Below, piece by piece: positions 1-54,466 of a DNA stretch of 54,466 nt. This DNA is from a candidate division WOR-3 bacterium UBA2202 (GTDB lineage Bacteria; Hydrothermota; 32-111). The position numbers were made by a program, and so were the translations under genes. The stretch spans positions 1 through 54,466 of the forward strand of contig DCUY01000105.1 of assembly GCA_002327905.1 (NCBI GenBank), given 5' to 3'. How positions within the stretch are numbered: position 1 is the stretch's first letter; the number at the start of each line of letters is the position of its first letter. A model generated the notes under the pieces. That model was not told the origin of the DNA and ran no database searches. It saw only the letters and a list, made by a program, of their open reading frames with translations.

Positions 1-50
1 ACTGTCAACACTTCTCGGAACGGATACATGGACATCTCTATGGCTTTCTA

Positions 51-78
51 TTGACAATTATGCTATTTACTATAAAAT
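51..78 (+). promoter_or_regulatory. candidate sigma70-type promoter upstream of the aminotransferase gene
   Basis: TTGACA at 51-56, 16-nt spacer, TAAAAT at 73-78. AAGGAG Shine-Dalgarno at 94-99 precedes the ATG at 106. Confidence 0.4.
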
Positions 79-105
79 AAAATATTATCTGATAAGGAGA
101 TTTAT

Positions 106-1290
106 ATGAAAATATCAAAAAGATTTGCGAATGTGGGAGACTCATCCACTCTCAAAATAACAGCTCTTGCAAAATCAATGAAGAGCAAAAATATTGACGT
201 AGCTATACTGGCTGCCGGCGAACCTGATTTTGACACGCCGAATGAAATCAAAGATGCGGCAATAAAGGCGATAAAAGACGGTTTCACGGGATATACTCCT
301 GTGAGGGGAATTCCTGAACTGCTTGAACTTATATGTGAAAAGTTCAAAAGGGATAATAATATTGAGTATAAAAACGAGAACATTATTGTTTCGACAGGCG
401 CGAAACAGTCAATATACAATGTTCTGCAGGCCTTGTGCGACGAAGACAGTGAAGTAATGATACTTGCTCCATTCTGGGTCTCTTATATTGAAATGATAAA
501 AATGACAGGAGCGACTCCTGTTGTAATAGACACAGCTCTTGATAATTTCAGATTGAATTTTAAGAGAATAGAAGAGAAGATTACTCCTAAAACCCGTATG
601 ATTATTATCAATTCTCCCAATAATCCCACAGGAGTAGTTTATACTGAAAAGGAGCTTAGGGATTTTGCGGATGTAGTGGTCAAGCACAACATCTACTGCA
701 TATCCGACGAAATTTACGAAAAAATTATTTATCCTCCGCATAAACACTATTCCCTTGCATCTTTCAATGAACAGATTAAAAATTTGACATTCACTGTGAA
801 CGGACTCTCCAAAACATATGCAATGACCGGATGGAGAATAGGTTTTCTCGGCGGTGAAAAAAAACTTGTCGAAAAGACACTGATGGTGCAGACCCACTCG
901 ACTTCATGCACATCTTCTATTTCTCAAAAAGCCGCAGTTGCCGCTCTCAAAACTGATGAATCAGTCGCAGGAAAAATGATTTCCGAGTTCGCAGAGAGAA
1001 GAAAATTTGTCCTTGATTTTATGAAGACAGTTGATGGAGTCGGATATATTGAACCTATGGGGGCATTTTATCTTTTCATGGATTTCAGAAAAATAATTGA
1101 AAGGAATAAGAATCTTTTCGCAGATTCCGAAGCTCTCTGCACAAAACTTCTTGAAGAGTATAATGTTGCAGTTATACCGGGAGGCGCATTCGGAGCTGAA
1201 GGGTACCTCCGTATTTCATATGCCGCTTCAAAAGAAGAGATAAAGAAAGGCCTAACGAGAATCAATGATTTCATAAAGAAACATATATGA
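106..1290 (+). CDS. PLP-dependent aspartate/aromatic aminotransferase (class I)
   Basis: 394-aa ORF with the class I aminotransferase pattern, including NSPNNPTG and the lysine motif SKTYAMTGWRIGF. Strong SD upstream. Confidence 0.85.
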   Translation: MKISKRFANVGDSSTLKITALAKSMKSKNIDVAILAAGEPDFDTPNEIKDAAIKAIKDGFTGYTPVRGIPELLELICEKFKRDNNIEYKNENIIVSTGAKQSIYNVLQALCDEDSEVMILAPFWVSYIEMIKMTGATPVVIDTALDNFRLNFKRIEEKITPKTRMIIINSPNNPTGVVYTEKELRDFADVVVKHNIYCISDEIYEKIIYPPHKHYSLASFNEQIKNLTFTVNGLSKTYAMTGWRIGFLGGEKKLVEKTLMVQTHSTSCTSSISQKAAVAALKTDESVAGKMISEFAERRKFVLDFMKTVDGVGYIEPMGAFYLFMDFRKIIERNKNLFADSEALCTKLLEEYNVAVIPGGAFGAEGYLRISYAASKEEIKKGLTRINDFIKKHI

Positions 1291-2261
1291 AGAGCAGATA
1301 TATAGACAGAGTCACTTTATTTCTAAAATCCGGAAAGGGCGGAGACGGTTCCGCTTCATTCAGAAGAGAAAAATTCGTTCCCCGCGGAGGTCCCGACGGA
1401 GGAGACGGAGGAAGAGGCGGACATGTAATTTTCAGAGTTGACAGGACTCTCTTCACAATGAATCATCTCAGGTACAAGCATCATTTCAAAGCGGAGAACG
1501 GCGGGGACGGGATGGACCAGAAAAAATTCGGCAGAGACGGGAAAGACATAATTGTAATGGTGCCTCCGGGAACAGTAGTCTTTGACAAAGAAGAGAATGA
1601 GGTGCTTGAAATACTTGACGGAGAATATATATTTTTGAAGGGCGGCAGAGGAGGCAGAGGAAATGTGCATTTTAAATCTGCAGTAAACCGCGCTCCGAGA
1701 CGCACTGAAAAAGGCCGACCTGGAGAAGAGGAAGAGGTTGTTCTTGAACTGCGGCTCATAGCTGATGTGGGTCTTGTGGGGCTCCCAAATGCAGGAAAAT
1801 CCACATTTCTCAAAGCAGTAACTCATGCAAATCCAAAGATAGCGGATTATCCTTTCACAACTCTTGAACCGAATCTCGGAATCCTCTCTGACGGCACAAA
1901 AGTAATCAGAATCGCCGATATACCCGGAATAATTGAAGGAGCATCCGAAGGAAGAGGCCTCGGCAACAGGTTTTTGAAGCACATAAGCAGAGTGAATGTC
2001 ATACTCTGCATAATTGACATAACGGATGAGAATCCCATGGACACATATAAGACACTAATAAAAGAACTGGAGAATTATGACAGAAAGCTTCTGCGAAAAA
2101 AGAGAATCGTTGTATTCAATAAAACCGACCTTCTCAATGGAGACAAACCTGTTGTAAAAAATATTAAAGAACTTGATGTTGAATATACCTTCGCATCCCT
2201 TTTAAATAATGACAACGGCGGAGTTGAGGATATTCTTTTCAGGGAGATATATGCCGTTTGA
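1287..2261 (+). CDS. obg: GTPase Obg/CgtA
   Basis: N-terminal Obg fold signature (GGDGSASFRREKFVPRGGPDGGDGGRGGHV), then G-domain motifs GLPNAGKST, DIPG and NKTD. ATGA overlap with the upstream stop. Confidence 0.93.
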   Translation: MKSRYIDRVTLFLKSGKGGDGSASFRREKFVPRGGPDGGDGGRGGHVIFRVDRTLFTMNHLRYKHHFKAENGGDGMDQKKFGRDGKDIIVMVPPGTVVFDKEENEVLEILDGEYIFLKGGRGGRGNVHFKSAVNRAPRRTEKGRPGEEEEVVLELRLIADVGLVGLPNAGKSTFLKAVTHANPKIADYPFTTLEPNLGILSDGTKVIRIADIPGIIEGASEGRGLGNRFLKHISRVNVILCIIDITDENPMDTYKTLIKELENYDRKLLRKKRIVVFNKTDLLNGDKPVVKNIKELDVEYTFASLLNNDNGGVEDILFREIYAV

Positions 2262-3183
2262 CGGTAAAGTTATAGAGATAATTGAGGAGCAATTGTCTCT
2301 TCACAGCATGAATGAAGCATTCGTAGAAAAATCTATTTATTATATGGAGAAGAATAAGGTTGATGTTATCTATTCGGAGTCCATTCCGAGGTTATCCGAG
2401 TCTAAACTTCTGCAGGACATGTATTTTGTTTTGGGCAATCAGGAACATCTTAAAAAATTCAGAATAGGAATTGTGGGAACGAGGAAACCTGATGAGTATG
2501 CGGTGCGCACCGTGACTGAAATAGTAAAAAGATATAAAAACAGAGACATTGCCACTGTGAGCGGATTTGCCGAGGGCATAGATTCTCTTGTGCATAAAGT
2601 CTCTCTTGATAATTCCATTTCCACTATTGCAGTTCTGCCATGCGGATTTTCAAATGATTATCCTGTATCCAATAAAAATTTAAAAAAAAGGATTATTGAT
2701 AACGGACTTCTTCTGACAGAGTATTCTCCATATATAAAGCCATTGAAACTGAATTTCATTCAAAGAAATCATGTGATAGCGGCTCTATCCGATATTCTAA
2801 TTATAACTCAAGGAGCTATGAAGAGCGGCACTCTGAGCACTTTTTCTCATGCTCTGAAACTCAACAAACAAATATTTGCAATACCCGGGGAGATAAGCAA
2901 CAAACTCTCATTTGCGCCAAATTATGCTATTTTCAGGGGAGCGATTCCGATATATTCAAAGGATATACTTCCCGGAATATCAATAAAAGATAAGTGCAAG
3001 ATCAAAATTACCGAAGATGAACGCAATGTCCTTGAACTTGCGAAAAAATATAAAAATATAAATGACATGGTGAATGCAAAAGAATTCCCTTATGCAGTTC
3101 TCATATCCGTTCTTACAACCCTTGAACTGAAAGGTCTTATTGTCAAAGGGTTCAACAATAAAATAAGTGTTTTGGAGGATTAA
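2251..3183 (+). CDS. dprA: DNA processing protein DprA (Smf)
   Basis: Rossmann-like DprA core (IVGTRKP...SGFAEGIDSLVHK...GTLSTFSHALKLNKQIFAIPG). Start moved to the ATG at 2251, which follows AGGGAG at 2241-2246; the ORF-track start at 2209 lies inside obg. Confidence 0.85.
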   Translation: MPFDGKVIEIIEEQLSLHSMNEAFVEKSIYYMEKNKVDVIYSESIPRLSESKLLQDMYFVLGNQEHLKKFRIGIVGTRKPDEYAVRTVTEIVKRYKNRDIATVSGFAEGIDSLVHKVSLDNSISTIAVLPCGFSNDYPVSNKNLKKRIIDNGLLLTEYSPYIKPLKLNFIQRNHVIAALSDILIITQGAMKSGTLSTFSHALKLNKQIFAIPGEISNKLSFAPNYAIFRGAIPIYSKDILPGISIKDKCKIKITEDERNVLELAKKYKNINDMVNAKEFPYAVLISVLTTLELKGLIVKGFNNKISVLED

Positions 3184-3738
3184 ATGGAAAGGATAATTCC
3201 TGAAGTTGAAGCGATATTATTTTCATCATCTGAGCCTGTAGAGAGAGAGCTTCTTATGAAGATGCTCGGTATTGACCGCACTCTTTTTCTTCAGGTGATA
3301 GAATTTTTAAAGGAAAAATACAATGTGCCTGAATCAGGCCTCATGATTATTGATGCCGCAGGCGGCTACCAGATGGTGACCAAACCGCAGTATGCTGAAA
3401 CACTTGAAAAATTCTACGGCAATAAGAAGATGTCTCGTCTGAGCACTCCGGCTCTTGAGACACTGGCAATAATCGCCTACAAACAGCCGCTTACGAAACA
3501 GGAGATTGAGGACATAAGAGGAGTCAACTGCGACGGAGTAGTTAAGACTCTTCTGGACAGAGACCTTGTGATAAGGAAGGGGAATGCAGACCTTCCCGGG
3601 AAACCGTCTCTGTACCATACAACGAAGAAGTTTCTTGCTTACTTCAAGATATCTTCGCTTAAAGAACTGCCGTCAATAGAGGATATAGCCGGTGACAATC
3701 CAAAACAGGAGAATTTGTTCAATGAAAGAGAGGATTAA
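3184..3738 (+). CDS. scpB: segregation and condensation protein B
   Basis: ScpB signature EAILFSSSEPV ... LSTPALETLAIIAYKQPLTKQEIEDIRGVNCDGVVKTLLDRDLV ... PGKPSLYHTTKKFLAYF. Confidence 0.9.
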   Translation: MERIIPEVEAILFSSSEPVERELLMKMLGIDRTLFLQVIEFLKEKYNVPESGLMIIDAAGGYQMVTKPQYAETLEKFYGNKKMSRLSTPALETLAIIAYKQPLTKQEIEDIRGVNCDGVVKTLLDRDLVIRKGNADLPGKPSLYHTTKKFLAYFKISSLKELPSIEDIAGDNPKQENLFNERED

Positions 3739-4432
3739 TAAATTCATTTCCAATCACACAGGTCTGTCAAGAAGAGCGATAGATAAGCTTATCAGAGAGA
3801 GCAGAATCTCCGTGAACGGAAGAATAGCCAAACTCGGACAAACAGTTGACGAGGAAGACAATATAGAGATTGACGGTGAAAAGGTCTCTTTTAAAAAAGC
3901 ATTTTACACTTATCTTCTGCTGAATAAGCCGAAGGGAATAATCACTACAAGGCATGATGATAAGGGAAGAGAGACTGTCATGGATTTAATTCCGAAGAAA
4001 TATAGCCACCTGAGACCGGCCGGAAGGCTTGACTGCAATACTGAAGGTCTTCTAATAATGACAGACGACGGAGACTTTATAAATCTTTTGACTCATCCCA
4101 AGAATAAAGTCAAGAAAGTTTATCATGCCCTTATATTCGGAAGAATGAAGGACGGAGAGATAGACAAAATGAAAAAGGGAATCACTGTTGACAATGACCT
4201 TCTCAAAGTTGACAAGGTTATCGAAAAGCATTTTTATGAAACAAAGGATAAGTCCGATATTGAGGTATTTATTACTCACGGGAAGAATCATGAGATAAGA
4301 AAAATATTCAAAGCAGTCGGTCATCCTGTGATTTCTCTCACAAGAGTGGCGATAGGCAATTTGAAGATATTCGGTATGAAGCCAGGGCAATTTCTGCTCT
4401 TTACCAGAGAGCAATTCAATCATGAAGCATAG
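3722..4432 (+). CDS. rluB: pseudouridine synthase, RsuA/RluB family, with N-terminal S4 domain
   Basis: S4-like N-terminus (INKFISNHTGLSRRAIDKLI), catalytic GRLDCNTEGLLIMTDDG motif, and HGKNHEIRK. The in-frame ATG at 3722 is preferred to 3692. Confidence 0.85.
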   Translation: MKERINKFISNHTGLSRRAIDKLIRESRISVNGRIAKLGQTVDEEDNIEIDGEKVSFKKAFYTYLLLNKPKGIITTRHDDKGRETVMDLIPKKYSHLRPAGRLDCNTEGLLIMTDDGDFINLLTHPKNKVKKVYHALIFGRMKDGEIDKMKKGITVDNDLLKVDKVIEKHFYETKDKSDIEVFITHGKNHEIRKIFKAVGHPVISLTRVAIGNLKIFGMKPGQFLLFTREQFNHEA

Positions 4433-6371
4433 AACAGCATTTTTCTTGTTTTTCCTTTTATTTTTCGCGACAACAGTCTTCGCGCAGGATTATGGATATC
4501 TTAAAGATCCTGAAAACAGGGATATTTCAAACAATAATTTTATTTCAGGAAAATCCGGTGAAAGTTTTTATCTGAAATTTGTTTCTTCTGAAGATACATC
4601 ATATTTTGTTTTCTGGGGCATAGGCAAAGATACCCTGCCTGTTGTCAGAGACAGTTCCGGCATTTCAAGAATTGAAATAACCCCCAAGAATCTTTCTTCA
4701 GGATCTTACCATATTGAAGTTCTATCAAAAGATAAAATTAAGAAACTTAATTTTCATATTAAAATTGAGGATAATCCGAAGGTGTGGATTGTAATTCTTG
4801 AAATGCTTTTCGGCCTCGTTCTATTTATGCTCGGTTTGAGATTCACTTCAAAAGGCGTATCGAGAATGTCCGGTTACAGATTAAAAGAAATATTGTGGAA
4901 TCTGACAGGTTCAAACCTAAAAGGATTTCTTTCCGGAGTTATTCTTACTTTGATGATGCAGTCATCGACTCTGTTTTCGGTAATGGTTGTTTCATTTGTA
5001 TCCGATGGGCTCATAACGCTTGCAGGAGCGGTTTATATGTTTGCAGGCTCGGCAATCGGCACATCGCTTATTGTTCAGCTGATTGCATTTGATATATCAT
5101 TCTTTTCGCTTATCATGATAATTGTAGGGTTTTATATAAATGATAAAATCAAGAGATTGAAATATATCGGACTCGCTATAATGGGATTCGGTTTGATTTT
5201 CTTTGCTATTCAGATGATGGCAAAGACAATGATACCCCTTCAGAACACGGAGATGTTCGCATATGCAATAAAAATCATGAATTCAAATCTTCTGCTCTTG
5301 TTTGTATTTACAACTCTATTTACCTTTCTTGTGCATTCATCGGCTGTCATTGTGGCATTTGCTATCGGATTGTACATTTCAGGGATTTCGGATTATAGGG
5401 CGATAATGGTTATGATTGCGGCATCCAACTTGGGCACTTCATTTACATCTGCATTGGCAGGCAGAAAAGGAGATTCCAAATCAAGGTATTTAGTATTCAT
5501 CAATATAACTTCAAAAATAGTCACTTCAGTCATATTCATACTTGTAATGCTGAAATATCAGGCGGTTTTATCTTCACATGTGCTTTCTGCAAGAGGCATT
5601 GCTAACTCGCATCTTGCCTTTAATCTGCTCTTTGCAATGATAATAGTCATTATGCTACCAATGATAAATTACTTTTCAAAATTTCTCAAAGCTACTTCTC
5701 TTTCCAAAGACGGAGATAAAATGCTCAGGGAGAATATTGTCAAGAATCCCACAGTCGCTCTGTCAAAGGGGCTTAGGGATATAATGGCGATGATGGAAAT
5801 AGCGGGAGGCATGCTTGAAAAATCTTTTATTGTTCTGAAAACAAATGATATAAAACTGCTTGATGAGACCATTCAGGAAGACAATAAAATCGACGAGTAT
5901 GAAAAAAATATTACAATGTTCCTTGTTTCGATTTATGAAGAAGAATCTTCGGATAAAATTTCAAGAAAGACTCAGGATCTGCTTTACATTGTAGATGAAA
6001 TAGAGCACATAGGTGATGTCATAAGCAAAAACATAATGGTGTCAATCAAAAAGCGCATTGATAATAATTATTTCTTCTCCGAAGAGGGTTTTCAAGAGAT
6101 AAAGATGTTCCATGCAGAGATTATGAAGACTTATGAAATGACTCTGACTGCATTGACTCTTTATGATGAAAAGTCTGCTGAAGAAGCAATAAAAAGAAGA
6201 GAGACCGTCCTTTCAATTCTGAACAGTCTGCACAATAATCATCTGAAGAGACTGAAAGAGGGAATGAAAGAATCTATAGAGACATCAACTCTTCATCTGG
6301 ACATTCTCAATGATTATGAGAGGATAAATTTTCATCTGTATAAAATAGCCTATAACTTAGTAAAAAAATAA
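4422..6371 (+). CDS. Na/Pi cotransporter family protein with PhoU-like C-terminal repeats and an extra N-terminal secreted domain
   Basis: 649 aa. Signal peptide (..TVFAQD) and a ~100-aa extracytoplasmic segment precede a polytopic core (LFGLVLFMLGLRFTSKGV..). The helical C-terminal half is PhoU-like (DEYEKNITMFL.., IEHIGDVISKNI..). Confidence 0.75.
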   Translation: MKHRTAFFLFFLLFFATTVFAQDYGYLKDPENRDISNNNFISGKSGESFYLKFVSSEDTSYFVFWGIGKDTLPVVRDSSGISRIEITPKNLSSGSYHIEVLSKDKIKKLNFHIKIEDNPKVWIVILEMLFGLVLFMLGLRFTSKGVSRMSGYRLKEILWNLTGSNLKGFLSGVILTLMMQSSTLFSVMVVSFVSDGLITLAGAVYMFAGSAIGTSLIVQLIAFDISFFSLIMIIVGFYINDKIKRLKYIGLAIMGFGLIFFAIQMMAKTMIPLQNTEMFAYAIKIMNSNLLLLFVFTTLFTFLVHSSAVIVAFAIGLYISGISDYRAIMVMIAASNLGTSFTSALAGRKGDSKSRYLVFINITSKIVTSVIFILVMLKYQAVLSSHVLSARGIANSHLAFNLLFAMIIVIMLPMINYFSKFLKATSLSKDGDKMLRENIVKNPTVALSKGLRDIMAMMEIAGGMLEKSFIVLKTNDIKLLDETIQEDNKIDEYEKNITMFLVSIYEEESSDKISRKTQDLLYIVDEIEHIGDVISKNIMVSIKKRIDNNYFFSEEGFQEIKMFHAEIMKTYEMTLTALTLYDEKSAEEAIKRRETVLSILNSLHNNHLKRLKEGMKESIETSTLHLDILNDYERINFHLYKIAYNLVKK

Positions 6372-6377
6372 GGAGGA

Positions 6378-6836
6378 ATGATGATAGACGGAGTGTTTGT
6401 AAAAGAACTTAAATGCAGGTGCGACGAGAGGGGAAGGGTTATGGAGCTTGTCAGAAGAGATGATAAGTCATTCACAAAATTCGGGCAGGTTTACCTGACA
6501 ACCAATTATCCGCATGTCATAAAGGCTTGGCACTGCCATAAGAAACAGATTGATTATGTGGTTTGTATAAGCGGAATGATAAAGATGGTTCTTTTTGATG
6601 CGAGAAAGGATTCTCCGACCAAAGGAAATATAGAAGAGCATTTCATCGGAGTGCATAACTACTCTATGATTAAAATTCCTTGCGGCGTGTATCATGGATG
6701 GAAATGCATCAGTGAAGAGGAGAGCATTGTAATTTCTACTATAACCGAGCCTTACGATGCAAAGAATCCGGATGAAGACCGCCTTCCTTACAATTCAAAA
6801 AAGATCCCTTACAACTGGGATATAATTTTTAAATAG
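6378..6836 (+). CDS. dTDP-4-dehydrorhamnose 3,5-epimerase-like cupin (RmlC family, short form)
   Basis: 152 aa. KAWHCHKKQIDYVVCISGMIKMVLFDARKDSPTKG matches the RmlC core pattern (H..Q.k.v.v..G...dv.vD.R..SpT.G). Confidence 0.7.
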   Translation: MMIDGVFVKELKCRCDERGRVMELVRRDDKSFTKFGQVYLTTNYPHVIKAWHCHKKQIDYVVCISGMIKMVLFDARKDSPTKGNIEEHFIGVHNYSMIKIPCGVYHGWKCISEEESIVISTITEPYDAKNPDEDRLPYNSKKIPYNWDIIFK

Positions 6837-6844
6837 GAGCTCAG

Positions 6845-8134
6845 ATGAAGATATCGGTAATAGGAACAGGTTATGTCGGACTGGTCACAGGAGTAGTATT
6901 TGCTCAGCTCGGTCATAAGGTTATTTGCATGGACAAAGACAGAGGGAAAATAGAGAATCTTAAAAAAGGCATAATGCCGATTTACGAGCCGGGATTGAAG
7001 GATATGGCAGTAAAGAATCATGATGAAGGAAGGCTTTTTTATTCTATTGACATAAAAGAGGCAGTGCAGAAATCCGATCTGATTATGATAGCTGTAGATA
7101 CAATGCCAAAAGAGAACTGGCAGACCGACCTTGGAAGCGTGAAATCCGTAGCAAAGGATATCGCCAAATATATGAACGGATACAAAATTGTCGTAAATAA
7201 ATCAACTGTACCTGTAGGGACAGGAAATTTGGTTGATAAAATCATAAAAATGAATCAAAAAAAGAAATTCAAATTTGATGTAGTCTCCAATCCTGAATTC
7301 TTAAGAGAGGGGCAGGCGATCAATGATACTCTCAGGCCAGACAGGGTTATAATAGGATCGGATAATCCTTCAGCTACCATCAAAGTGGTGCAATTATATC
7401 AGGATATGAATACCGTAATAAAAATAACAAAACTGAAGAGCGCAGAACTTATCAAATATGCATCGAATTCTTTTCTCGCAACGAAAATATCTTTTATAAA
7501 CTCAATAGCCGACATTGCCGAAATGACAGGTTCGGACGTAGATGAAATTGCTGAAGGAATAGGGCTTGACAGGAGAATAGGCCGCGAGTTTCTAAATGCA
7601 GGAATTGGATACGGCGGATCCTGCTTCCCCAAAGATGTCGGTTCGCTTATATATACAGCAAAAGAACTTGGCTACGATTTTACAATACTTAAAGAGGTGA
7701 AGAGGCTAAATGAAGATAGAATCAATAGATTCTTCAGCAGAATTAAAAAATCAACTAATCTTAAAAACAAAACAGTAAGCATACTCGGATTATCATTCAA
7801 ACCGAATACGGATGATTTAAGAGAGGCTCCTGCTCTAAAATTGATAAAACTTATTCTTGGCGAGAAGGCAAAGATCAGAGTCTATGATCCTGTTGCAATG
7901 GAAAATGCCAAAAAAATACTGAAAAATACAGTTGAATACTCCGAAGACATGAATCACTGCGTAAATAAATCCGATATAGTAATACTTGTGACCGAGTGGG
8001 ATGAATTTAAAAATGCAGACCTTAAAAGCATTAAGAGTCTTATGAAAGGTTCGTATTTCTTTGACGGAAGAAATATATATGAACCCACAATAATGAAGAA
8101 TCTGGGATTTAAATATTTTTCAGTGGGAAGGTGA
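6845..8134 (+). CDS. ugd: UDP-glucose 6-dehydrogenase
   Basis: N-terminal Rossmann motif MKISVIGTGYVGLVTG, catalytic GGSCFPKD, and the C-terminal UDP-binding domain (GLSFKPNTDDLREAP). Confidence 0.92.
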   Translation: MKISVIGTGYVGLVTGVVFAQLGHKVICMDKDRGKIENLKKGIMPIYEPGLKDMAVKNHDEGRLFYSIDIKEAVQKSDLIMIAVDTMPKENWQTDLGSVKSVAKDIAKYMNGYKIVVNKSTVPVGTGNLVDKIIKMNQKKKFKFDVVSNPEFLREGQAINDTLRPDRVIIGSDNPSATIKVVQLYQDMNTVIKITKLKSAELIKYASNSFLATKISFINSIADIAEMTGSDVDEIAEGIGLDRRIGREFLNAGIGYGGSCFPKDVGSLIYTAKELGYDFTILKEVKRLNEDRINRFFSRIKKSTNLKNKTVSILGLSFKPNTDDLREAPALKLIKLILGEKAKIRVYDPVAMENAKKILKNTVEYSEDMNHCVNKSDIVILVTEWDEFKNADLKSIKSLMKGSYFFDGRNIYEPTIMKNLGFKYFSVGR

Positions 8135-8803
8135 TTACTTCATAGAAAACGGATTGTATGATTCTTTTGAATCATAGACATCCATATTATCGGTTTTTTT
8201 CAGGTATCCGATTACTTTGTATGTGACAGGCGTCATGATTGCTTCCACAGATACTTTAAAAATATAATTTGAAATGATGATTTTCAAAAGAAGATTGCTG
8301 TTGAACATTCCTGCAAAAGCAACAATAACGAAAATGCCTGTATCAAAAATCTGTCCGATAATTGTAGAGCCTATTGTGCGTAAAAAAAGGAATTTACCTT
8401 TTGTGGTTATTTTCATTTTTGAAAGAACAAAAGAATTTGAAAATTCGCCGAACAAGTATGCGAGGAGAGACGCCAATACAATTCGGGGCGTGACGCCGAG
8501 TATTGACTGGTATGCTTCCTGAAGAGTCCAGTCAGAAGCGGATGGGAGAATCCCGACCAAATAAAAAGTGAGTGACATCAAAAGGCAGGAGATGAAACCT
8601 ATCCATATAATTCTTCTTGAATTGGCATAACCGTAAACTTCAGTCAGAATATCTCCAAAAATGTAAGTAAGTGGGAATATCAGTGTTCCTCCGTCAAAAG
8701 TCAAAGGCCCCAAAACAAGAATTTTAGTTGATACAATATTGGAAATTATCAATGCAGAGACGAAAAGCCCTGTTATAACTTCAAGATTCCTTGATTTTTG
8801 CAA
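8135..8803 (-). CDS. yhhQ: queuosine precursor transporter (YhhQ/VUT family)
   Basis: 222-aa polytopic protein with the YhhQ signature FDGGTLIFPLTYIFGDILTEVYGY. Its stop directly abuts the ugd stop (convergent pair). Confidence 0.75.
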   Translation of the reverse strand: MQKSRNLEVITGLFVSALIISNIVSTKILVLGPLTFDGGTLIFPLTYIFGDILTEVYGYANSRRIIWIGFISCLLMSLTFYLVGILPSASDWTLQEAYQSILGVTPRIVLASLLAYLFGEFSNSFVLSKMKITTKGKFLFLRTIGSTIIGQIFDTGIFVIVAFAGMFNSNLLLKIIISNYIFKVSVEAIMTPVTYKVIGYLKKTDNMDVYDSKESYNPFSMK

Positions 8804-9266
8804 GATATGCTTCCTTTACGGATTTCGCAAAATCTGAAGCATCCATATAGTCATACGGACTTGGTCTGCCTTTGTTGATTCCACCGAACAGATTTAAGAC
8901 AGAGTTGGTATAAAAACCTTTCGTTTGAAACGAACCGAGGACTATGAATCCTTTTAATGCAAGAATTTTTTCGAAATCAGTCAGATAAGAATTTTTGCAT
9001 GATCTGCTTGTACAAAAAATAAAAGCATATTTTCCCCTGACAATGTCAGGCAGTCTATCAATCAATTCAATCAATTTGCTGTGGGGTCTTCCCTTGTATA
9101 TGCCTGAACCGAATCCTATAAGATTGTACTTGTTGAAGGAAGTTATCGAAAAATCGGCAGTGCGCATTAAATCACTCTTGAGCTCGCGTGCAATAACCTG
9201 AGCAATCTTGCTTGTGTTGCCTTTTGACAAAGAAGAATACAAGAGAAGTGATTTAATTTCATTCAT
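8781..9266 (-). CDS. flavodoxin-like fold protein
   Basis: 161 aa. N-terminal SKGNTSKIAQVIA phosphate-loop-like segment and alternating beta-alpha pattern. Overlaps the yhhQ start by 23 nt. Confidence 0.5.
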   Translation of the reverse strand: MNEIKSLLLYSSLSKGNTSKIAQVIARELKSDLMRTADFSITSFNKYNLIGFGSGIYKGRPHSKLIELIDRLPDIVRGKYAFIFCTSRSCKNSYLTDFEKILALKGFIVLGSFQTKGFYTNSVLNLFGGINKGRPSPYDYMDASDFAKSVKEAYLAKIKES

Positions 9267-9387
9267 TTATATTTTATACATCAAAACAAATTGCAAGTCA
9301 ATTGAAAAATGCAAATCAAATAAAAATAGAATTTTAATTGACACAATATTACTTGACAGGAAGGAAAATATCCATATTTTATATTAC

Positions 9388-10791
9388 ATGAAACTGAAGA
9401 AAATGGAAAGCCGAACAAGGCGGACAGTCAGAATATCCCTTATTGATGGAGCATTTGCTCAAATTTATACATCATTGTCCGGAATTGGCAGTATTTTTGT
9501 AACGAAGTTTCTTGTGCTACTTAATGCAGGTCCGATTCACTTCGGAATGCTGTCTGCTCTCGGACAGCTTTCTCAGGTATTTCAGCTCTTGGGAAGTGTT
9601 ATAGCAAAAGAGTCTGATTCAAGGAAGAAAATGGTGCTTATAATGGCATTTCTCGGCAGATCTCTCTCTTTTTTATTCGGTTTCGTTTCAATTGTATTTT
9701 TCGGCAAATCAACCGTAATAGCATTTTTGGTTTTGTTTTTTGTAAGCAATGCTTTGCAGGCAATGAGTGCAAACCTGTGGGTTGCTTGGATTTCCGATAT
9801 GGTTCCCATGGGAATAAGGGGAAGATTCTTTTCAATGCGCTCACAGCTTCTTCTTTTGGTGGGCCTTTTGACAGGATATTTATTCAGTTTTGTCATAGAT
9901 TTGTTTGATGAAGCACCGGGCGGGTTCTCTTCAATGGTTTTAGATATTCTGAACAAACCTTCATTTTTCAATCATGAGAATCTGAATATTGCATTCATTT
10001 TCATTTTTTCGTTTGCGGCTTTAATGGGAATTATAGGTATATACATTTTAAGTTTTCAGCCTGAAAAGAAAAAAAATGTTGATAAAGATGAGATTCTGAA
10101 GATGTATTTTGAGCCATTCAAAGATAAAAATTTCATAAGGTTTTTAATTTACGGATTATGGTGGATGACCGCAGTTGGTATCGGGGCTCCATTCTGGCAA
10201 CCGTTTATGATAAAAACACTGAAAATGAGTATGGTCGAAATACAAATATACGGAACAATAAGCACTTTCGCTTCTCTAATTGCATTGAAACCATGGGGAA
10301 AATTTATTGACAAATTTGGAAACAAGACTGCAATGAGAATAGCAATATTAATGGGGGGAATCAATCCTCTAATTTGGCTTTTCGCCAATCAAAACTCGTA
10401 TCGGATAATATTTGTGGAAGCCTTTTTGTCAGGCATAATGTGGGCTGGTGCAGGAATAGTTGCAACTAATTTTGTTTTGTCAATCGCTCCTGAAAATAAA
10501 AGAGGAGTATATTCAGGTATTTATGGAGCATTGACAGGTATAGCAATGATGTTTTCCATGATTTTATCAAGCATTGTAGTGCCAAAACCTTTGCAGATTT
10601 TCGGACTCAGTCTTTCAGGGGAACAGGTTTTATTCGGTTTGACCGGAATAGCGAGATGGACAACGGAAATACCAATCACATTTATAAAAGAGCCTCGTTC
10701 GAAAAGATTCAAAGAGGCTCTTTTTTTCTTTCAAGAATTTGCAAAAGTGCGAATAATTCAGATAACCCAATGGTTCATTAAAAGGAAATAA
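9388..10791 (+). CDS. MFS transporter
   Basis: About 12 hydrophobic segments with a GIRGRFFS loop motif between TM2/3-like helices. Start placed at the ATG at 9388 (MKLKKMESRTRR) rather than ORF-track 9208, which runs into the divergent flavodoxin gene. Confidence 0.75.
   Translation: MKLKKMESRTRRTVRISLIDGAFAQIYTSLSGIGSIFVTKFLVLLNAGPIHFGMLSALGQLSQVFQLLGSVIAKESDSRKKMVLIMAFLGRSLSFLFGFVSIVFFGKSTVIAFLVLFFVSNALQAMSANLWVAWISDMVPMGIRGRFFSMRSQLLLLVGLLTGYLFSFVIDLFDEAPGGFSSMVLDILNKPSFFNHENLNIAFIFIFSFAALMGIIGIYILSFQPEKKKNVDKDEILKMYFEPFKDKNFIRFLIYGLWWMTAVGIGAPFWQPFMIKTLKMSMVEIQIYGTISTFASLIALKPWGKFIDKFGNKTAMRIAILMGGINPLIWLFANQNSYRIIFVEAFLSGIMWAGAGIVATNFVLSIAPENKRGVYSGIYGALTGIAMMFSMILSSIVVPKPLQIFGLSLSGEQVLFGLTGIARWTTEIPITFIKEPRSKRFKEALFFFQEFAKVRIIQITQWFIKRK
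10687..10727. terminator. terminator-like hairpin inside the last 35 codons of the MFS gene; possibly bidirectional
   Basis: AAAGAGCCTC (10687-10696) pairs with GAGGCTCTTT (10714-10723), followed by a T7 run (10721-10727). On the other strand the stem is followed by TTTTAT. The 17-nt loop is long for a canonical intrinsic terminator. Confidence 0.35.
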
Positions 10792-11778
10792 TTACTCTAT
10801 CGCTCCTGTTTTTTGAAGAATAATGAGGATTATAGTTGTCTGAATCACTGTACCTACGATTCCTCCCAATATACTCATTGTAGTATTCAAGTTTCTATTA
10901 GAAGATGGTATGAGGCATGCCGCAGTTGAGCTGATAAGGCATCCCGGAACATTGAGGCAAGTGCCTGCTGTGCATCCTATGCAACACCAGTCATTTGAGT
11001 CAGGTCCTTTGTGCCAACGATTTCTCCATCCGTAGTGATTTCCATTATTCCAGTTGTTGCCGTTGTTGCCATTATTCCCATTGTTGCCATTGTTACCGTT
11101 GTTCCCGTTATTGCCGTTATTGCCATTATTACCGTTATTGCCATTATTGCCGTTATTTCCATTATTGCCATTGTTACCGTTGTTCCCGTTATTACCATTA
11201 TTCCCATTATTGCCGTTATTTCCATTATTGCCATTGTTACCGTTGTTCCCGTTATTACCGTTATTGCCATTATTACCATTATTACCGTTATTGCCATTAT
11301 CATCTTTATTTTTAGGAGGGTTCTTCTTCTTACCGTCATCATTCCCGTTATTGCCGTTATTTCCATTGTTGCCATTGTTACCGTTGTTCCCGTTATTACC
11401 ATTATTCCCATTGTTACCGTTGTTCCCGTTATTACCGTTATTACCGTTATTACCATTGTTGCCGTTATTGCCGTTATCATTACCTTTATCATCATTGTCA
11501 TCTTTTATTTTGCTTTTATCTTTGTCTTTATCCTTGTCACTATCATCATCTTTATCTTCATCATCTTTAATATCATCTTTACCTTTATTTTTATCATCAT
11601 CTTTTGCATAATCATCATCATCGTCACCATCATTTATAAGCAACTCTTTATTTTTTGATTGGTCAGTAATTTTTACATCATCAGACTGAGAAGTCAGAAT
11701 AAGCGGCAAATATGGCGTTGCGCTTATTGCAATGGTCAGTAAGATCAAAGCTGAGAAAAAGAGAGCTATTTTTTTCAT
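10792..11778 (-). CDS. secreted/anchored low-complexity protein with two (Gly-Asn-Asn)n tracts
   Basis: Signal peptide, a D/K-rich acidic segment, then 14 and 27 consecutive GNN units separated by DDGKKKNPPKNKDDN. Next come a W/H/R- and Cys-rich segment (WCCIGCTAGTCLNVPGCLISSTAAC) and a C-terminal hydrophobic helix. AGGAGG SD lies upstream of the ATG. Confidence 0.7.
   Translation of the reverse strand: MKKIALFFSALILLTIAISATPYLPLILTSQSDDVKITDQSKNKELLINDGDDDDDYAKDDDKNKGKDDIKDDEDKDDDSDKDKDKDKSKIKDDNDDKGNDNGNNGNNGNNGNNGNNGNNGNNGNNGNNGNNGNNGNNGNNGNNGNDDGKKKNPPKNKDDNGNNGNNGNNGNNGNNGNNGNNGNNGNNGNNGNNGNNGNNGNNGNNGNNGNNGNNGNNGNNGNNGNNGNNGNNGNNGNNGNNWNNGNHYGWRNRWHKGPDSNDWCCIGCTAGTCLNVPGCLISSTAACLIPSSNRNLNTTMSILGGIVGTVIQTTIILIILQKTGAIE
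11053..11295 (-). repeat. coding tandem repeat, 27 x GNN (9-bp period, degenerate at synonymous sites)
   Basis: Hand count of in-frame codons GG(N) AA(Y) AA(Y). Longer ~60-bp blocks recur, for example tgccgttatttccattattgccattgttaccgttgttcccgttattacc. Confidence 0.85.
11344..11472 (-). repeat. coding tandem repeat, 14 x GNN
   Basis: Hand count of 43 in-frame codons (14 GNN plus G). Confidence 0.85.
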
Positions 11779-11835
11779 TTTGCCTCCTGTGTTTTAAATA
11801 CAAGACATAAAATCAGAGGTTTTGTTTATTTGCCC

Positions 11836-11863
11836 TTGCAATTATGCACTTTTTTATTATAAT
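11836..11863 (+). promoter_or_regulatory. candidate sigma70-type promoter for glnA
   Basis: TTGCAA 11836-11841, 16-nt spacer, TATAAT 11858-11863. GGAGG lies before the ATG at 11888. Confidence 0.45.
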
Positions 11864-11887
11864 ATTCAAACACTAATGGAGGTTTAA

Positions 11888-13297
11888 ATGACTAAAAAGA
11901 AATTTTCCGGAGCATTGAATTTCTCTGAATTCAAGTGGATAGACTTGAAATTCAGTGATTTAATGGGCAATATGCATCATATTACTCTTCCTATAAAGAA
12001 TCTTGATGAGATAAGAAAATATGGAGTCGGATTTGATTCGTCAAGCTGTCCGGGATTCAAATCAGTTGAAGGCGGTGACATGGTTTTGATGATTGATGAA
12101 AATACTGCATTTAATGAACCGTTTTCTAATGAACCGACAGTATCCTTTTTTTGCAGAGTCAAAGAGGCTGATACGAGAAAAGATTATGACAGAGACCCGA
12201 GAGGAATAGCGGCAAGGGCTGAGGAATATTTAAAGGATCAGTCAATCGGTGATGAAATTCTTTTCGGTCCTGAGTTTGAGTTTTATGTCTTTGACAGAGT
12301 GAATGTAAAAAATTCTGAAAATATTACTGAATGCAGAATTGAGTCCTATGAAGCGAATATGTCTATTGAAAAAGAGGATGTAAATGAGACGGGAGAGTTT
12401 CTGCAGAAAAAGCAGGGATATCATGCAATGCCGCCAAAGGATAAATTCCAATCATTAAGGCAGGAGATATCAAATGTAATAATGAATTACGGAATAGACC
12501 TGATTTATCATCATCACGAAGTCGGGGCAGGGCAGAATGAAATAGAAATAAAGCGATATCCGCTTGTTAAGACAGGCGACAATATTCAGATAATAAAATA
12601 TTTCATTAAAATGATTTCATACAAATTTGAATTGTCTGCAACATTCATGCCGAAGCCGATGTTCAATATGCCTGGAACAGGAATGCATTTTCATCAGCAC
12701 ATATTTAAGAACAAGAAAAATTTGTTTTACGGAGATGAGTACGGAGGATTGTCAAAACTTGCAGAGTATTATGTTGCAGGACTTTTAAGGCACGGAAGGT
12801 CTCTGCTTGCATTCACCAATCCTTCGACAAATTCATACAAGAGGCTTGTACCGGGATTTGAAGCTCCGGTAAAACTCTTTTACTCACTTGCAAACAGGTC
12901 GTCTGCGATAAGAATACCCAAATACGCTACAAGTGAAGGGGAGAAGAGAATAGAATTCAGACCTCCGGATGGAACGGCAAATCCTTATTTGGCATGCGCC
13001 GCTATGCTGATGGCCGGAATAGACGGAATAAAGAATAAGATTTCCTTGAAGGATAATAATTTCGGTCCGTTTGACATCAATATGGAGCATGCTGATAAGA
13101 AAATTCTTGATAAAGTGAAATCTTGTCCGGCATCTCTGCAAGAAGCATTGCAGGCATTAAAAGATGACAATGAATTTCTGCTTAAAGGAAATGTATTCTC
13201 AAAGCAGATGATTGAATCATACATTGAATACAAAGAGAGGGAGGCGCTTGATATGAACAAGAGGCCCCACCCTTATGAATTTGAACTCTATTTTTAA
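11888..13297 (+). CDS. glnA: glutamine synthetase, type I
   Basis: 469 aa. The beta-grasp N-terminus (WIDLKFSDLMG..HH) and catalytic domain motifs (GPEFEFYVFD, HHHEVGAGQNEI, GTGMHFHQ, NSYKRLVPGFEAP, IEFRPPD) are all present. Confidence 0.92.
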   Translation: MTKKKFSGALNFSEFKWIDLKFSDLMGNMHHITLPIKNLDEIRKYGVGFDSSSCPGFKSVEGGDMVLMIDENTAFNEPFSNEPTVSFFCRVKEADTRKDYDRDPRGIAARAEEYLKDQSIGDEILFGPEFEFYVFDRVNVKNSENITECRIESYEANMSIEKEDVNETGEFLQKKQGYHAMPPKDKFQSLRQEISNVIMNYGIDLIYHHHEVGAGQNEIEIKRYPLVKTGDNIQIIKYFIKMISYKFELSATFMPKPMFNMPGTGMHFHQHIFKNKKNLFYGDEYGGLSKLAEYYVAGLLRHGRSLLAFTNPSTNSYKRLVPGFEAPVKLFYSLANRSSAIRIPKYATSEGEKRIEFRPPDGTANPYLACAAMLMAGIDGIKNKISLKDNNFGPFDINMEHADKKILDKVKSCPASLQEALQALKDDNEFLLKGNVFSKQMIESYIEYKEREALDMNKRPHPYEFELYF

Positions 13298-13304
13298 ATT
13301 TTGA

Positions 13305-13332
13305 TTGACAATTTTTAGGAATAACATATAAT
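13305..13332 (+). promoter_or_regulatory. candidate consensus promoter for tRNA-Ser
   Basis: TTGACA 13305-13310, 16-nt spacer, TATAAT 13327-13332. The tRNA begins 13 nt downstream. Confidence 0.5.
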
Positions 13333-13344
13333 TTGTCAGGACAC

Positions 13345-13434
13345 GGAGAGGTGGCCGAGCGGTCTAAGGCGGCGGATTGCTAATCCGTTGTAGTGGTTAT
13401 ACCGCTACCCCGGGTTCAAATCCCGGCCTCTCCG
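13345..13434 (+). tRNA. tRNA-Ser (anticodon GCT)
   Basis: Hand-folded cloverleaf: acceptor GGAGAGG/CCTCTCC, anticodon loop TTGCTAA, long variable arm (GTAGTGG..CCGCTAC), T arm CCGGG-TTCAAAT-CCCGG, discriminator G. CCA is not encoded. Confidence 0.9.
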
Positions 13435-13446
13435 TATCTTACTCTG

Positions 13447-13470
13447 GGGACGGAGTATACTTTATACTTT
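13447..13470. repeat. left inverted repeat (24 bp) with an internal mini-hairpin
   Basis: Exact reverse complement of 14363-14386. AGTATA-CTT-TATACT (13454-13468) is self-complementary. Confidence 0.9.
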
Positions 13471-13480
13471 GGAGGTTTTT

Positions 13481-14371
13481 ATGAGAAAAGCGCGGATAAC
13501 GTTTTTGGGTGCATATCATCATATAACATGCAGGGCACTTGAAGGAAAACCTATACTTAAAGATGCCCACTGTAAAAATTATTTGATTCAGCTCATAAAG
13601 AAATACTCAAAACTTTGTGGAATAAAAATTCTTGCATATTGTATAATGGACAATCATTATCATCTTATAATTCAGAACACAAGCAATAAAATGGATAAAT
13701 TCATGAGAGATGTAAATGGGACTTTTGGGGCGTTTTATAGAAATCTCGATAATTCCCACGGCTATGTATTTCAAGACAGGTATTATTCAAAGATAATACA
13801 GAATGATGAGTATCTTAAGATTGCTTTGATTTATACTCTTTTAAATCCATACAGAGCCGGAATAATAGAGAATGTCTACGAATATGAATTTTCAACAATA
13901 ACTCGGTATTTCGGCGATAATAAAATAGACTGGATAGAGTATGAGTTTGTTAGGGATTTGTTTCAAAGTGAAAATAATTTTAAGTCTCTGCTGAATAGTT
14001 GGGCAGGCAAAACAATGCCGTATCTGAAGACAAAATTTGGAGATATTATAGGCGAAGAGAAATTTGTCGAAACCGTAGAAGAGAATTTTGACAGAAGAGT
14101 TGCGAAAGACATTCAGAATTCACCAAATATGAGAAATCAAAATGAATTTGAAGATAAAGAAACGATTATTAAAGAATTTTTGGATTTAAACCGAATTTCA
14201 TTAAAATCATTGGAAAAGGATTTGGTATTGAGAAATAAACTTCTTATCAAATTAAGAGAAGAGGGCGGATTGTCATTTAAAGAAATTAATAGAATATGTC
14301 CATTTAGTACTTTAAAATATTCGTCTATCATCTCTTTATATGGTAGGTTAAAGAAAAGAGAAAAAGTATAA
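13481..14371 (+). CDS. REP-associated tyrosine transposase-like protein (IS200/Y1 HUH family) with a C-terminal helix-turn-helix-like extension
   Basis: HUH motif in CIMDNHYHLIIQ and the catalytic-Tyr region YVFQDRYYSKII...YTLLNPYRAGI, typical of the RayT/IS200 TnpA fold. GGAGG at 13471-13475 precedes the ATG at 13481; the ORF-track TTG at 13469 is rejected. Confidence 0.72.
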   Translation: MRKARITFLGAYHHITCRALEGKPILKDAHCKNYLIQLIKKYSKLCGIKILAYCIMDNHYHLIIQNTSNKMDKFMRDVNGTFGAFYRNLDNSHGYVFQDRYYSKIIQNDEYLKIALIYTLLNPYRAGIIENVYEYEFSTITRYFGDNKIDWIEYEFVRDLFQSENNFKSLLNSWAGKTMPYLKTKFGDIIGEEKFVETVEENFDRRVAKDIQNSPNMRNQNEFEDKETIIKEFLDLNRISLKSLEKDLVLRNKLLIKLREEGGLSFKEINRICPFSTLKYSSIISLYGRLKKREKV

Positions 14372-14386
14372 AGTATACTCCGTCCC
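14363..14386. repeat. right inverted repeat (24 bp)
   Basis: AAAGTATAAAGTATACTCCGTCCC. It contains the transposase stop codon (14369-14371). Confidence 0.9.
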
Positions 14387-14453
14387 TATAGAAAAAGATA
14401 AAAAACGAGGGATTGGGGAGATTTAAGCGTCTAAATAGGCAAAAGGAGAAAAA

Positions 14454-14897
14454 ATGAAAGAAAAGATTCTTTACATAGTTTTGGCAGTAAGCGTAGGAAT
14501 AAATGTAGGATTTCTTTCATCGCTTATATATATAAATTCGCACAGACCGGGTATCAATTGTCCGCCGCATGAATTTGAGAACAGGCCTGAACAGTTTGAA
14601 AAATTCAGAATCATGCTTGATTCTGTAAACATGACGAATGAACCGTATTTTTTTGCAGTTGAAGATGCAAGAGGAAAACTCTTTGAAACCTTAAAGAGCG
14701 ACAATCCTGACACTCATATTGTGGATTCGCTTTTAGGAAGAATATCTATGATACAGAATGATATGGAGAAGAACATTGTCAGAAATGTAATTCGATTAAA
14801 AAATGAATTGCCTGAATCAGACAAGAGAATGCTTATAGATTTTCTTGAGAGAAGAAATCAGCACCTTAAATCTATTAAGAAAACAACTAATAAATAG
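14454..14897 (+). CDS. membrane-anchored periplasmic Spy/CpxP/ZraP-like (heavy-metal-sensor-like) protein
   Basis: 147 aa. One N-terminal TM helix, then a helical periplasmic part with the spacing seen in Spy-like stress proteins. Sits in an ECF sigma module. Confidence 0.4.
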   Translation: MKEKILYIVLAVSVGINVGFLSSLIYINSHRPGINCPPHEFENRPEQFEKFRIMLDSVNMTNEPYFFAVEDARGKLFETLKSDNPDTHIVDSLLGRISMIQNDMEKNIVRNVIRLKNELPESDKRMLIDFLERRNQHLKSIKKTTNK

Positions 14898-14905
14898 GAG
14901 GCACA

Positions 14906-15424
14906 ATGAAAAGATTTTTAACTACGGCAACTCTGTTGTCAATCATTTTCGGACTTCTTCTGATGCCCGTATCTGCTCAAGATCAGAACGGAAAGATGCA
15001 GTGTATGGAAAAAGAGATGATGAATCATCCTGACTGTCAGATGGGTGTAATGAATATTCCCGGCCTGACAGACGACCAGATAATGCAGATTGAGAAGTTA
15101 CACATTGCTCATCAAAAAAAGATGGTTGAGCTCAAATCAAAGCATGAACTTAAGATGATTGAACTTCAGGAAGTCATGCTCGTCAATCCTGATGAAAAGA
15201 AAGCTCTCTCAATCATTGAAGAAGCGGGAAAAATCGATATAGACATTCAGAAATCAAAGATTTCCAATCATTTTGCTGTCCGCAAGGTGCTCACAAAGGA
15301 CCAGCAGAAGTTCTTCGACCTTAAAAACGGCGGGATGTCAATGAAGAAAGATAAAGGCATGAATAATGGAAATTGCCAAAACAAAGATATGGGAAAAGAA
15401 AACTGCGGGAATTGCAGTAAATAA
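14906..15424 (+). CDS. Spy/CpxP family periplasmic chaperone-like protein with Met/Cys/His-rich termini
   Basis: Signal peptide (..PVSAQD) and two LTxxQ motifs (LTDDQIMQI, LTKDQQKFF). Met/Cys-rich N-terminal part (KMQCMEKEMMNHPDCQMGVM) and C-terminal tail (GGMSMKKDKGMNNGNCQNKDMGKENCGNCSK). Confidence 0.6.
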   Translation: MKRFLTTATLLSIIFGLLLMPVSAQDQNGKMQCMEKEMMNHPDCQMGVMNIPGLTDDQIMQIEKLHIAHQKKMVELKSKHELKMIELQEVMLVNPDEKKALSIIEEAGKIDIDIQKSKISNHFAVRKVLTKDQQKFFDLKNGGMSMKKDKGMNNGNCQNKDMGKENCGNCSK

Positions 15425-15436
15425 AACACACAGAGC

Positions 15437-15458
15437 GGGCGGGGCATCTGCTCCGCCC
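15437..15458 (+). promoter_or_regulatory. GC-rich stem-loop between the Spy-like gene and the sigma factor gene
   Basis: GGGCGGGGC-ATCT-GCTCCGCCC: 9-bp stem (8 GC plus 1 G.U) with a tetraloop and no downstream U tract. Lies in the 40-nt gap between the stop at 15424 and the ATG at 15465. Confidence 0.5.
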
Positions 15459-15464
15459 ATCTAT

Positions 15465-16034
15465 ATGGAATACCCCATTCTTAATGATGAACAATTAATT
15501 GATCTTGTAATGAAACAGGATCAACAAGCATTTAAGGAGATATTCGGAAGATACTCCAAGAAGATCTTTAATCTTGCATTCTCTTATGTGGGTGATTATC
15601 ATTATGCCGAAGAGATAACTCAGGATATCTTTGTTACAATTTACGGAAAAAGCTCGAGTTTTAAGAAAACATCCTCTTTTTCAACCTGGATATACAGAAT
15701 AGCGGTGAATGCGTCAGTTTCGCACTTAAGGAAGCACAAAAAGGATTTGATGCTTTGTGATATGGAGAGTGCGGAGGACCTGAGCGAGGAGCCGATTGTT
15801 CCGGAACCTCCAGATAGAAAAGAGACGGCAAATATTTTATTGAAATCCCTTCCGGAGAGTCAAAGAATGGCATTTATATTATCTCAAAAGGATAATTTGA
15901 AATATAAAGAAATATCCGCGATTATGAAAATTTCCGAAAAGGCTGTTGAATCTCTTATTTACAGAGCCAGAGAGAATCTTAGAAGGAGCATCAGGGAGAT
16001 GAAATCAAGTGAAACTCTAAAGGAGAATCTATGA
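15465..16034 (+). CDS. ECF-type RNA polymerase sigma factor (sigma-70 family, regions 2 and 4)
   Basis: Region 2 (FKEIFGRYSKKIFNLAFSYVGDYHYAEEITQDIFV..., WIYRIAVN) and region 4 HTH (LKYKEISAIMKISEKAVESLIYRARENLR). The start at 15465 removes the extension translated through the hairpin. Confidence 0.85.
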   Translation: MEYPILNDEQLIDLVMKQDQQAFKEIFGRYSKKIFNLAFSYVGDYHYAEEITQDIFVTIYGKSSSFKKTSSFSTWIYRIAVNASVSHLRKHKKDLMLCDMESAEDLSEEPIVPEPPDRKETANILLKSLPESQRMAFILSQKDNLKYKEISAIMKISEKAVESLIYRARENLRRSIREMKSSETLKENL

Positions 16035-16462
16035 AACACTATGAACCTGTTGAAATTTCGAAATACATTGACAATGAACTCAAAACAGAGATCATGGAGA
16101 AGGTAAAAAATCATTTATCTGAGTGTTCTTCATGCAGGTCTTTGTATGAAGAGTATTCTGCTATTAAAAATACTAAAATGTTTTCTGAAGCGGAAGTGCC
16201 TGAATTTCTCTTTGCAAAAATCAATGAGACGGTTTTACACGAAAAAAGAGCTTCTTTTGGTTTTTTCAGACAATTGGTCTTTGCTCTGATGATATTTTTG
16301 TTTTTTGTCTTTTCATTCACATTCTCGCTTAATCAGGGGAGATCTCATTTTGCGAAGCAGACAGCATCGTCGTCCGAGCAGATTGCGGATGAATTTATTT
16401 CAAACATATCCTTTTATCCGTCAGGCTCTTTACTCAGCACTGTTTCATATATAGGCAGATAG
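16031..16462 (+). CDS. anti-sigma factor with zinc-binding ZAS motif (zf-HC2) and one TM helix
   Basis: HLSECSSC = H-x3-C-x2-C, plus a central TM helix (LVFALMIFLFFVFSF). ATGA overlap with the sigma gene. Confidence 0.75.
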   Translation: MKHYEPVEISKYIDNELKTEIMEKVKNHLSECSSCRSLYEEYSAIKNTKMFSEAEVPEFLFAKINETVLHEKRASFGFFRQLVFALMIFLFFVFSFTFSLNQGRSHFAKQTASSSEQIADEFISNISFYPSGSLLSTVSYIGR

Positions 16463-16513
16463 TTGATTTTTCAGCCTCAGTCTGATATAATACTTGCAAC
16501 AATGGAGGCTGTT

Positions 16514-19500
16514 ATGACAAAAAAATATTTTTCCTTGTTTTTAATGATACTTATTTCACTTACAGTCTTTTCCGAACAGATAATAATTCAAATTAACAAT
16601 TCAAATGATTATAACAGAATAGTCAATGAACATGACAGCGGGTATTTTTATCACATTAAAGAAGCTTTACCTGTAATTCCTTCACAGAAATTCTATATAG
16701 AAATTGACGGAAAGGCAGTTCTTAAAGGTATTAAATTTAATGAAGGCAACAGAACTCTGCTCAGAGATGCTGTGATTTTATCCGGAGAGAATCCGCTTCC
16801 TCTAATTATGAAGCCAAAGGAGAGGTCAGTTTTAAAATCTGTAAAAAGCCGGCTCCCGGAATCCGATTATCAGATTAAAATCGGTTATAAAGACGGCAAG
16901 ACAATTTTTTACGGTTATGTCTCGGATTTTATTTATGAGGACGATATATTAAAAAAACGAAGCGGAGAATTAGTGATAGACTATTCAATTGTGAAAAACC
17001 CTGAGATAAAAAATCTGTCCAAAAGTATTTTAATAATAACTCTCGACTCACTCAAGACAAAATGGGAGGGTTATAAAGATTTTTATCCTGATTATGATGT
17101 ATCAATACTGTCAGTCAATGATATTTTAGGATTGACATCGCCCCAAGACACTTTCGTAGAGAACATAAGGGAATATATCAGTTACTGCTATGAGAATCAG
17201 GGGCTTAAAGGAGTTATTCTCGGAGCTGATGTTGATTATATTCCGGGAATTTATATTTCACTTGTAATCACTCCTGCGTTAACGGAAGAAGATCAGATCC
17301 TGATTACGGACAGATACTATTCTTGTATTGACGGAGACTGGAATTTTGACGGTGACTCATTATACGGAGAGATGGAGGATTCCATAGATTTGTTTCCTGA
17401 TGTGCTTCTCGGCAGAGTTCCTGCGAGAAACTCAGCAGATGTTGTAAATTTCCTATCAAAGGTGGCGGGTTTTAGAAATCTTGACATAGACACATTCCTC
17501 GGTGTTGCTTCATATCTTGATGCATACACTGATGGAGGGCTTAATATAGATAACATGATAACTCTGATTCCCATTACTTCACCTGTAAAAAAACTATATC
17601 AGTCACTCGGAAATTTGTCATCCGCGAGTTTTATAAATTCGCTAAATCAATCACCTATGCTTGTCACACATGACGGACACGGGAATTACAATGTGATTCA
17701 GACAGGAACCGATTATACTGATAACACAGATTTGGATTATTTGACAAATGTAAATCCGATTTTTATGTATTCACTTTCGTGCTTATCCGCCGCATATGAT
17801 GAAGACTGCGTTGCAGAGCATTTTCTACGCTCAACAGGTGGAGGATATTATCTCGGCAATTCGCGCTACGGATGGTACACGCCGTATTTCCCGGGATTCG
17901 GAACGGGAGACCTTCTCAATGGCGCTTTCTTTAAAAACATTTACAACAGCACACAGAATCCTGTTGATGCTCTCTACAGGACTTTCAATGAATACTCCTA
18001 TGAGATGAATGAGAAGAATGACTGGAGATGGCAGTTCTTCACACTCAATTATTTCGGCGACCCTATGGTTGACATAGAAACTGCAAAAGCAAAAAGCAAC
18101 ATCCAAATACAAGAGGCAATTTATAAAGACGGATATTTTTCAATGACAATGTATGTTGAGGATTCTGCTTTTGTAGAATTATCCTCAGATACTGTGATAA
18201 ACACCAAAGTCCTTTACCCGTGTGATAATGTTTTCTGCACAAAAATTGACAATTCCGATTCAATAATACTCCGCATAAAAACGCCTGAAACAGTTGACTT
18301 TGACACCGTCCTATACACTGAAGAGAATAAAGCAAAAAGCGCGTATATAAGTTCTTATGAAATAACCGAGTACAAAACGGATTCTCTTAAACTGCATATT
18401 GATTTTGTCACAGACAGCTCTGACACATACCTTTTGAAACCTCTCTCTGTTACTGATACTCTTCTGCCTGTTGTGCAGGATACTTTAATAGAGATTTCAA
18501 ATCCTTCTGACAGCGCGGAATATATATATGAAATAATCAGCCAGCCCTTAAACAGCACAATGCTTTCTTTTATAATCGGCAGTGACACTCTCTGTCTGCA
18601 ATACGGAAGAAACTTGAATGAGAGCATACTTTTCAAAGCAGTCCCTGACAAACAGCATTATTCAAACGGTGAGAGCGGACAGTTCTCTATATCCGTCAAG
18701 AATAAAGGACTGCTCAAAAATATGAATGTGGTCTTTCAAAGCGACACTGTTTTGCTGGACACTTTTCCGAATTTATCTGATGTAAAATTTAAACGGAATT
18801 TCACTGTCAGTTCCGCTTCAGCAAAAGCATATTTTTCATTTAATGTTTCAGGATATAATCAGAGCATGATTAAACAGTACGTTCTTTCAATAAATGATGA
18901 CTCTTCATATATGGATTTTGAAGACGGCAGGGAGATGGAGGTTGCAGACGGAGCGGCATCTTTCCACTTAAGCACAAACAGAGCATCGTCAGGCGACTAT
19001 TCATATTACTGCGGAGAGACATATACTCCTATTTACCCGCCTAATTATGTGACGGGAATTTATTCCGATACATTTCTATTTGACACAACATCATTTGTAG
19101 GATTTGATGCTTATATTGATATAGAGAGCGGAATGGATTATCTTGTTGTTTATCTGTATTCAGGAGATTTGTATGTTCCTGTAATAACACTCTCAGGCAG
19201 ACAAAATGCTTTCAAAACATACACATTCAATGCATCCGATTATTCAATTCTGAATGGTTTGAACACCCGTCTTGCTTTTGAGTTTTATTCGGAGGATGAC
19301 AGTTATCAGTATGAAGGAGTATATATAGATAATATTTTGATGCCCGGGGCTCTCAACTCGATGGGCATACATGAGAAGAATATACCGAGTATGTATAAAG
19401 GCATGCAGTTAAATCAGGAAGTGAGTATAAAGAATGGAATTCTATTTGCAGAGGGTTTTTCAGCTGACGCAAAATTTGACATTTTTGACCTCTCCGGAAG

Positions 19501-19630
19501 GACCGTTTCCAAGGGAATTTTAAGGAAGGGAGTTACTGCAGTCAAACTGAATGTTCCAAACGGAAAATACTTTTTCAGAGCTGTTGATTCAGGAACGGTC
19601 TTTAAAAAGTCATTCTATATTTTAAAGTAA
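16514..19630 (+). CDS. peptidase C25 (gingipain-like cysteine peptidase) family protein with T9SS C-terminal sorting domain
   Basis: C25-type region (DRYYSCIDGDWNFDGDSLYGE...FPDVLLGRVPA). Candidate dyad is His389 (THDGHGNY, codon 17678-17680) and Cys423 (SLSCLSAAYDE, codon 17780-17782), 34 residues apart. GGAGG precedes the ATG at 16514. C-terminus is ..NGKYFFRAVDSGTVFKKSFYILK. Confidence 0.75.
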   Translation: MTKKYFSLFLMILISLTVFSEQIIIQINNSNDYNRIVNEHDSGYFYHIKEALPVIPSQKFYIEIDGKAVLKGIKFNEGNRTLLRDAVILSGENPLPLIMKPKERSVLKSVKSRLPESDYQIKIGYKDGKTIFYGYVSDFIYEDDILKKRSGELVIDYSIVKNPEIKNLSKSILIITLDSLKTKWEGYKDFYPDYDVSILSVNDILGLTSPQDTFVENIREYISYCYENQGLKGVILGADVDYIPGIYISLVITPALTEEDQILITDRYYSCIDGDWNFDGDSLYGEMEDSIDLFPDVLLGRVPARNSADVVNFLSKVAGFRNLDIDTFLGVASYLDAYTDGGLNIDNMITLIPITSPVKKLYQSLGNLSSASFINSLNQSPMLVTHDGHGNYNVIQTGTDYTDNTDLDYLTNVNPIFMYSLSCLSAAYDEDCVAEHFLRSTGGGYYLGNSRYGWYTPYFPGFGTGDLLNGAFFKNIYNSTQNPVDALYRTFNEYSYEMNEKNDWRWQFFTLNYFGDPMVDIETAKAKSNIQIQEAIYKDGYFSMTMYVEDSAFVELSSDTVINTKVLYPCDNVFCTKIDNSDSIILRIKTPETVDFDTVLYTEENKAKSAYISSYEITEYKTDSLKLHIDFVTDSSDTYLLKPLSVTDTLLPVVQDTLIEISNPSDSAEYIYEIISQPLNSTMLSFIIGSDTLCLQYGRNLNESILFKAVPDKQHYSNGESGQFSISVKNKGLLKNMNVVFQSDTVLLDTFPNLSDVKFKRNFTVSSASAKAYFSFNVSGYNQSMIKQYVLSINDDSSYMDFEDGREMEVADGAASFHLSTNRASSGDYSYYCGETYTPIYPPNYVTGIYSDTFLFDTTSFVGFDAYIDIESGMDYLVVYLYSGDLYVPVITLSGRQNAFKTYTFNASDYSILNGLNTRLAFEFYSEDDSYQYEGVYIDNILMPGALNSMGIHEKNIPSMYKGMQLNQEVSIKNGILFAEGFSADAKFDIFDLSGRTVSKGILRKGVTAVKLNVPNGKYFFRAVDSGTVFKKSFYILK
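19421..19627 (+). other. type-A T9SS (Por) C-terminal sorting domain of the C25 peptidase
   Basis: Last ~69 aa: FDIFDLSGRTV...GKYFFRAV....KKSFYILK, the pattern of Por secretion tails. Confidence 0.6.
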
Positions 19631-19635
19631 GAGGT

Positions 19636-20844
19636 TCATTTGATTTTGCGGAGTTTCATTGCCACGATGAGTCCCGAAAAGGAGCTTAATGAGGCAATGA
19701 GGAAAGGAACTGAAAAAGAAAATTTATCTATCAGCGCTCCGTGAATCATTGAGACAAAATAGACAGGAGCAATCATAGTATTGAAGAATCCTATGTAGGT
19801 GGGCCTCTTCTCATCTGTGGCTATTGTTAAAAGAAGAGAGGGGCCTCCGACCTGCACTCCTGAATAAAATATTCCTGCAAGAAAAAAGAGAAGATATATA
19901 ATAAGAGTATTATATCTTGAAACATAAGCGGTTATGGGAAGCAAAAATCCCACAATTGAGGCGGCTACCAAAACATGTTTCACTGATTTTTTTCCGGCAA
20001 TATAATTCCAAAGAAAATTTGAAGAGACAAGACCTGCCATTCTCGCAACAATCATGAACCCTGCAAGAGCCGGCTTCATTCCGAGCTCTCTTATTGCATA
20101 AATCATATAAAAAGGTTCAAGAGAGGCTGTGATGCCTAAAAGGACCCTCACTGAATAAAGATACTTGAAATTTCTGTCCTTTGAAAGAACTTTGACTCCC
20201 TCCTTGAAAAACGCCTTGAAGCTCTCTGTCTTTTTCTGTTCAGTATCTGCAGGCTCTTCGGCAAGGCAGAAAGAGAAAAGGCCGATTGTCACTATGAAAG
20301 CGGCTGAAATATAAATAAGGTAAAAGTCATAAGGAGAAGAATATTTGTTTAATATGAACCTGACCGCAAATCCTCCTATGATAGATAAAATTCCGCCGAT
20401 AGCTATCCTGAGTCCCCAGAATGATGTGAGTTTTTGAGGAGATATTGTCTTGGCAACAACATCCATAAACGAGAGTCCGGCAATTCCTCCGAAAATCTGA
20501 TAGAGAAAGAGTGCCGATAGGAATATCCATAAGACTCCCGAAGGGTTCAGCATAATTACAAATGCAAGAACAAACATCATCATGGCGCGGATGAATGCGG
20601 TCCTGTCATAGATGTATTTTTTATAGGGTTTTCCTTCATGAAAATGAGCCATAAAAATCTGAGGCAGAGGCCATAGTGTGTCGTGGAACGAGGAACCGAA
20701 TCCGATTATCACATTCGATTTAGTCAATGTGCTTAGATACAGAGGCAGGATTGTTGAAGAACCTGTGAACGAATCAGTGAGGTTCATCAGTATTCCGTTC
20801 ACAATTCCGAGTATATAATTCTTTTTGATATGCGTTTTCTGCAT
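19636..20844 (-). CDS. MFS transporter
   Basis: 402 aa, ~12 TM segments. Convergent with the C25 gene with only 5 nt between the stops. Confidence 0.7.
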   Translation of the reverse strand: MQKTHIKKNYILGIVNGILMNLTDSFTGSSTILPLYLSTLTKSNVIIGFGSSFHDTLWPLPQIFMAHFHEGKPYKKYIYDRTAFIRAMMMFVLAFVIMLNPSGVLWIFLSALFLYQIFGGIAGLSFMDVVAKTISPQKLTSFWGLRIAIGGILSIIGGFAVRFILNKYSSPYDFYLIYISAAFIVTIGLFSFCLAEEPADTEQKKTESFKAFFKEGVKVLSKDRNFKYLYSVRVLLGITASLEPFYMIYAIRELGMKPALAGFMIVARMAGLVSSNFLWNYIAGKKSVKHVLVAASIVGFLLPITAYVSRYNTLIIYLLFFLAGIFYSGVQVGGPSLLLTIATDEKRPTYIGFFNTMIAPVYFVSMIHGALIDKFSFSVPFLIASLSSFSGLIVAMKLRKIK

Positions 20845-20887
20845 AAGAAGAATATTAACACGGCTTTAAGAAATGTCAAGAATTCTA

Positions 20888-20915
20888 TTGCAAAATAATT
20901 AATTTGTGATATATT
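20888..20915 (+). promoter_or_regulatory. candidate extended -10 promoter for typA
   Basis: TTGCAA 20888-20893, 16-nt spacer containing TG at 20907-20908, TATATT 20910-20915. Confidence 0.4.
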
Positions 20916-20927
20916 TACACGGAATTT

Positions 20928-22784
20928 ATGAATAAAACAATTTCTTACAATAACAAGATTAGAAATCTTGCGATCATAGCTCATGTTGACCATGGCAAGA
21001 CAACTCTTGTCGATGCAATGTTCAAGCAGAGCGGAACATTCAGGTCGAATCAGGTTGTTGAAGAGAGAGTGATGGACAAGCTTGACCTTGAGAGAGAGAG
21101 GGGAATCACAATAGCCGCCAAGAATTGTTCGATACATTATCATGACATAAAGATAAACATCATTGACACTCCCGGACATGCTGATTTCGGTAGCGAGGTG
21201 GAGAGAGCCTTGTTTATGGCTGACGGTGCAATTCTCTTGGTTGACGCATCCGAAGGACCTCTGCCTCAGACGAGGTTCGTCTTGAAAAAAGCTTTGGAAA
21301 AAGATCTGAAGATAATAGTGCTTATAAATAAAATCGACAGAAGCGATGCACGGCCGAAGGAAGTTATTGATGAAATATTCGAACTCTTCATAACTCTTGA
21401 TGCGACTGACGAACAGCTTGATTTTCCTGTCCTCTATTCAGTGGGAAGAGACGGCATGGCTAAGAAAAAACTTGAGGATGAGGGCACTGACCTTAAGCCG
21501 CTCTTTGAATTGATTGTGAATTATCTTCCCGGACCCGTCTTTGTGAAGGATGAAGTATTTCAAATGCTTGTCTGCGACCTCGGGTATTCCGATTATCTCG
21601 GAAGACTTGCAATAGGAAAAGTGATAAACGGTTCTGTTAAAAAGAATGATTCATTGGCTTGCATAGATATAGATGAAAAAGTCAATCCACTGACAGTTTT
21701 GAATCTGCAGACATACGAGGGAATCAAACTTAAAGAGATAGATGGAGCTGATCAGGGAGATATAATTGTTCTTGCAGGAATTGAGAATGTAAGAATAGGA
21801 GACACAATCTGCAACAGGGAGGCGCCGAAGTCCGCTCCGAGAATAATGATTGACGAACCGACCGTATCAATGCTTTTTACAGTGAATACTTCTCCTCTTG
21901 CAGGCAGAGAAGGGGAGTATGTGCAGTCGAGCAAACTCAGACAGCGCCTTAATAAAGAGACATTGAAGAATGTGGGAATACAGATTGAAGACGGAGCCTC
22001 TCCGAACAGTTTCAATGTGAAGGGGAGAGGAGAGCTTCAGCTGGCAATACTCATAGAAACAATGAGAAGAGAGGGATTCGAGCTGTCTGTGGGAAGACCG
22101 AAGGTTATTATGAAGGAAAAAAACGGCGAGCTTCTTGAGCCGATTGAACATATATTTATAGATGCAGAGGATTCTTATGTGGGTATTGTAACTGAGAAAT
22201 TGTCCCAGAGAAAGGGCATTCTTTCAAATATGGCTACGAATTCTTCAGGAAGAGTGAGAATGGAATTTTTAATGCCCTCAAGAGGACTCATTGGGTATCG
22301 CTCTGAATTTCTCACTGACACGAGGGGAACCGGACTGATGAACGGATATCTTCATGGATTTGAAAAATACAAAGGCGATATTCCGACGAGGCACACAGGC
22401 TCCCTTGTCTCTGAAAACAACGGAAAAGCAATTGCATACGCATTATCTCATCTTGAGACCCGCGGAATATTGTTCGTAGTTCCGAATGACCCTGTATATG
22501 AAGGAATGATAATCGGAGAGAATAATAAAGACAATGACCTGAATGTAAATCCTACAAAAGAGAAGAAGATGTCGAATATGCGTTCGGTGTCAAAAGATGA
22601 TGCGATAATGCTCACCCCTGTTATGCCTATGACTCTCGAAAAAGCAATGGAATTCATCAGGGATGATGAAATGATAGAGATTACTCCAAAGTCAATCAGA
22701 CTGAGAAAAGCCGTTTTGTCCGCAATGGAGAGAAAAAGAACAAGAGGCGAAAAATTCAAGGCCGAAGAAGACGACGACGATTAA
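20928..22784 (+). CDS. typA: translational GTPase TypA/BipA
   Basis: IRNLAIIAHVDHGKTTLVD, DTPGHADF, NKIDR, then EF-G-like domains and a BipA-type C-terminal domain. 618 aa. Confidence 0.93.
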   Translation: MNKTISYNNKIRNLAIIAHVDHGKTTLVDAMFKQSGTFRSNQVVEERVMDKLDLERERGITIAAKNCSIHYHDIKINIIDTPGHADFGSEVERALFMADGAILLVDASEGPLPQTRFVLKKALEKDLKIIVLINKIDRSDARPKEVIDEIFELFITLDATDEQLDFPVLYSVGRDGMAKKKLEDEGTDLKPLFELIVNYLPGPVFVKDEVFQMLVCDLGYSDYLGRLAIGKVINGSVKKNDSLACIDIDEKVNPLTVLNLQTYEGIKLKEIDGADQGDIIVLAGIENVRIGDTICNREAPKSAPRIMIDEPTVSMLFTVNTSPLAGREGEYVQSSKLRQRLNKETLKNVGIQIEDGASPNSFNVKGRGELQLAILIETMRREGFELSVGRPKVIMKEKNGELLEPIEHIFIDAEDSYVGIVTEKLSQRKGILSNMATNSSGRVRMEFLMPSRGLIGYRSEFLTDTRGTGLMNGYLHGFEKYKGDIPTRHTGSLVSENNGKAIAYALSHLETRGILFVVPNDPVYEGMIIGENNKDNDLNVNPTKEKKMSNMRSVSKDDAIMLTPVMPMTLEKAMEFIRDDEMIEITPKSIRLRKAVLSAMERKRTRGEKFKAEEDDDD

Positions 22785-22796
22785 TTCCGATTTTTA

Positions 22797-22824
22797 TTGA
22801 CATAAAAAACTTAATAGATAATAT
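22797..22824 (+). promoter_or_regulatory. candidate promoter placed for a leaderless or very short-leader transcript of the decarboxylase beta-subunit gene
   Basis: TTGACA 22797-22802, 16-nt spacer, TAATAT 22819-22824, ATG at 22831. No purine-rich SD in between. Confidence 0.3.
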
Positions 22825-22830
22825 ATATAT

Positions 22831-23967
22831 ATGATTTTTGACGCATTAATCAATTTTTTCAATTCTACAGGCATTGCATATCTTGATTACAGGCATATTA
22901 TAATGATTGCAATAGGCTGTTTACTGATATTTCTGTCAATAAAAAAGAACTATGAACCGATGCTCCTTCTCCCGATAGGTTTTGGAATCATAATCGGCAA
23001 TATACCTTTTATAGAGGGCCTCGGAGTGAACATATATGAAGAAGGAAGCGCTCTGAACATTTTCTTTGAGAGCGTCCACAGAAACATTTTTCCGCCTTTG
23101 ATTTTTTTGGGAATCGGAGCCATGACTGATTTCACTGCGCTCTTATCCAATCCGAAGACATTCATGCTCGGAGCCGCCGCTCAGATTGGAATTTTTGCAT
23201 CTCTCCTCTGCGCATACTATTTGGGATTTACTCTTGAAGAGAGCGCCGCAATAGGAATAATCGGAGGGGCGGACGGACCTACATCAATTTACATTGCCAC
23301 AAAACTTGCTCCGCATCTTCTCGGAGCAATAGCAATGTCCGCATATTCGTATATGGCTCTTGTGCCTGTAATTCAGCCGCCTCTGATGAAGCTCTGCACA
23401 ACCAAATCCGACAGAATAATCAAAATGAAGGCAGGAAGGGAAGTAAAAAAAATCGAACTTATCATTTTCCCGATATTCGCCTTTTTGATTTCAGCTCTTC
23501 TTGCGCCTGCGTCTCTTCCTCTTCTCGGAATGCTCTTTCTCGGCAATCTGCTGAAGGAATCGGGAGTGACTGACAGACTCGCAAAGACAGCCGCCAATTC
23601 AATCATTGACACTTCAACCATAATAATCGGCGTTGTTGTGGGAGCATCTGCGAGGGGAGATTTGTTTTTAACATGGCAGACAATAAAAGTACTTATTCTC
23701 GGATGTTTTGCATTCGCATTTTCAACTGCAGGCGGAGTCTTGTTCGTTAAATTCATAAATCTGTTTTTGAAAAAAGATGACAAAATAAATCCATTGATAG
23801 GTTCTGCAGGCGTCTCCGCATTTCCGGCTGCGGCAAGAGTGTCGCAGATGGTCGGCAGGGAGTATGACAAGAACAATCATCTTCTCATGCATGCAATGGG
23901 TGCGAATCTTGCAGGACAAATAGCCTCTGCAGTCGCCGCAGGCATACTGATATCCTTCTTTTACTGA
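22831..23967 (+). CDS. Na+-translocating decarboxylase beta subunit (OadB/GcdB/MmdB family)
   Basis: 378-aa polytopic protein with family motifs EPMLLLPIGFGIIIGNIP, GIIGGADGPTSIY and SAGVSAFPAAARV. No alpha or gamma subunit gene is adjacent. Confidence 0.85.
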   Translation: MIFDALINFFNSTGIAYLDYRHIIMIAIGCLLIFLSIKKNYEPMLLLPIGFGIIIGNIPFIEGLGVNIYEEGSALNIFFESVHRNIFPPLIFLGIGAMTDFTALLSNPKTFMLGAAAQIGIFASLLCAYYLGFTLEESAAIGIIGGADGPTSIYIATKLAPHLLGAIAMSAYSYMALVPVIQPPLMKLCTTKSDRIIKMKAGREVKKIELIIFPIFAFLISALLAPASLPLLGMLFLGNLLKESGVTDRLAKTAANSIIDTSTIIIGVVVGASARGDLFLTWQTIKVLILGCFAFAFSTAGGVLFVKFINLFLKKDDKINPLIGSAGVSAFPAAARVSQMVGREYDKNNHLLMHAMGANLAGQIASAVAAGILISFFY

Positions 23968-24080
23968 AATTAAGCAGTTTCATTACAGTCAATAATATTT
24001 TCATTCTATTCTAATATAATAATTCATATTTGCCCATATTAAATTATCTTAAATCACATTTGAAGGTATTTTCATTGATA

Positions 24081-24109
24081 TTGAAAAATATAGAATTTAA
24101 TTGTATACT
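24081..24109 (+). promoter_or_regulatory. candidate promoter of cassette unit 1
   Basis: TTGAAA 24081-24086, 17-nt spacer, TATACT 24104-24109. GGAGG at 24119-23, ATG at 24128. Confidence 0.4.
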
Positions 24110-24127
24110 TATAAAAATGGAGGCAGG

Positions 24128-25051
24128 ATGAAGAGACTGTTGACATTGTTTCTTGTGATTGGAGTATTGGGGATATACGGACAGATAACAGAGGCCGAAA
24201 TACAAGCAGAGGCAGATACAATAATTCAAACTGATACTATCGGTACTGAGAATTTGCAGATTGAAGGTGATACAGCTTCATCAATTAAAGATTCATTATT
24301 TACCGAGGAAAGCAAAAAATACCAACAAGAGATAATAGAAAAGAAGGATAGCTCAATATCATGCTGTTTAAGCGGAAAGAATCAGCCGGAACAAAAATCG
24401 AAATGGAGTTTTGGAATAGGGTATGTGGGATCGTATAATAGTGCCATTCCTGATATGTTAACAGATTATGTATTATATCAAGTTGAATGGTTCGGAGAAT
24501 TGAGTTTAAATGATTGGCTAAGGCTTTATAATTATTGGATAAATGGATTGGAATTAAGCTATTTATGGAGATTGGAAAATAAAAATTGTTTTGAATTAAA
24601 TTTTTCAACTGGATATTTTTTAGCTGGATATACGGATAATAAAGGTATATATTCTTATTATGATGGTGTAAATTCGCTAGAATATAAAACGAAATCATTA
24701 AGCAATTATTCTCTCGGATTACTTTATTCAAAGAATTGTAAATATTTTATGGGTGTGGATATTATTTATTCTTCAATTGAAGGAGAAGAAGTATATCATT
24801 TAAATAGAGTAGTCATTGACACTGTTGAAGTTAATCGTAAGGGTATAGGTGTTGGTTTTGTTGGGAAAATGAGATTTACTCCATTTTTGCAATACAAAAA
24901 AATGTCATTGAGTAGTTATATGAGTTTAAAAATTGGAGGATCGATTGAAGTTTGGAACGATTCACCCTGGAAAGATATATGGCAAAACAATAGAAAATAC
25001 ATAACAAATTATACGGGTGTTAACTTTGGAATTCAAATAAACTGGAGATGA
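24128..25051 (+). CDS. cassette protein A1: secreted protein, predicted outer-membrane beta-barrel (unassigned family)
   Basis: Signal peptide MKRLLTLFLVIGVLGIYGQ, acidic linker, CC motif, amphipathic beta-like segments (WSFGIGYVG, IGVGFVGKMRF) and aromatic C-terminus GVNFGIQINWR. The TTG start at 24101 is rejected in favour of the ATG with GGAGG. Confidence 0.55.
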   Translation: MKRLLTLFLVIGVLGIYGQITEAEIQAEADTIIQTDTIGTENLQIEGDTASSIKDSLFTEESKKYQQEIIEKKDSSISCCLSGKNQPEQKSKWSFGIGYVGSYNSAIPDMLTDYVLYQVEWFGELSLNDWLRLYNYWINGLELSYLWRLENKNCFELNFSTGYFLAGYTDNKGIYSYYDGVNSLEYKTKSLSNYSLGLLYSKNCKYFMGVDIIYSSIEGEEVYHLNRVVIDTVEVNRKGIGVGFVGKMRFTPFLQYKKMSLSSYMSLKIGGSIEVWNDSPWKDIWQNNRKYITNYTGVNFGIQINWR

Positions 25052-25055
25052 TTAA

Positions 25056-25508
25056 ATGAAAAATATATTTATTATGATTATTGTGTTACTTACTTCCATG
25101 CTCATTTATTCTGATAATATCGCCCAGATTTATGTTCACGGAACCAAATCAGAAGCAGTTCCTTTGCAAAAAAATTATGATAAACCATATACTGGCGGTT
25201 GGACAACATGGTATCCATTGGATAAGGATAGCAATTTAGATTTTCCTACAGCAATGACTCAAATCGTTGAGGGGGGATACGATGGTTATAAATATGGAAA
25301 AACAGTAGATGGCGAATATGCCGTTATGTGTGATAAGAATACTGAATTAATGATTACGAATTATCCAAAATCAGTTTACAATTTTTCATATTATAGACAA
25401 GATGGAGAAAAGGGAGTAATTGGAAGCGGAAGCAATGGTCGACTTAAATGTATGGTTCAAAAAAATGTTCGAATAAAATCCGCAATTAGATTGCTTGATA
25501 ATTCATGA
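25056..25508 (+). CDS. cassette protein B1: small secreted protein (unassigned family)
   Basis: 150 aa with signal peptide. Motifs IYVHGTKSE, GGWTTWYP, GYDGYKYGK and NFSYY. ~80% identical to B2 and alignable to the N-terminus of the 1981-aa protein. Confidence 0.6.
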   Translation: MKNIFIMIIVLLTSMLIYSDNIAQIYVHGTKSEAVPLQKNYDKPYTGGWTTWYPLDKDSNLDFPTAMTQIVEGGYDGYKYGKTVDGEYAVMCDKNTELMITNYPKSVYNFSYYRQDGEKGVIGSGSNGRLKCMVQKNVRIKSAIRLLDNS

Positions 25509-25522
25509 CAAAGTGCTAATAT
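25495..25522 (+). promoter_or_regulatory. candidate promoter of cassette unit 2, overlapping the B1 3' end
   Basis: TTGATA 25495-25500, 16-nt spacer, TAATAT 25517-25522. The homologous position before unit 3 has TTGACA. Confidence 0.4.
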
Positions 25523-25547
25523 TGGATTATTATAATCAGGAGGCAGG

Positions 25548-26498
25548 ATGAAGAAACTTTTGACATTGTTTCTTGTGCTTGGAGTATTGGGGATATACGG
25601 ACAGATAACCGAGGCAGAACTACAGATACAAGCAGATACAACACAAAATGCCGATACAATAATTCAAACTGATACTATCGGTACTGAGAATTTGCAGATT
25701 GAAGGTGATACAGCTTCATCGATTAAAGATTCATTATTTACCGAAGAAAGCAAAAAAGACCAACAAGAGATAATAGAAAAGAAGGAAAGCTCGGTATCAT
25801 GCTGTTTAAGCGGAAAGAATCAGCCAGAACAAAAATCGAAATGGAGTTTTGGAATAGGGTATGTGGGAGAATATAATTATGCGGGCCCGCATTTGATTGC
25901 TAATTATTTGGACAGAGTTGAATGGATTGGAGAATTGAATTTATATCAGCTATTGACATTATTCAATTATTGGATGAATGGTGCTGAAATGTATATAAAA
26001 TATTTAAATTTAAACAAATTAATCTTAATCAATTCATTAAGCTATGCATATACAGAAAGAACTCATTGTTCAATTATGACAGACTATGTCATTCTTGATG
26101 ATTCAACTTTAGCAGCAAATTATGATATTTATAATATAAAGAAAATTTTTACTAGTTTTTTATTTTCTAAAAATAACTTTGTTTTTGGTGGGCCTTGTAT
26201 TGAAATAACAGATGTAGCTGGATTAGAAACTCTATATAAACGAAAGGATGAAAAATGGCAAAAAGATAGCACAGAAGTTCGAAGGGTTGGATTAGGACTG
26301 GGAGTTGATTTCAGAATTATATATAATTCATTACAAATGTATAATATAAAATTGCCAACATTATGGTTTGGAATAAAAGTAGGTCAAACGCTTGAGGTGT
26401 GGAACAACTCGCCATGGAAGGAAGTTTGGTGTGATAGTAAACTCATAGTTGGTTTCACAGGTATTAATTTCGGGCTTCAAGTAAATTGGGGAAAATAA
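25548..26498 (+). CDS. cassette protein A2: secreted protein, predicted outer-membrane beta-barrel (paralog of A1)
   Basis: The first ~107 aa are nearly identical to A1, the centre is divergent, and the C-terminus is conserved (EVWNNSPWKEVW...GINFGLQVNWGK). Confidence 0.55.
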   Translation: MKKLLTLFLVLGVLGIYGQITEAELQIQADTTQNADTIIQTDTIGTENLQIEGDTASSIKDSLFTEESKKDQQEIIEKKESSVSCCLSGKNQPEQKSKWSFGIGYVGEYNYAGPHLIANYLDRVEWIGELNLYQLLTLFNYWMNGAEMYIKYLNLNKLILINSLSYAYTERTHCSIMTDYVILDDSTLAANYDIYNIKKIFTSFLFSKNNFVFGGPCIEITDVAGLETLYKRKDEKWQKDSTEVRRVGLGLGVDFRIIYNSLQMYNIKLPTLWFGIKVGQTLEVWNNSPWKEVWCDSKLIVGFTGINFGLQVNWGK

Positions 26499-26499
26499 A

Positions 26500-26964
26500 A
26501 TGAAAAATATATTTATTATGATTATTGTATTGCATATTTCGTTATTAGTTTCATCTGATAATATAGCTCAAATCTATGTTCATGGAACAAAGTCTGAGGC
26601 AATACCTTTGCTTAGGTTTTTTGATTTAACAAAACTCAAAGTAGTTTTAGCCGGTGGTTGGACTACTTGGTACCCAATGGATCCAATAGATTCTTCTCTA
26701 CTTTTTCCAACAGCAATGACACGAATAGTAGAAGAAGGCTATGCCGGTTATAAATATGGAAAAACAATAGATGGCGAAGATGCTGTGATGTGTGATAAGA
26801 ATACAGAATTAATGATTACGAATTATCCAAAATCGGTTTACAATTTTTCATATTATAGACAAGATGGAGGACAGGGAGTAATTGGAAGCAATGGACGACT
26901 TGAGGGTATGGTTCAAAAGAATGTTCGAATAAAATCCGCAGTTAGATTGCTTGACAACTCATGA
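26500..26964 (+). CDS. cassette protein B2: small secreted protein (paralog of B1)
   Basis: 154 aa. Starts 1 nt after the A2 stop and carries the same motifs as B1. Confidence 0.6.
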   Translation: MKNIFIMIIVLHISLLVSSDNIAQIYVHGTKSEAIPLLRFFDLTKLKVVLAGGWTTWYPMDPIDSSLLFPTAMTRIVEEGYAGYKYGKTIDGEDAVMCDKNTELMITNYPKSVYNFSYYRQDGGQGVIGSNGRLEGMVQKNVRIKSAVRLLDNS

Positions 26965-26978
26965 CAAAGTGCTAATAT
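26951..26978 (+). promoter_or_regulatory. candidate promoter of cassette unit 3, overlapping the B2 3' end
   Basis: TTGACA 26951-26956, 16-nt spacer, TAATAT 26973-26978. GGAGG precedes the ATG at 27003. Confidence 0.45.
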
Positions 26979-27002
26979 TGGATATTATAAAATGGAGGCA
27001 GG

Positions 27003-27965
27003 ATGAAGAGACTTTTGACATTGTTTCTTGTGATTGGAGTATTGGGGATATACGGACAGACAACAGAGGGTGATGATGAAATAATTCCAGATTCAATAAA
27101 AGCGGAAACCAAAATTATACCAGAATCTAAGGTTTTCATAAATGACAATAACAAATTAACGGATAAAAATGTCAGCAACAAGGAGACAAAAACGTATTGC
27201 TGTTTTCAAGGAATATTAGCTCCTGTATTTAAACAATATGAAAATGACACATTGAAATCAACAAATGACGAAGTTTATTGCTGTTGCATGATTGATTTGA
27301 GGGGATTTCAGAAAGAAAATTGTCAGGATTCTTCAGCATATAGCATTGGATATACTTTAAATGTTTATCCTAGGGTTTTTTATTCACCGTACGACGGTCA
27401 AACATTCTTAGGAGCAGGTCAAGACGGATACCTTCGAGCCGGTAACCCTCTTTGTTTGTTTCATAAGATTGAGATATGTCATAACATAAATTTACTAAAT
27501 AAAATACCATTTAAAATAGGATATAATTATGAGTATTCAAATTCAATTGATAAAGTAGCAGATGTGTATGTGAAATCATCAAATATAGAATATTCCTTGC
27601 GTTATTATAACGGATTGAACCTATTTACATTTCATTCTTTAGGTATAAATATGTATAAAGAAAGCGGCTGTTTTAGAATGGGGTTGTCTAATGGGATTAC
27701 ATATATGAAACAAGAATTTTATGCTGTGTATTTAGGTGATGATGAATGGTATAACATTGATGTAAATAGGTTGCATTATCAAATCGGTGTAAATGCAGGG
27801 ATTAATTATACAGTATCAAATCATGTAACACTCAGTTTTGGTATGGAGTATAAAAGATATTTTCAAATGACATCATATGTTAACTATCCAGATATAATTT
27901 ATGAAGTAAATAAAATAAATCTGGGTATAGTTACGCATTTTATAACACTCATCTTCAATTTTTAG
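27003..27965 (+). CDS. cassette protein A3: divergent paralog of A1/A2, predicted outer-membrane beta-barrel
   Basis: Identical signal peptide MKRLLTLFLVIGVLGIYGQ, CC/CCC motifs, beta-like alternation (YQIGVNAGINYTV, VTLSFGMEYKRYF), and a terminal Phe (..ITLIFNF). Confidence 0.5.
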   Translation: MKRLLTLFLVIGVLGIYGQTTEGDDEIIPDSIKAETKIIPESKVFINDNNKLTDKNVSNKETKTYCCFQGILAPVFKQYENDTLKSTNDEVYCCCMIDLRGFQKENCQDSSAYSIGYTLNVYPRVFYSPYDGQTFLGAGQDGYLRAGNPLCLFHKIEICHNINLLNKIPFKIGYNYEYSNSIDKVADVYVKSSNIEYSLRYYNGLNLFTFHSLGINMYKESGCFRMGLSNGITYMKQEFYAVYLGDDEWYNIDVNRLHYQIGVNAGINYTVSNHVTLSFGMEYKRYFQMTSYVNYPDIIYEVNKINLGIVTHFITLIFNF

Positions 27966-27973
27966 GAGAAAAC

Positions 27974-30900
27974 ATGAAAAGAGTATCATTTTACATATTC
28001 ATACTTTATTCTATTAACTTGCTTTCAACCCCAACAATATTTATAACAGGAATAAAGTCCGAGGGTGTAGACACAATGGGATTCAAAACGTGGAATGATA
28101 TCGAAAAAGAGAATCCGGATGATCCCGTTTACTACTCCTGCATGCATCAAGTAGCTGGTTATAAGGGCTATCAATTATCTCCCGTATTAGATTGTAATAA
28201 GTATGTTGTCTTACCTTCAGGCTTGGATGAAAACACGATGTTTAATTTTTCATATTATGACATTTCAAGTTCAATATCTGGAGTAATTTCAATTTCTGCA
28301 GATAGTGTACGGGTCTATTTTAAAAACTACACTTGCAGTGCGGGAGCGGCTACTTTTGTTTTCATGCCTTTTATGGATGAATATCCAATAGAGGATTATG
28401 ATTCGGTAAAATATGTACCAAAATATTTACCAGATTTACATCTAATGACATATCAAACTTTGTATGGTGTTAAGGACGGATATTATTTAGGAGATTACGG
28501 TAAAAATTATATTGATCATTGGAAGAGAAATCGCTATGCAGAGCATTTGTGTAAATTTATAGATAAAGTGTTAGCATCAACGGGAGCGAGTAAAGTTAAT
28601 CTTGTGTGTCATTCAATGGGTGGTTTGGTTGCAAGAGCGGCTCTAATTGGATATGGATATTCATCAAAAGTATATAAGATAATAACTGCAGGTACTCCTC
28701 ACCAATCGTTGGAAGGTGATGCCGGGGAATTGTTTTATAGAGTATCTATGGAACCACAAGGTTGGCAAAAATCGGGAGAATTGATGGAGTTAGATGTAGA
28801 ATGCGATTATACATATGGTGATATTAAGTTCTACGATTTAGAAACAGGAGAGAGAAAAGATTTTGCAGATATGCTTGGTTATGATGTAAATCCAACAAGG
28901 ATAGTTTGCATTTCAGGTGATAGAAATGCTGGATTAGGAGGAACATTATACTCTAACGAGCCAAATGATGGACTTATTTTTAATAGCATTTCTACACTCA
29001 AACCTTCAAGCCTTGCAGATTACAATCCGATTATATATGCCAGTCATTCTATGTCTGGAGATATATTGAGTTTCAACAATTTAGGACAACTTGAATTATC
29101 ATTAACTCATTGCACCTATGTTACAGAATTTATAAAAAAATGGCTTATTGATGATACCATCATTGAATTTACTGGAACTGCTGAAGATTTAGATGCTAAA
29201 TTTTATGTAGTTACTGACGAAGCAGGCAATAAAACATCTCGTTCGGTTAGAGTGCAAATTGAAAATAACGGAACATCCAATATTAATTATGGAGATTTTT
29301 TGTCGTTATTAGCTTATCCCATAGAGAAAATTGTAATAAGTGGTGATACCAACGAGATAAGCCCATATGTTGGAATATCATTATCTAATGCATATGACAA
29401 TAGAAGAATTATAGGTAACCCGATGGGAAGTCCAATCTTTATGATGAATTGTGAATATAATAACACTACATTTGATTTAACAGATGAATATCGTTCAGCA
29501 ATTTATTTATATGATATGAAAGGATTGATAACAACCGATAAAATCTACAACTATGCTCCTTTTGACAACTGGGGAGATGCAATAGCACCATATGTTGATT
29601 TGTTTCCCGGCGTTGTAGATCTTGCACTTGCTACAGCATTAACCACATATAATATTAATTGGATATCAAATGATATATCCGTAAGGAATAGATTGTGGTA
29701 TATAAGAGCTGGGAGTTTGGAGATAATAGACAGCGTCATACCCGGCTCGGCAATGAGCAAAAGCTTCAGGATACCGCCATTGAGGAGCTCAAAAACAATC
29801 CCTTCTCATCCGTCAACTTATAATCTGATGCAGTTTAATGTAAGATATGAGCTTGATGATAATGGATATTTTTGCCAAAACAGCAAGTGGCTGACTATCA
29901 GCACACCTGACTGGAATCCTGATAATTTGAGATTAGTGTATCAGGATGAGGATTCAATAAAGTTGGCTTGGACAGACAGCTATAACTTAGTTGATAAAAT
30001 TTTTCGAAACGATACAGCAACAGCGAATATGGTAAGAAATGTTAACACATATTCGGATAGGGGTTTTAAAAGAGGAGCGAATAATTACTATGAGGTGCAT
30101 TCGAGATGGGTATATCCGAATGGGGATACTTTAATAAGTGAGAATGACAACAATACACATAGAGAAACCGTGTTTGGAATACCTTGCAATGCGCCTAAAG
30201 CATATCCGATAGCGTGTATCTGGCAACCAAACGATAAGGCATTGATAAAATGGATTGACAATTCAAATCATGAGGAAGGATATAGAATAAAGATAAAGCA
30301 GAACGATACACTTAAAGGAACAAAAGATACAATAATAAATTTGGCCGAAGATCCCGATACATTGGAATGGATGCATCAGACAACGAAAATTGGGCAAATG
30401 AAGTATATCGTATATTCAATGAATAAAGGAGCATTTTCAAAGGATTCGGTGGAATATATCAATTATAGAGGATACGGAACACCGCTTATTTCGATAGATA
30501 GTATTGAACTAAGTAAGGGAACCGTAAGAATAAAAGGAGATACTATATTAACCGGAACGAGAAGAAAACTGAACGGAGATATAATTTCAATAGAAGCGTA
30601 TAAAGAAGGATTTGAAAATAAAATACTAAAGTCGGAATTCATAAAAGATGATAATGCGCAGATAATAGGAATTAAGAACAGCGATATGTATGCGGGAATA
30701 AACGGGTCAAGCACAAATAGAGATTCGATAATCTGGATTTATGTTAAGGAAGGAAATCGTTACACGAAAAAGTACATTGAAGATCTTCTCTATACACCTG
30801 TAGATTTGACTGATCAGAGACCGAAACTTCTCTCTGCGATATATAAGAACAATTACATACATTTGCTTGTGAGTTTTAAGTCAACGAACTCCGCAACAAA

Positions 30901-33900
30901 ATCTGTTTTGGTTTTATTCAGGATTGACAATAACTGCAATTACATAACTTATCACAGTATTCAAAGCTTGAAAGGGATTCTTGATTTTAATGGAACGATA
31001 GAAAGCAAGGGTGCGAATGAGATTGTGATAGGATACAGCGGGAAGGACGAATCAAGCGGTAAAATAACCGGATTAAACATTATTTCGACAGGAACTTCGT
31101 CTTATGCCACAATTACGACATATTCTCCGTATGCTAACACCAGTTTCAACAAGAGCTTTGAAGAAACCTTTGACTTGGAGATGCTGACCGATTCAATTCT
31201 TTACCTGTTAAGCCATAAGGTGGGAACAACCTTTGACACGTTAAAAGCAGTGAAATATGATATGAAAAACAAGATTCAAGCTTCAATAGACTATATAAAT
31301 ATCAGTTCTTCAGCAGTGGCAGATTATTTTCAATTTCCGAGGATAGTTAAGTATAGGGATTATATGGTTGCCAGCTGGTTGAATTATGAGGACAGTGGAT
31401 TTGACAGAATCTATACGAAGAAATATTCATTGACAGAGAAGAGCGGAATAGAGGTTGCAAAAGAGACAAACTGGAATGATACATATGTAAATGATTATCT
31501 AATAGTTAAGAATGAAGCAGATGAAGGATTAGAATTAGTAACAGAAGAGGCACTTTTTTCATATGGTGTAAAAGGGTTAAAGCGAATCGATTACAAACTA
31601 CCGGTAATGAAAATAATAATGAATGATGAATTATCGTGGTATAAAAATGGCACTTTTACAGTGAAAGTGACAGACGGGAATGGATTGAAACTCAGCAATG
31701 CCAAGGTGTCGGTAACAAACGGAGTAGATATAGATTTTGAAGGGACGACTGATGTAAATGGCGAAGTGACGGTTTCGTATTTTACAAGAAGTTCTAATAA
31801 GATAACAATAAAGGCGGTAAAAGCATTTTACGGGGATTGTGTGAAAAAGTTTTTGGTAACAACGAATACGATGGAAGTGAACTGCGTAAAAGAGGTCAGC
31901 GCATTCAAGGATACAACAATAGAGATAGGAGTTTATACATATACAATCGGACTTGAGGAAGTTGTAGCACATAAAGTGGCGGTTCCGTCTGCTGAAGTGA
32001 TATTGAGCAATGGAATAAATATAGAAGATACATCAATAACTGCGGCGAATGGCAAGGTAATGGCTGAAATAAGCGGCAGGGATACGATTGAATGGCTCGG
32101 AAGGGACTGTTATGTGGATTATACAAAGGAAATAGATGTAATAGTTTCAAAAGAGGGATATAAAACAGAGACGGTTAAGATAAAGAAGGAGATGAGAAGC
32201 AACAGCAGTAGCGCTACAGGGTATAATAACAGCAATCATGTGATAAAAAGGGACGAGTTAAATTTATACATGGCTTATGGAGACGGAGACAGCGTAGTGT
32301 TTGGACGGAGCAACAATTTTGGAGAATGGTGGATGCTTGAGAAGGTGGGAGAAGGGAAGAATCCTTCAGTGGCATTTGCAGGAGAAGGCACAGTGGCAAT
32401 GTTGTATACGGGGCTTGACAGTCTCGGATATTATTATACATACACAGAATCGCCTTTTCAGCCGATAGATACAGTGTATCCGACAGTGATAGATTGTGAG
32501 CCGGGAGTAATAGCAGGAAATGTATTGACAGGGAAGGTATATGTGGCTGGAATAATGCATCCTCTTAAGGGGCTGGATTACGGCAATCTTTTATATGCAG
32601 AGTTCATGTTTGACAATCTTGACGGAATAGTGGAGACAACATTAGTGCCTGCAACATTAGAGGAATATACGCCGAAATCTTGGCAGAGCATAGCGACATA
32701 TTATGACAAGTATATGAAGAAGTACTATCCCGTTGTTGTTTATGGAGACATATACGGAGAGATAAACTTGGTTAAGTATGACGGGATAGACGGAATGTGG
32801 ATGCCGCCTGTCGGAGTGACAAGGACAAGCGAGGAATCAAAGGAGAGTTATATATCATCAAACGGCGAGAAGACTGCAGTAATATGGAGCGAGGAAAGGA
32901 CCATCGGCTCAAATACTTGGGATATATGGCTTAACGGAGAGTTGTATAAGACAAGCGGAGCAGAGAGCTATACTGAACCGAAGATAAAGGCAGGAAATTA
33001 TGTTGCGTATAATGAGAGCAAAGAAAGAATAGGTCTTGACCTGTATGGGTTGAATTACATTGGAGCGGACATAAGGACATCAGCCGAAGACAGTGTTTAC
33101 TATCCTGATTTTGAATTTAAGACAGAATACAATAGAACCGGACTTGAATTGAATCATACAATGTATCTGGTGTGGACGGAGAAGACTGGAAGCGCATATA
33201 CAGTTAAGGATACGATAATAGAGGTAAAGACAAGCGGAGATTTGCAGGCATTTATTGCGGGTGAGTTTACAGATACGATAACTGAATTGGCTGATTCACC
33301 GTTACGAGATATAATCAATAACGGAAGGGAGAAGATAGAGAGGCTGTACATGGAAATAGGCGAGATAGAGTCGGATAAGGAATACAAACTGACAGTGACC
33401 ACAACCAACCCGAACAAGAACTATCCTTATCTTTTGATGATAGACGGAATAGCTGTTGATACGATAGAAAAAGAGGATGAGACGACAGAGGTTTATCTGA
33501 CAGAAGATATGAAGTCGGACAACACGATATTGATAACACTTGACAGGGTAAAGGGAAACCCGAACAGAGTTGCAAAGATGGAGATACGGAAGTATGATGA
33601 AGTGACAAATGTATCAATACTCGGAAGCGCCATAGTTAAAATGATTACAGAGAAGAAGGGAATAAAAGAGCATGTGAAGATAAAGACAATGAGCAAGGGA
33701 CTGATAGAGATGACAATAGAAGGAGACTGCGGCGGGAATCTTGAGATGGAGATATATGATGTCGCTGGCAGAAGGACAATGAAAGAGACTTTTAAAAATC
33801 TAAAAAACGGATATAATGAGATAATCTTAAATGCGAATGAACTGTCAGGCGGAGTCTATTTCTACAGATTGAATACAAGATCAAACCAATACAAAGGAAA

Positions 33901-33919
33901 GATTGTATTGATTAAATAA
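27974..33919 (+). CDS. 1981-aa multidomain T9SS cargo: B-like N-terminal module, lipase-type alpha/beta hydrolase, FN3/Ig-like repeats, C-terminal sorting domain
   Basis: N-terminal ~120 aa align to B1/B2. Nucleophile elbow VNLVCHSMGGLVARAAL (Ser214, codon 28613-28615). FN3-like segments (PDNLRLVYQDEDSIKLAWTD), Ig/CRD-like segments (VKVTDGNGLKLSNAKVSVTNG..TTDVNGEVTV), and a Por-type tail. Confidence 0.7.
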   Translation: MKRVSFYIFILYSINLLSTPTIFITGIKSEGVDTMGFKTWNDIEKENPDDPVYYSCMHQVAGYKGYQLSPVLDCNKYVVLPSGLDENTMFNFSYYDISSSISGVISISADSVRVYFKNYTCSAGAATFVFMPFMDEYPIEDYDSVKYVPKYLPDLHLMTYQTLYGVKDGYYLGDYGKNYIDHWKRNRYAEHLCKFIDKVLASTGASKVNLVCHSMGGLVARAALIGYGYSSKVYKIITAGTPHQSLEGDAGELFYRVSMEPQGWQKSGELMELDVECDYTYGDIKFYDLETGERKDFADMLGYDVNPTRIVCISGDRNAGLGGTLYSNEPNDGLIFNSISTLKPSSLADYNPIIYASHSMSGDILSFNNLGQLELSLTHCTYVTEFIKKWLIDDTIIEFTGTAEDLDAKFYVVTDEAGNKTSRSVRVQIENNGTSNINYGDFLSLLAYPIEKIVISGDTNEISPYVGISLSNAYDNRRIIGNPMGSPIFMMNCEYNNTTFDLTDEYRSAIYLYDMKGLITTDKIYNYAPFDNWGDAIAPYVDLFPGVVDLALATALTTYNINWISNDISVRNRLWYIRAGSLEIIDSVIPGSAMSKSFRIPPLRSSKTIPSHPSTYNLMQFNVRYELDDNGYFCQNSKWLTISTPDWNPDNLRLVYQDEDSIKLAWTDSYNLVDKIFRNDTATANMVRNVNTYSDRGFKRGANNYYEVHSRWVYPNGDTLISENDNNTHRETVFGIPCNAPKAYPIACIWQPNDKALIKWIDNSNHEEGYRIKIKQNDTLKGTKDTIINLAEDPDTLEWMHQTTKIGQMKYIVYSMNKGAFSKDSVEYINYRGYGTPLISIDSIELSKGTVRIKGDTILTGTRRKLNGDIISIEAYKEGFENKILKSEFIKDDNAQIIGIKNSDMYAGINGSSTNRDSIIWIYVKEGNRYTKKYIEDLLYTPVDLTDQRPKLLSAIYKNNYIHLLVSFKSTNSATKSVLVLFRIDNNCNYITYHSIQSLKGILDFNGTIESKGANEIVIGYSGKDESSGKITGLNIISTGTSSYATITTYSPYANTSFNKSFEETFDLEMLTDSILYLLSHKVGTTFDTLKAVKYDMKNKIQASIDYINISSSAVADYFQFPRIVKYRDYMVASWLNYEDSGFDRIYTKKYSLTEKSGIEVAKETNWNDTYVNDYLIVKNEADEGLELVTEEALFSYGVKGLKRIDYKLPVMKIIMNDELSWYKNGTFTVKVTDGNGLKLSNAKVSVTNGVDIDFEGTTDVNGEVTVSYFTRSSNKITIKAVKAFYGDCVKKFLVTTNTMEVNCVKEVSAFKDTTIEIGVYTYTIGLEEVVAHKVAVPSAEVILSNGINIEDTSITAANGKVMAEISGRDTIEWLGRDCYVDYTKEIDVIVSKEGYKTETVKIKKEMRSNSSSATGYNNSNHVIKRDELNLYMAYGDGDSVVFGRSNNFGEWWMLEKVGEGKNPSVAFAGEGTVAMLYTGLDSLGYYYTYTESPFQPIDTVYPTVIDCEPGVIAGNVLTGKVYVAGIMHPLKGLDYGNLLYAEFMFDNLDGIVETTLVPATLEEYTPKSWQSIATYYDKYMKKYYPVVVYGDIYGEINLVKYDGIDGMWMPPVGVTRTSEESKESYISSNGEKTAVIWSEERTIGSNTWDIWLNGELYKTSGAESYTEPKIKAGNYVAYNESKERIGLDLYGLNYIGADIRTSAEDSVYYPDFEFKTEYNRTGLELNHTMYLVWTEKTGSAYTVKDTIIEVKTSGDLQAFIAGEFTDTITELADSPLRDIINNGREKIERLYMEIGEIESDKEYKLTVTTTNPNKNYPYLLMIDGIAVDTIEKEDETTEVYLTEDMKSDNTILITLDRVKGNPNRVAKMEIRKYDEVTNVSILGSAIVKMITEKKGIKEHVKIKTMSKGLIEMTIEGDCGGNLEMEIYDVAGRRTMKETFKNLKNGYNEIILNANELSGGVYFYRLNTRSNQYKGKIVLIK
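33701..33916 (+). other. type-A T9SS (Por) C-terminal sorting domain of the 1981-aa protein
   Basis: LEMEIYDVAGRRT....LSGGVYFYRLNTRSNQYKGKIVLIK. Confidence 0.65.
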
Positions 33920-33973
33920 ACATATTAATTAATCTGTCTGTTTTTGGGAATTAACAAATATGATTACTTTAAC

Positions 33974-34002
33974 TTGACAAAACCTATTTTTTATAATATA
34001 AT
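33974..34002 (+). promoter_or_regulatory. candidate consensus promoter for rpmB
   Basis: TTGACA 33974-33979, 17-nt spacer, TATAAT 33997-34002. TAGGAG precedes the ATG at 34034. Confidence 0.5.
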
Positions 34003-34033
34003 AATGAACTTAATTTAAGCATAGGAGTAACTT

Positions 34034-34225
34034 ATGGCAAACAAGTGTGAAATATGCGGAAAGAAGCCTCAATTCGGCTCGACAGTTTCGCATGCGCACA
34101 ATGTGACAAAAAAAACCAGAATGCCCAACCTTAGAAGAGTTAAGGCGGAAGTCGAAAAACAGACGAAGTATATATATGTCTGTTCAAGATGCATTCGTTC
34201 TGGAAAAGTTAAAAAGTCCGTTTAA
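34034..34225 (+). CDS. rpmB: 50S ribosomal protein L28
   Basis: 63 aa, MANKCEICGKKPQFGSTVSHAHNVTKKTRMPNLRRV: the bacterial L28 pattern. Confidence 0.9.
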   Translation: MANKCEICGKKPQFGSTVSHAHNVTKKTRMPNLRRVKAEVEKQTKYIYVCSRCIRSGKVKKSV

Positions 34226-34285
34226 CTATTGACACTTAAAGTATTATGAATTATATTTATCCTAAAGTTATTTAGGAGAAAAATA

Positions 34286-35359
34286 ATGAAAAAATTTCTT
34301 TTATCGATAGTTTTATTGTTCTCTACAACAGTACTTATCTTTTCAACCGCCTCCCAAGCAGGTGCGATCTTCTTGATGATCTATCCGGGTTCTCGCGCCG
34401 TAGGTTTGGGCAACGCATACACTGCAATTTCGGATGATGCGCTTGCTACCTACTACAATCCTGCCGGGTTGGGTTTGCAGGACAAGAAAGATATTGTGCT
34501 TATGCATGTCGAATGGCTTCCCGGGCTAAATGCAGGTATGTATTATGAGTTCGCAGGAGTCGTTGTTCCCACGAAGTACGGTGTTTTCGGAGGAAGTTTG
34601 ATTTATCTTACGACCGGCGAGACATCTGCGACAAGCGACAATGACCCTACAGCCACTTGGAACACATTCGATCTTGCAGTAACCTTATCTTACGCCTATA
34701 AATTAAGAAACAATCTCTCAGTAGGCGCTTCTGGCAAATTCATCTATTCATTTTTGGCACCGGATTGGGTAGTTCAGGATTTTTCGATAGGCAGTGGAGG
34801 GCAGGGGCAATCAGTGGCTCTGGATTTGGGTGTGATATATAATCCCACGAAAACAACAACATTAGGATTGTCACTCTCAAACATGGGTCCCGGAATTCAG
34901 TACATCGCAGAAGGAAGCATAGACGATCTTCCCTGCGCGCTTCGACTAGGCATCAAACAGATGATTCTGGAGAACAGACTCAACAAACTCATGTTCACAT
35001 CAGACATTACCAAAGTCTTTGCAGGAATTGACCTTGATTCCCTCAATGACTCCGATTTTGTCTTTGAGTTCTCAAGATTATCCGAAAAGAAGAATTCTAC
35101 TGAGGATTCTCTTCATTTGAGCATGCTTGAAGCGGAATTTTTGGACACATGGCTGAGCTTCGGCCTTGAGTATCTCTATTATGATTTATTCGCTTTGAGG
35201 GCAGGCTACTTTGTGGACAGCTACGGCGAAAGAATCGGATTTACTTTCGGCGGCGGAGTTATAGTCAAAAACAGCATCCGTATTGACCTTGGCGTTGACT
35301 CAGACATCTACAAATTTGAAACTGCGAATTACCGCATCTCCTTAGGCTTCAAGTGGTAG
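34286..35359 (+). CDS. PorV/PorQ-like outer-membrane beta-barrel protein
   Basis: Signal peptide, then GAIFLMIYPGSRAVGLGNAYTAISDDALATYYNPAGLG, the N-terminal motif I associate with PorV/PorQ-type barrels. C-terminal ..YRISLGFKW. Confidence 0.55.
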   Translation: MKKFLLSIVLLFSTTVLIFSTASQAGAIFLMIYPGSRAVGLGNAYTAISDDALATYYNPAGLGLQDKKDIVLMHVEWLPGLNAGMYYEFAGVVVPTKYGVFGGSLIYLTTGETSATSDNDPTATWNTFDLAVTLSYAYKLRNNLSVGASGKFIYSFLAPDWVVQDFSIGSGGQGQSVALDLGVIYNPTKTTTLGLSLSNMGPGIQYIAEGSIDDLPCALRLGIKQMILENRLNKLMFTSDITKVFAGIDLDSLNDSDFVFEFSRLSEKKNSTEDSLHLSMLEAEFLDTWLSFGLEYLYYDLFALRAGYFVDSYGERIGFTFGGGVIVKNSIRIDLGVDSDIYKFETANYRISLGFKW

Positions 35360-35362
35360 ATA

Positions 35363-36217
35363 GTGGATTTAATTCTCAATATAAATAAAGAGAAGTCCAT
35401 ATCCTCATTTGATGTCATCAGGTTTCTAAGGAGAAAAACAGGCGAAAGGCGCATGGGTTTTCAGGGAACTCTTGATGTCTTCGCTGAGGGTGTTCTTCCA
35501 GTATTCACAGGTTCGTACACAAAAATAATCCCATACATTTACAGCGGAGTAAAAGATTACTTATTTGAAATTCAGCTCGGACTGAAGACTGATACTCTTG
35601 ATATAACCGGAAGTATAATCGAAAAGAAGGATTTTCCGAAGAATCTGCCGAGAGAAGAGATTGAGATTCTTATAAAAAAGGAATTTACGGATGAGTACAT
35701 TCAGAGAGTTCCTGAATATTCCGCAGTGAAGATAAACGGCGCTGTAGCATATAAACTGGCGAGAAAAGGAATCTCTCAGGATATGCCGTCAAAGGAAGTG
35801 AAGATATTTGATGTGAAAATACTCTCTTCTGATGGCGGAATTATAACAGGAAAAATATCCGTCTCCTCCGGCTTCTATGTGCGTCAGTTCGCAAATGACC
35901 TCGGAGAGTCTTTAAAAACATACGCAATTGTTACGAAACTGCAGAGAACAAAGAGCGGCGATTTCTCTATTGAAGAGAGCATAAAGATGGATGAAGCTGA
36001 TGAAAAGAGAGCTGTGAACTTAAAAAAACTTCTTGAAAAAAGAATGAAAATAATATATATGAACGAAGAAATGACAAAGGATTTAAGAAACGGAAAAGAG
36101 ATTCCGAATACCTCAAACATACAGGGTTTATGCGTAGCATTTGATTCTGATGAAAGAGACTGCATCATTCTCTCAGGAGAGGGAGAGGCATTGAAAGTGA
36201 AGAGGATTATAAAATGA
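35363..36217 (+). CDS. truB: tRNA pseudouridine(55) synthase
   Basis: KEKSISSFDVIRFLRR...GFQGTLDVFAEGVLPV (catalytic Asp motif), then YSAVKINGAVAYKLARKG. GTG start. Confidence 0.85.
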   Translation: MDLILNINKEKSISSFDVIRFLRRKTGERRMGFQGTLDVFAEGVLPVFTGSYTKIIPYIYSGVKDYLFEIQLGLKTDTLDITGSIIEKKDFPKNLPREEIEILIKKEFTDEYIQRVPEYSAVKINGAVAYKLARKGISQDMPSKEVKIFDVKILSSDGGIITGKISVSSGFYVRQFANDLGESLKTYAIVTKLQRTKSGDFSIEESIKMDEADEKRAVNLKKLLEKRMKIIYMNEEMTKDLRNGKEIPNTSNIQGLCVAFDSDERDCIILSGEGEALKVKRIIK

Positions 36218-37152
36218 ATATTTATTATGGGCTTGATTCATTTAAAAAACTCAAAAAGAATCTTACCATTACAATAGGTTCATTCGATGGTCTTCACAGA
36301 GGTCATCTGAAAGTTTTGGAGAGGCTCTCTTTGGAGGCAAAAGAGGCGTCGTCCGATACATGCGTGATTACATTCGAACCTCATCCGAGAATGCTTTTAA
36401 GCGATGTGACTGAGAATTTTCTTCTCTCCACTCTTCAAGAGAAAATGTACCTTATGGAGGAGAGCGGATTTGTTGACAATATTCTCGCCATACCGTTTGA
36501 TAAATCATTTTCTTTGATATCTTCGACTGATTTTATTGAATCAGTTATTTTGAAAAACACAACTCCGTCAGCCATTATTGTCGGATATGACACGCATTTC
36601 GGAAGGAACAGGATGGGCGATGTCACGCTTTTAAATAATATTTTGAGAAACTATAAAACAAAAATATCAATAGTGGAGCCGGAGATGATTGACGGACAGG
36701 TTGTATCCAGCTCCCTTATAAGAAAGCATATCAGATTCGGCGAAGTATCTCTGGCAAATGACCTTTTGGGATACAAATACTTTCTTCAGGGGCATGTGGT
36801 GCGCGGCGAAGGAAGAGGAGCTCTTCTCGGATTCCCTACAGCAAATATAGAATTCACAGACAGAATAAAAATACTGCCTCAGAACGGAGTATATGCGGTC
36901 TCTGTTATTTATGACAAAAAAGAATACAGAGGCATGATGAATATCGGAAAGAGGCCTACATTCAACGAGAGTTTGTCAATGGAAGTTCATCTTATTGATT
37001 TTAATGATAATCTGTACAATAAGATGCTCAAAATAAGCTTCATCAAACGACTGAGAGATGAAGTGAAATTCGGCTCATCTGACGAACTTATAGAACAATT
37101 GAAAAAAGACAAAGAAAAAATAAAAAATCTAAAGGAGGCTTTATGGCACTAA
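36214..37152 (+). CDS. ribF: bifunctional riboflavin kinase / FAD synthetase
   Basis: [10 protein letters not shown] nucleotidyltransferase motif and a C-terminal riboflavin kinase domain ([17 protein letters not shown]..., EVHLIDF). Confidence 0.9.
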
Positions 37153-37412
37153 AAAAAGAAAAGAAGCAGGATTTGATCACAAAATTCAAAGTCACTGAGA
37201 GTGATACCGGTTCGCCGGAAGTTCAGATTGCTCTATTGACCGAGAGGATAAATATGATATCCGAACACCTGCAGAAATTCAAGAAGGACATTCACTCAAG
37301 GAGAGGATTACTTCAGCTCGTCGGAAAGAGAAGGCGCTTGCTTGATTATCTTATGAAGAAAAACTTTGACAGATACAAGAAAGTGATTAAGGAATTGAAT
37401 ATTAGAAAATAA
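37143..37412 (+). CDS. rpsO: 30S ribosomal protein S15
   Basis: 89 aa with [50 protein letters not shown]. Confidence 0.93.
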
Positions 37413-37425
37413 GGGAGGCATTTTT

Positions 37426-39585
37426 ATGGAGCAAAAAATTAAAGGCGCCTTTGGCAGGTACCAGCTTGAAATTTCAACCGGTAAAGTTGCAAAACAGGCA
37501 AACGGCTCCGTAGTTGTAAAATTGGATGATAATATCATCCTTGTGACTGCGGTCGCATCTAAGGATAGAAAAGAAGGGCAGGATTTTTTCCCGCTCACAG
37601 TAGATTACAGAGAGAGATATTATGCAACGGGAAAGATTCCGGGCGGATTCTTTAAAAGAGAGGGAAAGCCGAGGGACAGGGAGATTCTTGCGTCAAGGCT
37701 TATTGACCGTCCCATCAGGCCATTGTTTCCCGATGATTTCATGAATGAAACGCAAATAATTGCGGCATTATTTTCAGCTGACGGAAAGATTGACACTGAT
37801 GTTCTTGGAGTTATAGGCGCATCAGCGGCACTCTATCTTTCCGATATTCCCTTTAACGGACCCGTTGGAGCATGCAGAGTTGCTATGATTGACAAACAGC
37901 TCGTGGACTCACCCACATTTGAAGAGCTTCAGAATGCAGAGCTTGAGGTTGTGATAGCAGGAACGGAGACGACAGTGACAACAATTGAATCATCTGCAAA
38001 TGAAGTCTCTGAAGAAGATATGTTACGCGCGATAGAGTTCGGACATGAGAGAATCAAAGAATCAATAAAACTTCAAAAAGAGCTTGCAGAAAAGATAAAA
38101 GTTAAGAAGATGGTTTACGAGCCGTTCATAATTCCTGATGAACTGAAAGAAAAGATAAGAATGGTCGCAGTTGCGGAACTCCCGAGAATCAATGAAATCT
38201 TTGAGAAACAGGCGAGAAATGAAGAATTCTACAATCTTGTAAAGAAGATCAAAGACGAGCTCAAAGAAGGATATCCTGATTTTGAGCACATGATACCTAA
38301 TCTCGTAGAGGATGTCAGAAAAGAGATGATTCGAGAGAAGATAATCAACAAAGGAATAAGGCTTGACGGAAGAAAGGTCACTGACATAAGAAATATCACG
38401 TGCGAAATCGGCGTGATGCCTCGAATCCACGGTTCTGCTTTATTCACGCGCGGAGAGACGCAGTCGCTCGGATGCCTCACTCTCGGCACTTCTTCTGACG
38501 AACAGACAATAGAGGACCTTGAAGGAGAATCTTCAAAATCATTCATGCTTCATTATAATTTCCCGCCGTTTTCAGTGGGAGAGGTGGGCAGGATGAGCGG
38601 ACCCGGAAGACGGGAAATAGGACACGGATTTTTAGCAGAAAAATCCCTTCAGGCGATAATTCCTTCAGAGGAAAAATTTCCTTATACAATAAGAATAGTC
38701 TCTGAAATACTTGAATCAAACGGTTCTTCATCAATGGCTTCAGTATGCTCCGGCTCTCTCGCACTTATGGATGCAGGAGTTCCTGTTAAGACTCATGTTG
38801 CCGGAATTGCAATGGGGCTGATTATGCATGACAACGGAGCAGTCATTCTCTCTGACATTATGGGAGAGGAAGACCATTACGGAGATATGGATTTCAAGGT
38901 TGCCGGAACAAAATACGGCATCACAGGCCTTCAGCTTGACACAAAGATTGAAGGAATTTCAATGGAGATTCTTAAAGCAGGATTCACGCAGGCAAAAGAC
39001 GGAAGAATGCACATTCTCGGAATTATGGACAATGTAATATCCAAGCCGAAGGAGTCATTGTCTGAGTATGCACCCCGCCTGATACAATTCACGGTTGCAA
39101 AGGATAAAATCGGGCTTGTTATAGGCCCCGGCGGAAAGATGATACGTTCCATAATCGAGACAACAGGAGTAAAGATAGACATTGATGATGACGGCAAAGT
39201 GACTATCGCATCAGCTGACGGAGAGAGTTCGGAAAAAGCCAAAAATATAATTATGTCTTTAGTAAAAGAGGTTGAGAGAGGAGAAATATACGCCGGAAAA
39301 ATAGTAAAGATAACAAACTTCGGAGCATTCATAGAACTTCTCCCGGGCAAAGAGGCGCTAATGCATATTTCACAGTATGCGCATGAGAGAATAGAGAATC
39401 TCGCCGATCATATTAGAGTCGGAGATACTGTTGAAGTCAAAGTTATAGGCATTGATGACAGCGGAAAAGTGAGTGTGTCGAGAAAAGCTCTTCTCGGACC
39501 TCAGGAACACTATCATAAAAAGCCTTACGGCAAGAGGTATGATGAAAGAGACGAGAATAGCAAAGATACCCCAGAAGATAAGTAG
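37426..39585 (+). CDS. pnp: polyribonucleotide nucleotidyltransferase (PNPase)
   Basis: Two RNase PH domains, a KH domain (IGLVIGPGGKMIRSI) and an S1 domain (GEIYAGKIVKITNFGAFIELLPGKEALMHISQ). 719 aa. Confidence 0.95.
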   Translation: MEQKIKGAFGRYQLEISTGKVAKQANGSVVVKLDDNIILVTAVASKDRKEGQDFFPLTVDYRERYYATGKIPGGFFKREGKPRDREILASRLIDRPIRPLFPDDFMNETQIIAALFSADGKIDTDVLGVIGASAALYLSDIPFNGPVGACRVAMIDKQLVDSPTFEELQNAELEVVIAGTETTVTTIESSANEVSEEDMLRAIEFGHERIKESIKLQKELAEKIKVKKMVYEPFIIPDELKEKIRMVAVAELPRINEIFEKQARNEEFYNLVKKIKDELKEGYPDFEHMIPNLVEDVRKEMIREKIINKGIRLDGRKVTDIRNITCEIGVMPRIHGSALFTRGETQSLGCLTLGTSSDEQTIEDLEGESSKSFMLHYNFPPFSVGEVGRMSGPGRREIGHGFLAEKSLQAIIPSEEKFPYTIRIVSEILESNGSSSMASVCSGSLALMDAGVPVKTHVAGIAMGLIMHDNGAVILSDIMGEEDHYGDMDFKVAGTKYGITGLQLDTKIEGISMEILKAGFTQAKDGRMHILGIMDNVISKPKESLSEYAPRLIQFTVAKDKIGLVIGPGGKMIRSIIETTGVKIDIDDDGKVTIASADGESSEKAKNIIMSLVKEVERGEIYAGKIVKITNFGAFIELLPGKEALMHISQYAHERIENLADHIRVGDTVEVKVIGIDDSGKVSVSRKALLGPQEHYHKKPYGKRYDERDENSKDTPEDK

Positions 39586-40813
39586 AACCACTCTTAGAAA
39601 CGGTTCTCTTATGATTGGAGAGGAGATTGAATATCTCCATTCATTCATATTTGGAATTTATGTGAAAACAGGCTCTGACAATGAGCCTGTTCAGCATAAT
39701 GGAATTTCCCATATGGTTGAGCATCTTTTGTTCAAGGGGACAAAGAAGAGGAGCGCAGAGAAGGCGGCTCTTGACATAGAGAGCCTCGGCGGGATGATGA
39801 ATGCATATACTGCGCGAGACCACACATGTTTTTATGTCAAATCAATGCCGAAAAATTTTCCGAAAATATTCAAAATAATTCAGGAGATGATATATCAGCC
39901 GCTCATTGATGCCAAGGAGCTTGAAAAAGAAAAAAATGTAATTTTGGAGGAGCTCAAATCAGCCCTTGATGACCCTGAAGATTTGGCTTTCCAAAATCTT
40001 AATCAAATAATTTTTGAAGGGTCAAGATTCGAAAAATCTATTATAGGAACTGAAGAGAGCGTAAAAAAATTAAGCAAAAAAACAGTTGATGATTACATTG
40101 ATAAATACTATACCAACAAAAATATGTTTTATTCCTATGCGGGACCGATGAAATATGAGGATGCCTCGGTAATTTTCAATGATGAAAACCGCAGAGCCGG
40201 AGGCGCTTTGACTGCGTCAGGCAAGAAAATACTCTTTCATAAATCCAAATTCAAATATGAATTCAAAGAATCATTGCAGCAGTTTCATGTTGTGATGGGA
40301 GTAAAATCCGGCGGATTCACTTCAAAAGACAGATACGCATTGATGATGCTTATTTCAATACTTGGGGCGGGAATGTCATCAAGGTTATTTAGAATACTGA
40401 GAGAGAAGAACGGACTTGTTTATACTGTTTATTCATTTACTGAATCCTTCAATGAGGCAGGAACAACAGGAATCTATTTTGCATGCAATGAAAAAAACAT
40501 AAATAAAACACTGAAAATGATTGATATTCAGCTGAACAGAATAAAAGAAAACGGAGTTTCACGAGCTGAGATTGAGAAAGTCAAAAATCAGCTTCTCACG
40601 AACTTGGCTATGAATTACGACTCTCTGTCAGGAAGAATGTCTCTTATAGCGCGTTCAATACTTTATAATGACAAACTCATAGGATTTGACGACATACTCG
40701 CGGAATTTGAAAAAATAACTCAGGAAGAGATACAGGAAGCGGCATTGAGGTATTTTGATTTTGATTCTTTCAATTTTTCCATAGTCGGTTCTAAGGAGAA
40801 ATTCAAATTATGA
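39539..40813 (+). CDS. M16 family (pitrilysin/insulinase-like) zinc peptidase
   Basis: Inverted zinc motif HMVEH in GISHMVEHLLFKGT, with N-terminal TLRNGSLMIGEE conserved. The start at 39539/39542 overlaps the pnp 3' end; the ORF-track start at 39473 is unlikely. Confidence 0.8.
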   Translation: MMKETRIAKIPQKISRTTLRNGSLMIGEEIEYLHSFIFGIYVKTGSDNEPVQHNGISHMVEHLLFKGTKKRSAEKAALDIESLGGMMNAYTARDHTCFYVKSMPKNFPKIFKIIQEMIYQPLIDAKELEKEKNVILEELKSALDDPEDLAFQNLNQIIFEGSRFEKSIIGTEESVKKLSKKTVDDYIDKYYTNKNMFYSYAGPMKYEDASVIFNDENRRAGGALTASGKKILFHKSKFKYEFKESLQQFHVVMGVKSGGFTSKDRYALMMLISILGAGMSSRLFRILREKNGLVYTVYSFTESFNEAGTTGIYFACNEKNINKTLKMIDIQLNRIKENGVSRAEIEKVKNQLLTNLAMNYDSLSGRMSLIARSILYNDKLIGFDDILAEFEKITQEEIQEAALRYFDFDSFNFSIVGSKEKFKL

Positions 40814-41244
40814 AAGAGATTAATGTGAAAATTTTTCTTGAAGAAGGCGCCGAGTATCCCAAGTATATGACCTCAGGTTCTTCAGGAGCGGATCTATTCG
40901 CTTATCAGGAGATTGAGATTGAACCGAAGGAATCAGCTCTTGTTAGAACCGGAATAAAAATTGAAATTGAAGAAGGATATGAATGCCAAATCAGGCCGAG
41001 AAGCGGATACTCAATGAAGAATAAGATTCTCATACTTAATACTCCGGGGACGATTGATTCGGATTACAGAGGAGAGATACAGGTAATAATGTATAATCTG
41101 AATGATGCGCCATTTACAGTGAAGAAGGGCGACAGAATCGCTCAGATTGTCTTTGCCGAGACATTGAGAGGCGAATTCAGGGCTGTGGAGCTTAAGAGCA
41201 GTGAGAGAGGAGAAGGCGGTTTCGGCCATACGGGCGGTATGTGA
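40810..41244 (+). CDS. dut: dUTP diphosphatase
   Basis: 144 aa with SGSSGADL, RPRSG, GTIDSDYRGE and ERGEGGFGHTG motifs. Confidence 0.92.
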   Translation: MKEINVKIFLEEGAEYPKYMTSGSSGADLFAYQEIEIEPKESALVRTGIKIEIEEGYECQIRPRSGYSMKNKILILNTPGTIDSDYRGEIQVIMYNLNDAPFTVKKGDRIAQIVFAETLRGEFRAVELKSSERGEGGFGHTGGM

Positions 41245-42062
41245 TGATTTACTATTTCAAAATAATGACTGTGATTTTGCCTTTTATTTCATTTGATGTG
41301 ATTGATGCGGTCTCAGAGTTAATAGGAAGAATAATATACTTTTCAGGGAACTGGAGAATTAGAGCCATATCAGAAAATCTTCTTTCCATAGGAGCCTCAA
41401 ATTTCAATATAAAAAATACTTTTGTCAATATGGTAAAGAATCATTTTGAAATGCTCAAGTTTTACAGAATGAATAAAAAATATATAAATGAAATAACAGA
41501 ATTTGCGGCTGACAGACCGTTTGAATATTATAAAACTAACACTTTTATTCTGACAGGGCATTTTGGAAATTGGGAGTCAGCTTCATACTTTATTTCTACT
41601 ATCGGTGTATCCCCATGCACAGTAGCGGAGCTTGTTAATGTGGGAGAAGAGATGTATTCAATAATGGAGATGTTCAGGGTAAAGAGCGGAATGGTTGTTT
41701 TTCCGCTTGAGGATTTGACCACACCGATAAAACTCAGAGACAGTTACAGAGCAGGCCGCACTCCGATTCTGCTTGTTGATAGAGATATTACGAAGGCGGG
41801 AATACCTTTAAACATAGGTGAAAAAATATTGAATGTGCCGAAAGGCGCATTTTATCTTGCGAATAAACTGAATGCGGAAATTACAGCAGGTGCTTATGTG
41901 AGAATCAAATCAAAGAGATACAGATTTAAGGTTATTTTGAAGAGTCTGGGAAAATCCGAGAGTATGGAAGACGGAGCAAAAAAAACCATAGAATCATTGT
42001 TTGAAATGATAAGGGATTACCCGGAGCAATGGTTCGCATTTGATTTAAACTGGGAGAAGTAA
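41241..42062 (+). CDS. LPLAT/LpxL-type (lauroyl/myristoyl-like) acyltransferase
   Basis: HX4E motif in LTGHFGNWE and a downstream LLVDRD. 273 aa. ATGA overlap with dut. Confidence 0.65.
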   Translation: MMIYYFKIMTVILPFISFDVIDAVSELIGRIIYFSGNWRIRAISENLLSIGASNFNIKNTFVNMVKNHFEMLKFYRMNKKYINEITEFAADRPFEYYKTNTFILTGHFGNWESASYFISTIGVSPCTVAELVNVGEEMYSIMEMFRVKSGMVVFPLEDLTTPIKLRDSYRAGRTPILLVDRDITKAGIPLNIGEKILNVPKGAFYLANKLNAEITAGAYVRIKSKRYRFKVILKSLGKSESMEDGAKKTIESLFEMIRDYPEQWFAFDLNWEK

Positions 42063-43228
42063 TGGAAGAAAAAAAGAAATTAAAAATTTTGCTGGTCTCG
42101 GATATGTATTATCCTCTTGCAGGAGGAATACCCGAGCATATTCATCATCTGTACATTGAGATGAAGATGATGGGACACACAGTGCACATTTTAACAGGAA
42201 AATCATTCAAAGAGGTCAAAAGCGAGAATTCGGACATTAAGAGATATGGCTTGTCTTTTTCAATTCCTGCAAATAAATCATTCTCGCAGGTGACTCTCGG
42301 TTTCAGAATGTTCATTGATATAAAGAATCTTCTTCGGAAAGAGAATTATGACATAATTCATATACACGGAGCATTGGCTCCGATTCTTCCTCTTGCGGCG
42401 ATATTCTTCTCAAATACTACGAATATAATAACCTTTCATGCTTCTCATGAAAGGTCGATAGGATATGAAGCTCTAAAATCTCCATTATCAAAATTCTTCC
42501 GGAGAATTGACGGAGTAATCGCCGTATCAACTGAGGCAAAACGGTCAGTATATAAATATTTCCCGGGAGATTATGAAGTCATCCCGAACGGAGTTGACAC
42601 AAAGAGATTTTCGGACAAGAATCCCAAACTTGAGAAGTATATTGACGGGAGGATAAATATTTTGTTTGTGGGAAGGCAGGATCCGAGAAAGGGGATAAAG
42701 CATCTTTATAAAGCGTTGGATTATATTATTGATGAGATTCCCGACATTAGGCTAATAGTTGTCGGAAAGGGATTTTTAAAGAAGTATTACGAACTTTCGA
42801 TAAGCGATAAGGCGAAGAAGCATGTTGTTTTTGAAGATTATGTGGACTGGGCTCTTCTCCCGTCATATTACACAACAGCGAATGTATTTGTCTCTCCGGC
42901 AATAGGCGGTGAAAGTTTCGGCATAGTCCTTATAGAGGCAATGTCATCAGGAGTACCGGTGCTTGCGAGCAATATCAGAGGATACAGGCAGGTTGTTGAC
43001 CACAGAAAGAATGGGTATCTTGTGAAACCGAAAGACCCGAAGGCGATTGCTGACGGAATACTTGATATTCTCAAGGATCCTGTTTTAAGGAAAGATATGA
43101 TAGAGAACGGACTTGAGACAGCGCAGAAGTATGACTGGAAAATTGTAGCAAAGACTGTGGTGGATTTTTACGAAAAGACCATTGATGAGAAAAAGTCAAA
43201 GAAGCATAAATTGAAGAGGTGGTTTTGA
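42062..43228 (+). CDS. glycosyltransferase family 4 (GT-B fold, PimA-like N-terminus)
   Basis: KILLVSDMYYPLAGGIPEHIHHLYIEMKMMGHTVHILT and the EX7E region GESFGIVLIEAMSSGVPV. Confidence 0.8.
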   Translation: MEEKKKLKILLVSDMYYPLAGGIPEHIHHLYIEMKMMGHTVHILTGKSFKEVKSENSDIKRYGLSFSIPANKSFSQVTLGFRMFIDIKNLLRKENYDIIHIHGALAPILPLAAIFFSNTTNIITFHASHERSIGYEALKSPLSKFFRRIDGVIAVSTEAKRSVYKYFPGDYEVIPNGVDTKRFSDKNPKLEKYIDGRINILFVGRQDPRKGIKHLYKALDYIIDEIPDIRLIVVGKGFLKKYYELSISDKAKKHVVFEDYVDWALLPSYYTTANVFVSPAIGGESFGIVLIEAMSSGVPVLASNIRGYRQVVDHRKNGYLVKPKDPKAIADGILDILKDPVLRKDMIENGLETAQKYDWKIVAKTVVDFYEKTIDEKKSKKHKLKRWF

Positions 43229-44067
43229 TTTTATCTCCATATCTCATACTATTGATACCTGTGCTTTACTTAATAGGGTGGATATACTGGTTTTTAAAGC
43301 ATAAAAGGCCTTCTTTAAACATGCCGAGAATAATTTCATTTCACAAAATATCAAATACTCCTGAATTGGGAGGAACATTCAATACTGTCAAGCAATTTGA
43401 ATCATTCATCCGTTTCTTAAAAATGAACGGTTACAAAACTGCAAGGATAGACAAAATTCTTGCAGAGCCTGAAGAGAAAGAAATACTGATCTTTTTTGAT
43501 GATGCCTATGAAAATATTTATAATGAAGCATTTCCAATTATGAAAGAATGCGGATTAACAGGAGTATTATGTCCTGTGGCAGGATATATAGGGAAGAAAA
43601 ACTTATGGGACAGAGGATTGAAGAGATTCAGGCATATGAATGAAAATCAATTGAAAGAGATGTCTGAAGCAGGTTTTGAAATTATATCACATTCCATGAG
43701 CCATTCGGATATGAGAAGACTGAACAAAGAATCATTGATTAAAGAGACGACAGAATCAAAGAGGACTCTTGAAAATCTTTTGAATAAGAAGATTGATTAT
43801 TTTATATATCCTTTCGGATTGTACAATGAAAATGTGAAGAATGCAGTAAAGAACGCCGGATATAGAGCGGCATTTGCGTCATACAATGAGAAAAATGACA
43901 AGATAGACTCTTTCGCAATAGGCAGAAACACGATGTATATAATTGATTCTAAGTTTGATTTAAAAATAATCCTTGAGAGAAAGCCGCTTTTTCTCTTCGG
44001 ACATGAGGATCAGAAGGGGAGAATAATAAACTGGTTCAGCAGGTTTTCTGCTGTAATTAAAATATGA
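43219..44067 (+). CDS. polysaccharide deacetylase (NodB homology, CE4) with N-terminal TM anchor
   Basis: FFDDAYEN (TFDD-type motif) and HSMSHSDM (H-x-x-x-H motif). GTG or TTG start; the exact start is uncertain. Confidence 0.75.
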   Translation: MVLILSPYLILLIPVLYLIGWIYWFLKHKRPSLNMPRIISFHKISNTPELGGTFNTVKQFESFIRFLKMNGYKTARIDKILAEPEEKEILIFFDDAYENIYNEAFPIMKECGLTGVLCPVAGYIGKKNLWDRGLKRFRHMNENQLKEMSEAGFEIISHSMSHSDMRRLNKESLIKETTESKRTLENLLNKKIDYFIYPFGLYNENVKNAVKNAGYRAAFASYNEKNDKIDSFAIGRNTMYIIDSKFDLKIILERKPLFLFGHEDQKGRIINWFSRFSAVIKI

Positions 44068-45002
44068 AAAAGAGAGCGATGTTTATTGATTATATTTTTC
44101 TTTTAAGGCCTTCAATACAGGCGGCTCTATGGACATTTCTTTTTGCCGGAAGTTATCTCTTTATTGGAAGAACAAAGGCAATATTGCCATTTTCTTACGA
44201 ATTTACTTTGAACATGGAAATAGGTCTTATAGCTTATACTCTAATCATGGGCTCAGTTTATGTTCTTAATCAGATAAGCGATATTGATACCGACACAATC
44301 AACAAGAAGCTCTTTTTGCTTTCAGAGGGTATAATCAGTAAAAAAAATGCATACATTTTTTCGGCATTTTGTGTAGTTGCGGGATTTTCAATAATCATTT
44401 TCAGCGGAAGGTTTTCCGTAAACAGTCTTCTTCTTTATATTGTCTCTTATATTATGGGTATTTTATACACTGTCAAACCTTTTGAATTCAAAAGGAGGCC
44501 TTTCATAGATTTGATTCTGAACGGAATCGGCTATGGAATGATCGCACCTCTGATAGGCTTTGAGCTTGCAGGGGGCAAAGTTGATGCAAGAGCAGTTATA
44601 CAGACAATTCCGTATATCTTATCAATGTCAGCCATATTTATAAATACCACCCTTATGGACTATAAAGGGGATAAAGAAGTAGGAGCTGTGACAACAGGAG
44701 TATTTCTCGGAATGAAAAAATCCCTTTTTCTCTCAGCTCTGCTCATGCTTGTCTCCTGCTTATCAGGGCTTCTCCTTAAAGATTATATTATAGGTATTTG
44801 CGCGTGTTATTCTTTCTTCTTCTTTATTTATGCGCTTGTTAATACAAACAAGAGAAACCTTGATTGGAGCGTGAAGTTTACATCTCCTGTTATGACACTT
44901 TTACTTGGAATATTATTCCCTGGATTTTTACTGTTATCATTCATTGTTTTAAGTATGATATTCATTTATTACAAATACAGATTCAATCTGAAGGTGATAT
45001 GA
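44064..45002 (+). CDS. UbiA-family integral-membrane prenyltransferase
   Basis: 8-9 TM helices. First Asp-rich motif is NQISDIDTD, and a second acidic motif lies in TLMDYKGDKEVG. Confidence 0.75.
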   Translation: MKKRAMFIDYIFLLRPSIQAALWTFLFAGSYLFIGRTKAILPFSYEFTLNMEIGLIAYTLIMGSVYVLNQISDIDTDTINKKLFLLSEGIISKKNAYIFSAFCVVAGFSIIIFSGRFSVNSLLLYIVSYIMGILYTVKPFEFKRRPFIDLILNGIGYGMIAPLIGFELAGGKVDARAVIQTIPYILSMSAIFINTTLMDYKGDKEVGAVTTGVFLGMKKSLFLSALLMLVSCLSGLLLKDYIIGICACYSFFFFIYALVNTNKRNLDWSVKFTSPVMTLLLGILFPGFLLLSFIVLSMIFIYYKYRFNLKVI

Positions 45003-45967
45003 AGAAAATTTTGTTTGCTCTCGGTATAATTATTCTTTTTTTAACGCTCTCATCAAAGCCGGTCTATTATGATGATGTCAGCAATATGCTTTTCACTCTA
45101 TACTCGCAAGAATATTCTAAAGCTTTATCTCAGGCCGATTCAATAGGCATAAAGTATGAAAATGTGATATTATCGGATTTTTTGAGGGCAGGAATATACT
45201 CTACCTACATGAGTGACTTTGAGACAGACACATTATGGGACTCTTTGAAAAAATATTCGGATAAAGTCATAAAGAATCATAATTCGAAGAATGCTTATGA
45301 AGTATTTTTCGGAGGCGGAGTCTATCTGTACCGCACTTATTTTTATGTGTGGAAGAATGATTACAATAATATAATCAAGAACGGAATAAATGCCTTAAAA
45401 TATTTCGATAAATCAATTTCAATGAATGAGAAGCTTTATGACGGATATCTTGGAAGAGGAATTGTAAATTACTTCATTGACAGATTCAAAGATAAGGTTC
45501 CTCTGATGAAACCCTCCGGCGACGGAATAAATGAAATATCTCTTGCGGCTGATTCTGGATTGTTTACAAAGATACCTTCTATGGATGTTTTGGCAATGCT
45601 TTATGCAATGGATAAAAAATATGCAGAGAGCGAGTCCATTTCAATAATTTTAAGGAATGAGTTTCCGGAAAATAGAATGTTCATGTTCACTCACATAAAG
45701 ACTCTTTTGTCAGAAGAAAAATATTCAGAAGCGGCAAATGAATTGGAAATTCTTAAACTGAACATTGAAAAGAATCAAAGAAAAACATATGTAAATCTTG
45801 CTTTTGTTTATTACAATTTAAGTGAAGTATATTATAAAAAGGGCGACTCGGAAAAGTGCAGGGAGAATTTAAGAAAATTGATGAAATTGAAACTGCTGAC
45901 TGACAATAAAAAAGTATTGAAATTCGTCAAAAAGGGCGAAGAGATTCAAAAAAAAGCAAATCAATGA
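44999..45967 (+). CDS. hypothetical signal-anchored helical-repeat (TPR-like) protein
   Basis: N-terminal hydrophobic helix; C-terminal TPR-like helices (AFVYYNLSEVYYKKGDSEKCRENLRKL). ATGA overlap with the UbiA gene. The ORF-track start at 44864 is rejected. Confidence 0.45.
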   Translation: MKKILFALGIIILFLTLSSKPVYYDDVSNMLFTLYSQEYSKALSQADSIGIKYENVILSDFLRAGIYSTYMSDFETDTLWDSLKKYSDKVIKNHNSKNAYEVFFGGGVYLYRTYFYVWKNDYNNIIKNGINALKYFDKSISMNEKLYDGYLGRGIVNYFIDRFKDKVPLMKPSGDGINEISLAADSGLFTKIPSMDVLAMLYAMDKKYAESESISIILRNEFPENRMFMFTHIKTLLSEEKYSEAANELEILKLNIEKNQRKTYVNLAFVYYNLSEVYYKKGDSEKCRENLRKLMKLKLLTDNKKVLKFVKKGEEIQKKANQ

Positions 45968-47073
45968 GCAGAATACTCCTTGTCTCTTATTATTATCCTC
46001 CGTATCCATACGGCGGTGCGCTGAGATTCAAATCATTATTCAGACATCTCAAAGAGAAAAAACACGATGTAAAGCTCCTCACAGCAGGCAAGGAAGGATA
46101 TGATGAAAGAGAAAAAATAATATATGTTGAAGATTCATTTAAAAGAGACGAAATTAAAAGAGGCAGAGGGTTTTTAAGGAGCATCAATCCTCTCCCGGAT
46201 ACTATGATAAAATGGTCATGGAATGTCTGCATGTTTATTGAAAATAATTATGATGAGTATGACAGAATTGTAATAACTGCTCCACCATTCTCTCTTCCAA
46301 TGTTTCTTTCAATCAGACATTCAAAAGAGTATTTAAGTAAATTCATTTTGGATGTAAGAGATATTCTTTATAATGGAGCTCTGAGGGATTACAGAATGTT
46401 TTTCCCGAAAATAACGGATAAAAAAATTGAAAGGAAAATATTCGAAAAATTCTCAACATTCACCACCAATGTAAATCATCAGGCTCATTTGCTTCATAAA
46501 AGATACGAGGTCAATGTTGAGGTTGTATTAAATAATTATGATGATGAGTATAATGCAAAAACAGTCGATATCAAGCATCCTGCTTTTGTTTATACAGGCA
46601 AGATAGATAAAATAAGATTCAATGAAGAAATGTTTTCAGGATTTAATGAATATCTGAAGACTCATGAAGGATTTATTTACATAGCAGGTGAAGATAATGA
46701 CTCTCTGCTGAAAAAATATCTATCCAAAAATATTATATACCTTAAAACTCTCTCAAGAGAGGCATCTGAAGATCTCATTTATTCTGCTGACGGGGGATTG
46801 ATGATGCATTCATTTGACATAAAAGATTCCAAGTCCGTCTTTTCTTACAAAATAACAGATTATTCAAAATATGGAAAACCGATTATATATGTGGGTCCCA
46901 AGACAGAAGCTTCAAAATTCATTTCAGAAAAAAATATAGGTATTTGTGTAAATAAGAAGGAAACAAATAAAATCGCTGAAGCATTTGTACTTTTATATCA
47001 AAATAGAGACAAATTCGGAAATTCGCAGAAATATTTTGATAAGCCATTTATAAATTCCATTTTGGATTTATAA
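45964..47073 (+). CDS. putative GT-B fold glycosyltransferase
   Basis: N-terminus RILLVSYYYPPYPYGGALRFKSLFRHLKEKKHDVKLLT is typical of GT4-like enzymes. No clear EX7E motif. Confidence 0.5.
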   Translation: MSRILLVSYYYPPYPYGGALRFKSLFRHLKEKKHDVKLLTAGKEGYDEREKIIYVEDSFKRDEIKRGRGFLRSINPLPDTMIKWSWNVCMFIENNYDEYDRIVITAPPFSLPMFLSIRHSKEYLSKFILDVRDILYNGALRDYRMFFPKITDKKIERKIFEKFSTFTTNVNHQAHLLHKRYEVNVEVVLNNYDDEYNAKTVDIKHPAFVYTGKIDKIRFNEEMFSGFNEYLKTHEGFIYIAGEDNDSLLKKYLSKNIIYLKTLSREASEDLIYSADGGLMMHSFDIKDSKSVFSYKITDYSKYGKPIIYVGPKTEASKFISEKNIGICVNKKETNKIAEAFVLLYQNRDKFGNSQKYFDKPFINSILDL

Positions 47074-47098
47074 TTATCCACGCTATTCCTATTACATA

Positions 47099-47126
47099 TT
47101 GACTTTATAATATATAGGGTTAAAAT
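47099..47126 (+). promoter_or_regulatory. candidate promoter for the lipoprotein/OmpA-family pair
   Basis: TTGACT 47099-47104, 16-nt spacer, TAAAAT 47121-47126. AGGAGG at 47141-46, ATG at 47152. Confidence 0.4.
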
Positions 47127-47151
47127 ATTTATATAAGCATAGGAGGTCTTA

Positions 47152-48249
47152 ATGAAGTTTAATAGCTCTATTTTATTTTTTGTAATTCTATCTATCTCAA
47201 TCGGTTTCATATTCGGATGCTATGTGATACCCAAAAATATTCCCATTATTGAGAATATAACTTACAGCATTCCTCTCGGTGATACTATTTTGACTGCGCT
47301 TGAGGTCTCAGAGAGTTATTCTAACAGAGATACGATAAGAGGAGACACAATATTTGTCAGAACGGTGACTACCAGTTGGATAAGAGCCGTAAAGGATTCT
47401 AAAGATACTATAAGAATAACCATTGATATTGAAGAACTTCTTCCTGAAGAGATAATTGATACAAATTCCGATTCAACCTATTTCACTTCGACAGTTGACA
47501 AAGTGGAGAATTATGTCAGGTTTTGGGGAAATGTTCCTTACACAACAGGACTTCACCTTCTTCATTCAATGTATTCCGATGGGCAATTGATATACATGGA
47601 CACTGTTGATGTCTTTCTGATGCAGACTGATTCTCTTGATACAACTTATCAATATATTGCCTACGATTTTCCGTTCGGCGAGTATTACCATTTAATAGAA
47701 ATGGTTATTGATTCCGGACAAACTGTAATTGATTCGGTTCAGGCATACTCCTTGATTGCGTGCAAATTCCACCTGACTGGTGACAGAGTGATGACAGTGA
47801 TAAAAGAGCAGGAGCTTCCTTTTACACCGCCTGAGGACAGCCCGCTGAGAATGATAAACTGGGTGAGAATCAATTTAAATATATGGAACAGAGTTCCTTT
47901 CTCTTCAAATTTGATTCTTTTCCTAATTGACTCAATGGACAATGTGGTCTTAAATGATACATTCCTTTTAAACTGCGTGGATAAAGATACTCTCGGAATG
48001 GGAATAGGAGAGGGAGCATATTCAAATTTCAATCTTCATCTTGACGAGGGGCTTGAAGACCTTTTCAGGTATTCTACAATAAAAGCAAAAGCAAGACTTG
48101 AAATTCCAAAACCGGATGATCCGAAAGTTTTTATCACTCCGGAAGATTATATAAGAGTGCAGGGAGCAATTCAAATAAATGTTGATTACGATTATACAAA
48201 AATACCTGTGGGATCCGAAAGTAATAATACTCTGATAGGAGACAAATAA
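47152..48249 (+). CDS. hypothetical lipoprotein
   Basis: Signal peptide with lipobox-like IFGC. 365 aa with no recognisable motif. Its stop overlaps the next start (TAATG). Confidence 0.45.
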   Translation: MKFNSSILFFVILSISIGFIFGCYVIPKNIPIIENITYSIPLGDTILTALEVSESYSNRDTIRGDTIFVRTVTTSWIRAVKDSKDTIRITIDIEELLPEEIIDTNSDSTYFTSTVDKVENYVRFWGNVPYTTGLHLLHSMYSDGQLIYMDTVDVFLMQTDSLDTTYQYIAYDFPFGEYYHLIEMVIDSGQTVIDSVQAYSLIACKFHLTGDRVMTVIKEQELPFTPPEDSPLRMINWVRINLNIWNRVPFSSNLILFLIDSMDNVVLNDTFLLNCVDKDTLGMGIGEGAYSNFNLHLDEGLEDLFRYSTIKAKARLEIPKPDDPKVFITPEDYIRVQGAIQINVDYDYTKIPVGSESNNTLIGDK

Positions 48250-50756
48250 TGAAAAAAATTATATTATTCATTATTTTCATTTTAACATTGTCACTATCAG
48301 TTAGTGCCACATTCGGTTATATGAATTCTCCTTTAACGACTGGATCATACGGTTTGTTTTACAATCCGTCGTTTTTGGGACGCACAGACACGCCATGGTA
48401 TTCATGGGAGCTTGACAGGTTCAGAACAGGATTTTCAAATGATTTAATATCGCCCGCATTTACAGCATATATTTACGAGAATGCCGCAACATCGGGTTTG
48501 TGGGATCTACCGTCAGATACTTTAGATGATGAAAAGAAACAGAGAATTCTGCACGATATAGGCGACTATTTCAGTATTGAGGAGCATTTGGAATTAAATC
48601 TGCTTCCCATAGGTCTAAAGTTCGGCCCTTTCGCAATTGCCACTGAAGTGAGGGAAGCCGCATATATACAGATACCTGATGCATTCTTCGATCTGCTTCT
48701 TTATGGAAATCAATTTGACTCCACTTATGACTTTCAAGATTTTTGTATAGAAAATCAGGTGCTCTCCCAAGTTGCCATGGGTTTTGGAAGCGGGGTTGAC
48801 CTTGAAGGAAACGGCCGTTTGAATTTCGGATTAGCCCTATCATATCTTACAGGCTGGGAATACCTGAAACTATCAGCTGATTCGTTCTTCTTTGAATCCG
48901 AATCAACTCATCTTAGAGTTGTGACGAGAATGAATCTTGATGTTGCTGTTCCGATACCCACAGAAAGTTTCACAACATTTGAAGGGATTTCCGGTTTTAT
49001 TGATCCGGATAATATTTCATTCGCGTCGCCTCCGGGACACGGATTTGACATTAATATGGGAGTATCATGGAATTTGAATGACCAATGGATGGTAGAAGGT
49101 TCTTTCAATCATATTTTTTCAAGAATATTTTGGAGAACAAATGCATACAGATACACTTTCTTTATTGCAACTGATTCTTTGAATATAATCAATCTTCACA
49201 GAATAATAACTTCATACGATTCTCTGCCTGACTCACTCGGCAACGACTCACTGATTCATGCATTGCTTGGAGATTCTTTGATTGTAGGAGAGAGCGAGTT
49301 TACATCAATAATTGAACCTGAAATCAATTTAGGCGCTTCATATACAATGCCGTATATGCCATTTAATATTTTCGGTAGATATACTCAAGGATTTAAGAAT
49401 ACTGCATTTTCATCAAAGGTACCTCAGTTCACATTCGGTTTGCAGTATACTGCATGGAATTTTCTGCTTCTTGAAACCATGTTCGCTCTCGGCGGCAAAG
49501 AGTCTTTCAATTTCAATCTCGGATTAGGATTCAATTTTGACAATTATACATCTGACTTAAATGTCACTCAGGACAGAGGCGCATTTTACTATCAGAAGGG
49601 TCTGCACCTTGGCTCTGCCTCATGCTCACATTCAAGAATCTTCTCTGTTTTCAGCGGCACTGTAATTGATTCAATAACAGGGAAGCCTATATTTGCCAAA
49701 CTGACAACTTTAAGAATGCCCGGAAAGAGAATAGATTCATTATTTACAGACACTCTGGGAAATTTTACTCAGAGACTTCAAAAGTCAACCTTAAAGGTTA
49801 TAGTTACTTCCGACAAATATGATACTATCATTGATTCATTCTACATAAGAACAAACGGAAGAGTGGACAGATTGTACAAGATGAATCCTTCAATGGGCAC
49901 TCTCCTCGTAAATGTGATAAGCGGAATAACGAAGAAGCCTATAGCAAGCGCATCAGTTATATTTACTGACGGTGACACTTTATATACAGATGCTGACGGC
50001 AATGTGACAAAGCGGCTTGATGAAGGAATACACGCTATTACAGTTAAATCTGCTGGAAGAGATGATGTGGTGTTCACTATAGAAATAGAGAGAGGCAAGG
50101 ACTTCTCTCATATCGTGGAGATGTTCCCGACTCACGGAAAACTTATTGTCAAAACATACAATGCAACAACAAAAGAACCTGTAAAATCATTGATAATGGT
50201 TTACTCTCTTGATATGAAGACTGTGGTTGATTCATTTGAAAACGGAGAAATCGGATATGATACTACAAAAGGAATAAAGAAGGGATTTTACAATGTCAGA
50301 ATAGACCCATTGGTTCCCAAGTATATAAAACAGGATAAATTCAACATAGAGGTCAAGGGCGGTCTGATTGAACAGCTTGAGGTGGGCCTTCTGAAAGAGA
50401 AGATGGTCTTTGTATTCAACAATATATTGTTTGATTACAACAAAGCGACTCTGAGAAAGGAATCATATCCAGTGTGCGATTCTCTTGCGATGATAATGAA
50501 GGAGAACCCGTCAATCAAGGTTGAAATTGGCGGACATACCGACTCGCGCGGTTCGTCAAGCTACAACAGAAAACTTTCACAGTCAAGAGCTGAATCAGTT
50601 AGAAATTACCTCATAAGCAAACATTCGATTGATGCCAAGAGAATTGTCGCAAAGGGATACGGAGAGGATGCTCTCATGATATCTCCTGAGAAGAATGAAT
50701 CCGACTATCAGATAAACAGGCGTGTCGAGTTCAAAGTTCTGCAAGGGGCTGAATGA
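48249..50756 (+). CDS. OmpA-family protein: N-terminal barrel-like region, three carboxypeptidase-regulatory-like (CRD) repeats, C-terminal OmpA peptidoglycan-binding domain
   Basis: CRD-like repeats (GTVIDSITGKPI.., NVISGITKKPIASASV..TDADGNV.., VKTYNATTKEPV..). OmpA_C region is FDYNKATLR...IGGHTDSRGSSSYNRKLSQSRAESV...NRRVEFKV. Confidence 0.75.
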   Translation: MKKIILFIIFILTLSLSVSATFGYMNSPLTTGSYGLFYNPSFLGRTDTPWYSWELDRFRTGFSNDLISPAFTAYIYENAATSGLWDLPSDTLDDEKKQRILHDIGDYFSIEEHLELNLLPIGLKFGPFAIATEVREAAYIQIPDAFFDLLLYGNQFDSTYDFQDFCIENQVLSQVAMGFGSGVDLEGNGRLNFGLALSYLTGWEYLKLSADSFFFESESTHLRVVTRMNLDVAVPIPTESFTTFEGISGFIDPDNISFASPPGHGFDINMGVSWNLNDQWMVEGSFNHIFSRIFWRTNAYRYTFFIATDSLNIINLHRIITSYDSLPDSLGNDSLIHALLGDSLIVGESEFTSIIEPEINLGASYTMPYMPFNIFGRYTQGFKNTAFSSKVPQFTFGLQYTAWNFLLLETMFALGGKESFNFNLGLGFNFDNYTSDLNVTQDRGAFYYQKGLHLGSASCSHSRIFSVFSGTVIDSITGKPIFAKLTTLRMPGKRIDSLFTDTLGNFTQRLQKSTLKVIVTSDKYDTIIDSFYIRTNGRVDRLYKMNPSMGTLLVNVISGITKKPIASASVIFTDGDTLYTDADGNVTKRLDEGIHAITVKSAGRDDVVFTIEIERGKDFSHIVEMFPTHGKLIVKTYNATTKEPVKSLIMVYSLDMKTVVDSFENGEIGYDTTKGIKKGFYNVRIDPLVPKYIKQDKFNIEVKGGLIEQLEVGLLKEKMVFVFNNILFDYNKATLRKESYPVCDSLAMIMKENPSIKVEIGGHTDSRGSSSYNRKLSQSRAESVRNYLISKHSIDAKRIVAKGYGEDALMISPEKNESDYQINRRVEFKVLQGAE

Positions 50757-51364
50757 CAAAAAGAATAGCGATATTTATATCTGGAAGGGGCTCCAACATG
50801 GAGTCCCTCCTGAAAAAATCAGGAAAGGAGAATCTTGATGCGGATTTTATTGTTGTATCGGATAATGAAAGAGCAGAGGGATTGAATATTGCCAAAAAAT
50901 TGAATATAAAGACATTTGTATTGAAAGACTGCGGAGGCGGAAGCAGATTAAGCAGAGAAGATTCTAATAAAATAAAAAACATATTGATTGATGAAAGAAT
51001 TGAATTGGTTTTTCTTGCGGGGTTTATGCGGATAATCCCAAAAGACATTATTGATTCATTTCCGAGAATGTTTGTAAACATACACCCGTCTCTTCTGCCT
51101 TCATTCAAGGGAAAAGATGCGCAGAGACAGGCATTCGAGTATGGAGTCAAGTTATCCGGATGCACTGTGCATTTTGTAGATTCGGGAATTGACTCCGGGC
51201 CTATAATTCTGCAGAGATGTATTGATATATCTTCAGCAGAAAATCCCGAGGATGCAGGGAGAATGATTCTTGAAGCGGAGCATCAGGCATATTTTGAAGC
51301 TCTGAAACTGCTTATTTTTAAAAAATATACGATAGACGGAAGAAGGGTTCTCTTTGATACTTAA
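50753..51364 (+). CDS. purN: phosphoribosylglycinamide formyltransferase
   Basis: IAIFISGRGSNMESL, NIHPSLLPSFKG and GCTVHFVDSGIDSGPII motifs. Confidence 0.92.
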   Translation: MTKRIAIFISGRGSNMESLLKKSGKENLDADFIVVSDNERAEGLNIAKKLNIKTFVLKDCGGGSRLSREDSNKIKNILIDERIELVFLAGFMRIIPKDIIDSFPRMFVNIHPSLLPSFKGKDAQRQAFEYGVKLSGCTVHFVDSGIDSGPIILQRCIDISSAENPEDAGRMILEAEHQAYFEALKLLIFKKYTIDGRRVLFDT

Positions 51365-52877
51365 TCTTTTAGCTTATATTCTTTTCGGAGTCTCTTTCTT
51401 TCTCTCTCTCCAATTCAAATATATCGGTATTGCATTTGTGTATATTTATGCATTAATGCTTATCCGCATGTCAAAAGAAGAGAAGATGAAGAGCAGGTTT
51501 TTAAATGCGTTTCTGACATTCTTTGTCTTCTGGCTTATGATGCTTAACTGGCTTTTAGTAATTAATGTAGATTTGACAATACTGCAGAGAATACTGATTT
51601 TCTTCGGATGGATGTTTCTATCAATGCTTATGGGCATGGTGTGGTCTCTTCCTTTCGCGATTGCTTCGGTTAAAAATAATGAGGTTTACTTTATTCCTGT
51701 CATTGTCTCAGCTCTTGAGTATTTCATGAGCTGTACAAGGGACCTGTCATTTTTATGGGTCACTCCTGCAACAGCTATACTTGATTATCCCGTATTGTTT
51801 CAGAGCGCTGACATCGGCGGCTCATATCTTGTCTCCTTCATTGTAATAATGTTTTCAGTTCTTCTGTTTAAATTATTCACTGCAAAGAACGCAGTTATTT
51901 ATAAAATTGCAATTGTCATTCTTCTTTTTACTGTTGTCCTTTACGGCTCATTCAGAATAAAAAATCAGTATTACGGAGAGACAATCAAGGTGACAATTGT
52001 TCAGCCGAATATTCCCGGAGAGATGAAGGAGTCGTATAGGGAATTCATAGAGTACAGATTCAAAGCAATAAAAGAGAACCTTGAAAAGGCAAAGACGCAG
52101 GAGGGCGAGATTGTAATATTTCCCGAGACCGCATCGCCTGTCTATCTGACAAAACGCTCAAAGAATGAAATTAAAACCTATTTGATTGATTTTGCAAATG
52201 AAAATTCAAAATCAATTTTGATAGGAGGCCTAACATACGAGTATGGCAGTAAGAATGAAGAAGACAGATACTATAATTCCGCATTTCTTATTGCTCCGAA
52301 TGAGACTATACAAACATACAATAAAATAAGGTGTGTGCCTTTTGTGGAGCGCCTTCCTTACGAAGAGAAGCTTCGTTTTCTGAAAAAAATAGATTACGGG
52401 CAGGGCGGATATTCTGTCGGAAAGGAGCAGACAGTTTTTAAAGCAGGGAAGAGCAGATTCTCTGCATATATTTGTTTCGAATCAATTTTTCCGACTTATG
52501 TTTCAACATTCGCAAAAAACGGCGCTCAGTTTCTTGTAAACATTTCCGAAGATGCTTGGTTTGTCAAGGGTATAGGGGCATATCAGCACTTTCAGGCGGG
52601 AATACTGAGGGCAGTTGAGAACAGAAGATACCTTGTGAGGGTTTCAAATCCGGGAATCTCCGGAGTGATTGACCCTAACGGCAAAATAGTAGCTTCTACA
52701 AAATTGAACACTGCGGAAGTCTTTACGGAAGATATCGTGCTAAATGACAGCATAACTTTTTTTACTGCATCCGGAAATATTCTCCCGAAGATTTTTCTGT
52801 TGATAATGATATTCATGATAATATTCAAACTAATACGGAGGCATAATGGCACAGCCAAGACTAAGAATAGCGCCTAG
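51354..52877 (+). CDS. lnt: apolipoprotein N-acyltransferase
   Basis: Polytopic N-terminal half plus a CN-hydrolase domain with the E/K/C triad context (VIFPETA, YNKIRCVPFVE, YICFESIF). The TTG start at 51354 is uncertain. Confidence 0.85.
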   Translation: MILNLLAYILFGVSFFLSLQFKYIGIAFVYIYALMLIRMSKEEKMKSRFLNAFLTFFVFWLMMLNWLLVINVDLTILQRILIFFGWMFLSMLMGMVWSLPFAIASVKNNEVYFIPVIVSALEYFMSCTRDLSFLWVTPATAILDYPVLFQSADIGGSYLVSFIVIMFSVLLFKLFTAKNAVIYKIAIVILLFTVVLYGSFRIKNQYYGETIKVTIVQPNIPGEMKESYREFIEYRFKAIKENLEKAKTQEGEIVIFPETASPVYLTKRSKNEIKTYLIDFANENSKSILIGGLTYEYGSKNEEDRYYNSAFLIAPNETIQTYNKIRCVPFVERLPYEEKLRFLKKIDYGQGGYSVGKEQTVFKAGKSRFSAYICFESIFPTYVSTFAKNGAQFLVNISEDAWFVKGIGAYQHFQAGILRAVENRRYLVRVSNPGISGVIDPNGKIVASTKLNTAEVFTEDIVLNDSITFFTASGNILPKIFLLIMIFMIIFKLIRRHNGTAKTKNSA

Positions 52878-54270
52878 TCCTACGGGATATCTTCATGTCG
52901 GAACTGCAAGGACGGCTTTATATAATTATCTTTATGCAAAACAGCAAAACGGAGTCTTTGTACTGAGAATAGAGGACACTGATGTGGAACGTTCCTCAAA
53001 AGAGATGACTGAGATAATAATTGAAGGATTAAAGTGGCTCGGTCTCAATTATGACGAAGGTCCGTTCTTTCAGTCCGATTATTTCAAACACTATACTGAT
53101 TATATTCCGGAACTTGAAAAAACAGGAGGAATATACAGATGCTTCTGCACTCCCAAGGAGCTTGATGAGAGAAAGAATATAGTTATGGCGGAGAAGAAGG
53201 CATGGAAGTATGACAGAAAGTGCGCCCACCTTACAAAAGATGAGATAAATAAAAATCTTGAAAGTAAAAAGCCCTTTGCATGGAGAGTGCGCATACCAGA
53301 GGGAAAGACCAATTATGATGACATGATACACGGAATAATAGAAAAAGACAACAGTGAGATTGAAGATTTCATTATTGTGAGAAGCGACAATACTCCGATT
53401 TACAATTTCGCTGTTGTGGTTGACGATGTCAGAATGAAGATAACTCATGTTGTCAGAGGAGACGACCATATTTCCAATACTTTCAAACAGATTCACATAT
53501 ACCGTCTTTTAAATGCCGAGCCTCCGCGTTTCGCGCATCTTCCTCTGATTCTTGACGAGAATAAGGCAAAACTTTCAAAGAGGACAGGCACAGTCTCTGT
53601 TCTTGCATTCAGGGACATGGGTGTTCTTCCTGAGGCATTTGTCAATTTCATTGCTCTGATAGGATGGAATCCCGGCGGGGATAAGGAGATAATGTCGCTT
53701 GACGAAATGGTGAAATTATTTTCATTTGAAAAGGTGACAAAGAAGGGCGGAGTCTTTGATTATAAAAAGCTTGAGTGGATGAACTCCAAATACATTACGA
53801 ATTATGATTCCAAGAAACTTCTTGAAATAACAAAGCCTTTTTTCAAAGAGGCGGGGATAGATATTTCGCAAGTGAGTGAAGAGACGCTTTTCAAAATAAT
53901 GGACAGTGTAAAGGAGAAGGCGAGATACCTTAAAGACATACCTCAGCTGACAAAATTCTTTTTTGAAGAGATTAAAGAGTATGACGAAAAGGGAAAATCG
54001 AAGTTTTTAACTCCTGACAGAATAGAGCATTTGAAAGTTCTTAAAGAGAGGCTGATGAATGTGGAAATATTCAATCATGATTCAGTAGAGGCAGTGTATA
54101 AAGCTTACGCTGAGGAGAAATCACTCAAAGGAGCTGATATTATTCACCCGACAAGAATGGCTCTATCAGGCAAGACAGAAGGACCTTCATTGTTTTTAAT
54201 GATGGAGATAATGGGCAAAGAGAGAGTTCTTTCACGCTTGACAAAAATTATAGAATCTGATATATTATAG
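52846..54270 (+). CDS. gltX: glutamate--tRNA ligase
   Basis: HIGH region PSPTGYLHVGTART and KMSKS-type KLSKR. 474 aa. GGAGG precedes the ATG, which overlaps the lnt 3' end. Confidence 0.93.
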   Translation: MAQPRLRIAPSPTGYLHVGTARTALYNYLYAKQQNGVFVLRIEDTDVERSSKEMTEIIIEGLKWLGLNYDEGPFFQSDYFKHYTDYIPELEKTGGIYRCFCTPKELDERKNIVMAEKKAWKYDRKCAHLTKDEINKNLESKKPFAWRVRIPEGKTNYDDMIHGIIEKDNSEIEDFIIVRSDNTPIYNFAVVVDDVRMKITHVVRGDDHISNTFKQIHIYRLLNAEPPRFAHLPLILDENKAKLSKRTGTVSVLAFRDMGVLPEAFVNFIALIGWNPGGDKEIMSLDEMVKLFSFEKVTKKGGVFDYKKLEWMNSKYITNYDSKKLLEITKPFFKEAGIDISQVSEETLFKIMDSVKEKARYLKDIPQLTKFFFEEIKEYDEKGKSKFLTPDRIEHLKVLKERLMNVEIFNHDSVEAVYKAYAEEKSLKGADIIHPTRMALSGKTEGPSLFLMMEIMGKERVLSRLTKIIESDIL

Positions 54271-54281
54271 CACTTGAAAGT

Positions 54282-54356
54282 GGCGGTATCGTCTAGGGGC
54301 TAGGACGTGTGGTTCTCAGCCATAAAACCGGGGTTCGATTCCCCGTACCGCTACCA
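54282..54356 (+). tRNA. tRNA-Glu (anticodon CTC)
   Basis: Hand fold: acceptor GGCGGTA/TACCGCT (G1.U72 wobble), D arm GTCT..GGAC, anticodon stem TGTGG/CCATA with loop TTCTCAG, 4-nt variable loop, T arm CGGGG-TTCGATT-CCCCG, A73, encoded CCA. Confidence 0.85.
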
Positions 54357-54395
54357 AAAAAACTGAGATTTTGTTCTTTTTTTTATTAGAAAAAT

Positions 54396-54466
54396 TGGGG
54401 AGTCGTCCAACGGCAGGACTCATGGCTCTGGATCATGCTATCGGGGTTCGAATCCCTGCTCCCCAG
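54396..54466 (+). tRNA. tRNA-Gln (anticodon CTG); the window ends at the discriminator base
   Basis: Hand fold: acceptor TGGGGAG/CTCCCCA with a U1-A72 pair, anticodon stem CATGG/TCATG with loop CTCTGGA, T arm CGGGG-TTCGAAT-CCCTG, G73. Confidence 0.85.

Follow-up and report, generated by a model that had tools for sequence, protein, structure and literature searches.

Outer-membrane (OM) proteins of the PorP/SprF type are encoded beside type B cargo of the type IX secretion system (T9SS), e.g., sprB-sprF in Flavobacterium johnsoniae. Lipases of families I.1/I.2 have a dedicated envelope-anchored helper in the same operon, Lif, which is an alpha-helical, inner-membrane-anchored chaperone whose gene lies downstream of the lipase gene. 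Among small OM barrels, those of the OmpW and OprG type move small hydrophobic molecules. In the CDI (cdiA-CT/cdiI) and Rhs systems, a large secreted protein combines a conserved body with a polymorphic catalytic domain that has sharp boundaries, a small neighbouring gene covaries with this domain, strains differ in the domain carried on one body, and truncated displaced copies of the domain lie with the neighbour gene in tandem beside the main gene. The locus described here has points of likeness to each of these. It was found in a stretch of 54,466 nucleotides from a candidate division WOR-3 bacterium (the window), and is a tandem array of three units that are copies of one two-gene module; the ORFs were confirmed, as was the triplication. 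Its features are as follows.

24081..24109, + strand, promoter-like site 5' of A1, TTGAAA-17-TATACT followed by the RBS GGAGGCAGG; a consensus match only
24128..25051, + strand, A1, 307 aa; a signal peptide and an acidic CC-motif linker ahead of a predicted OM barrel
25056..25508, + strand, B1, probable lipase-head remnant of 150 aa; signal peptide and IYVHG oxyanion strand, without GxSxG
25495..25522, + strand, duplication junction and promoter-like site for A2, -35 TTGATA and extended -10 TGCTAATAT
25548..26498, + strand, A2, predicted barrel paralogue of 316 aa
26500..26964, + strand, B2, probable lipase-head remnant of 154 aa
26951..26978, + strand, second junction and promoter-like site 5' of A3, TTGACA-16-TAATAT with TG
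27003..27965, + strand, A3, 320 aa, divergent predicted barrel type, in a pair with the intact lipase
27974..33919, + strand, giant lipase ORF, 1981 aa
27974..29593, + strand, giant, residues 1 to ~540, variable lipase head; alpha/beta hydrolase with nucleophile Ser214
29594..33730, + strand, giant, conserved body, which shares mostly 85-98% identity with L008 and L002_883
30254..30265, + strand, body codons ATT GAC AAT TCA (I761-S764), joining point of truncated copies in related genomes
33731..33916, + strand, T9SS type A C-terminal sorting domain (TIGR04183, residues 1921-1978)
34286..35359, + strand, PorV/PorQ-family T9SS OM protein directly downstream of the giant (NF033709, 206 bits vs cutoff 90)

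The ORFs lie where a preliminary description of this DNA had placed them, except that A1 has 307 aa from the ATG at 24128 and reaches the 316 aa given there only from an upstream TTG at 24101. Each A is followed by the next gene within the 1-8 nt that had been noted (gaps A1-B1, A2-B2 and A3-giant of 4, 1 and 8 nt), and the shared signal peptide, low-complexity linker, CC motif and aromatic C-termini are all present in A1-A3. The similarity between A1 and A2 (E 1e-86) and between B1 and B2 (E 5e-75) is far above chance, and the matches of A1 and A2 to A3 (E ~1e-10) are limited to about the first 100 residues. The A1 and A2 proteins are 52% identical overall, with ~92% identity in the first 100 residues and 33% in the barrel. 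At the DNA level, A2 matches unit 1 at 87-94% over its first ~300 nt and the promoter region upstream, the two genes share ~50% identity in the barrel part, and units 1 and 2 are ~90% identical in the A 5' end, the 3' half of B and the junction. The units are recombination mosaics. In units 1 and 2 the A genes are intact and the lipase genes are cut to their first ~140 codons (B1 and B2); A1 is an orphan in the window because its lipase gene is truncated. Unit 3, with A3 and the 1981-aa lipase, is the sole intact unit.

The -35/-10-like boxes attributed to each unit were recovered at 24081-24109, 25495-25522 and 26951-26978, the -10 being TG-extended in the latter two; all three are matches to the consensus only, and the whole region holds 65 such sites vs 52 +/- 7 in shuffles. 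At 25495..25522 the -35 is derived from the 'DNS' codons ending B1 and the extended -10 from A-upstream sequence. The body codons at 30254..30265 hold a TTGAC microhomology, and here related genomes join truncated copies to the next A promoter.

The AlphaFold2 model of A3 has an all-beta part at residues 113-319 with 9-10 long strands (pLDDT >90 across much of the C-terminal half), behind an N-terminus of ~100 residues predicted to be disordered. All PDB matches of this model by Foldseek at E <= 0.001 were OM beta-barrel proteins (such as OmpA-TM, OmpX, Ail, NspA and OmpW). The signal peptide, the all-beta barrel and the aromatic C-terminal residue (..IFNF, ..INWR, ..NWGK) are general traits of OM barrels, seen here at the level of prediction. 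A is thus, as had been proposed, a predicted small OM beta-barrel. The small barrels OmpA-TM, OmpX, Ail, OmpW and OprG are the best fold matches of the A3 model; however, they have no sequence relationship to A, which carries an extra N-terminal extension of ~90 residues with the CC motif. A3 shares its rare family with A1 and A2; the family comprises 43 clusters among 1.84 billion proteins and is covered by no Pfam or NCBIfam model. The C-terminal part of A1 carries the family NDSPW..W motif, and the NNSPW..W motif occurs in most of the family, including A1 and A2, and is absent from A3, whose barrel type aligns with the typical family by hhalign at E 4.7e-5 (probability 68%). The A family, itself rare, is specific to these lipases.

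The resemblance to PorP/SprF pointed out earlier holds for the layout, since an OM barrel gene of ~300 aa adjoins a very large T9SS cargo and several paralogous pairs are present, but not beyond it. The models TIGR03519 and PF11751 did not match A1-A3 at E <= 1 and matched only 1 of the 43 A-family members, far below the cutoffs (E 0.004 for Pfam, 0.045 for NCBIfam). Moreover, A lies upstream of the cargo instead of downstream, the cargo tail is of type A and not type B, A varies with the N-terminal head of the cargo and not with its tail, and A-lipase pairs exist in which the lipase has no T9SS tail. A was likewise considered as a Lif and rejected: the A3 model shows only beta structure behind its disordered linker, no family match was obtained, the gene is upstream of the lipase, and the two helpers share no sequence similarity.

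The head of the giant matches Pfam PGAP1 (34.2 bits vs cutoff 24.3), Abhydrolase_1 and Lipase_2 above their cutoffs, and carries HSMGG at residues 213-217 (GHSMGG), with the Ser214 codon at nt 28613-28615. Its PDB sequence matches are bacterial lipases, the best solved relatives being family I.1/I.2 lipases with Lif (e.g., PDB 2es4, 9g8u), and the Foldseek matches of the head model (pLDDT 77.6) are lipases and the PHB depolymerase PhaZ7. We infer candidates for the catalytic Asp and His within NDGLIF and IYASHS. No confident domain was found in the body by Pfam search. The TIGR04183 tail (25.6 bits vs cutoff 23; PF18962 at E 2e-4, below its cutoff), the hydrophobic N-terminus with a signal peptide and the PorV/PorQ-family neighbour are what is expected of type A cargo, and the earlier designation of the giant as T9SS cargo is supported.

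A different picture emerged for B, which had been described as a small secreted partner of A that became fused to the giant in unit 3. B2 and B1 are 87.5% and 72% identical, respectively, to residues 1-144 of an intact lipase of >=883 aa (L002_883) from a related MAG, where an A2 orthologue (P0005, 80% identical) lies directly upstream of it; the similarity of B2 ends at KNV(K/R)I, ahead of the nucleophile region. B2 thus matches the front of a longer intact lipase, and therefore the 1981-aa gene is the intact form and the proposed direction is reversed. The homology of the giant N-terminus to B1/B2, claimed from shared motifs, was upheld: direct identity is just 27%, and tblastn of B1 against the window returned only B1 and B2 at E <= 0.01, but the homology is secure because L002_883, whose head resembles B2, aligns with the giant in 932 columns at 52% identity. 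The motifs seen in B (IFVHG, W, GY.GY, C, NFSYY, GVI) are conserved N-terminal motifs of this lipase subfamily. The GxSxG elbow within the alpha/beta-hydrolase fold is present in the giant and absent from B1 and B2, which both retain the signal peptide and the oxyanion strand and end ~70 residues short of the nucleophile position. In the head model, strands 21-25, 67-74 and 88-93 fall within the B-aligned stretch and we infer that they belong to the hydrolase core, while Ser214 is beyond the B end. B1 and B2 are most probably 3'-truncated copies of the lipase catalytic head, left by duplication and recombination. An assembly error is unlikely, because the same truncated B follows an A1 orthologue (82% identical) in the independent assembly L009.

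In every related locus with enough downstream sequence to be read, A adjoins a lipase (the window, L002, L007, L008, L009, L010/L011, L012, L015, L016, L020/L021, L022 and L149), including candidate-division WOR-3 MAGs, where homology of A to the upstream proteins was detected by hhalign with 96.7% probability. The tight and repeated pairing of A with its downstream gene thus stands; a survey of other genomes had been suggested for A-B adjacency, and the pair found to be conserved across them is A and the lipase, not A and the small B. No T9SS tail was found on the A-linked lipases of the WOR-3 MAGs, and the role of A therefore cannot depend on T9SS. Arrays of A with a truncated lipase head recur with different break points, i.e., ~765-775 aa in L002/L007 and 169 and 257 aa in L012, and head-to-barrel fusions are present in L022 and P0059. 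The L002 and L007 copies of 781-789 aa have a complete catalytic domain without the secretion tail and retain body homology over ~200 residues. In three genomes one body, mostly 85-98% identical in 60-aa bins, is joined at a sharp boundary to three different heads, the head of the giant being only 30-45% identical to other types. Variability is high in the lipase head and the A barrel, and the sequence is conserved in the A 5' end, the lipase body and its T9SS tail. Barrel and head identities are moderately correlated (Spearman 0.44), which would be expected from co-inheritance alone; a clear exception to the covariation is A1 and A2, whose barrels are 39% identical beside heads that are 81% identical. 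Between genomes, the cassette genes are 80-89% identical at the nucleotide level (dS 0.3-0.8) vs 73-78% for flanking housekeeping genes (dS 1.7-4), and the GC content of the array is lower (31-34% vs 42-44%).

These data bear on three other readings of the array. That B is a genuine small secreted partner of the barrel, fused to a large cargo in unit 3, could be argued from the intact ORFs of B1, B2 and the L009 copy, with their signal peptides and common stop region, and from a dN/dS of 0.16-0.18 among B copies. Over the wider range of 0.16-0.21, and with ~140 codons kept open in three copies, B could indeed still be in use, but because each B copy is a mosaic of the others, these values can also be accounted for by gene conversion from intact heads. 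In addition, B corresponds to the first third of a lipase catalytic domain, lacks Ser, Asp and His, had no match but itself and B2 in 5.8 billion sequences, and has a full-length version in a related genome, and the varied truncation points and head-to-barrel fusions elsewhere are what decay products would show; the reading is largely refuted and very improbable. The mosaic B copies, as a sign of gene conversion, also fit a cassette-based surface variation, in which the upstream units would be a reservoir of barrel-and-head variants recombined into the expressed position through the conserved A 5' end together with the conserved body, changing the exposed surface under phage or grazer pressure. 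A hypervariable block is indeed flanked by conserved recombination arms, the same body has different heads in different genomes, and the ~200 body residues of the truncated L002/L007 copies could act as the right-hand arm. However, the B copies of the window have almost no body sequence and are no longer recombinable into the giant, the upstream A genes are not silent, as they have their own promoter-like sites and RBS, the long body would also be exposed yet is highly conserved, and no switching within a population was observed. We regard this as quite improbable.

The array also has the orphan-cassette architecture of CDI/Rhs in mirror-image form, with the variable domain N-terminal and the cassettes upstream. 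The head might then be an antibacterial or self-endangering (phospho)lipase and A an immunity-like protective partner, with units 1 and 2 retained for protection as displaced orphan cassettes, comparable to the orphan toxin-immunity modules downstream of cdiA/rhs; their upstream position would follow from the need of a T9SS cargo for a C-terminal sorting signal. This polymorphic effector would account for the sharp boundary between variable head and conserved body, the three heads in three genomes and the single variable block formed by barrel and head, and also for an intact A beside a truncated lipase in at least four independent arrays, the between-genome closeness and low GC of the cassettes and the tailless L002 and L007 copies with their full catalytic domain. 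Unlike CDI/Rhs toxins, however, the variable domains are all homologous lipases, the neighbour is a predicted integral OM barrel and export would be by Sec and T9SS. The closest sequence and fold relatives of the head are ordinary secreted lipases and PhaZ7, with no described T6SS lipase effector among the head matches listed. To our knowledge, integral barrels are not among the lipase immunity proteins described to date, which are soluble proteins or lipoproteins. Barrels only 39% identical beside nearly the same head type would be odd for specific neutralisation, and we found no report in the literature of toxin delivery by T9SS into neighbouring cells. The indirect signs for toxicity of the head and its neutralisation by A point both ways; we consider this reading unlikely.

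The best overall explanation, which we hold to be probable, is a tandem array of modules of a barrel and a Sec-exported lipase, with B as truncated lipase leftovers; of the anatomy of the array and the origin of B we are highly confident. A segment from the A promoter to a point within the lipase gene would have been duplicated in tandem, with the right-hand junction, in related genomes, at the body codons IDNS, where the coding TTGAC would meet the -35 region of the A promoter and recreate a promoter-like site for the next A. Further internal deletion, only partly reconstructed because the B tail ahead of the LDNS codons has no clean alignment to the lipase body, may have shrunk truncated copies to B, followed by gene conversion between copies. 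B1 and B2 would then be by-products without an enzymatic role, and A an OM partner dedicated to the lipase and produced in step with it. Tentatively, A might serve to dock the catalytic head on the surface of the membrane, to pass its hydrophobic products into the OM, or both; transport of hydrophobic molecules as by OmpW/OprG would suit the products of a lipase. Should the array prove to be an effector locus after all, no polymorphic effector system for the type IX pathway would perhaps precede it; interchangeable lipase 'warheads' would sit at the N-terminus of a conserved T9SS carrier, each encoded behind a protective barrel of its own, and A would be a new class of membrane-embedded immunity protein, its barrels and warhead stubs kept upstream for cross-protection.

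The array in the window consists of six ORFs, found where the preliminary description had placed them:

Genes of the three units
24128-25051, A1, predicted outer-membrane barrel, 307 aa from ATG (316 aa only if the TTG at 24101 is used)
25056-25508, B1, 150 aa
25548-26498, A2, predicted outer-membrane barrel, 316 aa
26500-26964, B2, 154 aa
27003-27965, A3, predicted outer-membrane barrel, 320 aa
27974-33919, giant ORF, 1981 aa

The spacing between A and the next gene is 4, 1 and 8 nt in units 1, 2 and 3, respectively. The length of 316-320 aa previously ascribed to the A proteins applies to A2 and A3, not to A1 read from its ATG at 24128, while the shared signal peptide MK(R/K)LLTLFLV(I/L)GVLGIYGQ, the acidic low-complexity linker, the CC motif and the aromatic C-terminal residues were all found in A1-A3. 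Similarity is well beyond chance for A1/A2 (E 1e-86) and B1/B2 (E 5e-75); the A1/A3 and A2/A3 matches (E about 1e-10) are limited to the first ~100 residues. The separate -35/-10-like boxes proposed for each unit are present as promoter-like sites 5' of every A gene, at the level of consensus matches only.

B1 and B2 are 3'-truncated lipase heads; the giant did not arise by fusion but is the intact form. They had earlier been read as small secreted partners, fused to the giant in unit 3, a reading that no longer holds, because the "B motifs" (IFVHG, W, GY.GY, an invariant C, NFSYY and GVI) are conserved N-terminal motifs of a lipase subfamily in an alignment of 23 heads, the nucleophile Ser214 of the giant lies past the end of B, and the start of an intact lipase resembles B. 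Residues 1-144 of the latter (L002_883, a lipase of at least 883 aa in the related locus L002) are 87.5% identical to B2 and 72% to B1, and the protein runs on past ...KNVKI into a normal lipase domain with CHSMGG. B1 and B2 retain signal peptide and oxyanion strand but lack the catalytic triad. Pfam and NCBIfam scans of B1 and B2 gave nothing meaningful, and a B1 homologue search in 5.8 billion proteins matched B1 itself and B2 only.

The giant has the characters of both a T9SS type A cargo and an alpha/beta-hydrolase lipase. Above-cutoff matches in its head, the N-terminal lipase part, were PGAP1, Abhydrolase_1 and Lipase_2, and the best solved relatives are family I lipases of Burkholderia and Pseudomonas, Bacillus LipA and PhaZ7. 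An AlphaFold2 model of residues 1-450 (pLDDT 77.6, pTM 0.81) is an alpha/beta hydrolase with lipases and PhaZ7 as fold neighbours. The model strands 21-25, 67-74 and 88-93 fall within the part aligned with B, and we infer that they belong to the hydrolase core.

The reading frame is open in all three B copies, and dN/dS is 0.16-0.21 among B1, B2, the copy in locus L009 and the intact L002 head. We set this low ratio aside as a functional test, as the B copies combine sequence from one another and from intact heads in mosaic fashion; the L009 copy is B1-like in its first third and B2-like in the middle, which points to active gene conversion among lipase heads. Since sequence under selection can enter a non-functional copy by conversion, we treat B as remnants, and it is unlikely, though perhaps conceivable, that some residual role is left to them. 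An assembly artefact is ruled out, as an independent assembly, L009, contains this truncated B too, tail included.

Arrays of an A gene and a truncated lipase recur, with break points that differ between them, and another such array lies around P0005, the A2 orthologue in L002 (GCA_050239825.1):

Truncated and fused lipases in related loci
L002 array, pair 1: A3-type A, then a 781-aa lipase
L002 array, pair 2: a different A type, followed by a lipase in two pieces (407 + 321 aa)
L002 array, pair 3: A2 orthologue, followed by a lipase that runs off the contig (at least 883 aa)
L002 and L007: truncated lipases of 781 and 789 aa, ending ...IKW/RVDNS|RKSANMGLYNQEAG
L007: truncated lipase of 176 aa
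L012: truncated lipases of 169 aa (before the nucleophile) and 257 aa (just past AHSMGG)
L009: window-type B with the same tail
L022 665-1627 (320-aa ORF) and P0059 (310 aa): lipase head fused straight to an A barrel

In the L022 and P0059 fusions the lipase signal peptide and oxyanion strand are joined to the A barrel, and P0051 (477 aa) is a fusion ORF of two tandem A barrels; these ORFs show that deletions are ongoing in such arrays. The junction common in the close clade is ATT GAC AAT TCA (giant I761-S764, nt 30254-30265), past which the sequence matches the stretch of some 45 nt that precedes an A start codon. As body codons are joined here to A-upstream sequence, the coding TTGAC(A) takes the place of the native -35 (TTGACC in L002), with the extended -10 TGCTAATAT next. 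In the window B copies, the LDNS stop region and the downstream sequence match this junction, and everything from codon ~140 to the junction is absent. We propose that a tandem duplication from the A promoter to lipase codon ~764 would have occurred via short microhomology; the second step, loss of the stretch from codon ~140 to the junction in the window B copies, we only infer, because the few codons before LDNS in B have no clean alignment to the body.

The units are mosaics at the DNA level as well:

DNA identity between unit 1 and unit 2
Promoter plus the initial ~300 nt of A: 87-94%
Barrel-coding part: about 50%
Where A ends and B begins: 68-76%
3' half of B, with the junction: 91-94%

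Units 2 and 3 are alike over the first 100 nt only. Over residues 1 to about 540 the giant shares 30-45% identity with the L008 and L002_883 heads, and from about residue 540 on the identity to both is mostly 85-98% (60-aa bins), so that essentially one body bears three different heads, one each in the window, L008 and L002. Cassette genes of the window genome and GCA_050239825.1 have nucleotide identity of 80-89% (dS 0.3-0.8), whereas the flanking TypA, OadB and MFS genes in the same comparison have 73-78% (dS 1.7-4), and GC is 31-34% in the A/B array and lipase head (24000-29600) versus 42-44% for TypA, OadB and PorV. Cassette dS below housekeeping dS, together with the low GC, suggests that cassettes may have been exchanged laterally between lineages. 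A 326-aa ORF, by eye only resembling a transposase of the IS200-like Y1 kind encoded in the window, stands directly upstream of the A-giant pair in L008 (105-1085) and hints that some module copies may be associated with mobile elements.

The surroundings of the array in the window include the following features:

Neighbouring features in the window
13469-14371 (+), IS200-like Y1 transposase-family protein (PF01797)
15366-16034 (+), ECF-type sigma-70 family factor (Sigma70_r2, r4_2), upstream of the C25 peptidase
16463-19630 (+), 1055-aa Peptidase_C25 (gingipain/PorU-like) protein with a weak T9SS tail match (TIGR04183, E 8e-4)
33974-34002, promoter-like site, perfect TTGACA-17-TATAAT, between the giant and the PorV/PorQ gene
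34229-34257, near-perfect promoter-like site (11/12), ahead of the PorV/PorQ gene
34286-35359 (+), PorV/PorQ-family T9SS outer-membrane protein (NF033709, 206 bits), directly downstream of the giant

The ECF-type factor possibly regulates surface-protein genes. The Peptidase_C25 gene is fast-evolving, its product being 54% identical to the syntenic L005 counterpart versus 75-89% for the neighbouring genes.

The proposal that A is an outer-membrane beta-barrel was borne out by prediction. In the A3 model, residues 1-109 are disordered and followed by 9-10 long antiparallel strands, with pLDDT >90 across much of the C-terminal half, and the Foldseek PDB matches at E <= 0.001 are all outer-membrane beta-barrel proteins (Dot/Icm porin, OmpA-TM, OmpX, Ail, NspA, OpcA, TtoA, OmpT and OmpW). 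The family comprises 43 clusters at E <= 0.001 when 1.84 billion representative proteins are searched exhaustively with its profile, nearly all of them proteins of 216-348 aa matching over the barrel region, with the shared motifs FGIGYSGGxC, YWLNSIE, GxGYGW, VxRxxxGGG and NNSPWxxxW. The relatives are a few, in MAGs of uncultured "bacterium", and within the 5.8-billion-sequence collection the family was seen in no more than a handful of uncultured bacteria. Pfam/NCBIfam scans of A1-A3 and of the 43 members gave no meaningful match, PDB sequence searches with the family profiles returned noise only (such as designed SAKe proteins and one 'outer membrane protein', E 0.05), and a metagenome scan with the A profile found two short contigs and nothing more. 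The A3-type barrel, colinear with the family over 150 columns in hhalign (E 4.7e-5, probability 68%), is a divergent member. PorP/SprF, against which a profile check had been proposed, was ruled out, since its models match one of the 43 members, far below cutoff; a Lif-like foldase was ruled out because A is all-beta. The CC motif of close-clade A proteins lies at about residues 75-95, just ahead of the barrel part, the WOR-3 relatives have C..GCC in its place, and most other members have single Cys residues in GGxC and RxCxGGG; the lipase head carries one invariant Cys, C74 in the giant.

Wherever a related locus could be read far enough downstream, the gene after an A-family gene is a lipase gene or fragment, which starts within about 10 nt and in some cases overlaps the A gene. 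From the close clade these loci are L002, L007, L008, L009 and L149; the candidate-division WOR-3-type MAGs contributed L010/L011, L012, L015, L016, L020/L021 and L022. Several contigs with distant A relatives end too soon for a neighbouring gene to be seen. The conserved A-B pairing anticipated in other genomes is thus real as far as tight pairing of A is concerned, the partner being the lipase, not a small B. The upstream proteins of the WOR-3 loci match the A profile with 96.7% probability and have a signal peptide, the Cys-rich motif CIGxGCCL, KFSIGISY and an aromatic end, as in the A architecture; some lipases of the wider subfamily (L013, L018 and L019) are preceded by another gene. No T9SS tail was seen on the A-linked lipases of the WOR-3 MAGs, and the A-lipase link is therefore independent of T9SS. 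The assemblies closest to the window genome are GCA_050239825.1 (isolate CA_2019_TPIn_165) and MAG STE_119 (JAQVDU01), and candidate division WOR-3 is the label of more distant module relatives. A TypA pattern scan, which overlooked even the known close relative, gave best matches of about 58% identity, to Acidobacteriota, and was uninformative as to phylum. The module contigs L007, L009, L020 and L022 are labelled Vulcanibacillus sp., Patescibacteria group, Omnitrophota and 'archaeon', probably binning errors in view of their near-identity to contigs of unclassified or WOR-3 MAGs. In the WOR-3 MAG contig L010, the A-lipase pair is followed at 7963-10309 by three paralogous 243-282-aa proteins with glycine-rich hydrophobic segments, C-terminal ..KF/..EF and a CCL motif echoing the CC motif of A, and from 10325 onward by a 2742-aa ORF.

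The tight coupling and adjacency of A and lipase in every readable locus, the apparent restriction of the A family to these lipase loci, the NNSPW..W motif conserved before the last strand in most of the family, presumably an outward-facing loop, and the at least partly joint variation of barrel and head (Spearman 0.44 for 55 pairs that are not independent) suggest a direct partnership of A and lipase at the outer membrane. Exceptions to the joint variation are A1 and A2, with barrels 39% and heads 81% identical, and A3 and L007a, with barrels 38% and heads 71% identical. Our tentative reading is that A might be a barrel at which the lipase head docks and/or to which it hands over its products; if docking or uptake is true, the logic would be comparable to that of the barrel-plus-surface-enzyme pairs of polysaccharide utilisation loci. 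An immunity-like role of A against the head appears unlikely. The whole locus does mirror the orphan-cassette architecture of CDI/Rhs systems, although the array is inverted and made of lipases, and an interchangeable domain on T9SS cargo must stand at the N-terminus; however, the head resembles an ordinary secreted lipase, and near-identical heads adjoin very different barrels. A third reading, surface variation by cassette switching, is quite improbable.

The duplication and decay behind B are ordinary, whereas the A family, its strict linkage to lipases and the swapping of N-terminal heads on a T9SS carrier have not been described; our literature searches on T9SS immunity, orphan and polymorphic systems and on WOR-3 lipases did not find this module. 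What looked like small "partner" genes are fragments of genes and no new family of small proteins, which corrects a tempting misreading. The results also delimit an unnamed outer-membrane barrel family. Head swapping and the upstream stubs show that T9SS cargo evolves in modular fashion at its N-terminal end. If the barrel is protective, the polymorphic toxin-immunity principle would reach as far as T9SS and would include immunity proteins of the integral membrane type; if A is a docking or uptake partner, the pair would be a minimal lipid-harvesting module. The module provides a handle on the deployment of surface lipases in organisms without cultured representatives.
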